In this document: piece by piece, positions 1-64,000 of the stretch | Layout: each line of letters begins with the position of its first letter | Position numbering within the stretch: position 1 is the first letter of the stretch | Source: Candidatus Latescibacterota bacterium | GTDB lineage: Bacteria; Latescibacterota; UBA2968; UBA8231 | NCBI GenBank assembly: GCA_965206595.1 | Contig: OZ242214.1 | Coordinates: 3,552,001-3,616,000, forward strand | Reading direction: 5' to 3' | DNA: 64,000 nt | The notes under the pieces: model-generated | What the model saw: only the letters and a program-made list of their open reading frames with translations | Databases searched by the model: none | What the model was told of the DNA's origin: nothing | Translations under genes and position numbers: made by a program

Positions 1-2
1 TC

Positions 3-1208
3 GAGCAGCCGGCCCTGTTCCGGCGCTGCAGCTTCGGGCAGCACACCAGCTTCAACAAGGCGGTTCTCGGCGGCGCCGACTTCGAACTCAGCCGGTTCTC
101 CGGACCGGCGACCTTCGTCGATACCCGCTTCGAGGGCGACGTCTCCTTCGACCACGCGCAGTTTCAGGACGTCTATTTCGACCGCTCGAAATTCGCCGCT
201 TCCGGCAGCTTCACCGACGCCGCTATCGCGCTCGAGGCCTCGTTCAAGGAGGCGGTCTTCAGCGAGGCGGTCTTCGCAGGGACACGCTTCGGGGAGGAAA
301 CGCTGTTCCGCAACTGCCGCTTCGCCGGCGCGGCGCGCTTCGATAGGTCGCGTTTCCGCCGACGCGTCTTTTTCAACGGCGCCGACTTTGCCGGACACGC
401 TTCGTTCCGCGACATAACCTTCGTTCGCGGGGGCGTGTTCGCAGGGGCCCGCTTCGCCGGCGGCGTCTCCTTCGCCGGGAGCCGTTTCCGGTCCGACCTC
501 GACCTGTCCGGCGCCACGGCCGACGCCCAGGTGTCCCTGAATGCCACTTTCGCCGGCGACCTGATTCTGCACGACAGCTCTCTCTCCACCCTCGACCTGG
601 CCGGCTATGCCGCCGATGAGAGTGCCGATTCCGCGGCCGCGGCCTCCCCGCGGGTGTTCCTCGAAGGGGCGCGCTTCGACAACCTGCGGCTGTCCTGGGA
701 GGATATCCGCGGCCGCATCGCCGCCCGCGACAGCACGCAGGTCGCCCCCCTTGCGGAACAGTACGCCAGGGTTGCCCACCACCTCAGAAAGCGGGGACTC
801 GAACGCGAGGCCGACGCGGCCATGGCGGAGTGGACGGACCGCCTGCGCACGAGTCTGAGCTGGACTTCGCCGCGCCGCTACCTTCTCGAGCTGTTCAATG
901 CGACCTCGCGCTACGGAAACAGCCTGGGCCGCCTGGGGACATCCGGGATCGCCCTGCTGGTCTCGTTCACTCTCTTGTACTGGCTGGGGCGCCGGCGGAT
1001 GGTTGCGGACTCTGGTACCGGCACCGCCCGCATCGGCGACTGTTTCATCCTGAGCCTTGCGGCGTTCGCCCATCTCGGGGGAGCATCGCGGTGGCGGACC
1101 AGCGGCGGCCTCCGGCTGCTGCAGCTGGTGGAAGGGGTCGTCGGCTGGCTGTACTGGGCGGCTCTCGTCGCCGTCGGCCTGCGTCTCCTGCTGCGGGGGT
1201 TCGTCTGA
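3..1208 (+). CDS. Pentapeptide-repeat protein with C-terminal ion-channel-like TM domain (5' end outside window)
   Basis: Frame is open from position 3 (EQPALFRRCSFGQHTSFNKAVLGGADFELSRFSGPATFVDTRFEGDVSFDHAQF...), showing A/xxF pentapeptide periodicity. C-terminus has hydrophobic helices after TSRYGNS and QLVEGVVGW. Confidence 0.75.
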   Translation, partial: EQPALFRRCSFGQHTSFNKAVLGGADFELSRFSGPATFVDTRFEGDVSFDHAQFQDVYFDRSKFAASGSFTDAAIALEASFKEAVFSEAVFAGTRFGEETLFRNCRFAGAARFDRSRFRRRVFFNGADFAGHASFRDITFVRGGVFAGARFAGGVSFAGSRFRSDLDLSGATADAQVSLNATFAGDLILHDSSLSTLDLAGYAADESADSAAAASPRVFLEGARFDNLRLSWEDIRGRIAARDSTQVAPLAEQYARVAHHLRKRGLEREADAAMAEWTDRLRTSLSWTSPRRYLLELFNATSRYGNSLGRLGTSGIALLVSFTLLYWLGRRRMVADSGTGTARIGDCFILSLAAFAHLGGASRWRTSGGLRLLQLVEGVVGWLYWAALVAVGLRLLLRGFV

Positions 1209-2917
1209 ACTCCCCCACGCTTTGGCCCGTTGCCCGTCACTGCTCAGTCCGGACGCTGCTGTGCGCCGTTCTCGCCCTGGCCGGATGTGGGAAAGACGGC
1301 GGCCCGCCGGACGGTATCGAGGTGACCTTCCGGGACGTCGCCGTCGAGGCCGGCCTCGACTTCGTGCACTTCAACGGTTTCTCCGGGAACTACTACTACT
1401 ACGAGACCTTCGGCTCGGGGGCGGCCTTCCTCGATTTCGACGCCGACGGCTGGCTCGACATCTACCTCGTCAACGGCTCGACGCTGGCCGACACGGTGCC
1501 GGCCACCCCCCCGGTGAACCGGCTCTACCGCAACCGGTCGGGTGGCCGCCCGGATGACCCCGACGGGGGACCACCGCTCCGTTTCGCCGACGTAACCGAA
1601 GGATCCGGGGCCGATGATCGCGGCTACGGCATGGGAGTCGCCGCCGCGGACGCCGACAACGACGGCGACCAGGACCTCTACGTCACCAACGCCGGCGGCA
1701 ACCGCCTGCTGCTCAACGACGGCGGATCGGGCAGCTTCGACGACGTCACCGACAAGGCAGGGGTCGGCGACCCCCGCTGGGGTACCGCCTGCGCCTTCCT
1801 CGACTACGACGGCGATGGCGACCTCGACCTCTTCGTCGTCAACTACGTCGACTTCGACATGTGGGAGAATCCGGTCTGCAAAAAGGGGAAGCACCGGTCG
1901 TACTGCGACCCTGACACCTACGACCCGGTCGAGGACGTCCTCTACCGGAACGATGGCGGCGGCTTCACCGACGTAAGCCGCGCCAGCGGCATCACCCTGG
2001 CGGGGCGCGGTCTGGGAGTGGCGCTGTCGGACTACGATCACGACGGCGACACCGACGTCTACGTCGCCAACGACGGCACCATGAACTTCCTCTACGAGAA
2101 CCAGCCCGGGGGCTTCGTCGAGGTCGGGCTGTACGCGGGGGGCCGTTACAACCGGGACGGACTCGCCGAAGCGGGGATGGGCGTCGACTTCGGCGACGTG
2201 CAGAACGACGGCAGGCAGGACCTGTTCGTGACCAACTTCACAAATGAAACCAACACCCTCTACGTCAACGACGGGCAAGGGGAGCTGCACGACCTGACCG
2301 AGCGCTTCGGCCTCACCGGACCGTCCCTGAAGCCGCTCGGGTTCGGCACCCGGTTTCTCGACTACGACAACGACGGTTTCCTCGACCTTTTCGTCGCCAA
2401 CGGCCATGTCATGGACATCATCGCCGAGGTCGAGCCGGAGCTCAGCTACCCGCAGCCGAACCAGGTGTTCCGCAATCTCGGAGGGGGCGGTTTCGCCGAG
2501 ACCTCCGCGCAGCTCGGGACCGGCCTCGAGGTGGTCGCCGTCAGCCGCGCCGCCGCGGCCGCGGACTGCGACAACGACGGCGACCAGGACCTGCTGGTGA
2601 CCAACGTCTCCGGGCCGCCGACCCTGCTGAGAAACGGCGGCGGCAACCGCGGCAACTGGCTTCTCCTCGAGCTCGTCGGCGCCGGGCACCGCGACGCTCT
2701 CGGTGCGCGCGTGACGGTCACCGCCGGAGGCCTGGGCATGCTGCGCGAGCGGCAGTCGGGGGCCAGCTACCTGTCGAGCCATGACCCGCGCCTGCACTTC
2801 GGCCTCGGGCGGGCGGAACGCGCCCGCGTCGAGATCGTCTGGCCCGGCGGGCTTCGGCAGGTACTCGAAGAGGTGCCGGCCAACCGCATCCTGCGCGTGC
2901 AGGAAGACCAGGGCTGA
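1205..2917 (+). CDS. CRTAC1/ASPIC-UnbV family FG-GAP repeat lipoprotein
   Basis: Repeated DxDxDGxxDL Ca-binding motifs, C-terminal ASPIC/UnbV motif (YLSSHDPRLHFGLG) and lipobox LALAGC. Start codon uncertain; the ORF-track start at 830 overlaps the upstream gene. Confidence 0.85.
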   Translation: MNSPTLWPVARHCSVRTLLCAVLALAGCGKDGGPPDGIEVTFRDVAVEAGLDFVHFNGFSGNYYYYETFGSGAAFLDFDADGWLDIYLVNGSTLADTVPATPPVNRLYRNRSGGRPDDPDGGPPLRFADVTEGSGADDRGYGMGVAAADADNDGDQDLYVTNAGGNRLLLNDGGSGSFDDVTDKAGVGDPRWGTACAFLDYDGDGDLDLFVVNYVDFDMWENPVCKKGKHRSYCDPDTYDPVEDVLYRNDGGGFTDVSRASGITLAGRGLGVALSDYDHDGDTDVYVANDGTMNFLYENQPGGFVEVGLYAGGRYNRDGLAEAGMGVDFGDVQNDGRQDLFVTNFTNETNTLYVNDGQGELHDLTERFGLTGPSLKPLGFGTRFLDYDNDGFLDLFVANGHVMDIIAEVEPELSYPQPNQVFRNLGGGGFAETSAQLGTGLEVVAVSRAAAAADCDNDGDQDLLVTNVSGPPTLLRNGGGNRGNWLLLELVGAGHRDALGARVTVTAGGLGMLRERQSGASYLSSHDPRLHFGLGRAERARVEIVWPGGLRQVLEEVPANRILRVQEDQG

Positions 2918-3005
2918 GGTAAGGTCGCCCTTCAGTCTCACCGGACTCGCCGTCGGTACCGGGTCTCGCCGTTGGGCTGCTGGCCCCGTGCGGGCTCGTG
3001 CGGCG

Positions 3006-4250
3006 CTACTCGCGCATGGGGTTCAACCCCTCCCGATTTCGCGTAACGGATGAGCGATTTCCCCTTCCGCGCACCTGGGGAGCCCTTCCAGGATCAGGAT
3101 CGACATCCTGTAGATCCTGATGCGGCAATCGCAATTGCCATCCTCCGGAATCGCGGGAAGACCCCCCGTCCGCCTCCGGGGGCAGCCTCTGTTCCGCGAG
3201 GTCCCTCTGCGGCTTCTCGTCGTAGCGGGCGCATATCGACCCGTTCTCACGGGAAATCGAGATGATGTCGTTGAAAATCAGGTCCCGCTCCTGCGCGGTC
3301 ACCACCGGGAAGAGATAGTTCCGGTTCACATGCTTCATCCTCCCTCCTTCTTCCGCTCTCTTCCTGGTGAACTCGACGTGCCGCAGGAGGCGTTCCCGCG
3401 TGTATGCGTTCGCGAATCCCGCCAGGGAATGGAGCATGTTTTCGGCGGCCGCGAGAAGCCCCTGGTCGATCTCGACGGCGATCGAGTTCCTCCCGGCCGC
3501 CAGCGCCGCGGCCGCGGTCATCCCGGTCCCGGAAAAGGGATCGAGCACCGTGTCCCCCTTGACCGAGTACATGCAGACCAGCCTGTACGCCAGCTCGAAA
3601 GGGAAGGCGGCGCTGCGCTGGCGGGAAGCCGGATCGACCAGCTTCTGCCCGGCCCCCCTGAGGTCGAACCAGACGTCGGAAAACCAGGAGTTCCTCTCCT
3701 CCCAGAAAAAGGCGCTCTGCCGCCGCAGGGCCTTTTCCCGGGGCTGGACGAACTCCCGGCGCTTCCCCTTCCTGGCGATCAGGACGTACTCGTGCTCGTA
3801 GGTGACGTAGGCGCCGGGAGGCAACATTCCCGATCCCATGAACTTGGTCGGCGCGTTGGTAGGCTTGCGCCACAGGATGTCGGGCAGCGTAACCAAGCCG
3901 AGCTGCGACAGCCCGGCGAGTACGCGCGAGTGGTTCGGGTAGAGGCGGAACTCCCCGGCGAGGGTGCGCGTGGCGTCGCCGATGTTTATGCAGGCGATCC
4001 CCCCGGGCCGCAGCACGCGATGGACCTCCCGCCAGGCCGCGTCGAGGTTATCGTGCATCGCCGCGAAGGCGCGGTCCCCGGACGCGGCAGCGAGCGCTTC
4101 CTCGACTCCCACCGCCCGTTGCCGGAAGAGTCCGTCCCACATCTCGATCATCGGGTACGGCGGCGAGGTCACCACGAGGTCGACCGATTCATCCGCCACC
4201 TCATCCATGCCGGCGGCATCGCCGTGAATCAGCCTGGCGGTTGTTTGCAC
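3006..4250 (-). CDS. Orphan beta-class N4-cytosine DNA methyltransferase, M.MthZI/Zim-like (probably CTAG-specific)
   Basis: Catalytic VTSPPY near the N-terminus and SAM motif DPFSGTG later (beta order). Motifs PPYPMIEMWD, KFMGSGM and FWEERNxWFSDVW match my recollection of CTAG m4C methylases. No adjacent endonuclease. Confidence 0.85.
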   Translation of the reverse strand: MQTTARLIHGDAAGMDEVADESVDLVVTSPPYPMIEMWDGLFRQRAVGVEEALAAASGDRAFAAMHDNLDAAWREVHRVLRPGGIACINIGDATRTLAGEFRLYPNHSRVLAGLSQLGLVTLPDILWRKPTNAPTKFMGSGMLPPGAYVTYEHEYVLIARKGKRREFVQPREKALRRQSAFFWEERNSWFSDVWFDLRGAGQKLVDPASRQRSAAFPFELAYRLVCMYSVKGDTVLDPFSGTGMTAAAALAAGRNSIAVEIDQGLLAAAENMLHSLAGFANAYTRERLLRHVEFTRKRAEEGGRMKHVNRNYLFPVVTAQERDLIFNDIISISRENGSICARYDEKPQRDLAEQRLPPEADGGSSRDSGGWQLRLPHQDLQDVDPDPGRAPQVRGRGNRSSVTRNREGLNPMRE

Positions 4251-4393
4251 GGCCCCTGCTTCTCCGGGGAAAGGGGGCGCACGGATCCGGTTTCAACCCC
4301 TTCCCCCGCTCTTGACTGACCCACTTGCATCTCTTTCTTCATTCCGATATGCGCGATTTCGCGCAAAGATAGCCATCCCCCAGGAGGACAACC

Positions 4394-5050
4394 ATGACAC
4401 TGAGAATCAACGACGAGGCGCCCGACTTCACCGCCGAGACCACGGAAGGCACCATCAACTTCCACGAGTGGATCGGCGACGGCTGGGCCCTCCTGTTTTC
4501 CCACCCCAAGGACTTCACCCCGGTTTGCACCACCGAACTGGGGACCGTAGCCGGCCTCAAGCCGGAATTCGAGAAGCGCAACTGCAAGGTTCTCGGAATC
4601 AGCGTCGACGGCGTCAGCGACCACGAGGAGTGGTCGAAGGACATCGAGGCTTCGCAGGGCCACGCGATCAACTATCCCCTGGTCGGCGACCCGGAACTGA
4701 AGGTCGTGAAAGCCTACGACATGCTTCCCGCCGACGCCGGCGACACCTCCGAGGGACGCACCCCGATGGACAACGCCACGGCGAGATCGGTGTTCGTCAT
4801 CGGCCCCGACAAGAAGATCAAGGCGACGATCACCTATCCGATGAGCACGGGCCGCAACTTCCACGAGATCCTCCGCCTGCTCGACTCCTGCCAGCTGACC
4901 GCGACCAGGAAGGTCGCGACCCCCGCCAACTGGCAGCAGGGAGGGGACGTGATCATCGTGCCGGCGGTGTCCGACGAGGAGGCGAAGGAGACCTATCCCG
5001 ACGGTTGGGAGACCCCGCTTCCGTACATCCGCATAGTGCCCCAGCCATAG
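4394..5050 (+). CDS. 1-Cys peroxiredoxin (Prx6 family)
   Basis: FSHPKDFTPVCTTE active site, YPMSTGRNF, VATPANW; strong AGGAGG RBS upstream. Confidence 0.95.
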   Translation: MTLRINDEAPDFTAETTEGTINFHEWIGDGWALLFSHPKDFTPVCTTELGTVAGLKPEFEKRNCKVLGISVDGVSDHEEWSKDIEASQGHAINYPLVGDPELKVVKAYDMLPADAGDTSEGRTPMDNATARSVFVIGPDKKIKATITYPMSTGRNFHEILRLLDSCQLTATRKVATPANWQQGGDVIIVPAVSDEEAKETYPDGWETPLPYIRIVPQP

Positions 5051-5207
5051 GGCTGAAAGCGCCCGATTCGCGTGGGTCGGGCGGCCGCATCCTGTCCCGG
5101 GACCGGCGGTTCCTGCTTCGGATTCATGCGAATTCAGTAGCCGCCCCGGGCCCGCCGTAGTAACCGGGGGAAGCCAGCCGCGTCTCTCCCGGGTGCCGCT
5201 CTGAGGA

Positions 5208-5235
5208 GCGCGCCCGCGGGGGGCGTGGCTTTTTC
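5208..5235 (+). terminator. Possible intrinsic terminator after the peroxiredoxin gene
   Basis: GC-rich stem (gcgccc...gggcgt) followed by ctttttc, lying between convergent genes. Confidence 0.35.
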
Positions 5236-5250
5236 GTGTACCCGGGAGCC

Positions 5251-6042
5251 TCAGCTGCCGGTCGAGCGGTAGCGGCGGACCCCGAACCCCCAGACCCGCA
5301 GGCAGACGAGCAGGAACAGCGGGCCCGCGGCCGGCGCCAGCCAGCGCAGCGCCCCGGAGCCGTCGTCGATCTCCAGGAGCGCCAGCACCGGGTAGTAACT
5401 GACGCAGGCCAGCGGCACGACGCCGGTGAAGAAGCGGCGGAACCACTTCCGGTAGATCGACAGCGGATACTGGGCGGCGAACACCCCGCCGTTGGTCAGC
5501 GAGTTCATCACCTCAAGGCCCTCGATGGTCCAGAAGCAGAGCGTCGCCTGCAGGATCATGATACCGCTGAACAGGCAGACGCCCCCGGCAATGGTCGCCG
5601 CGAGCAGCAGCATCTTCTGCGGCGGCCAGGCGAGCTGCAGCTGCGCGGCCGCCCAGGCCAGCACCATCGCTCCCTGAAGCAGGCGGCCTGCCCGCCGCAG
5701 CTGGAACTCGTGGCCGACCAGCTGCAGCACGGTGCCGCGCGGCCGCAGCAGGACGCGGTCGAACTCGCCGCTCCGCACCAGCCGGTCGAAGCTGTCGAAG
5801 CCTCGCACCACCGCCTCCGAGAGGGCGAACGACAGGTTGACGACCCCGTAGAAGAGCCCGATCTCCCAGAGCGACCAGCCGCGCAGCTGGCCAAAGCGGT
5901 CGAACAGCATCCAGACCGTGGCGAACTCCAGTGCTGTGGTGAAGAATTGGCCCGCCGCCATCATCGCGAAGGAGGCCCGGTACTGCATCTGGCCGCGCAG
6001 CGAGACGGCGAGGTAGCGGCCGTAGAGCGACAGCGTGTCCAT
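5251..6042 (-). CDS. ABC-2 family exporter permease
   Basis: Starts MDTLSLYGRYLAVSLRGQMQYRASF; contains VRSGEFDRVLLRP and YPLSIY; multiple TM segments. Confidence 0.88.
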   Translation of the reverse strand: MDTLSLYGRYLAVSLRGQMQYRASFAMMAAGQFFTTALEFATVWMLFDRFGQLRGWSLWEIGLFYGVVNLSFALSEAVVRGFDSFDRLVRSGEFDRVLLRPRGTVLQLVGHEFQLRRAGRLLQGAMVLAWAAAQLQLAWPPQKMLLLAATIAGGVCLFSGIMILQATLCFWTIEGLEVMNSLTNGGVFAAQYPLSIYRKWFRRFFTGVVPLACVSYYPVLALLEIDDGSGALRWLAPAAGPLFLLVCLRVWGFGVRRYRSTGS

Positions 6043-6101
6043 GAGCGGGACGAGGCGGTCGATGCCGCCGCGGGTCCGCGGAAAGGCTCGGGGCAAGCGG
6101 T

Positions 6102-6893
6102 TCAGCCTCCCTGCACGACGAGCCGCCGCGTGCCGCGGGCCAGGGCCCGGCGCCCGGCGAGCACCAGTACCGCGATCCATGCGAGCTGGTGCAGGAACAA
6201 CGGCAGGCACTCTTCCACCGGAACATGCCCCAGGTAGAGGCGGAAGGGGATGTCGATCAGCCCGCGGAAAGGCAGCCATTCGGAGAGCAGCTCGATCCAG
6301 TCCGGCATCAGGGGAAGCGGCAGGTACTGCCCGGAGAAGAAGCCGGCGATCCCGGGCATGATGTAGAGGATGCCCTCCCCCGAGATCGTCCACATCAGGG
6401 TGACCGCCATCAGGGTGGTGATGGCGCTCGACAGCAGCAGGGCGCAGAAGGTCGCCGCCGCCCAGGCCAGACCGGCGGCCGCGGTGGGCGGCGGCTCGAG
6501 CCCGAGGAACAGCCCGGCGACGGCGAATATCGGCAGCGAGCGCAGCAGCGTCGGGACGGCGCGACGGGCGACCGAGCGGATGAACCACATGTTGTAGAGA
6601 TCGGCCGGGCGCAACAGCTCGTACGCGACTCCCCCGGTGCGGATCCGCTCCCGGATCTCCGGATCGATGCTCCACGGCATCAGCCCCAGCATGGCCTGGC
6701 CGAGCCAGGTATAGGTGGTCACCTCGCGGAGGGTCATCGGCATCGGCGCCGCAGCCGAGGCGTAGAACGCTTCGTACACCATGACGATCACGAACCCGAA
6801 GAACAGCTGCGTCGTCAGGCCCGCCAGGGCCGCGGCGCGGTACTGCAGCAGGGTCCGCAACTGGGCGCTGAGCAGGGCCGTGTACGCGCTCAC
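6102..6893 (-). CDS. ABC-2 family exporter permease
   Basis: GTG start (VSAYTALLSAQLRTLLQYR) overlapping the ATPase stop; IRTGGVAYELLRP and PLPLMPDW motifs. Confidence 0.88.
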   Translation of the reverse strand: MSAYTALLSAQLRTLLQYRAAALAGLTTQLFFGFVIVMVYEAFYASAAAPMPMTLREVTTYTWLGQAMLGLMPWSIDPEIRERIRTGGVAYELLRPADLYNMWFIRSVARRAVPTLLRSLPIFAVAGLFLGLEPPPTAAAGLAWAAATFCALLLSSAITTLMAVTLMWTISGEGILYIMPGIAGFFSGQYLPLPLMPDWIELLSEWLPFRGLIDIPFRLYLGHVPVEECLPLFLHQLAWIAVLVLAGRRALARGTRRLVVQGG

Positions 6894-7888
6894 ATCCCCT
6901 CCTGCCCGTACAGCTGCGCGACTATCTCCTCGATGGGCGGGTTCTCGACGAACAGGTCGCGCACCGCGTGGCTTGCGGCGATGCGGGTTATCAGCTCGGC
7001 GGTCGGGGTGCGGGCGGGGTCGTACCCCAGGTGCCAGCGGTGCCCCTCGCGGCGCACCACCCGGGCCTCCATTTCCCCTATCGAGTCGCACCCATCCTCG
7101 AGGTCGACGATGAGGCGGCGCTCCGAGGAGACCCGCGAGCGCAGCGCCGCCACGGTTCCATCCATGAGGATGCGGCCGCGGCCGATCACCATCACCCGCG
7201 AGCACAGGGCCTCGACGTCGTCCATGTCGTGGGTGGTCAGGATAACCGTGGTGCCGCGCTCGCGGTTCAGACGCCTGACGAAGTCGCGGACCGCCAGCTT
7301 GGAGACCGCGTCCAGGCCGATGGTCGGCTCGTCGAGGAACAGCAGCGCCGGCTCGTGCAGCAGCGCCGCGGCGAGGTCGCAGCGCATCCGCTGCCCGAGG
7401 CTCAGCTGGCGGACCGGCACGTCGAGGAGCGGTTCGATGTCGAGCACCGCCACCAGCTCTTCCAGGCAGCGCCGGTACGCCCCTTCCTCCACCTTGTAGA
7501 TATGCCGGAGCAGGTCGAACGACTCGACCACCGGCAGGTCCCACCAGAGCTGGGTGCGCTGCCCGAACACCACGCCGATGCCGGCGACGTGGGCGGTGCG
7601 CTGACGCCACGGCACCCGCCCGGCGATCTCGCAGCGCCCGGAGTCGGGTACGACGATGCCGGACAGCAGCTTCACCGTCGTCGACTTGCCGGCCCCGTTG
7701 GGCCCGATGTACCCCACCAGTTCCCCCGCTTCAAGCGCGAAGGAGACCCGGTCGAGCGCGACTACGGTGCGATACCGCCTGCGCGCGATGCCGCGGACCG
7801 CCCCCCACAGTCCGGCCCGCCGTTCCGCCACGCGGTAGGTCTTGACCAGGTCCTCCGCGGCGACGAGAGGCACCGCCCCGGCCCTCAC
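6890..7888 (-). CDS. ABC exporter ATP-binding subunit
   Basis: Walker A GPNGAGKST, signature LSLGQRMR, Walker B LFLDEPT, H-loop TTHDM. The GTG start overlaps the TGA of the upstream 65-aa ORF. Confidence 0.93.
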   Translation of the reverse strand: MRAGAVPLVAAEDLVKTYRVAERRAGLWGAVRGIARRRYRTVVALDRVSFALEAGELVGYIGPNGAGKSTTVKLLSGIVVPDSGRCEIAGRVPWRQRTAHVAGIGVVFGQRTQLWWDLPVVESFDLLRHIYKVEEGAYRRCLEELVAVLDIEPLLDVPVRQLSLGQRMRCDLAAALLHEPALLFLDEPTIGLDAVSKLAVRDFVRRLNRERGTTVILTTHDMDDVEALCSRVMVIGRGRILMDGTVAALRSRVSSERRLIVDLEDGCDSIGEMEARVVRREGHRWHLGYDPARTPTAELITRIAASHAVRDLFVENPPIEEIVAQLYGQEGM

Positions 7889-8082
7889 TCTCCCGCGGCT
7901 CTCGAACCGACCCGGCCCGCGCCGCGGTTCCTCCGCCGTCTCGCCGCGGGAGTGAGGATCCCGTAGGTGCGGCACAGCCGGGAGAAGCTCTGCGGCGCGA
8001 TACCGAGCGCCATCCCCGCATCCTTGCTCGTGCGGTAGATCCTCGCCGCCAGCTCGATCCGTTCCCGCTCGACCTTGACCAT
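7885..8082 (-). CDS. Small basic helix-turn-helix-like protein (65 aa)
   Basis: ERIELAARIYRTSKDAGMALGIAPQSFSRLCRTYGI is an HTH-like pattern. GAGG RBS upstream; translationally coupled (GTGA) to the ABC ATPase. Confidence 0.7.
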   Translation of the reverse strand: MVKVERERIELAARIYRTSKDAGMALGIAPQSFSRLCRTYGILTPAARRRRNRGAGRVGSRAAGE

Positions 8083-8100
8083 GAAGCCCGCCTCCTCTCA

Positions 8101-8122
8101 TTAGTTCGTAATAGCGAACTAA
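8101..8122. promoter_or_regulatory. Perfect inverted repeat, probable operator of the XRE regulator
   Basis: TTAGTTCG-N6-CGAACTAA in the AT-rich divergent intergenic region. Confidence 0.6.
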
Positions 8123-8283
8123 AATGGAAATATTACGCTATCGTGGACGCTCTGGCAATGGTTCTTTTTCGCTGACCGAAAACCGGTTCGGTTTGCAATT
8201 GTTAACCTCACGGCAGTACCCTTCCCATGTTTCCGACGGCAAGGACATCTTGCCGTCTGATCGGATTCACTGGAGACGATCAC

Positions 8284-8697
8284 ATGGATATCGGGGAAAA
8301 CATCAGGAACTACAGACAGTTACGCGGTCTGACCTTGCCGGAGCTCGCCATCCGGGCCGGTGTTTCCAAGGCTTTTCTCTGGGAGATCGAGAGCGGCAAC
8401 AGCAAGCGGCCGGGGGCGGAGACCCTGTGGAAAATAGCCGAAGCCCTCGGGGCCACGATCGCCGATCTCATGGGCAAGGAGCCCCCGGAATACGCGGCGA
8501 CGTCGATTCAGCCGGAGGTGAACGAGGGGCTGCGCGCCTTCATTAACGAGCGCAAGCGGCTCGGCTCCCCCCTCGAACCAGAGGAGATCGAGTCGCTGTC
8601 CGTGGTGCAGTTGAAAGGCGGGAGACCGGCCACCAAGGAGCAGTGGGCCCTGGTCTACGGCATCCTCAGGGAAACCACCGGGCGCCGCCATGACTGA
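8284..8697 (+). CDS. XRE/Cro-C1 family transcriptional regulator (ImmR/CapH-like)
   Basis: MDIGENIRNYRQLRGLTLPELAIRAGVSKAFLWEIESG is a classic HTH_3; GGAG RBS before ATG 8284. Confidence 0.9.
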   Translation: MDIGENIRNYRQLRGLTLPELAIRAGVSKAFLWEIESGNSKRPGAETLWKIAEALGATIADLMGKEPPEYAATSIQPEVNEGLRAFINERKRLGSPLEPEEIESLSVVQLKGGRPATKEQWALVYGILRETTGRRHD

Positions 8698-9604
8698 GAC
8701 GCCGGCCTCGTCATTGACGGGCGTCGCCGGTATCCCGGCCTCGAGTCGGGAACAGGCAGAAGAGCTGGCCGCCCTGGCCACGGTCCGCGCCAGGACGCGC
8801 GCCGCCCTGTCCGAGGCGGACGATCTGCTGCGCCGCGTCGACCCGGTCTGGTCGCCGCCGCCCTACGACCCGCTGCTGGTGGCGCAGGCCCTGGGGATCC
8901 GCTGCGTCAGGATGGACTCCCCGTCCGCTTCCCCCCACCCTGCCCTGCTCTGCCGGCACCGGGACAGGCCGACGATCCTCTACCGCGACGGCTCGGAGGC
9001 GCGCACCCGTTTCAATCTCTTCCACGAGATAGCCCACACCCTTTTTCCGGATTTCCACGAGAATCCCCTGCTGAGCCGCCGGCGCCCCCGGCTGTTCGAA
9101 CCGGAAGGACGGCTGGAAAACCTGTGCGACGCCGCGGCCCTCGAATTCATGATGCCTGCCGATCTCTTCGAGGCCGACCTGGTCGAGGGCGGCTTCGGGG
9201 CGGAACGGGTAGGGGATCTGTGCGCCCGCTACGGCGTCTGGCCCGAGGCGGTCTGCCTGCGCATGATCGCATCCGACCTCGAGTGCTGTGGGCTGGCCCG
9301 GTTCGAGTGCGCCCCCGGTCCGCGGCGGCGGCATCCCCTGCAGCCGGAACGAACCCTGTCCATGCGGTATTTCGTCGCTTCCGCTTCCTTCCGGGATCGC
9401 GGGCTGGCCGTCTCACGGCGGCTCGACTTCGACCGCGGCCACCCGCTCCACGTCGCCTCGCGCTCGAAGAAGCCGGCGGCCGCGGAACTGCTGGTCCCCC
9501 TGCTTACCGGAGGCCTGCACCCGTTCCTGGTCGAAGCCCTGCCGTTGCCGGGCAGGCGACGGCACGGGTACAGTCCCGTGGCTGGGTTCTTCCATCCCCG
9601 CTGA
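8690..9604 (+). CDS. ImmA/IrrE (CapP-like) zinc metallopeptidase
   Basis: RTRFNLFHEIAH (HExxH) followed by ENLCDAAALEFMMP; overlaps the XRE gene. Confidence 0.88.
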   Translation: MTETPASSLTGVAGIPASSREQAEELAALATVRARTRAALSEADDLLRRVDPVWSPPPYDPLLVAQALGIRCVRMDSPSASPHPALLCRHRDRPTILYRDGSEARTRFNLFHEIAHTLFPDFHENPLLSRRRPRLFEPEGRLENLCDAAALEFMMPADLFEADLVEGGFGAERVGDLCARYGVWPEAVCLRMIASDLECCGLARFECAPGPRRRHPLQPERTLSMRYFVASASFRDRGLAVSRRLDFDRGHPLHVASRSKKPAAAELLVPLLTGGLHPFLVEALPLPGRRRHGYSPVAGFFHPR

Positions 9605-9715
9605 GCCCCCCGTCGCGACAGGTCGCCCAAGTGACAGCTCGATTCGCGCCTTCCGGGGTGATGCGAGTTTGAAACCGATATTCCTGCCGCGCACCGTATC
9701 GACAAGGAGGCCGAC

Positions 9716-11251
9716 ATCAACGACTACGACGCCATAATCCTCGGCGGCGGCCACAACGGCCTGGCGGCGGCCGGGTACCTCGCCGGCGCCGGACTCAGCG
9801 TCCTGCTGCTCGAGCGCCGCCACCTGCTCGGCGGGGCCTGCGTCACCGAGGAGCTGTTCCCGGGATACCGGTTCTCCGCCTGCTCCTACATCTGCTACCT
9901 GCTGCAGGACCGGGTGATCGACGACCTCGAGCTCCGCGCCCACGGTTTCGACGTCTACCCCGCGGACCCCTCCCGTTTCTCCCCCTTCCCCGACGGCAGC
10001 CGCGTGCTGATCTGGGAGGATCTCGAGCGCACCCGGGAGGAGGTCGCCCGCGTTTCCCGGCGCGACGCCGACCGCTTCGGGGAGTGGCTGGCCTTCTGGT
10101 GCCGGGCCGCATCCATCATCCACCCGTACTACCTCGGGGAGCCGCCGACCCTCGACGGCATCCGCGCCGGGCTGCGGAGTGAGGACCGCACCTTCTTCGA
10201 GCGCCTGCTGACGGTCAGCATGGGGGAGCTGCTGTGCGAGTTCTTCGAGTCGGAGCAGATGCGCGGGACCTACAGCCAGGCCCAGGACGTCGGCGACCTC
10301 GACGCCCCCGGGGGGGCCTGGTGCTACGCCCACATCAGGACCTCGGCCCTCAACCGGCCCGAGAACGTCGGCCTCGTGCACGGCGGCATGGGGGGAATAA
10401 CCCGGGCGATGGCGCGCTCCGCCCGCGGCCGGGGAGCGACCCTGAAGACCGGCGCCGAGGTCGACCGCATCCTCATCTCAGGAGGCCGCGCCTGCGGGGT
10501 GGCCCTGCGGGACGGCGGCGAGTTCCGCAGCCGCGTCGTCCTCTCCAACGCCGACCCCAAACGCACCTTTCTCAAGCTCGTTCCCCGCGGTCATATCGAC
10601 GCCGGCTTCCTCGACCGCGTCGCCCGCCTCAAGACCGGTGCAGCCTACCTCAAGTTCCACGCCGCGCTCAGCGGCCTCCCCGACTTTTCCGCGCACCTCG
10701 GCGACGGCTTCGATCCCCGCTGCCTCGCCGAGATCAAGATCTGCCCGTCGATGGACTACTACCGGAGCAGCTGGAACGACGCCTGCCGGGGGCGGCCGTC
10801 GCGGACCCCGGTGATGGAGGTGCAGATCCCGTCGGTCTACGACGCGTCTATGGCGCCGCCGGGAAATCACGTGATGTCCGTTTGGGTCAGCTACGCCCCG
10901 GTGACCCTTGCCGAGGGCACCTGGGACGAGCGGCGGCAGGAGGTCGGCGAGCAGCTGATCGACGCCCTGTGCCGGTACGCCCCAAACCTGCGCGACATCC
11001 TCGTCGACTGGTCGCTGTTCACCCCGGTCGATATCGAGCACCGCGTCGGCCTGACCGACGGCAACATCCGCCACCTCGACATCGTGCCGGGGCAGTTCTT
11101 CTCCGAGCGCCCGCTGGCCGGCTGGGCGAACTACCGCACCCCGCTTCCGGGGCTCTACCTGTGCGGGGCCGGGACCCATCCGGGGGGAGAGGTCACCGGA
11201 GCCCCGGGGCACAACGCGGCAGCGGCGGTTCTGCGCGATCTGGATGGGTAA
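9716..11251 (+). CDS. Phytoene dehydrogenase-like NAD(P)/FAD-dependent oxidoreductase; apparent ATC start
   Basis: In-frame N-terminal Rossmann motif YDAIILGGGHNGL starts just after 9716. C-terminal YLCGAGTHPGGEVTGAPGHNAA. AAGGAGG at 9704-9710 precedes ATC 9716. Confidence 0.85.
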   Translation: MNDYDAIILGGGHNGLAAAGYLAGAGLSVLLLERRHLLGGACVTEELFPGYRFSACSYICYLLQDRVIDDLELRAHGFDVYPADPSRFSPFPDGSRVLIWEDLERTREEVARVSRRDADRFGEWLAFWCRAASIIHPYYLGEPPTLDGIRAGLRSEDRTFFERLLTVSMGELLCEFFESEQMRGTYSQAQDVGDLDAPGGAWCYAHIRTSALNRPENVGLVHGGMGGITRAMARSARGRGATLKTGAEVDRILISGGRACGVALRDGGEFRSRVVLSNADPKRTFLKLVPRGHIDAGFLDRVARLKTGAAYLKFHAALSGLPDFSAHLGDGFDPRCLAEIKICPSMDYYRSSWNDACRGRPSRTPVMEVQIPSVYDASMAPPGNHVMSVWVSYAPVTLAEGTWDERRQEVGEQLIDALCRYAPNLRDILVDWSLFTPVDIEHRVGLTDGNIRHLDIVPGQFFSERPLAGWANYRTPLPGLYLCGAGTHPGGEVTGAPGHNAAAAVLRDLDG

Positions 11252-11357
11252 GAATGGGTGGGATTTCCGATTCGCCCCGGCGCACTTCTGCCGGGATCAA
11301 CGGTGGGCATCCATCACCGCCCCTTGGCCACCCAACCGCAGCACGGTCGGTTCACGC

Positions 11358-11666
11358 TTAACTCCCGGTCCCTGGCCCTTCCGCAGTTGCCCACTCCCGT
11401 CGCGCTTGCGCCAGTTCGTAGCTCGCCTGCATCCGCATCCAGTGGTCGGCCGTCCCCCAACCGATGTCCTCCAACGCCAGCGCCATATTCGCGGACACTC
11501 CCGCCTGGCCATTCAGCAGGCGCGACAGGGTGCCGCGCTCGCAGCCCAGGCGTGCCGCCGTCTCGGTGACGTTCCAGCCGACTTCCTCCATGCTTTCGCG
11601 GATCAGTTCTCCCAGATGTGGCGGGTTCAGCATGGGACCCACACGTTTACCTTCGTCGTTGTTCAT
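11358..11666 (-). CDS. higA: HigA family antitoxin
   Basis: MLNPPHLGELIRE...VTETAARLG...LSRLLNGQAGVSANMALAL...WMRMQASYEL is the canonical HigA/VapI pattern. Confidence 0.9.
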   Translation of the reverse strand: MNNDEGKRVGPMLNPPHLGELIRESMEEVGWNVTETAARLGCERGTLSRLLNGQAGVSANMALALEDIGWGTADHWMRMQASYELAQARREWATAEGPGTGS

Positions 11667-11686
11667 TCGCGGAGGCTCCCTTGCGA

Positions 11687-11913
11687 TCAGTGATAGTCGA
11701 TCAGGTCCACGTCCACGGCCTCGCGGTCTTCGAAACGGAACACCATGCGCCAGGTTCCCGGATACGCGAACGCTCCACTGTCCCGCCCGATCCCCCCTCA
11801 GCGGATGCAGCCGGAACAGGATGCGCCGAAGCCGTGGCACGAGGTTCCCAGGCAGCCCGGCCTTGTCGTTCAGCTCATGCAACGCCTTCAAGCCCTTGTG
11901 CCTGATTTTTCAT
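11687..11913 (-). pseudogene. higB: HigB (RelE/ParE family) toxin pseudogene
   Basis: Reconstructs to MKIRHKGLKALHE...RLRRILFRL/HPLRGDRAGQWSVRVSGNWRMVFRFEDREAVDVDLIDYH*. This needs removal of an extra A after the ATG and an extra C after GN. The usual segment between ILxRL and HPL is missing. Confidence 0.85.
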
Positions 11914-11921
11914 GGGAAGGA

Positions 11922-11962
11922 TGAAGCGCGATGCGCTACACGCCTCCGCGATACTTCGTCAA
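11922..11962 (-). promoter_or_regulatory. higBA promoter with overlapping palindromic operator
   Basis: Imperfect palindrome TGAAGCGC-GAT-GCGCTACA (11922-11940) and a TTGACG -35-like hexamer on the minus strand (11957-11962). Confidence 0.5.
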
Positions 11963-12268
11963 TACGACGCAAGGGCCAACCCGACGTCGATGAGGGAGCA
12001 TTAGGCGATTGTTACGGATTCCGCCTTCCCCTGAGAAAGTTCACTTCCGGCCAGACCAGGAAATCCTTGCAGACACTTACGTAACCTGATGATAATTATG
12101 GACATAAAGAGAAAACTATGTCTGGGGTTACGAAGCCTGTGGACCGTAGGATGTGACGCTGGGTACGGTGTTTTCCTCTGGGATTTCAAGGGTGTAGCAA
12201 TCTCCCAAGATGCCCAACCCGACTGGAACCCACGCGCTGGTGCCGAACGCGTTGCCGCTATTGTTGTC

Positions 12269-12296
12269 GCACTTGACCCACTGCACTTGACCCACT
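12269..12296. repeat. 14-bp tandem duplication
   Basis: GCACTTGACCCACT occurs twice in direct succession. Confidence 0.8.
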
Positions 12297-12341
12297 AATG
12301 AGTAAGAGTCTTTATAGATATTTCCCGAGACAGGCCAAGTA

Positions 12342-13046
12342 GAGCCTGCCCGAGGTGTTCGCCCGCAAGAACTCTTCCCGTGCCAGCGACTATGGAAGCG
12401 GAGGTGAAGGCGCTGCACGCCAAGATCGGCCAGCTGACTGTCGAGAACGATTTTTGTCTCGCGGCTTCGGCCGTTGAGCCGCGACCGAAGGGTAACGATG
12501 ATCGATCCGTATCATCCCCGCCTCCCTGTCGTGCGCCAGTGCACCTTGGTCGTCATCAGCCGCTTCTCCTACTATTACGCGGGTCGAGGGGAAAGCTCCT
12601 TCAACCTGCAGCTGATGGGCTGCATCGACGAACAGTTTCTGTCCACGCCGTGGTATGGGTCGCGTCAGATGGCCCGTCACCTGCGGCGGCAGGGCCATGG
12701 AGTCGGTCGCAAGCGGGTGCGCCGCTTGATGCGACAGATGGGACTGACGACGGTCAGCCGCAACCCGTCGACCTCGGCGCCGGATGGATCCCATCGGATC
12801 TATCCGTATCGGCTCGGCCCTCTGACGATCGAGCGGCCGAACCAGGTGGGGTGCGCGGACGTGACCTATATCCCGATGCAACGAGGTTTCCATTTATCTG
12901 GTAGCGATCATGGACTGGGCGACGCGCACGGTGCTGTCGTGGCGGCTGTCGAACACCCTGGACAGTGCCTTCTGCCGGGAGGCCTGCAGGAGGCGCTGGC
13001 CCGCTTAACTCTGCTGTCCGGCTGTCCAAAGAATGGGGTCCACCTC
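12342..13046 (+). mobile_element. Degenerate, internally deleted IS3-family element
   Basis: OrfA tail EVKALHAKIGQLTVENDF. OrfB N-terminus has PWYGSRQMARHLRR...RKRVRRLMRQMG, IERPNQV..ADVTYIP and a frameshifted DWATRTVLSWRLSNTLD. It then jumps to a terminal-repeat-like end (CTGTCCAAAGAATGGGGTCCACCTC); the rest of the DDE core is absent. Confidence 0.85.
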
Positions 13047-13095
13047 TCGTTGTCATGGAACGCGAGATCAGATAAGATTCTAACTTGATCAGAGG

Positions 13096-14373
13096 TTGCG
13101 AAAAATAATGCAAGACTGGAATTGGGATAAGAACGGTTGGATTTGTTTTAAGGATGGCCGCGAGCATCATGCGCTCGCTAATTTTTGCGCCGTTTGCGGC
13201 GGTGCTGTCGAGAGCAAACCTGTCGATTGCATGGCCGATATACCTTCCGGAGAGAGTAAAGACAGTGCTGTCGGTAATCTGCCGGTCATTATGGACAAAG
13301 TCGACGACCTCTTTAACGTATTCGGTCAGCCTTTATTAGTGAATAAATCCAGCGGAGAAATGAGTACCTACATAGAGAACGAGCCACGCGACCTGCCTCA
13401 ACTCAATGGGGTTTCCTTGCGTCAGGTGGATTTTGACCGCTGGTGGATTTACGCGCTCACGGAGGTGGGGACGCTGCAGGTGTTTCCGACCTCTTCGTTG
13501 TTGAACGACGATATGATGAAAGCTGCTTCATGGAAGCCGCTTGCCGTGGAATGTGAGCGCGTCGAGAAGATTGCCTTAGGCCGGAATCGGCTTTTCCTGC
13601 TGGACCAAGAGGCGTTGACTATTCATGTATATAAGGTAGATAAAGCAAGTTGCGATCGATACTGGAAGAGCGAAAACCGCATTTTCGACGAATTGCAAAG
13701 ACAAGAGCTAGACCAAAATTCGTTGCCTATCGAAGAAATGATCCCGATTCGGGGAAGCGAGACCTATCTGGGCTTAATAGAAGAGGAAAACAGGGTTGTT
13801 TTCTTGGATTTGGAACAGGGCAAGAAAATCTCGTATGAGGATGAGGATGCCCGCGGCGCTCCATTAGCCGCTTCGGCGGGCGTGATGCGCGGCGAGGATC
13901 CGTCAATATGGCTATTAACTCAAGAAGGGGGCTTGTGTGCCCTACAGTTAGTCGGCCAACAGGTGCTAAAAGAAATTCCGAGCCGAACCGAGGTAGAGGT
14001 ACAGGCCCTACAGACATTGCGGATCGAGTCCGGCTATTGCTATATGGCGATAGGGTCTAATTTTATGCTATTGTTCGATCCATTGAATCGGCAAGTTACG
14101 TCCAAATTGGAGTGTAGTCCCGGATATTCCATGAGGCACATTGATCAGACCAAAGGCTTGGGCGGCTTGGTCGCCAACTTCCAAAGAGGAGTGGGAGCTA
14201 ATACGGAATTTCGTCTTTCCCGTCTTGATGAACGAGGAGGGGAACCTTTCTTGCGCGGCTGGCCTTTAGGCGAAGATCCGGTTGTGCCGCCAGCGGGTTT
14301 CGGCAAATACGTGTACGTGATGACCCGCGATCATGAGTACCATCTGTATCGCTATGACCTATTGGCCGTTTGA
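13096..14373 (+). CDS. Hypothetical protein: N-terminal Zn-ribbon-like motif plus beta-rich (possible beta-propeller) body
   Basis: WICFKD...HALANFCAVCG followed by short beta-strand repeats (WIYALT..G.LQVF; LFLLD....IHVY; IWLLTQEGGLCAL; YVYVMT). First gene of the island operon; start could be ATG 13108. Confidence 0.65.
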   Translation: MRKIMQDWNWDKNGWICFKDGREHHALANFCAVCGGAVESKPVDCMADIPSGESKDSAVGNLPVIMDKVDDLFNVFGQPLLVNKSSGEMSTYIENEPRDLPQLNGVSLRQVDFDRWWIYALTEVGTLQVFPTSSLLNDDMMKAASWKPLAVECERVEKIALGRNRLFLLDQEALTIHVYKVDKASCDRYWKSENRIFDELQRQELDQNSLPIEEMIPIRGSETYLGLIEEENRVVFLDLEQGKKISYEDEDARGAPLAASAGVMRGEDPSIWLLTQEGGLCALQLVGQQVLKEIPSRTEVEVQALQTLRIESGYCYMAIGSNFMLLFDPLNRQVTSKLECSPGYSMRHIDQTKGLGGLVANFQRGVGANTEFRLSRLDERGGEPFLRGWPLGEDPVVPPAGFGKYVYVMTRDHEYHLYRYDLLAV

Positions 14374-15961
14374 AAGCCCGTCATTCTGGTACGCTGCTCT
14401 GCTGTGCTGCCTAGGGCTTGGCGGCCCTCGTGCCGCCACTGGGATGGATGTCAGCATATTGGTCGATGGCTCTGGTTCAATGGAGGGCTTCCAGCAGACA
14501 AGTGAGCTACAGAAATTGCTGACCTCGTTGGAAAAAGCCTGCCAAGACCAGCAACTGGAGGCGGGCACTTTATTTTTTGTATCCCAACACCCGGATTCGC
14601 TAGTGTGGATCGAGGAGACCCAAGACGCACGCTGGGGCAGCTATACTAATTTGTTCAGGGCTTTTGAAGAAGGGCTTGGATGGGCTCCGATTACTTTTTT
14701 CTTAACCGATAATGTGCAGGCGACCACCAACGACGAAGATGTTCGGGGGCTCTATGCGCGTTTTGCGGAGGATGTGGTACAAGTACTATATGCCGTGCCG
14801 CTGAGTCTGCCCTTTGACGGGCGGTTGTTCAATCACCCGGACAAGGCGTACCACCAAGGTCCGCGTGGGGTGGTCCTGTATGCCTATCTCACAGAAGAAG
14901 ATCAGCGCGTTAGATTCGGCAAACTCATCTCCCAACTCAAGGCTGGCGGCTTGGAACCGATGCTGATGAAGCCGCTAGACCACCGCATTGTTCTACATCG
15001 CAAACGCAGGGCATATTCGGACCAGCCGAGCACCATCGGCATGGACGAATCCGAGTTGGTCCATTTCTCCTTTACCTTAGAGTCGCAATTGAGCTACCTG
15101 AATATCGAGCCGATGGATGAGCATGGTAATCCGGTGCGGTTGAAGGTGAGCCAGCCTAGGATCGTTCCCATGCAGCCCGAAGATCGGCGGTACTGGAGTC
15201 GAGCTGGCGGAAGGGGACAAGTTACCCCACCCCGCCTCGAAGAGAAGCTGGAGCACAATACTCAGAACAAATACCGCTATTCGTGCCGGGTACGCCTAGG
15301 CCCGTTCCAGCCCAACGAGGTTGGCTTCTTCGACCAGCTTGACATGGCGCGTACCAGCCCGATTCCGATCCAATATATGTCCAGGGTTGTCTTGGAAATA
15401 CCGCCTGGCTCGTTTCGCATGACTCCGATTTATCAGGAGAAGTACTTTACCGACAACCCCCAAGAGGTCGAGCGTATCTATACGCCAGACGATCTGATAC
15501 ACTTCCTGCACCGAGACCGAGAGGGTTTGGAAGTGGTGCCCAAGGGAGGAGCCATAAGAGGCAGGTTGCAAGTCCGTTCCCCTCTCTATCTGTGGCGGGC
15601 TTGGGTCGTGGTGATCTTGCTAGCCATCGCTGTGGTAGCTACCGGGGGAAAGGTTTATTTTAGGAGGCTCGTTTATCTGCTTGCAGCCGTAGAGTACAAG
15701 TACTGGATGCGCCCCGGCGGTCAAAAGGAATTGGAGTACACAAACCAAAGCGGAAAGGATATCGTTTTGGGATATTTGCGGCGAGACGGCCTGTTCAAAT
15801 GCAAATACCGCTTACTGCCGGCCGAAGAGGGCGACGAAAGGGCCGGACTAAGAAATCGGATGGACGATCCAGTCGGTGAGGAGGGGGTGGCTTTTGAAAA
15901 GGATGAAAAATGGGTTTTCAAACACAAGGGCAATGAATTTGAACTGGAACGCCTCAAATAA
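14333..15961 (+). CDS. Membrane-anchored vWA (MIDAS) domain protein
   Basis: Signal-like N-terminus, DVSILVDGSGSM (DxSxS), downstream FFLTD, one C-proximal TM (WVVVILLAIAVVATGG) and a ~100-aa tail. Confidence 0.72.
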   Translation: MSTICIAMTYWPFESPSFWYAALLCCLGLGGPRAATGMDVSILVDGSGSMEGFQQTSELQKLLTSLEKACQDQQLEAGTLFFVSQHPDSLVWIEETQDARWGSYTNLFRAFEEGLGWAPITFFLTDNVQATTNDEDVRGLYARFAEDVVQVLYAVPLSLPFDGRLFNHPDKAYHQGPRGVVLYAYLTEEDQRVRFGKLISQLKAGGLEPMLMKPLDHRIVLHRKRRAYSDQPSTIGMDESELVHFSFTLESQLSYLNIEPMDEHGNPVRLKVSQPRIVPMQPEDRRYWSRAGGRGQVTPPRLEEKLEHNTQNKYRYSCRVRLGPFQPNEVGFFDQLDMARTSPIPIQYMSRVVLEIPPGSFRMTPIYQEKYFTDNPQEVERIYTPDDLIHFLHRDREGLEVVPKGGAIRGRLQVRSPLYLWRAWVVVILLAIAVVATGGKVYFRRLVYLLAAVEYKYWMRPGGQKELEYTNQSGKDIVLGYLRRDGLFKCKYRLLPAEEGDERAGLRNRMDDPVGEEGVAFEKDEKWVFKHKGNEFELERLK

Positions 15962-15976
15962 TACTAGGGAGTCAAG

Positions 15977-17026
15977 ATGAAACGGCACATCACCCTCGGA
16001 TTCATACTGGCTATCGGCTGGATGGGGTGTGGCGGGTCGGGACAAAGCGGCTCCACGTTTACTCAGCGGATTGCCAAGGAAGAGAAGGGAAGCGTAGTAT
16101 TCCTCAAGGTCTCTACCAATGAGGGAGAAGGGCTGGGGAGCGGAATCATCATCAAGTCAACGGGCCAAATTCTCACGGCACACCATGTAATCAAGGGCAT
16201 CAAACAAGGATGGGCCAAGCCGTTCAACGGGACTTGGATGCCGATTACGGGCGTTGTCGCTCAAGACGAACTCAAAGATCTGGCGGTGATAAACGTCGAT
16301 CCGGGCAACCAACATCTACAGCAGTCTAGGCTTGGATCGGGAGAGTATATAAGTTCGGGCGATCCCGTAGTGGCAATAGGCAACCCGTTGGGGCTAGAGC
16401 ACTCGGTCACCGAAGGGATTATCTCCGAGGTTCGCACTACCCCGGAGGGTCTCAGACTGATTCAGACGGATGCCGCCGTATCGCCGGGCAATAGCGGCGG
16501 GCCCTTATTCGATCAGAACGGGGAGGTAATTGGCGTGGTAAGTTTTAATCTAAGCTCTAGCCACGACGAGGGGCAGAATCTCAATTTTGCGGTCTCAATT
16601 GATGAAGCTAAACCACTGCTGGGTCTCCCCGCGGACCAATTTGAACCTGTTCGGGTAGGAGTCCCGCCACCGGAGACTAGATCGAAGGGCACCTTTCGCT
16701 ATGTGGAGGTTGGGCGCCTAGTCTGGATTTTTGTGTTTTCTGTAATCGTCTATCTCTTTTCGGCCTATCTACTCTTTAGCGGGCTCATCAAGAACCGAGA
16801 CAAGCACCCGGCCACGGCTTTTGGCATATCCGCCCTCGTATCGTGGGTGGGCTTTGCGGTGATCGCTTCCTTTGTGTTGAGCGGCCTTTTTGATTTTTCA
16901 ATGGGCTGGGTGTCAGGTTCGCAAATTGAATGGCGAGTCTTCATCGCTGGGCTGGTGTTCCTAATTTTCATCGTGGTGATAGTAAGACTTGTCTCCCGGC
17001 CATCGGTCGTCGAAAATTCAGAGTGA
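15977..17026 (+). CDS. Trypsin-like (S1C/DegP-type, no PDZ) serine protease with C-terminal TM helices
   Basis: Catalytic triad motifs LTAHHV, KDLAVI and GNSGGPL; IGNPLGLEHSVTEGIIS; lipobox-like WMGC; three hydrophobic segments at the C-terminus. Confidence 0.9.
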   Translation: MKRHITLGFILAIGWMGCGGSGQSGSTFTQRIAKEEKGSVVFLKVSTNEGEGLGSGIIIKSTGQILTAHHVIKGIKQGWAKPFNGTWMPITGVVAQDELKDLAVINVDPGNQHLQQSRLGSGEYISSGDPVVAIGNPLGLEHSVTEGIISEVRTTPEGLRLIQTDAAVSPGNSGGPLFDQNGEVIGVVSFNLSSSHDEGQNLNFAVSIDEAKPLLGLPADQFEPVRVGVPPPETRSKGTFRYVEVGRLVWIFVFSVIVYLFSAYLLFSGLIKNRDKHPATAFGISALVSWVGFAVIASFVLSGLFDFSMGWVSGSQIEWRVFIAGLVFLIFIVVIVRLVSRPSVVENSE

Positions 17027-17043
17027 GAGACTACCGCCGGAGA

Positions 17044-17067
17044 CTTCGACCTGAGCGCAGCCGAAGG
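17044..17067. repeat. REP-like palindromic element
   Basis: CTTCGACCTGAGCGCAGCCGAAGG: CTTCG/CGAAG stem with a CTGAGCG..CGAAG core, intergenic. Confidence 0.45.
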
Positions 17068-17117
17068 TTTTCAGGCCACATCTAATACCAGTTGGAGCAA
17101 AATTGAAGGAGAACACT

Positions 17118-20100
17118 ATGCCTAGGGTCGGTACTCTAACTCAAGCAAAAGAAGGAAGCCAAACAATCGATATCCGTCCCACGCTTTTGATCGGCTTGGG
17201 AGGTACGGGAAAGGAAGTACTGCGACGGCTGCGACGGATGTTCTACGAGAAGTACAGGGTAGCGGGTTTACCCATCATGGAGTACCTATGGTTTGATACT
17301 GATATCCGCAATCAGTCCCTGAGCGGAGAGGTGCCCGACGAGTTGGACAGGCGTATTGATCTTACCGCTCCACAGAAGATTGATGGACGGGTCCAGCCCG
17401 GGGAGCTGGATGGATACCGGCGCAACAAGAATGCCTATCCCCATATATGGGACTGGTTTCCCAGCGAACTGGACGCGCTGCCTGCCAATGCCATCATGCA
17501 AGGTGCTGGGCAGATCCGTTCCTTCGGACGATTGGCTTTCTTCCACCATTACACGAGAATTCACGACGCCATCGAAAGATTGGGGAGAAAAGTAACTGCC
17601 CAAGAGGCCTTCGCGGACATGGACCGCGATTACCCAGATTATACGGTAGATAAAAGTGCCTTCGATATCATTATTATATCGTCTCTCGGCGGTGGAACGG
17701 GGTCTGGCTGCTTTATCGATGTCGGATTTCTGTGTCGAGTTTTGTTCCCAACTTCTACGCGCACGGCTTTTCTTGCCATGCCCACGGTTTTCGACGATGT
17801 AGTGGGATCCGCCGGGACAGAAGCCGTCCATGCCAATGGCTTTGCCGCCCTCAAGGAACTCGAATACTTCATGCAGCCCCGGTTTATCGTCGACGAGGAT
17901 AAGGAGACAAGCGAATACTCTACCCACGAATTTAATTGGGATGGTAGCCCTCAGCCGGTGCCAGCACCGCCTTTTGATACGGTCTATATGCTCGACAACG
18001 AGAATGTGGATGGCGAACGCATCACCGAATTCACTGATACGTTCCAGATGATCGCCGAGTTTCTGCTGCTGGATTTCGACCGGACTAGATTTGCCGCTCA
18101 AAAGCGCAGCGTACGTTCCAATATGGAGCAGTACCTACAGGATGTGACAGGCTACCACAGCGGAAGCTATGTCCAGTATTTTCCATGCCGATATGCATCT
18201 TTCGGGCTCTCCCAGATTGAATTGAATCAGCCTCGTCTGGCCAATGCGGCAGCTAATCGCTGCGCTCAGTATCTGGTAGAACTTATCATGGCCAAGGACA
18301 ACAGAATCCCTCGGGGCTATGATGATGCCGATGTCAAACCCCGCTTAGAGGGGATGGGCCTAACTGAGAAACTCTTTTTGCAACGCTGCTTGGCCATGCC
18401 CGGAAAGGATTTCACCTTGATTGATGAGGTCGTCAACGAGTTGATCGAACCGGCTTTCAATGAGTTGCAGAACGAGTTGCACACGGCACCGGCGGTAGAG
18501 GATCAAAAGGTTTTGGATCACCTAGTGGAAAAAACGCGGCAGGATATGGGTAGATTAGTCCGCGAGGTGAAGGAACGAGTAGGGGAAAGACTGTTACAGC
18601 AAGGCACCAAAAAGGGCGATGGTGTGACGCAGATCCTGGAAAATATCAGCTTGGATCGTCCCAATCTCGAAAAGCGGGTAGAGGCTGAGTGTCTTGAATT
18701 ATTATGCGATCCCTTGAATTTCGGCCCCAAGTTTATGGTTGAGTGGCTGAAGATCGCCGTCCTCGAACTAGAGCGCATCAAAGAGGAATTGCAGGCTAGG
18801 GAGAATCAGGACATAGAAGCACTAGAGGCACCGTCGCTCGAAATCGAATTTTCCGAAGATTACGAGAAATACGAGGCTCGCCTAAAAGCGGCTAGGGATG
18901 AGATGCCCTTTGCCATCTTAACTAGACGAATCGCTATCAACCATTACAAAGGACGCAAAAAGCAATCCCTTAAGCAGAACGCCGAGCTTATCACCCGTAA
19001 TCTGGTGCAGCAGGTGAAAGCTGTCGAGAAGCAACTAAAGGAATGGGTCACCGCTCGCTATGAGCAGGAAGCGGCTAGGCGTCTGTTCAATCCCAATTCC
19101 GGGGGACAGGTGCAGGAAAAGGGCCTGCTTGAAAATATGATCGGCTTTGTCGGCCAACAGACCGAAGTCCGGGGTACAGATGGTGAACTCCAGGTGGAAT
19201 TCAGCGGTTTGCTGGCCAAGGTAGAGGAATTTCAAAAACATCTCCAAGATCTGGCTAGCCGATTCGAGGGGTTCCATAATTCTTATCGAAAGCGGATGCC
19301 CAGTGTACGCAACCTCAGTCTCATGCCCGAACTTAACTATGAGGAGGCAATAAAGAAAGAGCTCGAAAGAAGAGGACTGACAGGTGCCGGTTTCAAGGCA
19401 ATTTTGCAAAATATTTTGAGGAGATATTTCCGATCGGAAGAAGCCAAGCCGCTGTTTGCTGAGTACGCTAATCTCGAAGGGACAGAGATCGATGCCATAC
19501 GAGATTGTACCCGCATTATCTTCAATCGCTCGGCGAATAAGAACAATGCCCCTCGTGATTGGGAAGAGGTAGAGGATTCATTGAGTCGGTTCGCGTTTGA
19601 CCTATTTAAAGAGTTCTATGCCGACAGGAACGCTGTTCAAGAGTTGCAAAACCAGAAACATAACGAGAAAGAGGAGATGCAGAAACGAGCACGGCTAGCC
19701 AAACCGCGGATGTCCAAGTTGAAACCTGCCCCTCAGGGTATGTCGAACCACACTCGGAACACGATAGGACTTCCCCCAAATGAAAAAAGGTGGGAGGAGC
19801 TAATCGACCAAAACGTGGAAGGATACAAAGCGGAGTATCACGCCCCCGATTCGGTGATATTTGTCAGTCAATGGATGGCCTTTCCTCTGTTCGCTATCGA
19901 GAATTTGAGGAAACTGCACGGGGCATACAAAAACAACCTTAAAGTTCCGCAGAATGTATTCCGTCGGTACATGACCAAAGACTATATCAAATATCCGGAG
20001 ATACTACCGCCTAGGGACGACCAAGAAGCGCGAACGCTAGTGGATGCCCTACAGCCGCTCATTGATGGCATCTTACTCGAGGTAGTGACTTTTGACAGAC

Positions 20101-20579
20101 GGGGATTCTACCGAACTTACCGAGCGCAGGGGCGAAAATACACGGATCATTACGGACCTAATATCGAGGTGGCACGCCGGAGTTTGGCCCAAGACAGGGA
20201 CACACGAGATAGGCTGCGCCAAGCGGTGCAAAAGATTTGGGATAACTGGAAATCGAATGGCAATGGCCTCGTTTTCGAGCAGTACTTGGCCCTCCAAAGC
20301 CATCTAGTGGATGAGGTATATCCCAAAAGAAGAGTTGTGATAGACGGCCAGAGTGTGAATGTGGACGACTTGTTCTACAGCTTGCTTAGCGAGGCTTTCA
20401 AAAAGAATTTCAAGGAGGTGCAGAAGCGCTTGGGCATTAGCCCCAGCGAATTGGACGACCGTATCGTCAAACACTTGCAGAACAAAGATGGTTTTGCCAA
20501 ACCCCTAGACTATAGCGATCCTCACTGCAAAGACGATATATATGTGATGGCGGGTGCCAGCCAATGCTTAGAGAAGTGA
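17118..20579 (+). CDS. Large tubulin/FtsZ-like GTPase (Tubulin_2/FtsZl1-type) with long helical C-terminus
   Basis: PTLLIGLGGTG, GAGQIRSFGRL, tubulin signature SLGGGTGSG and ANGFAALKEL, then ~780 aa mostly helical/coiled-coil. GAAGGAG RBS before ATG 17118. Confidence 0.88.
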   Translation: MPRVGTLTQAKEGSQTIDIRPTLLIGLGGTGKEVLRRLRRMFYEKYRVAGLPIMEYLWFDTDIRNQSLSGEVPDELDRRIDLTAPQKIDGRVQPGELDGYRRNKNAYPHIWDWFPSELDALPANAIMQGAGQIRSFGRLAFFHHYTRIHDAIERLGRKVTAQEAFADMDRDYPDYTVDKSAFDIIIISSLGGGTGSGCFIDVGFLCRVLFPTSTRTAFLAMPTVFDDVVGSAGTEAVHANGFAALKELEYFMQPRFIVDEDKETSEYSTHEFNWDGSPQPVPAPPFDTVYMLDNENVDGERITEFTDTFQMIAEFLLLDFDRTRFAAQKRSVRSNMEQYLQDVTGYHSGSYVQYFPCRYASFGLSQIELNQPRLANAAANRCAQYLVELIMAKDNRIPRGYDDADVKPRLEGMGLTEKLFLQRCLAMPGKDFTLIDEVVNELIEPAFNELQNELHTAPAVEDQKVLDHLVEKTRQDMGRLVREVKERVGERLLQQGTKKGDGVTQILENISLDRPNLEKRVEAECLELLCDPLNFGPKFMVEWLKIAVLELERIKEELQARENQDIEALEAPSLEIEFSEDYEKYEARLKAARDEMPFAILTRRIAINHYKGRKKQSLKQNAELITRNLVQQVKAVEKQLKEWVTARYEQEAARRLFNPNSGGQVQEKGLLENMIGFVGQQTEVRGTDGELQVEFSGLLAKVEEFQKHLQDLASRFEGFHNSYRKRMPSVRNLSLMPELNYEEAIKKELERRGLTGAGFKAILQNILRRYFRSEEAKPLFAEYANLEGTEIDAIRDCTRIIFNRSANKNNAPRDWEEVEDSLSRFAFDLFKEFYADRNAVQELQNQKHNEKEEMQKRARLAKPRMSKLKPAPQGMSNHTRNTIGLPPNEKRWEELIDQNVEGYKAEYHAPDSVIFVSQWMAFPLFAIENLRKLHGAYKNNLKVPQNVFRRYMTKDYIKYPEILPPRDDQEARTLVDALQPLIDGILLEVVTFDRRGFYRTYRAQGRKYTDHYGPNIEVARRSLAQDRDTRDRLRQAVQKIWDNWKSNGNGLVFEQYLALQSHLVDEVYPKRRVVIDGQSVNVDDLFYSLLSEAFKKNFKEVQKRLGISPSELDDRIVKHLQNKDGFAKPLDYSDPHCKDDIYVMAGASQCLEK

Positions 20580-23500
20580 GTCAAGAGCGGGTTGATAAGG
20601 CGATGGGTGCTTGTCCTGTTTGTCAGTGGCCCTGTGGAAGTCGAATCATCTTTTGCAGCAGTTGCGGGATTCAACTCGCCCGTCTAGAGGTGTCTCCCAA
20701 GCCCGTTGAGTCGTTGACGCTTTTCGAAGGCTTTCCAGTCATCATGTGGTTCGAGAATACCGGGAAAATAGCCGTGGAACTGGAACGTCTCGATGGAGTG
20801 GAATGGGCTTCGGAAGCGAATTGGCCCGTCTCCTTGGAACCAAAGGAAAAAATAGAAATACGCCGGCAGCATACCGAGCGTCTCGGCCAACGGGGGCGGT
20901 TGATCCTGCACTCCACGGTGTCACCGATTTCATTTCATTACCGGGTCCAAAAGGCTCCCCGAATCTGGCTGGCTGACGAGCAGGGACGGAAGTTTGACCA
21001 AGGCACTGACGGCGCACAGTTGTGGCCGGTAAATCAGGAAGCCCAAAGGCACGATCTGGCTCTTCACGCCGCAAGCGAAGTTGTTTTGGAAGGGCCTCCC
21101 CGTCTGTCCAAGGGAGATCAGGTGGTGGATATAGTACCGACGGAAGAGGTAAGCTACCCTTTCCGCTTAGGCCCAGACAAAGCTTTTTCGGTAAGTCTCA
21201 CCCAACCTCAGCCCCTGTCTGAAGAAGGGCATCCTGTATACCTCGTTTTTGCCATCCAGAACAGAGGTGATGTCCATTTTCATCTCAATCTAAAGTACAC
21301 TCTTCGGCCGGTGATCGAGGTTGAGTTCAATCCGCTGAGTTTCACCGGTGACACGGCACTTATCAGCGGAAGCCGAAAACAGAAGACTGCGAGTGCCACC
21401 ATTACGCACTTACGAGGCGCACCACTACGCATAAATGTCGTGACTAGCGATACGTCTTGGCTGCAGGTCATTGACACCAAGAAGGCCCCGGTCATCCTTA
21501 ACCCTCAGAGTTCAACGGCGGGGGTTGGTGAGGTGAGTGTGCTGGATCTCCGGTTGCAAATAAAGACTCTCGAAATCCCTTGGGTAACAGAATCAAAGCA
21601 TTTTAAACCCGAGATCATCGTCAAGGGGGAGGCTAGAGGAGCGGAAGACCCGGCGTTCGAAGAGAGGTACTCGCTCTTTGTCGAAGTAAAGCCTCCCACC
21701 CCGTTAGATTATCCTATTGGCATCGATTTTGGGACGACCAATTCTTGCTTGGCCTATGTTGAAGATGAAGAGACAATGCCTCGCTTGGCAGAACTCGAGA
21801 TAAATGAACCTCGCGCCGAAGTGCCGACTGTCTTTCAGTTCCTAGCAACAAATATGAAAACGGAACGTTTGGAACTTTCCAACCCTCTGGAGCCTAACGA
21901 GCATCACTTGGTGGCGACCGAGAACGAGGAAGCTATCATGCGCTTTGGGCGTCAGCCATTTTGGCAGATGAACGATCTTTGGCTCAATAGCGATGCCAAT
22001 GAGTTCTGGAACTTTATGAGCAGTATCTGCTGGAATTTCAAATACGCTCTCAGCCAACCCGACGATCAGAATTTTTATATTTCTACCGGGATGTCGGAAG
22101 GTATCTTGATCAATGGACATCCCTCTATAAATAGGCGGCCTATCAGCCTGACTCCGGTGGACCAAGTAGCTATTTATCTCCGATTTATGGTAGAGCACTT
22201 CATTGGAGAATTCGGGTATTTGCCCAAAGAGGGCGTGCTGACTTATCCGGCGGTATTCAATCGCCAAAAACAGGCCCTACAGGACGCCGCCGAAAAGGCT
22301 TTGCAGGATCGCGGCATTAAGCTCCACCTAGCTATTAGTGAGCCTGAAGCTATTGCGGTGTATTATGTGAAGAAGCAGCTTGATGAGGGTAATCTGAAAG
22401 ATGATATGGATGAACAGATCATTGGGGTATTCGACTGTGGTGGGGGAACGACCGATATGTCCATCGTACGCTACACTATGAATAATAATGAAGCTCAAGT
22501 GGAAATTCTCGGTTCCGATGGCGACAATCGGCTGGGAGGGAACCTGCTGACATTTCACTTGGCTAAATACTTCTACGAGCAACTCGTCCCTGAACAGTAC
22601 CGCAGTCGCTATCCCTTTGCAAAAGATCTGCGTGATGGCTTAAGCACCCAAGATCCCAGTATGAAAAAGAACTTTCTGTGTCTCTATCGGTTAGCTGAGG
22701 AGATCAAGACAAACAGCAAGGCTTATGAGTCGTTCGATGAATGTTTTTCCCAAGACAGCTACAAGAAACTGATCCAAACAAGAGATAAGGGATTGCTGGA
22801 TCTGCTAGCCAGTGACGAGAAACTGAATTGGCCTAGGATTGATTTGGTCAGCCGAGAAGGGGGCGATGTATTTCGAGTCACGGAGGGCTTAAAGCGCAGC
22901 ATCAACGGCGACGCCTTGCCGGAGGAACTTAGCTCTATGGATTACCAGGCTATTCGCTCTGTGCTCAGCCGAGAATTAGAATGGGGCTTCCAAAAACTAG
23001 CTATGATGCAGCAGGCGCTTTTCGAGCGGGAGATTATGTCGGAATTCCGGCTAGACCACCTGATCTTGGCCGGCAACTCGTCCAAATTGCCGATTATGAA
23101 AGAGGTCGCCCAGGAGATGATACAGGCTAAAGAGTTTTCGGACTCTGCTCTTTCTTCAGAGACAGCCTCCAATAATGGCTTGAAGGCGAGCGTGGCTTCG
23201 GGAGCGGCTATTTACAGCATGTCTCAACGCGATCCAGAGTTCAGACTTCAAGTCTTCGGGATACACAAGCTAAATTATCCGATAGGTTCCTACAATCCAA
23301 TGCGAGGCTTCAGCCCCATTTTCGACCGTTGGATTTCCCTAAATAATGGAGAGGTACATCGCTATGCGAGCAGGGTTTCTCCTAATGATCGTAGGATTCC
23401 TCGGATCCTACTGTACGAATTCTTCGATTGGGACTACAAAAACCGGAAAGCAGATCGGAGTAAAGTAGCGGATATTCCCATGCCGCTAGGGAACAGAGCT

Positions 23501-23665
23501 TTTATGCAGGCCGAGTATTGGCAGTACAAGCTCGAGCTTCGAGCCGACGAAAATAATCTCGGTCGGCTCTATTACAACTTCGCGGTAGGACAGGAAAATG
23601 ATGGAAGTGATTTTGAAGAAATTTATGATGAATACTTGAGATGCGAGGACTTTAACTATAGTTGA
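20564..23665 (+). CDS. Atypical Hsp70-family ATPase with N-terminal Zn ribbon and beta-sandwich-like extension
   Basis: GIDFGTTNS, ISEPEAIA, VFDCGGGTTD, LGGNLL, LILAGNSSK and SVASGAAIY actin/Hsp70 motifs; N-terminal CPVC...FCSSCG. Confidence 0.88.
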   Translation: MLREVSQERVDKAMGACPVCQWPCGSRIIFCSSCGIQLARLEVSPKPVESLTLFEGFPVIMWFENTGKIAVELERLDGVEWASEANWPVSLEPKEKIEIRRQHTERLGQRGRLILHSTVSPISFHYRVQKAPRIWLADEQGRKFDQGTDGAQLWPVNQEAQRHDLALHAASEVVLEGPPRLSKGDQVVDIVPTEEVSYPFRLGPDKAFSVSLTQPQPLSEEGHPVYLVFAIQNRGDVHFHLNLKYTLRPVIEVEFNPLSFTGDTALISGSRKQKTASATITHLRGAPLRINVVTSDTSWLQVIDTKKAPVILNPQSSTAGVGEVSVLDLRLQIKTLEIPWVTESKHFKPEIIVKGEARGAEDPAFEERYSLFVEVKPPTPLDYPIGIDFGTTNSCLAYVEDEETMPRLAELEINEPRAEVPTVFQFLATNMKTERLELSNPLEPNEHHLVATENEEAIMRFGRQPFWQMNDLWLNSDANEFWNFMSSICWNFKYALSQPDDQNFYISTGMSEGILINGHPSINRRPISLTPVDQVAIYLRFMVEHFIGEFGYLPKEGVLTYPAVFNRQKQALQDAAEKALQDRGIKLHLAISEPEAIAVYYVKKQLDEGNLKDDMDEQIIGVFDCGGGTTDMSIVRYTMNNNEAQVEILGSDGDNRLGGNLLTFHLAKYFYEQLVPEQYRSRYPFAKDLRDGLSTQDPSMKKNFLCLYRLAEEIKTNSKAYESFDECFSQDSYKKLIQTRDKGLLDLLASDEKLNWPRIDLVSREGGDVFRVTEGLKRSINGDALPEELSSMDYQAIRSVLSRELEWGFQKLAMMQQALFEREIMSEFRLDHLILAGNSSKLPIMKEVAQEMIQAKEFSDSALSSETASNNGLKASVASGAAIYSMSQRDPEFRLQVFGIHKLNYPIGSYNPMRGFSPIFDRWISLNNGEVHRYASRVSPNDRRIPRILLYEFFDWDYKNRKADRSKVADIPMPLGNRAFMQAEYWQYKLELRADENNLGRLYYNFAVGQENDGSDFEEIYDEYLRCEDFNYS

Positions 23666-24679
23666 ATGTTTTGTAGCAATGACCTGACAAGGGAGACGTT
23701 AAAAAATAAAGACCAGAAAAAGCTTAGAATGGATAAGATATCTATGGCAGAATTCCAAGAAAAGGTTGAGGCCCTAGGCAACGAAGTTGCCCACTGGGAG
23801 AAAGGGCTCCAAGCTCTGCAGGAAATCGTCTCTAAGACAAGACAGGTCCGCGAGAAACTACACACGGGCGATCTCGGCAGTCTCGTCTTCTCGGATATCC
23901 TCGATGTAGCCAAGGGCTTCGATGGAGCGGAAGAGAGCTTTGTGAAGAAAGTTGGCGTGTTTTTGAACGATTTGAGAAACTTCAGAAAAAAGCTGACAAA
24001 GTTCCACGACAATATACAAGCCTCCTACGACGATTACGCAGATCTCTACCAGTCTATCCCTATCAACACCAAGTTCCAAGAGCTACAAAAGCTAGGGGTC
24101 GATGTGGAAAAGAGACTAAAATCGTTCCAAGAAGAAGTACGGGATGCTGCCGAAGAATGGATCAAAAAATACTCAAAGATTACAAATACCCGAGATCGTT
24201 TCCGAGAAATGCTCGAAGAACTGCCACTAGAACCTGAAAAGAGTATGCCGTCGATACAGTATGCCGAGACCATTGACGAGGACATCAAAAAGATCAAAGA
24301 GGCAGTGAATAAATTGGATTTTGTCTCTTTTATATCGGAGGGATCGGCTCTCAAAGATCAATGGACGACGATCCAAGCTAAGATAGACAGTTGTAGCAGT
24401 CCGTGGGATTCTGCACTGATCGGTTTAATCAAACAGTTGGATGGCAAAGAAAAATCGCTAGAACAGAAACCCGCAAAATTGGAAAGATTTGCCCAAGAAC
24501 GCGACTTTGAGTTGATTTGGCCAGAGCAAGGGGACAAATACTCGCCAGAAGATCACCAAATTTCCGATGAGCGAGAAGATTCTCAGGTAGGCCGCGGTCA
24601 AGTGATTCGATTTGTTACACCTGGATTACGCCGGGGAACTGAGGTAATTGTTAAGTCCGGGATTTTGCTAGCGAAATGA
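23666..24679 (+). CDS. Coiled-coil protein with C-terminal GrpE-like domain (putative nucleotide-exchange factor)
   Basis: Long helical region, then GDKYSPEDHQ...GQVIRFVTPGL...VIVKSGILLAK, which matches the GrpE head pattern (GxxFDPxxH...GxVxxVxxxGY...A.V.V). Directly follows the Hsp70 gene; start may be ATG 23729. Confidence 0.68.
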   Translation: MFCSNDLTRETLKNKDQKKLRMDKISMAEFQEKVEALGNEVAHWEKGLQALQEIVSKTRQVREKLHTGDLGSLVFSDILDVAKGFDGAEESFVKKVGVFLNDLRNFRKKLTKFHDNIQASYDDYADLYQSIPINTKFQELQKLGVDVEKRLKSFQEEVRDAAEEWIKKYSKITNTRDRFREMLEELPLEPEKSMPSIQYAETIDEDIKKIKEAVNKLDFVSFISEGSALKDQWTTIQAKIDSCSSPWDSALIGLIKQLDGKEKSLEQKPAKLERFAQERDFELIWPEQGDKYSPEDHQISDEREDSQVGRGQVIRFVTPGLRRGTEVIVKSGILLAK

Positions 24680-24736
24680 GCAAAAGGGTGCCTGTCCTGT
24701 AACTGAATTCCAACTACAGCAGAGAAATCCTCTCCC

Positions 24737-26337
24737 ATGAGTTTAGACTTTTTAGCCCAAAACAGCGATCAGATTCGGGACTGTTTTATCGCTCTCATTA
24801 TCTTGGTCGGCCTATTTGCACTTTACCGATTTGTCCAAGGATGCAGAGAAACGCGGCGATATCGCAGCGGATTGCGTGCTATGGAGAGATGGGAGAAAAG
24901 CAATTCTAATTTCAATCTAGAGGAAAAGACTGAGCAATCTCCCGAAGATGTTATTAAGGAAGTCCAGCATCCCCTAGCCGTCAGTTGGCTCGAACAGCTC
25001 CAGATGTAGACGGTCTTATCGGCTCTATCGAACACGAACTCGCCCGGTACGACGAAGCATTCCGCTCACTTACCAGCAGCCTCATTCTATTGGGCCTACT
25101 GGGCACGTTCGTTGGCTTAATAATCGTGGTCATACCTATCCCAGGTATTATCCAAGGAGCGCAGATTTCACCGACGTTGAGGCAAGAGGTAAAAATAGAG
25201 GATGTATTTAGTACCATCCTAGAAGGATTAGGACAGTCCGTAAGCGGGATGCCGCTGGCGTTCATTACCAGTATAATAGGACTTTTTTCCACCTTAATCC
25301 TCAATGCTCTGTACAGCCCACTACTCCACAGTAGGAACACATTATTGGCAAACATGGAAGAGTGCTTCAACGCGAAGATCGCTCCCAAGTTTGCTGTAAT
25401 GCCGCCTCAGTTGCGCTTGAGCCGCGTCTTTACTCAAACAGTAAACGACCTATACGATAAGTATTTCACTGCGCTTTCCGAATACTTAGACAAAAGACTC
25501 AAGGAGATTGTCAATAGTAACGCCCGCATGGTCTTACTTATAGAAGAGGGCGGAACCAAGCTCAAGGAAAGTAGCGAGGCCAGTCTGAAGAGCGCGCAGA
25601 TTTTTGAGCAGCACAAAGATACGGTAGCTGCAGGGGCGAAAGAAATAATGAGAGCGGCTATAGAGTTTTCTCGACACATCGAGAACTTTGAGCGGCTAAG
25701 CGGGCCTCTGAATGCGCTCAAGAACAGCGTCGATACTATGCTCAAGGAGAGCGAGCGACTGATGGCCCGACAGTTTCAAGCCTTTGATGAGCGGATAGAC
25801 AGACAATCCAAGTTATTTGAGGAGCGAATGGAGATCCTAGGAGATGGTCTAGCCGAGACTCTGGAGACGATAAGAGGATTGAATGACACAGATTATCGTC
25901 CAAATTTCGTGAACATCCAGAACCTACTCATTGCGGTCAAGGAGAGCCAAGATGCCTTCCTGGAATTTCAGAAGAAGACGCTCAACGAGCAAGGCGAAGC
26001 GTTTGAACGGGCTAAGAAACCCTTACAAGATGAATTGGAAAGGCTTCGCCAAGATCTGCAAGGATTTAACAAGGAGATAACGTTGTTGCAGAACCAGGCA
26101 GGCCAAGTGGTAGGGGCGGTCAATCAAGGGTTCAAAAAAACTGGGGAGGATCTCCAAGTACTGAAAGCTATAGATCTGGTAGTCCCCAAGCTCGAAGACA
26201 TGAATGCGACGGCGCAGGCTATAGAGGCTCAGTTGGATGGTATAGCGAAATCGCCGCAGGGTATCACCGTACGATCTCAAAGAACATTGAAATGGAGCAA
26301 TATTCGCCAGTTATTCAAGAAAAATAGCAGGGAATAG
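24737..26337 (+). pseudogene. ZorA/MotA/TolQ/ExbB-like proton-channel subunit with long coiled-coil tail; split by a frameshift near 24990-25005
   Basis: ORF 24737-25009 carries TM1. ORF 24985-26337 carries LLGLLGTFVGL and GMPLAFITSIIGL (MotA/ExbB/ZorA TM motifs) and a ~300-aa helical tail. The break could be real or an assembly error. Confidence 0.75.
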
Positions 26338-26376
26338 CCAGAACCATTAGCTGAATGCTTGGGAAAGTAGCCCCGG

Positions 26377-27033
26377 ATGAAAAGGAATCGCAGCAGCCAT
26401 AGTGGACTCGATTTCTGGCCTTCTTTCACGGACGCAATCACGGCTATTTTCATTTGCGTCACCTTTTTTCTTGTTGTGATGGTGATCAAGAATTATGTGG
26501 ATCTGAGCCGTCTGCGAACGCTGGAACAATTGGTGGGTAAGATAGAGAAAGATCTCGATGAGTTAGAGGAATTTATGGGGGGGGAAGACGTCCTCGTGGA
26601 AGAGGGTACAATTGTTATGCGCAGTGATATTTTGTTCTCTTTTGATGAATCCGAACTGGATGATATTCCCGTCGAAGGGCAGAATCGGCTCAGCCGAATC
26701 GGTAAAAAATTGAAGGAGTTTACGGAAAAAAAAGACAGTAAATTGTTCAGCATAGTGGTAGAGGGCCACACCGACAGTTACGGCGAGAGGGAATACAACC
26801 GCAGTCTATCTCTGAGACGATCTCAAACTGTAATGGACTATTGGGAGCAGGTCGGTTTCACTTGGCAAAATTACGATATTGTCCCGGTCGGCTTAGGTGA
26901 GCGGGAGCTGGTTGTTCCAAACGGAACAAAGGATGAACAGTCCCCTAACCGACGTATCGTTATCCGATTGGTGCCTAAATTTAGCCAACTAATCCAAAGC
27001 CTGAAGGAACAGAACATCCTACTGAGGGAATAG
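26377..27033 (+). CDS. ZorB/MotB-like subunit with OmpA-type peptidoglycan-binding domain
   Basis: FWPSFTD (conserved ion-binding Asp) at the start of a single TM; VVEGHTD, YNRSLSLRRS and NRRIVI OmpA motifs. Confidence 0.9.
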   Translation: MKRNRSSHSGLDFWPSFTDAITAIFICVTFFLVVMVIKNYVDLSRLRTLEQLVGKIEKDLDELEEFMGGEDVLVEEGTIVMRSDILFSFDESELDDIPVEGQNRLSRIGKKLKEFTEKKDSKLFSIVVEGHTDSYGEREYNRSLSLRRSQTVMDYWEQVGFTWQNYDIVPVGLGERELVVPNGTKDEQSPNRRIVIRLVPKFSQLIQSLKEQNILLRE

Positions 27034-27585
27034 CAGTGCTCTGTCATTTAACCCTCTTTGCTGTTGCCTTTGCCAAAGGGAAGACTTTCCGGGGCGGTGG
27101 AGGCTGTTGGGCGGAATCGTTGAGGAGCACGAACTGTCAAGGCGACCGCCCTTGTACCGCCGCCGCGAATCAACCTCATCCCGCTATCCCGGGGTCCTCG
27201 CCCTAACGCCAGAGATCGCCCCCACATCCTACCGCGGTCCCAAGACGAAAACCCTGGGTTGCCCTAGAGTGAACTGTCTCCTCCTGATTTACGAACCCGT
27301 GGAACGCCGCTCAGCTTCTTCGTTCACGCTCTGCTCCACTTGACGCCGACTGTGTGCCGGAGCCAGTAGCAATCTCCGGATTGCTTTCAACCGGGAACCT
27401 GTTCCACTCATGCACCGCGGGCGCTGGGGTTCAAGCGCCACTTGGGTTAACTGTCGGATGTACACCGGTTTGCGTCGCCCGAGCACTTGATCGGATCGGA
27501 CGCTCGATGCGGAGGACGCCAGTCGCCGGTTGGTTCTCACACCTCTCACACCCTCAACCAGAGGGAACGAGAACGGCCGGCTCCC

Positions 27586-29908
27586 CTATCGCACCTCATC
27601 CTCGCGGATACTGATGGTTCGGTCGATCTCCGGATTGTCGAGCCGGGTCGTCCGACCCGACGGCCAGCGCACCTCGAGCCGGGAGACCGCTTCCGCAGAA
27701 CCAAGGCCGAACTCCAGCGGCAGGCTGTTGGTGGTGCCGAAACCGCCGCCGCTGGCCACTTCCTCGAGCAGCTGCCGCCCGCCGGCATGGACCGTCACCT
27801 GGGCCCCTATGGCGCTGCGATTCGACCGCGATCCCTCCAGCTCGACAGCGAGCCAGTGCGATCCCCGTCCCTCGTTGCGGTAGAGGCTGTTGGGCCACAG
27901 GTCGCCCGGGTAGTGCCCGCCGATGGCGGCGTAGAGGTCGAGATCGCCGTCGCCGTCGTAGTCGGCGAACGTCGCCCCGTGGCCCTTGCCCAGATTGCCG
28001 ACCCCGGCCGCTTCGGTGACGTCGGCAAAGCGCTCCCCGCGGTTGTGGTAGAGTATGTTGGGCTCGAACCGCGGCATGACCGGGCCTCCGTTGGCCAGGT
28101 ACAGGTCGACGAGGCCGTCATAGTCGATGTCGCCGATGCCGGCCCCCATCGTGCCGAAGTTCCTGGAGATCCCGGCGCCGAGGGCTACGTCGGCGAACCG
28201 GTCCCCGCCGAGGTTCCGGTAGAGGTGGACGCGGTTGCGGCTCACGGCCCGTCCGGCGACCTGCGACTCGACGAACTGCTCGTAGTAGCACATGGCGGAG
28301 ACGAACAGATCGACGGCGCCGTCGCGGTCGAAGTCGGCGAAGAAGGCGACGTAGCCCCCCTCCTCCGGCTCGGCCACCCCGGCGCTCGCGGTGACGTCGG
28401 TGAAGTGCGATCCCGATTCGTTGCGGTAGAGGGTGTTCGGCCCGGCGACGTCGGCGACGTACAGGTCGACGTCCCCGTCGCGGTCGTAGTCGCCGAACGC
28501 CACCCCGAGCGACTTGCCCGGGTGCGCGACCCCGTAGAGGTCCGCCCTGTCCTCGAAGCGGCCGCCGCGGTTGACGAAGAGCTTGTTCGGGGTGCCGCCG
28601 CCGGTGATCCCCTCGGCGACGTACAGATCGACCCGGCCGTCGTTGTCGACGTCCCCCCAGGCCGCGGTGAAGCTGTCGTCCGGGTCGCCGACCCCGGCCT
28701 CGTCGCTGACCTCGCCGAAACGGAGGCTCCCGAGGTTGCGGTAGAGGGAGTTCGGGGCCTTCCCCTCCCAGGCGTCGCGGGTCGCGTAGAGGTCGAGGTC
28801 GCCGTCGTTGTCGTAGTCGACCGCGGTGGCGCTCCAGCCGCCGCGCGGATCGCCGAGGCCGGCTGCCGCGGTGACATCGGTGAACTGCGCCCCCGACTCG
28901 TTGCGGTAGAGGGAATGGGGAACCTGGATGCCGGTGCTGAACAGGTCGAGGTCGCCGTCGCCGTCGAAATCCCCCCAGGCGTTGCCGCGGCCGCGGTCGC
29001 GCTTCGCGACGCCGAGCGCTTCGGCGACGTCCCGGAAAGCGACCGGGCTATCCTCGCCAAGATCCGCAACCGTGAGCTGATAATCCGCCGGAAGATCGCC
29101 GGGGTAGTCCCCGTGAAGGCCGAGGTACGCCAGGCGCAGGTTCCACTTCATGCGCTGCGGTTCGCGCGCTCCCTTCGGGGTCGAGTCGAGGGCTTTGCGG
29201 TAGGCTGCGATCGCCGCTTCATACTCGCCCAGCCAGTGATGGGCGGTTCCCAGCAGGAAGGCGAGATGCGTTTTCCCCGGGCTCACCGCGAGCAGCCCGC
29301 TCATCTCGGCCGCGGCCCGCTCGAAAACACCGAGGCGCAGCCGCGACGCCGCGGCGCCGGCGCGGGCCCGGGGGTCGCCGGGGTTGTTACGCAGCACCGC
29401 CTCGTACTGCTCGAGCGCGCCTTGCGGGTCGGGAGGGGCCCGCGTCATCAGCAGGTCGGCGAGCATCATCCGCGGGCGGCCGCGGTCCGGAAAATCTCCG
29501 ACAAGGGCCGCCAGCACCTCGCGCGCTTGCGGACGGCGATCGAGCACCACCAGCCACCCGGGCCTGCTGCATGCGCGCCTCAGGCCGGCCGGGGTCGTGT
29601 CCGACGGCCCGCTCGAGCTGGTGCAGGGCCTCGGGCAGTTTTCTCTGGCGCATCAGGATCTCGCCGAGGCCGAGACGCGCCTCGTAGTGCGCCGTGTCTG
29701 CGCGCAGAACCTGCCGCAGGACCACGGCTCCGGAGTCCAGCTCCCCCCGGTGGATGATCTCCAGCGCCGCCTGAAACCGAGCCCCGGCGTGCCGGCCTTC
29801 CCCCGCGGCCGGCGGATCCTCCGGGACGCCTGCGCAACCGCAGATCGCCGTGGCGAGCGCCGCTGTCACCAGGCCACGCAGAGGCTCAAGCCATTTCGCC
29901 CAGTTCAT
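27586..29908 (-). CDS. TPR + CRTAC1/ASPIC-UnbV FG-GAP lipoprotein; one +1 frameshift near 29555
   Basis: N-terminal part (MNWAKW...ICGC lipobox, TPR helices) joins ORF 27586-29550 if one G is removed (..QQARV/LVVLDRRPQAREVL). Many DxDxDG repeats and an ASPIC tail. Confidence 0.8.
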
Positions 29909-30128
29909 CCTCGCCCTCTCGATATCCGTCGGAAAGCCCTCAAGGTAAGGAATCGAAGCCGCCATTCCGCGCCGCTTCCAGCCAGCGGGGTGCTCGAGCT
30001 GCTCGGGCTCGACCCGGCTTTGCAGCGGCGCCGGAGAAGCTGCTAGTGCCCGGCCGGGCGGAGTCCAGGGCGCCCTCCGCGGAATGACTTGCCGGGGTCC
30101 GGGAGCCGGACCGGTTTCCGGGGACAGC

Positions 30129-32483
30129 TCACATTTCGGACGCGAAGGCCGCAAGGCGGCTCAACAGCACCGCAAGCGCGACCTCTTCGGCGGCGCGGCC
30201 CTCGTCCCCCGGGGGACTCGACCCGCCTCTCGTGAACGCCTCCAACGCCTGCAGCACCGCGAGGAAATCGCCGCGCACCTCTCTGGCTTCGAGGTTCTCG
30301 AGCGGGGCGCTCCCCCGCACCAGGCGGGCGATGACGGCGACGGTCCCCATCAGTCCCCCGGTGTCCGCCTCGTCGTACTGCGCCAGCGCCGTCGAGAAAT
30401 TCCCCTCGAGCTCATGGCTGATCTCCCGGGCCAGGGGAGCGCGGCTCAACGACGCCCCGGCGCGGCTGATCAGGCGCTTGACGACGGCGATGCGGCGGTG
30501 CTCGTCATAGGAGATGAGCTTGTAGAACTGGCCGCGCGCCCCGAGGCCGTTGGCGACGGCGTTGAGCAGCTGCAGTCGGATCGCCGGGGAGCGAAACCGG
30601 TCCAGCCGGCGCAGGGCCGGGACGACTATGCGGCGGTCCCCCATGCCCCCGAGGACGTCGACCAGGGTGGGAAAGGTCAGCGGCTCGAAGTCGTTGGTCA
30701 GGTGCCAGAACAGCAGCTCCTGCACCTCTTCCCCCTTGATCCCGGCCAGGGCGCGGATGGCGCTGATGCGGACCCTGGGGTCGTCGTCGTCGAGGGAGGC
30801 GATCAGCGACTCCAGGCCATCCGGAGAGCCGAGCCGGCCGAGGGCCTCGGCCGCTTCGCCGCGGATGTCGGATGAGCGGTCGCCCAGCTCCCCGACGAGA
30901 TACCCCACGGCGTCGCGAGACCCGCTTTCCCCGAGAGCGTGGGCGGCCTCGCGGCGCACCTCCGCGCTGGCGTCGTGCATGGCCTGCGCCAGCTGCTCGA
31001 CCGCCAGCGGGCTGTGCGACCTGCCGAGCGCCAGGGCGGCGCGCGCGCGCCGGCTTTCGCTGGCCGACAGGCGGTAGACGGCGTTGCTGAAGAAGTAGCG
31101 CAGCAGGTTGCCCGTCGACATCTGCCGCAGCAGCGAGCGCGAGCTGATCACGGAGCGGTCGCGCACCCTGGACAGAAGCAGGAGCGGCGCGATGCCGGCG
31201 ACGGCGCTGGCGGCGAAGATGAGGTGCAGCGGTCCGGCGGTCGCCCCCGGCAGTTGCAGCTCCACCCCGTCGAGACTGCGGCTCATGTAGCTGCCGAGGA
31301 GCGGCCCCAGCCCGTAGATCAAGCTGACCGAGGCCGACCAGACCGCGAGGTATATCGGCTTCTTCGGACCCTGGGGGAGCAGGTCGAACATCAACGGCGT
31401 TATGCCGGTGCTCACACCGGCACCGAGGAACCCGCCGATGGTCAGGGCCAGCGGGATGAGCCAGTAGCTGTCGGCGTCGGCGAAGACCCATAACAACGGC
31501 ACCGCGGCGTACGGTCCGAGCAGCAGCTGCATGACCGGCTTGCCTCCGAAGCGGTCGATCAGCCCGGCCCAGATGCGGTAACCGGAAATCGAGGCGACCA
31601 TATTGACCGCGGTAAAGATGGATATGGCCGTGTAGGAAAGGCCCAGATGCGTGAGCATGTAGACGCTGTAGAAAGGCGCCGCCAGGCCGAGGGCGAACTG
31701 CGAGGAGCCGAAGAACAGGATGGCCCGCCTGAAGTTGCCGTCCCTCAGCGGCTCGGCGATCATCCGCAGCTGCATCCGCTCCGAGGTCTCTCCGCCCTGG
31801 CGCGGGTACGAGGCCGCTCCCAGGGCCCGGTTGCTCAACCATCCGAGCAGGATGCTGGCGGCGAAAACGGAGGCGAAGCCGACCTGCTTGCCGTCTTCGT
31901 CGAAGGCGTCGAGGAAGGCTCCGACGGCGATGCCGGAGACCATGGCCGCGACCGTGGCGACGATGGTCGCGCGGCTGGTGAAGCGGGCGCGGATAGCGCG
32001 CGGAATGATGTTCGATTGCCAGCTGCCGATGTAGGGGGAGCTGAGCTGGACGAGCAGCAGGCTGGCGCTCAGCAGGACGACGAGGAGGGGGAAGCGGTAT
32101 TCCTCGGGGACGGCGAACGGGATGACGAGGATGCTGCCGCGAAGCAGCATCGCCCCCATGCGGCTGTTGAGGATGAAGCGCTTCTCTTCCCGGAAACGGG
32201 CGCCGATGAGAGGCGCGGCGAGCTGCGCCAGCGCCATCACAGAGATGATCGACGACAGCAGGGCTACGGACGCGGCATCGGCCCCCAGCCACAGGGCGTA
32301 GCCGGTCATGACCGCGGTGCTCAGGCCGGCGAACTGGCTCCAGGCACCCCAAAGACCCTGGTGAAGGGTGAAGGCGCGCATGCTGCGCACCACCTCGCCT
32401 CGGGAAGAAGCGGGGGGCGAGACCGCGGCCCTGTCAGCAGCACCGCCGGCGGCCGCCCCCGCAGATGCTGCGCTCTCCTCCAT
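30129..32483 (-). CDS. MFS transporter fused to C-terminal HEAT/PBS-lyase repeats
   Basis: About 12 TM segments with LIDRFGGKP, then repeats such as VRREAAHALGE, IRGEAAEALGRL and VRISAIRALAGI. Confidence 0.82.
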   Translation of the reverse strand: MEESAASAGAAAGGAADRAAVSPPASSRGEVVRSMRAFTLHQGLWGAWSQFAGLSTAVMTGYALWLGADAASVALLSSIISVMALAQLAAPLIGARFREEKRFILNSRMGAMLLRGSILVIPFAVPEEYRFPLLVVLLSASLLLVQLSSPYIGSWQSNIIPRAIRARFTSRATIVATVAAMVSGIAVGAFLDAFDEDGKQVGFASVFAASILLGWLSNRALGAASYPRQGGETSERMQLRMIAEPLRDGNFRRAILFFGSSQFALGLAAPFYSVYMLTHLGLSYTAISIFTAVNMVASISGYRIWAGLIDRFGGKPVMQLLLGPYAAVPLLWVFADADSYWLIPLALTIGGFLGAGVSTGITPLMFDLLPQGPKKPIYLAVWSASVSLIYGLGPLLGSYMSRSLDGVELQLPGATAGPLHLIFAASAVAGIAPLLLLSRVRDRSVISSRSLLRQMSTGNLLRYFFSNAVYRLSASESRRARAALALGRSHSPLAVEQLAQAMHDASAEVRREAAHALGESGSRDAVGYLVGELGDRSSDIRGEAAEALGRLGSPDGLESLIASLDDDDPRVRISAIRALAGIKGEEVQELLFWHLTNDFEPLTFPTLVDVLGGMGDRRIVVPALRRLDRFRSPAIRLQLLNAVANGLGARGQFYKLISYDEHRRIAVVKRLISRAGASLSRAPLAREISHELEGNFSTALAQYDEADTGGLMGTVAVIARLVRGSAPLENLEAREVRGDFLAVLQALEAFTRGGSSPPGDEGRAAEEVALAVLLSRLAAFASEM

Positions 32484-32526
32484 GGTGTCGGCGGTCGGCC
32501 GCCCTCCCGAGAGGGCGGCCGAGAGG

Positions 32527-33384
32527 TCAGAAGACTTCGCTCTCCTCGCTCAAGCTGAGCAGGGGTTCGTAGAGCTCGGGGCTGCGCAGCTTGCCGAGGG
32601 CGCGCTCCTTGAGCTGGCGGACGCGCTCCCGGGTCAGCCCCATCAGACGGCCGATCTGCTCGAGGGTCAGCGGATCTTCGCCGTTGAGTCCGAAGTAGTT
32701 CATGATGATGTACTGCTCGCGGTCGTCGAGGTGCAGCAGCGCCCTGTCGACCTGGACCTTTGCCGACTCGTCGAGCAAGCCCTCGTCCGGGGCCTGCTGG
32801 CCCTCGTCCGGCAGGACGTTCATCAGGGTGCGCTCGTCGTCGTCGAAGGTCTCGTCGAGAGAGCGTGGCTGGCGGGCGCTGAGGATGGCGTCGAGCACCT
32901 CTTCGGGGGCGACCTCCAGCTCCTCGGCGATCTGCTCGAACTTCTGCTCCCCCTCCCCTTCGAGGCCCAGCTTGCGCGAGACCTTGGAGATGTCCTTGAG
33001 CAGGCTCAGCTTGTTCAGGGGCAGCCGCACGGTGCGCGCCTCGTCGGCGATGGTCTGCAGGATCGACTGGCGAATCCACCAGACGGCGTAAGAGATGAAC
33101 TTGAAGCCCTTGGTACCGTCGAAGCGGTCGGCTGCCGTCATCAGGCCGACGTTGCCGGCGCTGATCAGCTCGGGAAGCGACATGCCGCGGTTCTGGTAGT
33201 TCTTGGCGACGTCGACGACGAAGCGCAGGTTGGCCTGCACCAGCTCCTCGCGCGCCTCCATGTCCCCGAGCTTGATGCGGGCGGCGAGAGCGACCTCCTG
33301 CTCTCGGGCAAGCGGTCGCGAATCTGCGATATCGTCGAAATACTGCCGCAGGGCGGATTCGTCATCTTTGGTCAGAAGTCGCAT
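32527..33384 (-). CDS. RNA polymerase sigma-70 factor, short RpoD/RpoS-like (no region 1.1)
   Basis: ANLRFVVDVAKNY, GNVGLMTAADRFD, FISYAVWWIRQSI, TLEQIG...TRERVRQLKERAL. Confidence 0.95.
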   Translation of the reverse strand: MRLLTKDDESALRQYFDDIADSRPLAREQEVALAARIKLGDMEAREELVQANLRFVVDVAKNYQNRGMSLPELISAGNVGLMTAADRFDGTKGFKFISYAVWWIRQSILQTIADEARTVRLPLNKLSLLKDISKVSRKLGLEGEGEQKFEQIAEELEVAPEEVLDAILSARQPRSLDETFDDDERTLMNVLPDEGQQAPDEGLLDESAKVQVDRALLHLDDREQYIIMNYFGLNGEDPLTLEQIGRLMGLTRERVRQLKERALGKLRSPELYEPLLSLSEESEVF

Positions 33385-33620
33385 GGCATCCTTTCAATTC
33401 AAAAGCTGCGCAATTCTTGCAGGGAAAACCTGGCAGTTCGCTTCGGGGTTTCCCTAACAACGTGATTTTAATGTTCTTACAGTCAATTTCCCGACGGTGG
33501 AGAATGCAGAATTTGCGCTATTCCGCGGATCGTCTTTTTCCTCTTCGCCCCGCAGGACCGGACTGGCTGACCCGCGAAAGAGGGAAGAGGAGCGACCCTA
33601 TTTCTCCGGCACCCGACAGC

Positions 33621-33638
33621 TATGCAAATGCGGTGCCA
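33621..33638 (-). promoter_or_regulatory. Sigma-54 (-24/-12) promoter upstream of the sigma-70 gene
   Basis: Minus strand reads TGGCAC-CGCAT-TTGCAT, a perfect TGGCAC-N5-TTGC match. Confidence 0.75.
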
Positions 33639-33656
33639 GCTGTTGGGTCACCGATG

Positions 33657-33669
33657 TAACCTATTGAAA
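33657..33669 (-). promoter_or_regulatory. IHF-like site upstream of the sigma-54 promoter
   Basis: Minus strand TTTCAATAGGTTA matches WATCAANNNNTTR with one mismatch, at the expected position. Confidence 0.5.
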
Positions 33670-33823
33670 ACGAATGAATTGCAGTACCGGCAGCGACAGC
33701 GGAACCGGTCGCCGGTGCGGCAATCAATGCAACATTTGCACGATTTCCGCCGCAGCTGACGCACCGCGTGTCTGCACGGCACCCCTGCCGGCCGTCGCCG
33801 CGCAGGTAGTCGGGAGCTCCGGG

Positions 33824-34797
33824 TCAGGAAATGGCGACCCGGCGGCCCTCCCTCGCCGAGATCTCCCCCTGGAGGCTGATCCGCACCGCCTCCCAGGCGA
33901 GCTCGAGATCGGCCTTCCATGCGGACGGCTCACCTGCCACCTCGGTAATGAACCGGTTTTCGAGAGATGGGGCCTCGACGGCCGGGGGGTGAACCGTTTG
34001 CGAGCCCGCCCGGGACGACAGGGTCCACCCATCGTCTGCCGCGGCGAGGCGGCCGCCGGCGAGCAGCAACTGCCGCCTCTGCTCCGCCTGCGCGACCTCG
34101 ACCCCACCCGCCCAGGTCCAGACCGCGGTCCCTCCCGATTCGAACCCCGCCGTCAGGGTATTGACGAAGGACTGGTAGCGGCCCGAACCGCGGTCGAGGC
34201 CGGCGTACTGCGCGTGCGCCTGCACCCAGGCCGCCGGCCCGAAGAGGTCGACGAACGGGTACACGTGGTAGATGAAGAACAGCATCGGGTGCCCGGATAC
34301 CTGCAGGTTGAACAGCACTTCCGGGCGCGCCCCGCGGCCCGGAGTCACGCGCGTGAACTCCGCGAGCTGCAACGGGCCGAGGGCGGCAACCTGCCGGCGC
34401 AGCCATTCGTGTTCGCCCGATACCGCTTCGTCGTGGGCGACGCGAACGACGAGGCCCTTCTCACGCGCCGTCCGCACCACGCTCTCGGCTTCCTCGAGGC
34501 TGCGGGCCAACGGGTACTCGGTGAAGACCGGTTTGCCCGCCTCGAGAGCTGCCAGGGCGATGGCCCCGTGGCTGTCGTTGCTGGTGCAGATGACGACGGC
34601 GTCGACTTCGTCGCTTGCCACCAGCTCTCGCCAATCGCCGAGCAGGGGAACCCCGTACTGCCGCGCCAGCGGCGCCCCTGTCGCGGGATTTCGCGACGCC
34701 AGGGCGGTGACACGGCACTCCTCGAGCCCGGCGAAGGCGCGCAGGCGGTGGGCGGCCATGCCGCCGGAGCCGACGACGCCGGCGCGCAGGGACCGCT

Positions 34798-34801
<4 letters not shown>
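33824..34801 (-). CDS. Gfo/Idh/MocA family oxidoreductase
   Basis: RAGVVGSGGMA, VDAVVICT..H, AGKPVFTEYPLA. Confidence 0.88.
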
Positions 34802-36696
<1,895 letters not shown>

Positions 36697-36801
36697 AGGG
36701 TATGGGGGGAAAGATAACCGGCGGCGCTTGTTGGCCTCAAACCCGGAACAGAAAGATCCTTTCTTGATGAGGCGCGCCGGCCTGGGCTTTATTTCCGCAT
36801 T

Positions 36802-37434
36802 ATGGCGGATGTGCTGCACATAGACCCGGACCACCTGAAAGGGCGCTGGCTGCGCCGTGCCGCGGAGGTGCTGCGCGGAGGCGGCGTCGTCATCTATCCG
36901 ACCGACACGATCTACGGGTTGGGATGCGACATCGAGGTCAAGAACGCCATCGAGCGCATCCGGCAGCTCAAGGGACGGGACGCGAAGAAACCGATGTCCT
37001 TCGTCTGCTCCGACCTGACCGCGATCAGCCGCTACGCCCGCGTCACCAACTTCTCCTACCGCATCCTGAAGCGCTTTCTCCCGGGGCCGTACACCTTCGT
37101 GCTCCCGGCGACCCGGGAGACGCCGCGCCTGCTGCGCAGCAGGCAGAAGACGGTCGGCATCCGCATCCCCGATCACCCGCTGACCCAGGGCCTGGTCAGG
37201 GAGCTCGGCAGTCCCATTCTCAGCACCAGCGCCAATCGCAGCGAGCAGGAGGTGCTCACCGACCCTGTGGACCTCGAAAGAGAATTCGGCTCCCGCGTCG
37301 ACCTGATCCTCGAATGCGGCGTGCTGCCGGTGCAGCCGAGCACCGTCGTCTCCCTGGTAGGGGACGAGGTCGAGGTACTGCGGGAAGGCCGGGGAGACGT
37401 CGAGTTCTTCAGACAGCAACAAGCGGGATCATGA
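36802..37434 (+). CDS. Sua5/YciO/YrdC family threonylcarbamoyl-AMP synthase
   Basis: YPTDTIYGLGC, LPGPYTFVL, VGIRIP, STSANRS. Confidence 0.92.
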   Translation: MADVLHIDPDHLKGRWLRRAAEVLRGGGVVIYPTDTIYGLGCDIEVKNAIERIRQLKGRDAKKPMSFVCSDLTAISRYARVTNFSYRILKRFLPGPYTFVLPATRETPRLLRSRQKTVGIRIPDHPLTQGLVRELGSPILSTSANRSEQEVLTDPVDLEREFGSRVDLILECGVLPVQPSTVVSLVGDEVEVLREGRGDVEFFRQQQAGS

Positions 37435-37548
37435 TTCCACCACCCCGCCCCGGGGCAGCCGCCGCACCTCACCGGCGGTTCCGGCCTTTCGAGAAGGAAT
37501 GCTTCTCATGCTTTCAGCCCCGCTCTCGCCCGGATTCTTTGCGGCGCG

Positions 37549-40068
37549 ATGATTCCCCCCGGCGGTCCCGTCGTGGCTGAGCCGGCGGAGTCCAACCGTA
37601 TCCGCAGTCGTGGCCACCTGTCGAGGGCGGCCGTCGCGGTGGTCCTGGCCTCGGCTTCGTCCGCAGGCGCAAACAGTTTCGACCCTGTCCAACCATTCGC
37701 ACCCTACGCCGAGCGCAGCGAGTTCATGCCCGCGGTCCCCGGGGCGCTTGGCGGGCTCTACGGTTTCGTCAATCCCGCGGTGCTCACCCACGTCCGCGGC
37801 CTGGAGTCGACCTTCGCCTGGTCGGACCGCGGCCGCGGGGGCGGCAACGAATGGGGAATGTTCACCGCCCTCCCCCGGATCGGTTTCGGCCTCCTGCGAC
37901 AGTCGCGAAGCGACCGGGGCGAGGCGGAAGTGGACGAGTACCGGCTCGCCTTCTCCGGCGGGGACCGCACCGTCAGTCTCGGGGTCGGTTTCGGCTGGGG
38001 AAGAGGCCCGCGCTCCCTGCGGCCGCAGAGCCTGTTCTCCTTCGGCTCCCTGTTGAGGCCTTCCCCCCACCTGTCTCTGGGCCTCACCTGGACCTCCGAT
38101 CTGCGGGCGCGGGCCCGCGAAGCCGCGATGGAGATGGCGGTGCGGCCGTTGGGATCCCCGCGGCTCACCCTCTTCGCCGACGCGGCGGTGGCCAACGACA
38201 GGGCCGGCGGCGACCGCTTCTGGAGCGCCGGGGCCGCCCTCGAGCTGTGGCACGGCCTCGCGGTCAGCACCCGCTACCGCAACGACCGCCTGGCGGCCAT
38301 CGGCCTGCGGTTCGGGCTCGGAGAGAGCGCCGTTCAGACCGGAAGCCTGGTCGATTTGCGCGGCGGCGGCGAAACCTCGCGCGGCCTGTACTCCGTCAGC
38401 CTCGCCGATTTCCAGGGGAACGGCTTATCCCCGGTGAAACGAGGACCCCCTCGCTACCTGCACCTGAAGCTCGACGGGCCGGTGAGGTACCGCCGCCACG
38501 CCCTGTTCGACCGCTCGCGCACGCTGCTCTCCCTGCTCTCCCTGATCGAGCGCGCCCGCACCGACCCCGGGATCCGCGGCGTCGCCATCAACCTCTCGGG
38601 GATCCGCATCGGCTACGAAAACAGCTGGGAGCTGCGGCAGCAGTTGCAGGCCCTGCGCGACGACGGCAAGCGAGTGGTGGTCTACATCGACCACGCCGGT
38701 CTGCGCCTCTACCACCTCGCCTCGGTCGCCGACCGCATCCTCCTCGACCCGTCCGGCCTTCTGATGCTCGAAGGCTTCGTCGCCGGCAGCACCTACCTCA
38801 AGGGAGCGCTCGACCGCATCGGCGTCGGCGTCGAGGAACTGCGCTACCGGGAGTACAAGTCCGCCCTGGAGACGCTGGTCCGCGACTCGATGTCCGATGA
38901 AGACAGGGAGCAGTGGCAGGCCTTCGTCGACGACGTGTACGCGCGCGCCCGCGCCGACATCGCCGCGGCTCGCGGCCTTGAAGAGCAGGAGGTCGACCGT
39001 CTCGTCGACGAGGTCACCCTGTTCCTGCCCGAGGACGCCCGGCGCCACGGCCTGGTCGACACCCTGGCGCGCTGGGATGCCGTCGATGCCGCCATCGAGT
39101 CCCTCGAGGGCCGGACCGTGGCCGCGGCCGGACCCGCCTCGGTTGCGCCGCGGCGCAACCGCTCCTGGGGGGAGCCTCCGCGCCTGGCGGTGCTCTACGC
39201 ACTCGGTGTCTGCGCCATGGATTCCGGCATCGGCGCCCGCCGGCTGGTCGCCGATATCGAGCGCGTCAGGGAAGACGGCCGCGTCAAGGCGGTGGTCCTG
39301 CGCGTCGACTCGCCCGGGGGCGAGGTGCTGGCCTCCGACCTGGTCGCCGACGCGGTGCGCCGCCTGAAGGAGGAGAAGCCGGTGATCGTCTCTCAGGGGG
39401 CGGTCGCGGCCTCGGGCGGGTACTGGATCTCGATGTACGCCGACAGCATCGTCGCCGCGCCGGTCACCCTGACCGGATCGATCGGGGTGATTTACGGGTG
39501 GTTCTACAACAGCGGACTCAAGGAGAAGCTCGGCCTGTCGACCGATCGCGTGCAGGCCGGGGCGCGCGCCGACCTGCCGTTCGGCATGGCGCTGCCCTTC
39601 CTGGGAACGCTGCCGGACCGCAACCTCCGGGACGACGAACGCGCCATCGTCTCCGCGGCAATGCGCGCCACCTACGACCGTTTCGTCGGGGAAGTCGCCG
39701 CCGCCCGCGGCCATTCGACCGAAGCGATCGATGCGGTCGCCAAAGGGCGCATCTGGTCGGGAACGCAGGCGGTGGAGGCGGGCCTGGTAGACGAACTGGG
39801 AGGCCTGATGACCGCCCTGCGGCTCGCCAGGGAGAGGGCCGGACTGAAGCCGGACCGGCCCGTCGTCATCGACGAGCACCCCCGGCTCGGGCTGATCGAT
39901 TGGGACCGGCTCGCCCCGAGGCTGATCGGCCAGAGGCTGCCGATCAGCGCCTACCGGAGCCTTGGGGAGCAGCTGCTCTTCCGCCTGGAGCACAGCGGCC
40001 AGCCGTTGCTGCTCGGAGCCGAGCGCACCACCTCTTGGTTCCTGCGGGAGGGACCGCTCGCGGAATGA
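37549..40068 (+). CDS. sppA: Signal peptide peptidase SppA (S49) with N-terminal beta-rich extension
   Basis: Tandem S49 domains: EYKSA, VLRVDSPGG, AASGGYWIS, TGSIGV, GRIWSG. Start uncertain. Confidence 0.88.
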   Translation: MIPPGGPVVAEPAESNRIRSRGHLSRAAVAVVLASASSAGANSFDPVQPFAPYAERSEFMPAVPGALGGLYGFVNPAVLTHVRGLESTFAWSDRGRGGGNEWGMFTALPRIGFGLLRQSRSDRGEAEVDEYRLAFSGGDRTVSLGVGFGWGRGPRSLRPQSLFSFGSLLRPSPHLSLGLTWTSDLRARAREAAMEMAVRPLGSPRLTLFADAAVANDRAGGDRFWSAGAALELWHGLAVSTRYRNDRLAAIGLRFGLGESAVQTGSLVDLRGGGETSRGLYSVSLADFQGNGLSPVKRGPPRYLHLKLDGPVRYRRHALFDRSRTLLSLLSLIERARTDPGIRGVAINLSGIRIGYENSWELRQQLQALRDDGKRVVVYIDHAGLRLYHLASVADRILLDPSGLLMLEGFVAGSTYLKGALDRIGVGVEELRYREYKSALETLVRDSMSDEDREQWQAFVDDVYARARADIAAARGLEEQEVDRLVDEVTLFLPEDARRHGLVDTLARWDAVDAAIESLEGRTVAAAGPASVAPRRNRSWGEPPRLAVLYALGVCAMDSGIGARRLVADIERVREDGRVKAVVLRVDSPGGEVLASDLVADAVRRLKEEKPVIVSQGAVAASGGYWISMYADSIVAAPVTLTGSIGVIYGWFYNSGLKEKLGLSTDRVQAGARADLPFGMALPFLGTLPDRNLRDDERAIVSAAMRATYDRFVGEVAAARGHSTEAIDAVAKGRIWSGTQAVEAGLVDELGGLMTALRLARERAGLKPDRPVVIDEHPRLGLIDWDRLAPRLIGQRLPISAYRSLGEQLLFRLEHSGQPLLLGAERTTSWFLREGPLAE

Positions 40069-40077
40069 GGGGGCCGC

Positions 40078-40869
40078 TCAGGCCCAGGCTCCCTTGGCCA
40101 TCATGCCACCGTCGACGCAGACGTACTCGCCGGTCATGAAAGAGGCCCCGTCGCTGGCGAGAAAGACCGCGACGTTGCCGATCTCGCTCGGCTGACCGAT
40201 GCGGTTCATCGGGTGGACGGCCCCCCAGATCGCCTTCATCTCCTCGAAGGACTTGCCCATGCCGTCGGCGGCGTCGGTGACCAGCGGCGTCTCGATGGTG
40301 CCCGGGTTTATCGCCAGCACGCGGATGTTGTCCTCGGCGTACTCGAGGGCCAGCTGCCGCGTCAGCGACAGGATCCCCCCCTTGCTGGCAGCGTAGGGCG
40401 CGACCCCCTTCATCGACTGCAGCCCCTGGACGCTGGCGGTGTTAATGATGGCGCCGCCGCCGCGTTTCTTCATCTCCGGGATGCAGAGCCGCGTCATCAG
40501 GAAGAAGCTCTTGAGGTTGATGTCGATGATGCGGTCCCACTGTTCCTCCTTCAGCTCGTGGGCGGGAACGTAGCTCTCGGCCGGCTGGATGCCGACGTTG
40601 TTGCAGAGAACGTCGACTCCCCCCCAATCCGACACGGCGCGGGCGACGAGGGTTTCGCAGTCGGCGTTGAGGGACACGTCCGCCTTCTGAAAGCGGATCT
40701 CGCCGCGGCCGGAGCTCTCCTTGTCGCCGGCCAGGGTCTCCCCCGTCTCCTCGTTGACGTCGCCGCACAGCACCTTGGCGCCTGCCTGGGCGAAGGCCTC
40801 GCAGATGCCGCGCCCGATCCCCCGACCGCCGCCGGTCACGATTACGACTTTGCCATCGAATTCCGCCAT
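40078..40869 (-). CDS. Short-chain dehydrogenase/reductase
   Basis: TGGGRGIG, NNVG, YAASKGG (YxxxK), INPGTIET. Confidence 0.93.
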   Translation of the reverse strand: MAEFDGKVVIVTGGGRGIGRGICEAFAQAGAKVLCGDVNEETGETLAGDKESSGRGEIRFQKADVSLNADCETLVARAVSDWGGVDVLCNNVGIQPAESYVPAHELKEEQWDRIIDINLKSFFLMTRLCIPEMKKRGGGAIINTASVQGLQSMKGVAPYAASKGGILSLTRQLALEYAEDNIRVLAINPGTIETPLVTDAADGMGKSFEEMKAIWGAVHPMNRIGQPSEIGNVAVFLASDGASFMTGEYVCVDGGMMAKGAWA

Positions 40870-41255
40870 CTGTATCTCCTGTCTGTTTTGATTCTACGGG
40901 TTTTTCGGGGGCTTCCCGCCAGGGCGGGCCCCCTGCAGTGGTCGATGCCGTTCTACGGGCAGCCGAATATATCCGGTTTGAGACCTTCCTCAAGACGATT
41001 GATGGGTTCATTTCCGGCGTCAGCCAGTCACCGCAATCGCTCAATCCTTGCGGAAAAAGGAACCTGCGCTGCGGTGCTCCATTTCCAAGAATGCCTTGGT
41101 GCGGGACCAGAAGACGGATTGCACTGCAGACCATTTCCAGCACGGGGACGCTGAATTGCGGAACATCGCGATGTCATCCCGCTTTGACTCCGGGTTGTGG
41201 TTCGGTTCCCAAACAGATGGCGCCGTGGAAAGGCGAGCGGGATTCACCACCCGCC

Positions 41256-43223
41256 TCAATAGGCGACCTGGATCACGCCGCCGCGCTCCGCCCGGCGCGA
41301 GTCGGCGTCCACCTGCACCCGGAACAGGTAGATGCCCGGCGGCAGCGCCCCGTCTCTGCCGCGGCCGTCCCAGACCCGTTCCCCGCGGCCGCTGGCCTCC
41401 AGTCCCTCGTATACCCGCCGCACCCGGCGTCCGCTGAGATCGTAGACGTCCACCGTCACCGCCTGGGCGGCGGCCAGCTGCAGCAGCGTGTAGCGGAAGG
41501 AGACCTCGTCGTTGACCCCGTCGCCGTTGGGTGTCACCACCGGACTGCTGGCGCCGACCTCCTGCAGCAGCGAGCCGGACAGTTCGACCCCCACCGACAG
41601 GCTGTTGCTGTCGAGAGCGAAGGTCGCGTCCCCTTCGGCCACCGCCTGCCCCACCTCCCCCGGGCGGCCGGTGTCGGACACCACGCCGTCGAACACCGTC
41701 CCGAAGCGGAACACCCGCGCCCGGAAGAAGACCTCGACCACCTTGCCGCTGTCGGTGGTCTCCAGTCGGGGCAGCTTCAGGGCTACGCGCGGACCGGGAA
41801 AGGGGACGGAAGCATCCCCGCACGCCACCGGGTCGATGCCCCCGTCGACCCAGACCGCGCAGGGAACGGGGTCTCCGTTGACCCGGACCGAGTCCACCCC
41901 GGTCAACTCTCCAGGGGTGCTGAGATCGAAGCGGTCGAAACCGGACTCGGCCTCCTCCAAGTTCGCGGTGAAGGCCGGTCTGAAGGCATACACGAAGGCG
42001 GTCTCCCTGCCCGCCACGGCCAGCGGCGGCGACACCTCGCCGACGACCTGCCGCACCACCGGCGGCGAGGTCACCTCGAACTCCAGGTGCGACAGGAACC
42101 CCCCGGAAAAACCGGAGTTCTCGAACCGGGCCTGGAACTGCACGTAACGATTCGGCCCCGGAGAGGCGAAGTCCGCGGCGCTTCCCCCCCCGGCGTACGG
42201 CGTCGACCAGAAGCTCCAGTTGTCGGCGTCGAGGCTCGTGCCGGCCTGCTCGGTCAACACCATCCCCTCGTACTCTTCGCGGGTCAGGGTCCGTCCCCTC
42301 TCGTCGCGGTAGCTGCGCTCCTCCCCGCGCCCGGTCAGGCGCCAGTAGCGGACCGGATCGTCGTCGGTGCCGCTGCGGCTCCTGATCTCCACCCTGGCGC
42401 CCGGGTCCTTCCTCTCCCGCCAGCGGATCTCGCCGAGGCTCGACACACCTCCCAGATCGAGAATGCGCGAGCTGTACGAGGCGGCCGGCGCGAACCCCTC
42501 TCCATAGACCTCGAGCTCGGCGATCTCCCAGGGCCGGATGGTTCTTTCCCGCCTGTGGGGATCGCCGATAACGACCATGACCGTGTGCGCGAGCCGGGTC
42601 GGAATCGTCACCTCCACACGGGGACTCCGGTTGTCCTCGGTCTCCGCCACAAGGGCGTAGCTCAGCACGTTGCTCAGAGGATTGTTGAGAACGGAAGGAT
42701 CGCCGTCGAAGAGGTAGATCTTGAAGTCTTCCACGAAGCGGTCCTGGCCTTCGGGGGTCGGGTAGAACACCACCCGGTTGACCGGCAGGATACCTCCCAG
42801 GTCGATCCCGATTAACGGGTGTTCCAGGACTTCCTTTATATCGGCTTCCTCGAACGCCGTGGCGGGGTCGCCGTCGACGACCCGCAGGTGGAAATCGTTC
42901 TCCGTTCTAACGTGCTTGGCCCCGAAAGGGGTCCCCCCCAGCGACAGGACGTCCAGGGAGATGTTGCGGTCCGGATCCAGGAGGACGGGGGCCATCCCTC
43001 CTTCCTCGAAATCGAGCGAGCGGACGGAACCGCCGTAGCCGGCGGCCGCCTCCTGCCAGGAAAGGTGGACGACGTCGATCCCCTGTTCGTCGGGAGGCGG
43101 GCCGCCGATGCGGAAGAGGGTCAGGCAGTCTCCCGCCCCGGGGGCCAGGGCCCCGGTACAGAGCGCCAGGAGCACCGCCGGAAGAGGGTGGGCGGGCCAT
43201 TTTCCCATGGCGGGATCTGCCAT
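41256..43223 (-). CDS. Secreted protein with C-terminal FlgD-like Ig domain
   Basis: Signal peptide; C-terminal TPNGDGVND...VYDLSGRRVR...WDGR....LPPGIYL. Confidence 0.75.
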   Translation of the reverse strand: MADPAMGKWPAHPLPAVLLALCTGALAPGAGDCLTLFRIGGPPPDEQGIDVVHLSWQEAAAGYGGSVRSLDFEEGGMAPVLLDPDRNISLDVLSLGGTPFGAKHVRTENDFHLRVVDGDPATAFEEADIKEVLEHPLIGIDLGGILPVNRVVFYPTPEGQDRFVEDFKIYLFDGDPSVLNNPLSNVLSYALVAETEDNRSPRVEVTIPTRLAHTVMVVIGDPHRRERTIRPWEIAELEVYGEGFAPAASYSSRILDLGGVSSLGEIRWRERKDPGARVEIRSRSGTDDDPVRYWRLTGRGEERSYRDERGRTLTREEYEGMVLTEQAGTSLDADNWSFWSTPYAGGGSAADFASPGPNRYVQFQARFENSGFSGGFLSHLEFEVTSPPVVRQVVGEVSPPLAVAGRETAFVYAFRPAFTANLEEAESGFDRFDLSTPGELTGVDSVRVNGDPVPCAVWVDGGIDPVACGDASVPFPGPRVALKLPRLETTDSGKVVEVFFRARVFRFGTVFDGVVSDTGRPGEVGQAVAEGDATFALDSNSLSVGVELSGSLLQEVGASSPVVTPNGDGVNDEVSFRYTLLQLAAAQAVTVDVYDLSGRRVRRVYEGLEASGRGERVWDGRGRDGALPPGIYLFRVQVDADSRRAERGGVIQVAY

Positions 43224-43230
43224 CGAACGC

Positions 43231-43992
43231 CTACTCGTAGAGGTCGTCTGAATCCGCGGCGGCCAGCTCGACGAGGAAATCGGCGATCTCCGCGGTGAGC
43301 CCGGAAAAGCAGCGCTCCCCTTTTTCCGGGGTCGCGGCCTTGGGATCGCCGACGCCGGTGTCGGCCGTGGCCTTTGTCCAGTCCCGCTGCGACCATGCCC
43401 TGCCCTCGCGCAGCGCCCCGATCCTGAACTTCCGCTCGCGGCCGGATCCCGCCTGAGACAGCGGCAGTACCAGCCCGGGGGCGAGGAACTGCATCAGGCT
43501 GGTCTCCATCTCTCCGGCGTGGTCCCCGACCTCCTCGAAGATCCCGGGGTCGACGAGCCGGAACCAGTCGACGATGCAGAGGAAGGTGTCGCAGCGCGGC
43601 GACAGCTCGCGCACGATCTGGCGAAAATCGTTGCCACCGTGGCCGTTGAGGATGACGAGCTTCGGGATCCCCTGGTGGTCGAGGACCTCGACGAGGTCCT
43701 TCAGAATCGCCAACTGCGTCGATGGGTTGAGGTTGATGTCGAGCCGGATGTCGAGCTGGCCGGTGTTGACTCCGTAGGGAATCGCCGGCAGCACGACGAC
43801 CCCGGCTCCCCGCCCCCAGGCGAGTCGCGCCGCTTCCGCGGCGATCCGTTCCGATTCGATCACGTCGGTCGCGTAGGGGAGGTGGTAGTTGTGGGCCTCG
43901 GTCGCTCCCCAGGGCAGCACGGCGACCTCGTACTCCGTGCCCCGGACCGCTTCCCAGGTGGTTTCCGCGAGGATGTACGGGCGCCCGGACAT
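43231..43992 (-). CDS. Creatininase family amidohydrolase
   Basis: LPWGATEAHNYHLP, NGHGGN, DHAGEMETS. Confidence 0.92.
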   Translation of the reverse strand: MSGRPYILAETTWEAVRGTEYEVAVLPWGATEAHNYHLPYATDVIESERIAAEAARLAWGRGAGVVVLPAIPYGVNTGQLDIRLDINLNPSTQLAILKDLVEVLDHQGIPKLVILNGHGGNDFRQIVRELSPRCDTFLCIVDWFRLVDPGIFEEVGDHAGEMETSLMQFLAPGLVLPLSQAGSGRERKFRIGALREGRAWSQRDWTKATADTGVGDPKAATPEKGERCFSGLTAEIADFLVELAAADSDDLYE

Positions 43993-44867
43993 CACCCTGT
44001 CCCCGTGGCCGCGCCCCGGTCTAAGGGGGACATCTCCGAGGCCGCGGCGACCTCCTCGAGCTCGGCGGTATTTCCGGCGCCGCTGCAGGCCGTGCTGACG
44101 CGCTCGTCCGCCAGAACCCAGCGGAAGGCGTTCTGCGGCAGGGTGCCCGGCTGCCGGCGCAGCTGCTCCAGCACCTTCGCGGCGCGGCTGCGCTCCTCCA
44201 GCTCGAGGCCGGCGAGCACGGCGTCCCTTCTTTCGCTGTATCCGAAGAGACCGCCGGCGAGGATGGTGGCGATGACGATCCCCATGCCGGCAGCCGATGC
44301 CGCGGGGATCACCGCTTCGGAGGCGAGCTGCGAGACCGGGTGGTAGTCGTGGTACACCAGCACGGTGTCGAACTCCCCGGTCGCCGCCAGCCGCGCCAGC
44401 AGCGGAATGGCCCTGCCGGTGATGCCGATGAAATCGCACATCCCCTGCTTCTGCGCCGCCCTCAGTCCCTCGAGGGCGCCCCCCGGTTCGGTTATGCGCT
44501 CCCAGCCGGGGAGGTTGACCTCGTGGATCTGCGCCGCGGTCAGACGCTCGACGCCGAGCCGCCGGAGGCTGCGCTCCAGGCTGCGCAGAACCGCGCCTTC
44601 GCCGTAGTCGAAGTCCTCGGGATCGAAGCCGACCTTGGTCGCCACCTGCACCGGTTTGCCTGCCGCGAGCGCCTCTCCCAGAAGCTCCTCGCTGTCCCCG
44701 TACAAAGGGGCGGTGTCGATGTAGTTCACCCCCAGCTCCAATGCCCGCGCCACCAGCTCGGCGGCGTTCTGCCGGCGCCGCTCCGGGTCGGTGCCGCCGA
44801 TGTAGGCTCCCCCGAGGCTGACCTCGCTCACCTGCAGTCCCGTCCTTCCCAGCGTCCTGTATTTCAT
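43992..44867 (-). CDS. Aldo/keto reductase
   Basis: MKYRTLGRTGLQVSEVSLG, GVNYIDTAPLYG, VATKVG, SLRRLG. Confidence 0.92.
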   Translation of the reverse strand: MKYRTLGRTGLQVSEVSLGGAYIGGTDPERRRQNAAELVARALELGVNYIDTAPLYGDSEELLGEALAAGKPVQVATKVGFDPEDFDYGEGAVLRSLERSLRRLGVERLTAAQIHEVNLPGWERITEPGGALEGLRAAQKQGMCDFIGITGRAIPLLARLAATGEFDTVLVYHDYHPVSQLASEAVIPAASAAGMGIVIATILAGGLFGYSERRDAVLAGLELEERSRAAKVLEQLRRQPGTLPQNAFRWVLADERVSTACSGAGNTAELEEVAAASEMSPLDRGAATGTG

Positions 44868-45031
44868 TTCGGTTTCCTCGGTCGGACTCCCTTTGGTTTC
44901 ATCCCTTCCGGTGGCAGGGCGATTCCGGGCCGGTTCAGGTGGCTCGACCGGCCTCGTCCGGCGCTCCTCCACCCTGATTGTTCACCAGCTCCCGACGCCT
45001 CGCCGGCCCCCTCGGCCCTACTGTGTTCCCT

Positions 45032-45826
45032 TCACGAAAGACCGAGTAGAGCGGCGAGGTTTTTCCCCTTGACCAGGGCCCGCTCCTCCTCGCTGAACGT
45101 CTCCAGATGGGCGTCGACGATGCCCGGGGTGCCGCTGCCCCAGACCATACGCCGCGGCCCGAACGCCTCGGCCACCCTGGCAGTGAGCCGCCCGGCGCTC
45201 TCGAACAGGGGAGGATCCGGAGCGAAGTGGTCGAGCCCGGAGAGCTTCATGTACACCTGGTCGAAGCGGGCGAGGTCGAGGACGTGGGCGTATTCGACGG
45301 CGCTGGTGGTGTGGGGCTCGCACAGGTGGTCGAGGAGCACGGTGCAGTCCGGGACGCGGCGGACGGCGGCGGCCGCGGCTTTTGCATAGATGCCGTTTAT
45401 CAGCAGCTCGACGACGAGCCCGAGCTCGCTGGCTTCGCGCCATTGGCGCAGCACCCAGTCGTCGAAGCGCTCCACCAGGGCGGCCCCCCGGTCTCCGAGC
45501 CCGTAATGGCGCCAGGCGACTATGCGCGGCTCCGCGGCCACCAGCTCCCGCATCGCCCTCGGGGCGCCGTCGTCGCCGCTGCGGAAAAGGCAGGTGCCGC
45601 GCAGCCTGTCCGGCTCGCGGCGCAGGCAGTCGAGGATCAGCCGGTGGTCGTCCCAGTACGTCGAGGCCTGGACGACGACGCCGCGGTCGATGTTCTCCTC
45701 CTCCATGCGGCTGAGGTACTGTCCCAGCGGATCCACCTCCAGCTCCGGCCGGTAGGGGGCGTCGCGGTGGAGGGGAAAGCGCTCCAGGTCGGCGCTGAAC
45801 ATGTGGGCGTTCCACTCGACGATCAT
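45032..45826 (-). CDS. Amidohydrolase_2 family protein
   Basis: WNAHMF, LLDHL, YMKLSG, FGPRRMVWGS. Confidence 0.85.
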   Translation of the reverse strand: MIVEWNAHMFSADLERFPLHRDAPYRPELEVDPLGQYLSRMEEENIDRGVVVQASTYWDDHRLILDCLRREPDRLRGTCLFRSGDDGAPRAMRELVAAEPRIVAWRHYGLGDRGAALVERFDDWVLRQWREASELGLVVELLINGIYAKAAAAAVRRVPDCTVLLDHLCEPHTTSAVEYAHVLDLARFDQVYMKLSGLDHFAPDPPLFESAGRLTARVAEAFGPRRMVWGSGTPGIVDAHLETFSEEERALVKGKNLAALLGLS

Positions 45827-45927
45827 GTTGTGAACAAGCGGATTTCATCCATATTCATCAAGCATCCGCCAGGGTTCGTGCACCTCCCCCGCCGGCCTCG
45901 TCCGGCCTTCGCACGGAGGATCGACCC

Positions 45928-47109
45928 ATGCAGTGGGCATCAGCCGTTTCCACCGAAACAGATATCGCCGCGGCCGTGGCCGAGCTCAAACGCGAGCTGA
46001 CCCGGCAGACCGGAAGCGCGACCGCCGACCTCGTCGCCGCCTTCGTCACCCCGCACTACGAGGACGACCTCGACAAGCTGCCGCAGCTGATCGCCGACAG
46101 CTTCGCGCCCAAGACCTTCATCGGCTGCACGGCCATCGGGGTGATCGGGGGCGGGCGCGAGCTCGAGGAGGTGCGCGGGCTGGCCCTCACCGCGGCGGTG
46201 CTGCCCGGGGTCGAGATCACCCCCTTTCATCTGCGCCCCGGAGACCTCCCCGACCTCGACAGCGGCCCCGAACGATGGGTCGAAGCCCTCGGCGTCGACA
46301 GGGAGCCCACCCCCCATTTCCTGATGCTCGTCGACCCGGCAGGGGCCGAGGGGTTCGACCCGCGGCCGTTGCTCATGGGCCTCGACTTCGCCTACGCCAA
46401 CGCGACCAAGATCGGCGGCCTCGCCTCGAGCCTGCAGGGGAACCGCCTCTTTCTCGACGGCGAGGTGCATACAGGCGGCTGCATCGGCGCCGCACTCCAG
46501 GGAGCGATCGCCGTCGACACAGTGGTCGCCCAGGGCTGCCGCGCCATCGGCGAACCGATGACGGTCACCGGCTCCAGCGGCTACTTCCTGTCCGAGCTGG
46601 ACGGCCGCTCCGCGGTCGAGACGCTCATCGATCTCTACCACAGCCTCGGGGAGGAGGACCAGGAGCTTCTGCGGAGCGCCCTGCACGTCGGCATCGCCTC
46701 CACCGAGCTCAAGGGAGAGCTCGGCCAGGGGGACTACCTCATCCGCAACGTCCTGCAGCTCGACCACGAGAAGGGGATTATCGCCGTCGGCGACCGGCTG
46801 CGCACCGGGCAGACGGTCCGCTTCCACCTGCGCGACAGCGCCGCGGCCGCGCAGGACCTCATCCTGATGCTCGAGCGCTACCGGCGCGAGAACCAGGACG
46901 CGGCCCCGGACGGGGTCCTGCTGTTTTCCTGCAACGGCCGCGGCCAGGCCTTCTTCGGCGAGCCGGACCACGACTCGCGGCTTTTCTCCGACGCCGTCGG
47001 GGAGGTGCCCCTGGGCGGGTTCTTCTGCGGCGGCGAGATCGGCCAGGTCGGCGGCTCGACCTACCTGCACGGGTACACGAGCGCCTTCGCGATCTTCCGC
47101 AGCCCCTAA
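45928..47109 (+). CDS. FIST (FIST_N/FIST_C) sensory domain protein
   Basis: VAQGCRAIG, GQTVRFHLRD, LFSCNGRG, GFFCGGEIG, LHGYT. Confidence 0.92.
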   Translation: MQWASAVSTETDIAAAVAELKRELTRQTGSATADLVAAFVTPHYEDDLDKLPQLIADSFAPKTFIGCTAIGVIGGGRELEEVRGLALTAAVLPGVEITPFHLRPGDLPDLDSGPERWVEALGVDREPTPHFLMLVDPAGAEGFDPRPLLMGLDFAYANATKIGGLASSLQGNRLFLDGEVHTGGCIGAALQGAIAVDTVVAQGCRAIGEPMTVTGSSGYFLSELDGRSAVETLIDLYHSLGEEDQELLRSALHVGIASTELKGELGQGDYLIRNVLQLDHEKGIIAVGDRLRTGQTVRFHLRDSAAAAQDLILMLERYRRENQDAAPDGVLLFSCNGRGQAFFGEPDHDSRLFSDAVGEVPLGGFFCGGEIGQVGGSTYLHGYTSAFAIFRSP

Positions 47110-47669
47110 CCCGCGAACGAGGCGCGGTGCAGAAGGTCGTACTCCGCGCCGGCAGGTTTCAGGGTGCTGCGTATCAGCGCGACGTCCTTCACCGCAAAAC
47201 GGCAGCGGGGAACCTTCTCGATCCAGCCGCCCGAGGGCAGCCTCGCCGGCGGGCGCAGGCGGGCAAGGGTCAGGTGCGGCTCGAACGGCCTGCCCTCCCG
47301 CTTCCAGCCGAGGCCGCGGACCGCGGCTTCGACCTGATTCCGCAGCCTTGGCAGCTTGCGGTCCGCATCGACGAGACCGACCCACAGGATGCGGGCGCCC
47401 CGCCCGTCGGGATAGGCGCCGGCGGCTCCCAGCTCGAGCTCGAACGAGGCGGAACCCGCGGCGATCTCGTCGAGGGCGAGGGAAAGGGGGGCTAGCTGTC
47501 CTTCCTGCGTTTCCCCGAGAAAGCGCAGCGTGAGGTGCAGGTTCTCCGGCCGCGTCCACCTGACGGAGGCGGCCCCGGGGAGCGACGCCGCGGCAGGGAC
47601 GCAGGCGAGGGCGGCGCGCAGGCCGGCAGGCAGCTCTACGGCGACGAAGGTGCGGATGCTGCCGGACAC
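47106..47669 (-). CDS. thpR: RNA 2',3'-cyclic phosphodiesterase (2H family)
   Basis: RTFVAV and two HxT motifs (LHLTLRFLG, PHLTLAR). Confidence 0.9.
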   Translation of the reverse strand: MSGSIRTFVAVELPAGLRAALACVPAAASLPGAASVRWTRPENLHLTLRFLGETQEGQLAPLSLALDEIAAGSASFELELGAAGAYPDGRGARILWVGLVDADRKLPRLRNQVEAAVRGLGWKREGRPFEPHLTLARLRPPARLPSGGWIEKVPRCRFAVKDVALIRSTLKPAGAEYDLLHRASFAG

Positions 47670-47882
47670 GGGATCCTGGGTTTTCAGCTGGTTGTGCCCT
47701 CAAGGCAAGCTCGCGGCCGGATGTAATCCGCGATTCCCAAGGCCGCTCTGCCGCGACCATAGCGCGGATGCCCGGCGACACGGGGGAATGCGGCGGGTAA
47801 ATAACCGGTCTCACTGCGGACAGCTCGCTCCGAAAGATCGAGCCCTGGATTCGGAACCGGATCGATTACACCGACTCCTCTC

Positions 47883-48701
47883 TCAGCGGGCCCCGCACGC
47901 TTTCAGGCAGGCGTTCAGGTAGCCGCGGCTCTCCGCGGCGATCGCCGCGGCATGCGCCAGGTCGTACTCCGCGGCGCCGATCACCTCGAGATTGACGGCG
48001 ACGTCGATTGCCGATTCGTGCAGGACGCGGAGGTACCCGAACAGGTCGATCCCGCCGCGGCCGCAGGCCTGCTCCTCCGGGGGTCCGGGCGGGCCCCCGG
48101 TTCCCTTGAAATCCTCGCGGCAGTCGCGGATATGGACGTGGGCAACCCGCGATATCACCGCCTCCAGGGCTTCCACCGGGTTCTCGCCGGGAGCGGCGCG
48201 GTAGATGTGGCTCGGGTCCATGTCGACGCCGAAGGAGGGGGACGGAATCCGCTCCATCGCCCGCAGCGTCGTCGGGGTGTCGTGGATGCACTGGCCGACG
48301 TGCGCCTTGGCGCAGAGCACGACCCCGTACTCCGCGGCCTTGTCCGCCATCTTCCGCAACTGTTCGACATGGCGCTCGAACTCCTCCTCGACACCGCTCC
48401 TGCCCCCCGGGCCGACGTTGACCACCGGGATGCCGAGCTCGCGGCCGGCCTCGTACGCCTTGACCAGCCTCTCCTCGTCGAGTGAGGCGACCTCCATCGC
48501 CAGCAGCTCGAGCCCGTATCTCTGGGCAAGTTCCCGTATGCCGGCGGTTTGCGCCCGGTAGTTGTCGAGATCGAGGTGCTCGCTCATCCCCCGGATGGCG
48601 GCCAGCTCGACGCCGTCGTACCCGGCGCGCGCGATCTGTTCCATGGCGGTCGCCAGGTCGAAACCGGCGAAGAGAACGGTATTCGCTCCGAGTTTGATCA
48701 T
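47883..48701 (-). CDS. Sugar phosphate isomerase/epimerase (xylose-isomerase-like TIM barrel)
   Basis: AGYDGVEL, DMDPSH, HVHIRD, CGRGGID, NLEV. Confidence 0.85.
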   Translation of the reverse strand: MIKLGANTVLFAGFDLATAMEQIARAGYDGVELAAIRGMSEHLDLDNYRAQTAGIRELAQRYGLELLAMEVASLDEERLVKAYEAGRELGIPVVNVGPGGRSGVEEEFERHVEQLRKMADKAAEYGVVLCAKAHVGQCIHDTPTTLRAMERIPSPSFGVDMDPSHIYRAAPGENPVEALEAVISRVAHVHIRDCREDFKGTGGPPGPPEEQACGRGGIDLFGYLRVLHESAIDVAVNLEVIGAAEYDLAHAAAIAAESRGYLNACLKACGAR

Positions 48702-48994
48702 TTGTTGTTTCCCCGCTCCGTTACGAGTTGAATGCGTAGGGGAGACTACTGCCCCGGTGTCGGCCGCGGCCGCGAACCGGCAGCCGCTGCCAGGGGCGGG
48801 GGAAGTTGTGCCATTCCGGCGCCGCAGCGCCAGCAGCGGCGCCGGAATTCCCTTTCCGGTCCGCCCCGAAAACCGCGGCCGTCCCCCCTTCTTGCCCCCT
48901 CACACCCGTGTCGTAGTTTCAGCGGTTCACCTTTTTTGAAGGCCGGCCCCGGCGCTCCGTGCTGCTCCCCCTCCCGGCCGCGACCCTCGGCTGA

Positions 48995-54676
<5,682 letters not shown>

Positions 54677-54713
54677 TGGGGGGCGGACACCTCCCTCCGC
54701 CTGGAGCGGCGCC

Positions 54714-55367
54714 TTGAACCTCGCAGTGCCGAGGCGGGCGTTCTTCAGCTTCACCGCCCCTTGCCGCTACCGCGAGGAAGCGCCGCGCGTCGACGGCGAC
54801 CTCGGGGACTGGGGCGCAGGTTTCCGCCTGCCGGATCTTCTCGGCCTCGAGGAAGAGAAGTCCTTCGCCGATCTCCTGATGGCCTGGAACGACGACGGTC
54901 TCTATTTCGCGATCCGCGTCGACGGCAAGAAGGGCTTCAGCATAGATCCGAAGAACTACTGGCAGGGGGACTGCCTCGAGCTCTGGATCGACACCCGCGA
55001 CGTCAAGGACGCGCACACGGCCAACCGCTTCTGCCACCATTTCTTCTTCCTACCCGGGGGCAGCGGCAGCGACGGCAGGAAGCCGATCGGCCGCCAGACC
55101 GCCATCGACAGGGCGCGCGAGCAGGCGCCCCCCTGCCCGGAGGAGGAAATCGCCGTGGGGCTGAAGAGGCTGAAGCGGGGTTACCGCATGGAGATCGCCC
55201 TCCCGGCCGCCGGCCTCAACGGCTTCGAGCCGCGCGAGTTCGACCGCCTCGGGTTCAACTACGTGCTCCACGACTGCGATCTCGGCACCCAGTCCTGGAC
55301 GGTGGGCCGCAATCCCCCCCTCATTCACGATCCGGGCACCTGGGGGACGGTGCTGCTGGCCGAATAG
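54714..55367 (+). CDS. CBM9/DOMON-like sugar-binding domain protein
   Basis: PRVDGDLGDW, AWNDDGLYFAI, GDCLELWID, GYRMEIALP, LGFN; TTG start coupled to the uvrA region. Confidence 0.72.
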   Translation: MNLAVPRRAFFSFTAPCRYREEAPRVDGDLGDWGAGFRLPDLLGLEEEKSFADLLMAWNDDGLYFAIRVDGKKGFSIDPKNYWQGDCLELWIDTRDVKDAHTANRFCHHFFFLPGGSGSDGRKPIGRQTAIDRAREQAPPCPEEEIAVGLKRLKRGYRMEIALPAAGLNGFEPREFDRLGFNYVLHDCDLGTQSWTVGRNPPLIHDPGTWGTVLLAE

Positions 55368-55477
55368 CCACCCTTGCCCTCAAATGTTAGCTTCTACCTT
55401 CTCTCCCTCAGACCTGTTTCATCCCGCGGCGTCATCCAGACCCCTCTCGGCATTGCCGGTTATTTCGAGCTGATCAC

Positions 55478-58216
55478 ATGAATCCAGCAGTGATGCATCG
55501 CTGCGCCGGTGTGGCTGTTTTCCTGATTTCCTTCGGTCTGTTCCTCCTGACCATGGCCCCGTCGGTCTCCTTCTGGGACACCGGCGAGTTCATCGCCACC
55601 TCCTACACCCTCAGCGTCCCGCACCCGCCGGGCTCGCCGCTGTACGTGCTGCTCGGACGGCTGTTTTCCATGATCCCGGTCATGGAGGTCGCCTGGCGCG
55701 TCGTGCTGATGTCGGCGCTCTCCTCCGCCCTGGCGGTCTGGTGCACTTACCTCGGCACCGTGGCGATAGCGCGCCGCGCCCTGGGGGGCGAGCCCCTGCG
55801 GATATTCGGCGACGAGCGCGACCTGTCGGTCACCCTCGGGGGCGCCCTGGCCTCGCTGACCCTGGCGGTCTCGTACACGTTCTGGTTCAACGCCACCGAG
55901 GCCGAGGTCTACGGCTACTCGATCCTGTTCGTCGCCCTGGGGTTCTGGCTGGTCCTGTACTGGGAAGGGACCGGACACGGCGCCCTCAACGACCGCTGGC
56001 TGTTTCTCGTCGCCTACCTGTTCGGCCTCGGCGGAGGTCTGCACATGCTCTGCCTGCTGATCATCCCCGGGCTGCTGATCCTCGCCTGGTTCGCCGACCG
56101 CGGCCTGCGCCGCCTGATAACGGTCATGGCGGGCACCGGGCTGGAAGGGTTCTTCATTCTCGCCGTGCTCACCGACAGGCCGGATTCGGCAGCCCTGATC
56201 GGGTTGCTCGCCGCGGCCGGCCTGATCGCCTTCCTGTCGTACGTCTGGATCACCGAGGAGGAGCTGCGACCCACTGTCCTCTGGCTCCTCGGGGCCGGGG
56301 CCGCGGCCTTCGCCGGGCGCGCCCTCCTCTCCGAGGGGATGCTCTTCAACGCCGTCCTGGCGGTCGCGGCAATCGGCCTGCTCCGCCATCTCTACCAGCA
56401 CGACCGCCGCGCCTTCGGACTGCTCGTCGGGACCGCGGTGCTGTTCGCGATCGGGTACTCGACCTACGCGACCCTGTACATCCGCTCCGGGCTCAACCCG
56501 GTGATCGACGAGAACGACCCCGAGACCTGGGCCGCCTTCAAGAAGTTCCTCAACCGCGAGCAGTACGGAACCGACAGCATGGTCCTGGCGATGCTCGAGC
56601 CGCGGGCCTCGCGCACCTATCAGCTGTGGCACCAGCAGTTCAAGTATTTCTTCCAGCAGTTCCCGTTCCCCCTGCTCAACCGCGACCTCGTCTTCCGCTG
56701 GGCCACCGAGAACGCCCCCCACACCATCTCGGTGTCGCTCATCCCGTACGCGCTCGGGGCCTGGGGGCTGGTATGGCACGGGCGCCGAGACTGGCGCCGC
56801 TTCGCAGCGCTGCTGGCGATTTTCCTGATCATGGGGTTCGGGCTGTCCTTCTACCTCAACATGCAGGATCCGCAGCCGCGCGAGCGCCACTACGTCTTCG
56901 GCGGCATGTTCTTCGCGTTCGCGATCTGGATGGGGTTAGGATGGACCGGCATCGTCGAGTACGCACGGCAGCGCTGGCGGCTGTCCGGTGCGGCCCTTGC
57001 CGGGGCCGCGTGCTGCGGCCTGCTGCTTCCCCTCGGCACCGGCGCCAACAGCTACCACGCCCAGGACCGCACCGGCGACTACATCGCCTACGACTACGCC
57101 TACAACCTGCTCAACAGTTGCGAGCAGGATGCGATCCTGTTCACCAACGGCGACAACGACACCTTCCCCCTGTGGTTCCTCCAGGAGGTCGAGGGGATCC
57201 GGAGGGACATCCGCGTCGTCAACTTGAGCCTCCTCAACACCGGGTGGTACATCAAGCAGCTGCGCGACCGCGAGCCCAAGGTCGACATCCGCATCGACGA
57301 CGCCTACATCGACTCGGTGCTCACCGACACCCAGCTGGTCGACATCTACAAGCGGGTGTGGCCCAAGCCGAGGACGCCGCAGGAGTTCGCCAGGCTCGGC
57401 CTCGACGTAAAGGTCTCCGTCCTGCCCGGCAACGATGTCCTGCGGGTTCAGGACATCATGGTGATCGGGATCGTCTATTGGAACGAATGGAAGCGGCCCA
57501 TCCACTTCGCCATAACCGTGGCCCAGAGCAACCGGGTCGGGCTGGAACCGTACCTGAGCATGGTCGGCATGACCCTTAAGCTCGTCCCCGAGAAGGGGCG
57601 CGACACCGACCTCGAGGCGCTCGCCCGCAACCTGCTGCAGGTCTACCAGTTCCGGGGGATCGCCGACCGCGGCGTCTACAAGGACCTCAACACCTCGAGG
57701 CTGCTGGGGAACTACCGCGCCTGCTACATAACCCTGGCGTCCCTGTACCAGGAACAGGAGCGCTACGACGAGCTGACCGGGCTGACCGAATGGGCCCTCG
57801 AGAACATCCCGCTCAACTGGGAGTCTTTCTACACCGCCAGCGAGCTCCAGCGCGAGGTCGGCCGCATGGCGATTGCCGCCCGCTACCTGGAAGAGGCCGT
57901 GGTATACCTGTCCGAAACCGTGGGCGAGCACCCGACGGCGACCTACGAGAACGCCCTGGCGCTGTCCGGCATCCTGCTGGATACCTACCGGGATCTCGAG
58001 CGTGCGGAGCGCGCCTACCGGATCGCCATTGCCCTGGAACCGGAGCAATACGACGCCTACCGCGAGCTCGCGGCGACGATGCAGGCCGGGGGCCGCGTCG
58101 AGGAGGCCATCCGGCTGATCAACGAGTACCAGGATGAGTTCGGTGCCACCGAGGGCTCGGAGCAGGATCTCGAAACGCTGCACAGCGCCCTGAAGATTTC
58201 ATCCTCCGGCGACTAG
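55478..58216 (+). CDS. DUF2723 (TMEM260-like, GT-C fold) membrane protein with C-terminal TPRs
   Basis: SFWDTGEFIA, HPPGSPLY, FNATEAEVY, QPRERHY, FTNGDNDTFPLW, VVNLSLLNT.WY. Confidence 0.88.
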   Translation: MNPAVMHRCAGVAVFLISFGLFLLTMAPSVSFWDTGEFIATSYTLSVPHPPGSPLYVLLGRLFSMIPVMEVAWRVVLMSALSSALAVWCTYLGTVAIARRALGGEPLRIFGDERDLSVTLGGALASLTLAVSYTFWFNATEAEVYGYSILFVALGFWLVLYWEGTGHGALNDRWLFLVAYLFGLGGGLHMLCLLIIPGLLILAWFADRGLRRLITVMAGTGLEGFFILAVLTDRPDSAALIGLLAAAGLIAFLSYVWITEEELRPTVLWLLGAGAAAFAGRALLSEGMLFNAVLAVAAIGLLRHLYQHDRRAFGLLVGTAVLFAIGYSTYATLYIRSGLNPVIDENDPETWAAFKKFLNREQYGTDSMVLAMLEPRASRTYQLWHQQFKYFFQQFPFPLLNRDLVFRWATENAPHTISVSLIPYALGAWGLVWHGRRDWRRFAALLAIFLIMGFGLSFYLNMQDPQPRERHYVFGGMFFAFAIWMGLGWTGIVEYARQRWRLSGAALAGAACCGLLLPLGTGANSYHAQDRTGDYIAYDYAYNLLNSCEQDAILFTNGDNDTFPLWFLQEVEGIRRDIRVVNLSLLNTGWYIKQLRDREPKVDIRIDDAYIDSVLTDTQLVDIYKRVWPKPRTPQEFARLGLDVKVSVLPGNDVLRVQDIMVIGIVYWNEWKRPIHFAITVAQSNRVGLEPYLSMVGMTLKLVPEKGRDTDLEALARNLLQVYQFRGIADRGVYKDLNTSRLLGNYRACYITLASLYQEQERYDELTGLTEWALENIPLNWESFYTASELQREVGRMAIAARYLEEAVVYLSETVGEHPTATYENALALSGILLDTYRDLERAERAYRIAIALEPEQYDAYRELAATMQAGGRVEEAIRLINEYQDEFGATEGSEQDLETLHSALKISSSGD

Positions 58217-58237
58217 CCGACGCGGCAGGGCCTGGGT

Positions 58238-59278
58238 GTGCGCCAACCGGTTACCATCGTAATCCCCCACTTCCGGGCGGAGGTGCTCGCCGACTGCCTG
58301 CAGTCCCTGTTCACCCACAGCGCCTGGCCCCTGCGCGTGATCGTCGTCGACGACGGGGGCGGCGCTCCCAGTCTGCAGGAGGCGCGGGCACGCTTTCCGG
58401 GCATTGAAATACTGAGCAACGACGGCAACCGCGGTTTCAGCTACTCCTGCAACCGCGGCCTCGAGGCGGCCGAGACCGAGTACTCGGTGCTGCTCAACGA
58501 CGACACGCGGGTGACCGCCAACTGGCTCCAGCCCCTGGTCGCGGCCGCCGACGCCGACACCGCGATCGCCGCCTGCCAGCCCAAGCTGCTGTCCGCGGCG
58601 GAGGCAGGTTCATTCGACTACAGCGGCGGCGCCGGAGGCTACATCGACCGCCTGGGGTACACCTTCTGCCGCGGCCGCCTGCTCGACGAGGTCGAGACCG
58701 ACGGCGGACAGTACGACACCCCTGCGGACCTGTTCTGGACCTGCGGGTCGGCGATGCTGGTGCGCACCGAGGCGGTGCGCCGGGTCGGGCTGCTCGACCT
58801 CGACTTCTTCATGCACTTCGAGGAGATCGACCTGTGCTGGCGGCTGCGGCTTGCCGGTTACCGGCTCGTCGCCGTGCCCTCCTCGGTGATCTACCACCAC
58901 GCCGGGTGGTCGCTGCCGGCGGCGAGCTTTCGCAAGAGCTACCTCAACCACCGCAACAACCTCGCCATGCTGTTCAAGAACCTGCCCGGTCCCACCCTGT
59001 CCTGGCTGCTGCCGGCGCGCGGACTGCTCGAGCTGGCCGCGGTCCTCAACTACCTCCTGCGCGGACGCCTGCGGGCTGCGGCCGCCCCGCTGGCGGCGCT
59101 GTTCTGGTGCCTGACCCACCCCCTCAACCTGCTCGCGCGCCGCCGCCGCAACCGCTCCCTGGCGGTCGCCGGGACAGACGCCGACCGCAGGGGGGTGTAC
59201 GGCGGCAGCATTCTGGTGCAGTACTACCTGCGCGGCCGGCGCCGCAGCCGCGACTTCATGGCGGACGCCTGCTCTTGA
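58238..59278 (+). CDS. Glycosyltransferase family 2
   Basis: IVVDDG, NRGFSYSCNRG, LLNDD, FFMHFEEIDLCWR. Confidence 0.92.
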   Translation: MRQPVTIVIPHFRAEVLADCLQSLFTHSAWPLRVIVVDDGGGAPSLQEARARFPGIEILSNDGNRGFSYSCNRGLEAAETEYSVLLNDDTRVTANWLQPLVAAADADTAIAACQPKLLSAAEAGSFDYSGGAGGYIDRLGYTFCRGRLLDEVETDGGQYDTPADLFWTCGSAMLVRTEAVRRVGLLDLDFFMHFEEIDLCWRLRLAGYRLVAVPSSVIYHHAGWSLPAASFRKSYLNHRNNLAMLFKNLPGPTLSWLLPARGLLELAAVLNYLLRGRLRAAAAPLAALFWCLTHPLNLLARRRRNRSLAVAGTDADRRGVYGGSILVQYYLRGRRRSRDFMADACS

Positions 59279-60240
59279 AGACGGCCCTCAACACCCTGCT
59301 CAAGCTCGCGGTCAGCATCGGCCTGCTGTACTACCTCGCCCTCCAGACCGATCTCGGGGGACTCGGCGCCGCCTTCGCCGCGACGGTGCCGTCGCTGTTC
59401 CTGCTCGCCGTCGCCTTTTTCGTGGTCAGCAACGGCCTGGGAGCCTGCCAGTGGTACCTGCTGCTGCGCGCCCACCGGCTGCCGATAGGCTACGGCCAGG
59501 CAACGGTCTTCTACCTGACCGGGGTGTTCTTCAACAACGTCCTGCTCGGCAACATCGGCGGAGACGCCCTGCGCATCTACGACGTCCGCCGGCTCACCGG
59601 GCGCACCATCGGCGCCGCGGCGGCGACCTTCATGGACCGCTTCGTCGGCCTGCTGGCCACCTGCTCGCTGGCGTTGATCGCCTGCTTCACAGTTCCCGAG
59701 GTCAGGGTCCCCGGCGTGATCTCCGTTCTCGTTCCGATCTGGGGCGCCCTCGTCCTGCTGCTGGCGATGGGATTGAGCGGGCGGATCGGGCGCTTCCTCG
59801 AGATCATGGCCACCCGCCTCCTTCCCGACCGCATCGGCCGCAAGGCCAGCAGCCTGCGGGAGAGCATGGCAGTTTACCGCAGCAAGGGCTGGCTGCTTCT
59901 CGGGGTCTGGGTCGTTGCCCTCGGCGTCCAGTTCTCCCGCGTCCTCGTGTATTGGTCGGCGGGGCTGGCGGCCGGCCTGCACGCCGGGTTGATCTATTTC
60001 ATCGCCTTCCAACCTGTCGCCGCGGTCATCGCCGCCCTGCCGATTTCGATCGGGGGCTTGGGGGTACGCGAGAACATCTTCGTCGAGCTGTTCGGCTCTG
60101 TCGGCGCCCCCGAGAGCCGGGCGTTCGCGATGTCCCTTCTGGGGTACGCGGCCGGTGTCGTCGCCAGTCTCCTGGGGGGGGTCGCCTTCGTCGTCCGCCG
60201 GGTGCAGCGAGCAGATTCCGCGGACGACACGGAGCGGTGA
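59275..60240 (+). CDS. LPG-synthase-TM (flippase-like, UPF0104) membrane protein
   Basis: TTG start overlapping the GT2 stop; FFNNVLLGNIGGDALR and LPISIGGLGVRE. Confidence 0.88.
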   Translation: MKTALNTLLKLAVSIGLLYYLALQTDLGGLGAAFAATVPSLFLLAVAFFVVSNGLGACQWYLLLRAHRLPIGYGQATVFYLTGVFFNNVLLGNIGGDALRIYDVRRLTGRTIGAAAATFMDRFVGLLATCSLALIACFTVPEVRVPGVISVLVPIWGALVLLLAMGLSGRIGRFLEIMATRLLPDRIGRKASSLRESMAVYRSKGWLLLGVWVVALGVQFSRVLVYWSAGLAAGLHAGLIYFIAFQPVAAVIAALPISIGGLGVRENIFVELFGSVGAPESRAFAMSLLGYAAGVVASLLGGVAFVVRRVQRADSADDTER

Positions 60241-60244
60241 TCCG

Positions 60245-61396
60245 ATGGCGGTACGGCTCGGGAACGAGCGCCTCTTCGACGACGCCCTCGAGCTCATCGC
60301 GGGCCGTCGGGTCGGCCTGGTCACCAATCCCACAGGGGTCGACTCCTGCCTGCGCTCGACCGCGGACCGCCTGCACGCCGAGCCCGCCACCGAGCTAGCG
60401 GCGCTTTTCGGCCCCGAGCACGGCATCCGCGGCGACGCCGAAGACGGAGTCGCCGTAACGGACGAAGTCGACCGCCGCACCGGAGTGCCGGCGATCAGCC
60501 TCTACGGCTCCACTCGCACGCTGCAAAGCTCCATGCTCGACGGCATCGATGCTCTCCTGTTCGACATGCAGGACGTCGGCGCGCGCTTCTACACTTACCT
60601 GTACACCATGAGCGCCGCCATGAAAGCTTGCGCCGGTCGCGGCGTGCGGTTCGTCCTGCTCGACCGCCCGAATCCGATCGGCGGCGAGTTGCTGGAGGGA
60701 AATCTCCTCGACCCTGCCTTCTCGTCGTTCGTCGGCCGCTTCCCCATTCCGGTCCGCTACGCGCTGACGATCGGTGAGATCGCCACCCTCTTCAACGAGG
60801 TCCACGGCATCGGCGCCGAGCTGCATGTCGTGGAGCTGCGAGGATGGAGGCGGTCGATGGCCTGGGAAGAGACCGGGCTGCAGTGGGTGGCCCCTTCTCC
60901 GAACATGCCGACTCCGCAGACTGCGGCCCTGTACCCGGGCACCTGCTTCTTCGAGGGAACCAACCTCTCGGAGGGCCGCGGAACCACGCGGCCCTCCGAG
61001 CTCATCGGAGCCCCGTTCGTCGACGGCTTCGCGCTCGCCGATGCGATGAACGATCTCGCGATTCCCGGGGCGCGATGGCGGCCGGTCTTCTTCACGCCGT
61101 CGTTCGGCAAGCACGCCGGGGAGCGCTGCGGCGGAGTGCAGCTGCACGCCCTCTCCCCCTGCCTGCGCCCCGTGGCCGCGGCCTTCCACCTGCTGGCCAC
61201 GGCGAAAAGCCTGTTCCGGAAGGGCTTCGAGTGGAACCTTCCGGCCCGGGGCATCCACAACTTCGACAAGCTCGCCGGCAGCGACAGGGTCCGCCTCGAG
61301 CTCGACGACGGCACCCCGGTCGCCGAGCTGCTCGCCGTTTGGGAGCGGGAGCGGCGGCCGTTCGCGCAGGTGCGGGAGCGGTTCCTGCGCTATTAA
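60245..61396 (+). CDS. namZ: Exo-beta-N-acetylmuramidase NamZ (DUF1343)
   Basis: GLVTNPTG, FGPEHG, DMQDVGARFYTY, DRPNP, PSPNMP, SEGRGT. Confidence 0.9.
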   Translation: MAVRLGNERLFDDALELIAGRRVGLVTNPTGVDSCLRSTADRLHAEPATELAALFGPEHGIRGDAEDGVAVTDEVDRRTGVPAISLYGSTRTLQSSMLDGIDALLFDMQDVGARFYTYLYTMSAAMKACAGRGVRFVLLDRPNPIGGELLEGNLLDPAFSSFVGRFPIPVRYALTIGEIATLFNEVHGIGAELHVVELRGWRRSMAWEETGLQWVAPSPNMPTPQTAALYPGTCFFEGTNLSEGRGTTRPSELIGAPFVDGFALADAMNDLAIPGARWRPVFFTPSFGKHAGERCGGVQLHALSPCLRPVAAAFHLLATAKSLFRKGFEWNLPARGIHNFDKLAGSDRVRLELDDGTPVAELLAVWERERRPFAQVRERFLRY

Positions 61397-61486
61397 GGTG
61401 CCGGAGGGCGCGACCACTGGGCGGCTCCTTGCACCGGCGGCCCGGCTCCCTATCATTTGGACACCTCTCAACCTCCCCACTCCCCC

Positions 61487-62074
61487 ATGCCCGCTCCCCT
61501 GAAGGCAGGAACCTTCCTCATCGCTTCCCTCGGACTGGAGGACCCGTGCTTCAGCCGCACGGTGGTCCTCATCCTCCAGCACCGTCCGGACCAGACCCTT
61601 GGCGTAATCGTCAACCGTCCGCTCGGAGAGCGGGTCAGGATGTACCCCGCGGAGGAGCTGCGAACCCTGGCCAACGGACTCGAGTCGGGCCGCAAGCCGG
61701 ACGGAATGTTCTACCAGGGAGGACCGGTGGAGCCGAACTCCCTCATCTTCCTGCACCGCCTCGGCAGCGCCGGAGAAGACGCCACCTGCATCTGCGACGG
61801 CCTCTACGCGGGCGGCGATCTCGACATCCTGCGCGGCTGCATGCCGGACCTCGACAGCGACAGCCCCTTGTTGCGGTTCTACCTCGGGTACGCCGACTGG
61901 GCCCCCGGACAGCTCGAGAACCAGATCGCCCTGGGCGCCTGGATCCTCAGCGAGGCGAACATCGACCTGGTCTTTTCCGAAGAGCCGGAGAGCATCTGGC
62001 AGCAGGCCATGCACGCCCTGGGGGGCAAGTACGCCCCGATGTCGTTCATTCCCGAAGACCCATCCCTGAACTGA
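61487..62074 (+). CDS. YqgE/AlgH (UPF0301) family protein
   Basis: FLIA...DPCFSRTVVLI, GVIVNRP, YQGGPV, FYLGYADWAPGQLENQI, ends PSLN. Confidence 0.9.
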   Translation: MPAPLKAGTFLIASLGLEDPCFSRTVVLILQHRPDQTLGVIVNRPLGERVRMYPAEELRTLANGLESGRKPDGMFYQGGPVEPNSLIFLHRLGSAGEDATCICDGLYAGGDLDILRGCMPDLDSDSPLLRFYLGYADWAPGQLENQIALGAWILSEANIDLVFSEEPESIWQQAMHALGGKYAPMSFIPEDPSLN

Positions 62075-62231
62075 ACCCGCGGTAACCCCGGGTGAATCCC
62101 GACACCGGGAGCGTCCCGTTCCGGCGCGAGGAGACGGGGTCCGACCTGGTTCCACGGCCCTCTCGCCCGAAGGCGGTGGCGCGCCTGGTTTGGCCGTGGT
62201 TATCGCTGGGCGCCCTCGAAAGAGCGGGGTT

Positions 62232-63188
62232 TCAGCAGATCAGGCCGCGCTTGGAGTGGATGCCGTGCGCAGGCGGGTCGTCTCCTATCCAGCGCTCGTC
62301 CACCGGCTCGCTGGCGAGCTGGTAACGGGTGTCGGATGACAGGCGGATGCGGCAGGTGTGGTTGTCGGTGCTGGCGTGCATGGTGAACATGCTGAAGACG
62401 AGCAGATCCCCCATGCGGTATTCGGAGGTCAGCCAGCGTCCTCCGAGCTGTTCCCGCAGTTCGAGGGCGTCGGCGAAGTGGCCCCGGGAATCCCAGCGGA
62501 TCTCCTGGTGCTCCTCGGCAGTGAGCTGGCGGTTCTCCGAGCGCGCCCGGGCGACGATGGCGTCCGCCTCCCCTTCCTCGCAGTAGGCGTCGACGTCGGT
62601 GCGGGCGTAGCCGTCGTGGATCTCCTCCCGCTGGTGCGAGTCCTCGAGAATCATCAGGCCGCCCATGCTCAGCGGGATGTCTCCGAGCGGAGTCCAGGAG
62701 GTGAAGAGATTCCGGGTGCCGCGCCCCATGAACACGATGTCGCAGTGGGGCTGCGTGGCGTTGGCGCGGTTCGGGGCCTTGGCGCGGAACCAGGTGTAAT
62801 CGAAATGCCTCACCGGGCCGCCGAGAAAGAGCTCGTAGAACTCGATCATCCGCCCGCTGTACACGACCGCGTCCAGCTCGGGGTTGTCCCTGGCGAGGTC
62901 GGGCGAGAAGCCGCTCTCGACTCCCGGCTTCAGCACCCCCTCCTCCAGCGGGTGGGAGTGGTCGATCAGGCCTCTTTCGGAGAGCCGTGACAGCACCGAC
63001 ATCCTCGCGGCCATGACCTGCTCCCGGTCGAGGAAGCCCGGAAGGTAGAGGTAGCCGTCGCGAGCCATGCTTCTGTGCAACGCCTCCCTGTCGGCGAGGA
63101 CGCACGAGGCGTCCTGCAGCTCGCCGAGGAGGGCGGAATCGATGGCGGCCCCTTGGTAGGTGAGAAGCTGTTCGGAGTCTTCGGGCAT
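62232..63188 (-). CDS. Phytanoyl-CoA dioxygenase (PhyH) family protein
   Basis: RDGYLYL, PHCDIVFMGRG (HxD), WTPLGD, GDLLVFSMFTMHAS, RLSSDTRY. Confidence 0.9.
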   Translation of the reverse strand: MPEDSEQLLTYQGAAIDSALLGELQDASCVLADREALHRSMARDGYLYLPGFLDREQVMAARMSVLSRLSERGLIDHSHPLEEGVLKPGVESGFSPDLARDNPELDAVVYSGRMIEFYELFLGGPVRHFDYTWFRAKAPNRANATQPHCDIVFMGRGTRNLFTSWTPLGDIPLSMGGLMILEDSHQREEIHDGYARTDVDAYCEEGEADAIVARARSENRQLTAEEHQEIRWDSRGHFADALELREQLGGRWLTSEYRMGDLLVFSMFTMHASTDNHTCRIRLSSDTRYQLASEPVDERWIGDDPPAHGIHSKRGLIC

Positions 63189-63355
63189 GGGATTCCCTTC
63201 TTTTTCGAGGAATTTTCCCAAACTAACGCCGGCCTCCTGGCGGTCAAGAAACCGATCCCGCCGCGGGCCCTTTTCTCACCGGGACCACACTTTTATCTTT
63301 GGCTCATTCCCCCGCGGTTCTCCCCGACTTCACCCCCGAAACTGTTCGAGGATTC

Positions 63356-64000
63356 ATGTTAGTTCGCCTGGTTGCAGTATGTCTTCTCGGCGCCCTCGGC
63401 GGCTCGATGCTGCCGCAGCCGGCGCCGGCGCTCGTTCCTCCCACCTGGGATGGAAGCCCTCCTTTCGCCGCGGCCATTCTCGTCGAAGCAAGTACCGGCA
63501 AGGTCCTGTTCGAGCACCACGCGCGCGCCCCGCGCTCACCTGCCAGCACCCTCAAGCTGCTGCTGCAGCTCCTGGTCATGGAAGGGGTCGCCGACGGCCG
63601 CATCGCCCTCTCCGACTCGGTCTACATCTCCGCCGAGGCGAGCCGCACCGGGGGTTCGCAGGTGTACCTCAAGGAGGGGGAGGTGTTCTCCCTCGGAGAG
63701 CTGATGGAGACGATCGTCATCGCCTCGGCCAACGACGCCTGCGTGGCCGTCGCCGAGCACATCGGCGGCACCGAGCAGGGTTTCGTCGACCTGATGAACA
63801 GCAAAGCCGCGGTCCTGGGGTTGAAGGGGACGCGCTTCGTCAACGTTCACGGACTCGACAACACGCCGACGACGAAGGGCAACGTCACCACCGCGGCCGA
63901 CCTCGCTGCCGTCGCCAGGGAGATCGTCGCCTACGACGACATCATCGAGTGGTCCAAGGTCCGCCAAGCGCCGTTTCGCAACGGCACCTTCATCCTCCGG
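63356..64000 (+). CDS. D-alanyl-D-alanine carboxypeptidase (peptidase S11), 3' end outside window
   Basis: Translated from ATG 63356: signal peptide, PASTLK (SxxK), SAND (SxN), FVNVHGL. Absent from the ORF track because there is no stop in the window. Confidence 0.88.
   Translation, partial: MLVRLVAVCLLGALGGSMLPQPAPALVPPTWDGSPPFAAAILVEASTGKVLFEHHARAPRSPASTLKLLLQLLVMEGVADGRIALSDSVYISAEASRTGGSQVYLKEGEVFSLGELMETIVIASANDACVAVAEHIGGTEQGFVDLMNSKAAVLGLKGTRFVNVHGLDNTPTTKGNVTTAADLAAVAREIVAYDDIIEWSKVRQAPFRNGTFILR

Follow-up and report, generated by a model that had tools for sequence, protein, structure and literature searches.

A ZorAB-like candidate stator pair at the end of an FtsZl1/tubulin-like GTPase operon in a Latescibacterota genome

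What does a stator-like gene pair serve when Zorya nucleases, flagellar genes and Ton/Tol genes are missing from its surroundings? Such a pair, here called A and B, lies at 24737–27033 on the plus strand of the window, the 64,000-nucleotide stretch of a Candidatus Latescibacterota genome (contig OZ242214.1, positions 3,552,001 to 3,616,000) that was analysed. The two proteins are closest to ZorA and ZorB yet fall outside the canonical Zorya families, and they probably represent a ZorAB-like ion-driven stator. Their membership in an FtsZl1 system is very likely. The composite reading, a ZorAB-like stator coupled to an FtsZl1/tubulin-like system, goes one step further and is modestly favoured by the analysis set out below.

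The initial annotation treated A as a single gene at 24737–26337. The assembly instead has two open reading frames in different frames there, 24737–25009 (plus strand, 90 codons, which take in TM1 and the beginning of the cytoplasmic part before the frameshift brings in a stop) and 24985–26337 (plus strand, 450 aa). The 5′ fragment shares 72 of 89 residues with the N-terminal end of P0002, an intact homologue. DNA alignment places a 28-nt deletion on the plus strand at 24995/24996, the lost letters being present in all six aligned relatives; homology resumes at 24997 in the shifted frame, which carries TM2, TM3 and the helical tail (about 25402–26334). Contigs from three public runs have the intact form, with 28 extra letters behind 24995 in run X4 and a net gain of 25 there in runs X1 and X6, in frame as in locus L001. 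The deleted form, which may be a real mutation or an assembly fault, is known from the assembly and occurs in none of the four read runs compared, so the window's own reads are evidently not among them. The 24 close relatives of A are single proteins of 481–594 aa; the recorded A product of the source genome has only 327 aa (P0026), and this genome alone, of the 17 that bear A, has its match split over two frames. The residues lost are 86–95 of the A family (HFRALHRQNK), including F87, R92, Q93 and N94, which are invariant in the family alignment. Because the deletion takes invariant residues between TM1 and TM2 and also shifts the frame, A is probably inactive in the source genome and the stator most likely dead here. 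Programmed frameshifting was considered as a rescue of A and ruled out, since no slippery heptamer is found around 24985–25009 and ten conserved residues would be gone regardless. An RNA run (X15) covers 24300–24686 only and comes from a relative differing at 10 of 387 letters; transcription of the window's operon is therefore not demonstrated by it. A promoter and terminator scan gave fewer sites than shuffled sequences and is uninformative.

The architecture of the intact family member can nevertheless be described. The transmembrane motifs proposed for A are present, LILLGLLGTFVGL at 25081–25119 in TM2 and GMPLAFITSIIG at 25246–25281 in TM3, and A has three hydrophobic helices. Across 41 sequences G128, T132 and G135 are invariant, and G179, A183, F184, S187 and G190 reach at least 90% conservation; residues of TM2 and TM3 that would face the B aspartate are likewise conserved in 5:2 ion-driven motors (MotAB, ExbBD, TolQR, ZorAB). 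The AF2 model of P0002 predicts a three-TM ExbB/TolQ/ZorA fold (residues 1–230 at pLDDT 82–93) followed by a tail of about 310 residues, 232–541, which is all-helical at low confidence (pLDDT 30–57; predicted helices 232–300, 309–389, 396–476 and 483–513) and which bears out the coiled-coil tail of about 300 aa previously claimed. Foldseek with the whole model returned nothing at E ≤0.001; the ExbB/TolQ/ZorA rows among its hits, at E 1.6e-3 to 3.5e-2, went through a second scoring with VIA. Residues 8–240 superpose on ExbB/TolQ chains with Z 12.3–13.3 and rmsd 3.1–3.4 (TolQ 9ddm_D, Z 13.3, rmsd 3.3, 196 aligned; ExbB 5sv0_C, Z 13.3), on ZorA chains with Z 11.8–12.4 (8qyy_A, Z 12.4) and on four-TM MotA/PomA with Z 8.1–8.3. 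With Z tied within 1, the fold has no power to split ZorA from ExbB/TolQ.

B (26377–27033, plus strand) has 218 aa, with an N-terminal TM helix, a helical linker and an OmpA-like peptidoglycan-binding domain (Pfam OmpA, residues 87–192, E 3.3e-14). The transmembrane aspartate that had been noted in a WxSFTD motif is Asp19 (26431–26433) of WPSFTD at 26416–26433. It is found in ten of eleven aligned rows, the eleventh being a wrongly chosen ORF; W14 never varies, and T18/D19 and the OmpA motif hardly do. The PADLOC ZorB1 model PDLC00609 matches B over nearly its full length (E 1.5e-20, 71.7 bits), and among PDB chains ZorB 8qyd_F matches residues 2–154, the TM region and linker, at E 9.2e-8, as against 0.24 for the MotB-like chain 8vvi_A.

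The profile of the A family points the same way. Aligned by hhalign with the true ZorA of genome G102 it reaches a probability of 97.8% (E 6.6e-13, 241 columns), compared with 1.4–50% (E 1.6e-4 to 0.036) for the five ordinary MotA_ExbB-family proteins of the source genome. PADLOC ZorA3 matches A at E 1.5e-6 and 25 bits, and Pfam MotA_ExbB at E 0.025; a PDB sequence search with the A profile gave coiled-coil noise only (E ≥0.026), ZorA and MotA chains being absent. That A and B are an ordinary Ton/Tol or flagellar stator paralogue would suit the presence of ExbB and TolQ among the top fold matches, where A finds its best structural superposition, and the public name of a close homologue, 'biopolymer transport protein ExbB/TolQ/methyl-accepting chemotaxis protein'. 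However, ExbB/TolQ chains are tailless and have 216–236 residues, whereas the tail of A alone has about 310; B carries an OmpA domain rather than an ExbD/TolR fold; and MotA is a four-TM protein with a large FliG-contacting loop, while A has three TM helices and fits MotA/PomA worse. The genome's five ordinary MotA_ExbB genes, which the A profile matches no better than E 1.6e-4, further argue against such a paralogue, as does the absence of any TonB/TolA or flagellar gene among the eight operon genes by Pfam and NCBIfam. An origin as an ordinary paralogue is hence extremely improbable, and the earlier assignment to a ZorAB-like rather than a MotAB-, ExbBD- or TolQR-like pair holds, based on the three-TM fold with its tail and on the aspartate and OmpA domain of B.

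A resembles ZorA in its three TM helices and its long helical tail in the cytoplasm, B resembles ZorB in its TM aspartate and peptidoglycan-binding domain, and the best sequence and profile matches are to ZorA/ZorB. The differences are equally plain. EcZorA, of the E. coli type I system (PDB 8QYD), has 729 residues, and its tail starts near residue 223 according to PMC11946911, compared with a tail of about 310 residues in A; the partners of the pair are a tubulin-like GTPase, an Hsp70-like ATPase, a vWA-like protein and an HtrA-like protease; and both subunits score far under the ZorA/ZorB family models, with 39.2 bits for B against an NCBIfam ZorB1 cut-off of 400 and, on PADLOC models, at most 26 bits for A (ZorA) and 71.7 bits for B (ZorB1), whereas true Zorya proteins of the same phylum reach 162 bits for ZorA and 280 bits for ZorB. 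In a tree of 17 rows, with two type I ZorA sequences as the Zorya references and weak deep nodes (56/83), these two references form a 100/99 clade that excludes the A family. The phylogeny thus answers in part whether A nests within Zorya: it does not do so with the two type I references available.

A degenerate canonical Zorya, in which zorAB has survived while its effectors were deleted downstream or lie elsewhere, has to be weighed at this point. ZorA and ZorB models are the best PADLOC matches of A and B, and the source genome does contain a zorD fragment. Yet this fragment, at about 4.588 Mb, sits immediately behind a truncated zorA of its own, which scores 124.6 bits with ZorA1; the two belong to a distinct type I Zorya, now decayed, that lies roughly 1 Mb from the window. 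The genome accordingly has six other MotA_ExbB-family genes, the five of ordinary size and the zorA remnant. ZorC is absent genome-wide by both PF15611 and NF041789; one of these two models does pick up ZorC-like genes elsewhere in the phylum, in 2 of 168 genomes. No effector of the zorC/D/E/F/G type is found within the operon by Pfam or PADLOC, and the same A/B genes with their upstream partners occur without zorC/D in eleven loci. The genome-wide search for unlinked zorC and zorD thus leaves only a zorD fragment that already has a zorA of its own, and the tree and bit scores also speak against a canonical Zorya; a degenerate system of this kind is very improbable.

The pair had been described as lacking partners. 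This stands as far as linked ZorC/D nucleases are concerned but fails for the neighbourhood as a whole, since six co-oriented genes lie directly upstream and, together with A and B, which close the series, make up an eight-gene operon around a tubulin-like GTPase. All eight open reading frames are on the plus strand, with spacings of 0–77 nt or overlaps. The first (13096–14373) encodes a 425-aa protein with a cysteine-rich, Zn-ribbon-like N-terminal segment; it has no match in Pfam, PADLOC or NCBIfam, and a possible beta-propeller is suggested by an atlas comparison (propeller families at 0.77, a weak lead). It is kept directly 5′ of the second gene in all three relatives fetched (94%, 85% and 27% identity). 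The second (14333–15961) encodes a 542-aa vWA-like membrane protein with a DGSGS MIDAS-like motif at residue 45 and a hydrophobic segment near residue 430; it matches neither Pfam nor NCBIfam models, its nearest atlas clusters are VWA_2/VWA_3 at 0.84, which is a lead only, and it is kept in loci L002–L011. The third (15977–17026) is an HtrA/DegP-type trypsin-like serine protease (Pfam Trypsin_2, E 8.9e-29) with a GNSGGP motif, a signal/lipobox-like segment at the N-terminus and TM helices at the C-terminus, without a PDZ domain; NCBIfam degP_htrA_DO gives 142 bits, under its cut-off. The fourth (17103–20579) is the 1158-aa FtsZl1/Tubulin_2 GTPase (PF13809, E 1.4e-66, residues 28–392), with the motifs GLGGTGKE and GGGTGSG and a C-terminal extension of about 760 aa, and is kept at 43–93% identity in loci L001–L011. 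The fifth (20564–23665) encodes 1033 aa, with a Zn-ribbon-like N-terminal segment and an Hsp70/actin-fold ATPase domain (Pfam HSP70, E 1.2e-15; motifs DFGTTNS and DCGGGT), and scores 59–65 bits with NCBIfam DnaK/HscA models, under their cut-offs. The sixth (23666–24679) is a 337-aa coiled-coil protein whose AF2 model (pLDDT 61.7) predicts long helices and a small C-terminal beta domain (strands in 282–336); its resemblance to GrpE is weak (Pfam E 0.0047, under cut-off; Foldseek GrpE at rank 14 with E 1.8, the best E being 0.55).

The gene order around A and B recurs, judging from sequence comparison, across at least four phyla as Tubulin_2–A–B. The block from the vWA-like gene to B is found in eleven of the 42 loci returned (L001–L011). 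Among 168 Latescibacterota genomes A and Tubulin_2 each occur in 17 and together in 16, and in 15 of these 16 they lie on one contig and one strand; the A/B–tubulin loci of this phylum form two clades at 28–45% identity. A Cloacimonadota MAG (L027) has the order Tubulin_2, Hsp70-like, A, B. In cyanobacteria, an A-like gene follows 1.7–3.2 kb downstream on the same strand at 35 of 65 Tubulin_2 places, which corresponds to 34 of the 52 Tubulin_2 carriers among 301 sampled genomes, and the system shrinks to Tubulin_2–A–B. This minimal module is found in loci L014, L038 and L039; in L014 a gene of the dynamin family follows 3 kb downstream. A profile of A aligns with the cyanobacterial gene downstream of the tubulin-like gene (L014 and L039, probability 96–97%), the position given to 'B7' in the supplement discussed below. 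It might be held that A and B merely adjoin tubulin-like genes and work independently, seeing that the coupling is deduced from gene order and not from direct interaction; a complex prediction of FtsZl1 residues 470–1158 with A tail residues 140–450 scored 0.00 without controls and is uninformative either way. Order and strand are, however, fixed in Latescibacterota, Cloacimonadota, cyanobacteria and Deinococcus, and independent working is accordingly very unlikely.

The gene neighbourhood was in fact tabulated in 2010, when its motor was not recognised. The Makarova and Koonin 2010 supplement (PMC2875224) lists vWA–FtsZl1–'B7'–COG1360 in three cyanobacteria and FtsZl1–'MotA/TolQ/ExbB'–OmpA in two Deinococcus; there B7 is called a 'membrane-associated protein' only, and MotA has no occurrence in the main text. 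The present operon resembles those arrangements in its Tubulin_2 gene, its upstream putative vWA-like gene and its downstream membrane and MotB/OmpA proteins, B with its OmpA domain taking the place of the OmpA/MotB-family protein (COG1360/COG2885). It differs in adding Hsp70-like, coiled-coil, protease and propeller-like genes and in missing the P-loop GTPase and kinase that are frequent in the FtsZl1 operons of that paper. The second parallel is found in Kaur, Burroughs, Iyer and Aravind 2020 (PMC7159879), where accessory operons with tubulin, HSP70 and vWA components are predicted to be conflict systems. Tubulin-family, HSP70-family (HSP70/GrpE) and vWA components likewise share one operon there, but those systems are, in the same paper, centred on a GAP1-type GTPase and mostly found in Firmicutes/Actinobacteria, and no such GTPase is detected in the present operon by Pfam or NCBIfam. 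Neither MotA nor ExbB occurs in that paper. No paper naming a stator in FtsZl1 operons was found in the literature outside subscription journals.

How such a stator might act on a tubulin-like partner can be sketched from the Zorya model, in which, according to Hu et al. 2024 (PMC11946911), a 5:2 ion motor senses infection and its tail signals to nucleases. By analogy, A and B would assemble as an A5B2 proton-driven unit, and anchoring of B to the cell wall would cause A and its tail to turn. The tail would relay the event to the cytoplasmic tubulin-like GTPase rather than to ZorC/D nucleases, with the Hsp70-like ATPase and the coiled-coil protein joining in in the present, larger version, while the vWA-like protein and the HtrA-like protease would act on the periplasmic side. 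The fullest form of this proposal, a rotary proton-driven motor coupled mechanically or allosterically through its tail to a tubulin-superfamily polymer, so that cell-wall events switch filament assembly, is speculative and rather doubtful. If true, it would be a bacterial motor–cytoskeleton pair without a described counterpart, extending from cyanobacteria to Deinococcus and Latescibacterota.

What the system does for its host is harder to decide than what it contains. The operon is horizontally acquired. It lies in an island whose GC content is 0.47–0.55 over 12001–28000, compared with 0.65–0.73 elsewhere in the window (about 68%), the drop beginning near 12000; an IS-type transposase fragment (12474–13088, plus strand; Pfam HTH_21, E 1.2e-16) adjoins its left end. 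The island DNA is 82–97% identical to islands of other species, while its flanks differ between genomes: the two downstream flank proteins of the window have no match in L001–L011. A tRNA scan of 8000–32000 found none, so there is no tRNA-linked integration site in this range. Searches of plasmids gave eight records of tubulin-like genes with the GTPase as query, none covering at least 80% of it, and 124 records of generic OmpA proteins with B, no annotated ZorB among them. A Meiothermus plasmid carries a non-stator vWA/tubulin-like pair beside BrxL and a HEPN protein.

We read the system as an accessory, envelope-triggered conflict system of a defence-like kind rather than a housekeeping machine, and the assignment of a defence or conflict role is a tentative one. 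Against it, the flanks of the seven stator-linked loci examined hold mostly housekeeping genes (tRNA synthetases, PFK, GAPDH, transporters), with one integrase (L010) and one helicase–nuclease (L027) as the only defence-like or mobile neighbours, and 515 pattern matches on viral contigs yielded no confirmed relative. The same operon and motor may instead form a non-immune machine for membrane or envelope remodelling or a cytoskeletal one, whose stator would hold a tubulin-like filament at the inner membrane or supply it with energy. Membrane remodelling is what the main text of PMC2875224 suggests for operons of the vWA/FtsZl1/OmpA kind; the housekeeping flanks fit this proposal, as does the dynamin-family gene of L014, and occurrence in 34 of the 301 cyanobacteria sampled is more than one would expect of a rare defence system. 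On the other side, the distribution is patchy (17 of 168 genomes in the phylum), and neither of the two further genomes of the genus to which the window belongs has the system; the island is of low GC with flanks that vary among genomes; the copy in the window is disabled by the deletion and that of L001 by an IS; a vWA/tubulin-like pair occurs beside BrxL and HEPN genes on the Meiothermus plasmid; and the tubulin/HSP70/vWA combination is read as a conflict system by Kaur et al. A remodelling role therefore appears rather unlikely as a function of the system, and the same holds for this alternative as a whole.

With either function, what distinguishes the composite reading of a ZorAB-like stator coupled to an FtsZl1/tubulin-like system is a Zorya-type motor that conserved gene order links, in several phyla, to a tubulin-like GTPase rather than to nucleases. 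If the coupling is real, the range of uses of 5:2 motors would be wider, and the FtsZl1 family, known since 2010, would gain a testable mechanism in stator-dependent assembly. As the copy in the window is broken, it matters as a pointer to this family and not as a working system. Culturable carriers of the module exist in Deinococcus radiodurans (DR_0536–0538) and in several cyanobacteria.

The stator pair A and B belongs to a lineage that is hard-wired to operons for FtsZl1, a tubulin-like GTPase of the Tubulin_2 family, and the window copy is a frameshifted member of it. The GC content falls to 0.47–0.55 across 12001–28000, against 0.65–0.73 in the surrounding DNA (2-kb windows), and the long ORFs of this stretch all lie on the plus strand, either overlapping or spaced by 0–77 nt. 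The first gene, g1 (13096–14373), has a beta-propeller as a weak lead only, and g2 (14333–15961) has a DGSGS motif and vWA families as its nearest atlas clusters (score 0.84, a lead only). They are followed by g3 (15977–17026), an HtrA-type protease (Trypsin_2, E 8.9e-29; GNSGGP) with membrane helices at its C-terminus; g4 (17103–20579), which is FtsZl1 (PF13809, E 1.4e-66) with the loops GLGGTGKE and GGGTGSG; g5 (20564–23665), with an Hsp70-type ATPase domain (PF00012, E 1.2e-15; DFGTTNS and DCGGGT); and g6 (23666–24679), a protein combining a coiled coil and a small beta domain, for which a likeness to GrpE was unconfirmed on checking. The A region (24737–26337) and B (26377–27033) complete the operon. 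The 3′ end of g6 (24300–24686) is also covered by a contig of X15, a public marine metatranscriptome run; the contig comes from a relative (10 of 387 letters differ); it shows that the sequence occurs in an RNA library and does not prove transcription.

The initial annotation described a pair without Zorya, flagellar or Ton/Tol partners; the pair is not partner-less, as the operon upstream includes FtsZl1 and its order is kept across phyla. A scan of species-representative genomes gave 42 loci, 11 of which (L001–L011, all Latescibacterota MAGs) have the g2–g8 block in the same order, with protein identities of 60–96% in eight and 28–49% in three; g1 is kept upstream in all three relatives fetched. 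Among 168 Latescibacterota genomes, the A profile and PF13809 each match 17 and both match 16; in 15 of these 16 the two matches lie a few kb apart on one contig and one strand, and in the sixteenth they are on two small contigs. Both are missing from the two further genomes that represent the window's genus. A Cloacimonadota MAG has the order Tubulin_2, Hsp70-like, three unknown genes, A and B, and three cyanobacterial loci have Tubulin_2-A-B alone. Of 301 cyanobacterial genomes sampled evenly, 52 have Tubulin_2 (65 places) and 49 an A-like gene (53 places). An A-like gene follows in the same orientation, 1.7–3.2 kb downstream, at 35 Tubulin_2 places in 34 genomes; two of these places are halves of one split gene, and the 19 A-like places without such pairing are for the most part weaker matches. 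In the distant relative L009, tblastn picks up only ~61 residues of B (11600–11779), and the next gene, immediately behind, is a PhyH-family dioxygenase (11783–12601); this B may be truncated.

Published records of the gene neighbourhood FtsZl1-A-B date back to 2010. Makarova & Koonin 2010 (PMC2875224; supplementary files 5 and 6), in the portions available, give vWA, FtsZl1, 'B7' (523–549 aa, 'membrane-associated protein') and a COG1360 'flagellar motor protein' for three cyanobacteria, and FtsZl1, 'MotA/TolQ/ExbB membrane protein' and OmpA for two Deinococcus; the available main text names the OmpA genes and has no occurrence of MotA. The motor reading of the FtsZl1-linked pair and its link to Zorya were not found in the literature searched.

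Part of what was first seen in the pair is borne out, namely the stator motifs, with LILLGLLGTFVGL at 25081–25119, GMPLAFITSIIG at 25246–25281 and WPSFTD at 26416–26433, and the OmpA domain on B (Pfam, E 3.3e-14). G128, T132 and G135 of A are invariant and its TM3 motif near-invariant in 41 sequences; the B alignment has an invariant W14, with T18, D19 and the OmpA motif GHTD...N...L...R near-invariant, the single deviating row being a wrongly chosen ORF in L009. The single intact A gene at 24737–26337 does not hold, as this region is read in two frames: a 5′ ORF of 90 codons (24737–25009) contains TM1 and then a stop, and a 3′ ORF of 450 codons (24985–26337) is in a different frame. With the latter as query, a database search found 41 proteins at an E-value of 1e-3 or below, 24 of them close relatives (75–92% identity) of 481–594 aa; the called A product on record for the window's own genome has just 327 aa. 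In the 90-aa fragment, 72 of 89 residues agree with the N-terminal end of P0002, an intact homologue. DNA alignment reveals 28 nt that are absent from the window and present in six of six related loci, and the codons lost or shifted correspond to family residues 86–95, including F87, R92, Q93 and N94, all invariant in the A family alignment. Of the 17 carriers among the 168 Latescibacterota genomes, only that of the window has a two-frame match. Judged by its reading frames, the A gene is frameshifted and broken in the assembled sequence. The deletion may be either a true mutation or an assembly fault; in our judgement the loss of 28 nt is atypical for long-read error. In public sequencing runs, a contig of X4 has exactly 28 extra letters behind 24995, which is the intact form, and contigs of X1 and X6 have a net 25 extra letters, in frame as in L001; the deleted form is in none of the public-run contigs, and these runs hold relatives and not evidently the window's sample. 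The tail of A also differs in length among close relatives (P0005 and P0009; 541–594 aa) by tandem duplications of helical segments (containing DKRLKEIV, and EQGEAFERA...LRQDLQ), as read from the sequences, and thus it seems to change fast within the family.

As an interpretation, the ZorAB-like stator is supported and the partner-less motor is not. The fold of P0002, predicted from a 41-row alignment, is confident for residues 1–230 (block means 82–93 save two loops), with an all-helical tail at low confidence. The best Foldseek rows for this model are ExbB, TolQ and ZorA (E 1.6e-3 to 3.5e-2). Structural re-alignment gives Z 13.3 for TolQ (9ddm_D; rmsd 3.3, 196 residues) and ExbB (5sv0_C), 12.4 for ZorA 8qyy_A, 12.1 for ZorA 8qyd_A and 8vvn_D, and 8.1–8.3 for the 4-TM MotA/PomA. 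These values indicate that A has the 3-TM type of fold, and that ZorA and ExbB/TolQ are not separable by fold alone. At the level of sequence profiles, the two do separate as relatives of A. The A profile matches a true ZorA of genome G102, which belongs to the window organism's family, with 97.8% probability (E 6.6e-13, 241 columns) and the FtsZl1-linked A of cyanobacteria and Cloacimonadota with 96–97% (E 3.5e-9 to 1e-10), against 1.4–50% (E 1.6e-4 to 0.036) for the five ordinary MotA_ExbB-family proteins of the window genome. The best matches of B are OmpA domains; the sole solved chain with a significant alignment to its TM and linker is ZorB 8qyd_F (E 9.2e-8, residues 2–154), against 0.24 for a MotB-like chain.

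By the Zorya family's own criteria the pair is not Zorya. B scores 39 bits against NCBIfam ZorB1 (cut-off 400) and A 26 bits or less against the PADLOC ZorA models, which are matched by 52 of the 53 relatives scanned, all at or below ~56 bits. As a positive control, the complete type I Zorya of G102 scores 162 (ZorA), 280 (ZorB), 120 (ZorC) and 1091 bits (ZorD); this system (G102:C2:958000–977000, minus strand 6464–13952 of that segment) encodes proteins of 658, 238, 457 and 1140 aa, respectively. Neither PF15611 nor NF041789 detects a ZorC in the window genome; the latter does find ZorC-like genes in two of the 168 genomes. Apart from generic helicases, the ZorD model picks up a single fragment. 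The fragment (~4.588 Mb; 234 bits to ZorD1, model positions 856–998 of 1208) comprises the last ~150–180 codons and stands directly behind a 3′-truncated zorA (452 aa, 124.6 bits to PADLOC ZorA1, model positions 66–462 of 700); zorB and zorC are missing between the two. These remnants, outside the window at G000:C1 ~4587037–4588856 (L053:5037–6395 and L053:6311–6856), are a decayed type I Zorya ~1 Mb off and unrelated to the stator pair. The absence of linked ZorC/D-type nucleases is upheld, and a canonical Zorya with effectors elsewhere is very unlikely, the zorD fragment lying beside its own zorA. A Uma2-family gene lies upstream of the remnants. In a 17-row tree of A the two ZorA1 group together (100/99), as do the Latescibacterota FtsZl1-linked A (87/90); its deeper nodes have weak support, and its Zorya references are of type I.

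The operon has the hallmarks of accessory, transferable DNA that decays in some genomes, as judged from high island identity between species, differing flanks, low GC, the deletion and an insertion in L001. Between the window and loci of other species the island DNA is 82–97% identical, the level varying as a mosaic from one part to another, and the two downstream flank proteins of the window have no match in L001–L011. In the relatives, the island has 46–54% GC against ~60% or more in the flanks. The tubulin-like gene of L001 is split by a DDE transposase gene (DDE_Tnp_1_5, E 7.3e-39; L001:2471–3481, minus strand) into remnants of 492 and 687 aa, which is a second, independent inactivation of the operon. 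In the window, the left edge adjoins an IS-type HTH_21 transposase fragment (12474–13088) and the right edge an FG-GAP/ASPIC gene; with an M78/IrrE-like peptidase gene (8690–9604) and an HTH/XRE-type gene (11358–11891, minus strand), the left flank (8690–13088) looks like mobile-element debris.

No published experiment on any member of the FtsZl1-stator family was found in the literature searched. In the portions available, Makarova & Koonin 2010 (PMC2875224) give a computational reading of membrane remodelling, and Kaur et al. 2020 (PMC7159879) one of conflict systems in which tubulin, HSP70 and vWA components are combined. In the Zorya model, as given in the available part of Hu et al. 2024 (PMC11946911), envelope perturbation leads ZorB to anchor to peptidoglycan, proton flow turns ZorA with its tail, and the tail recruits soluble effectors. 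By analogy, the stator would pass an envelope event to the tubulin-like GTPase. A role in defence would fit the patchy, mobile and decaying copies, a vWA/tubulin-like pair in a defence-island context and a helicase-nuclease gene adjoining the Cloacimonadota operon, but housekeeping genes predominate in the flanks of the seven stator-linked loci examined and nothing was found on viral contigs. The defence-island context is that of a non-stator FtsZl1 variant, on the Meiothermus taiwanensis plasmid NZ_CP021131.1 (78767–97810), where a trio of vWA, tubulin-like and 679-aa hypothetical genes with no recognised stator is flanked by a Swt1-family HEPN gene, a DUF1156 gene and brxL. The defence-like gene directly downstream of the Cloacimonadota operon (L027:12448–17190) encodes a 1580-aa protein in which an AAA_11/AAA_12 helicase is joined to a REase_MTES_1575 nuclease domain at the C-terminus. 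One cyanobacterial Tubulin_2-A-B module is followed, ~3 kb downstream, by a gene for a dynamin-family GTPase (Dynamin_N, E 1.2e-25; L014:9396–11504).
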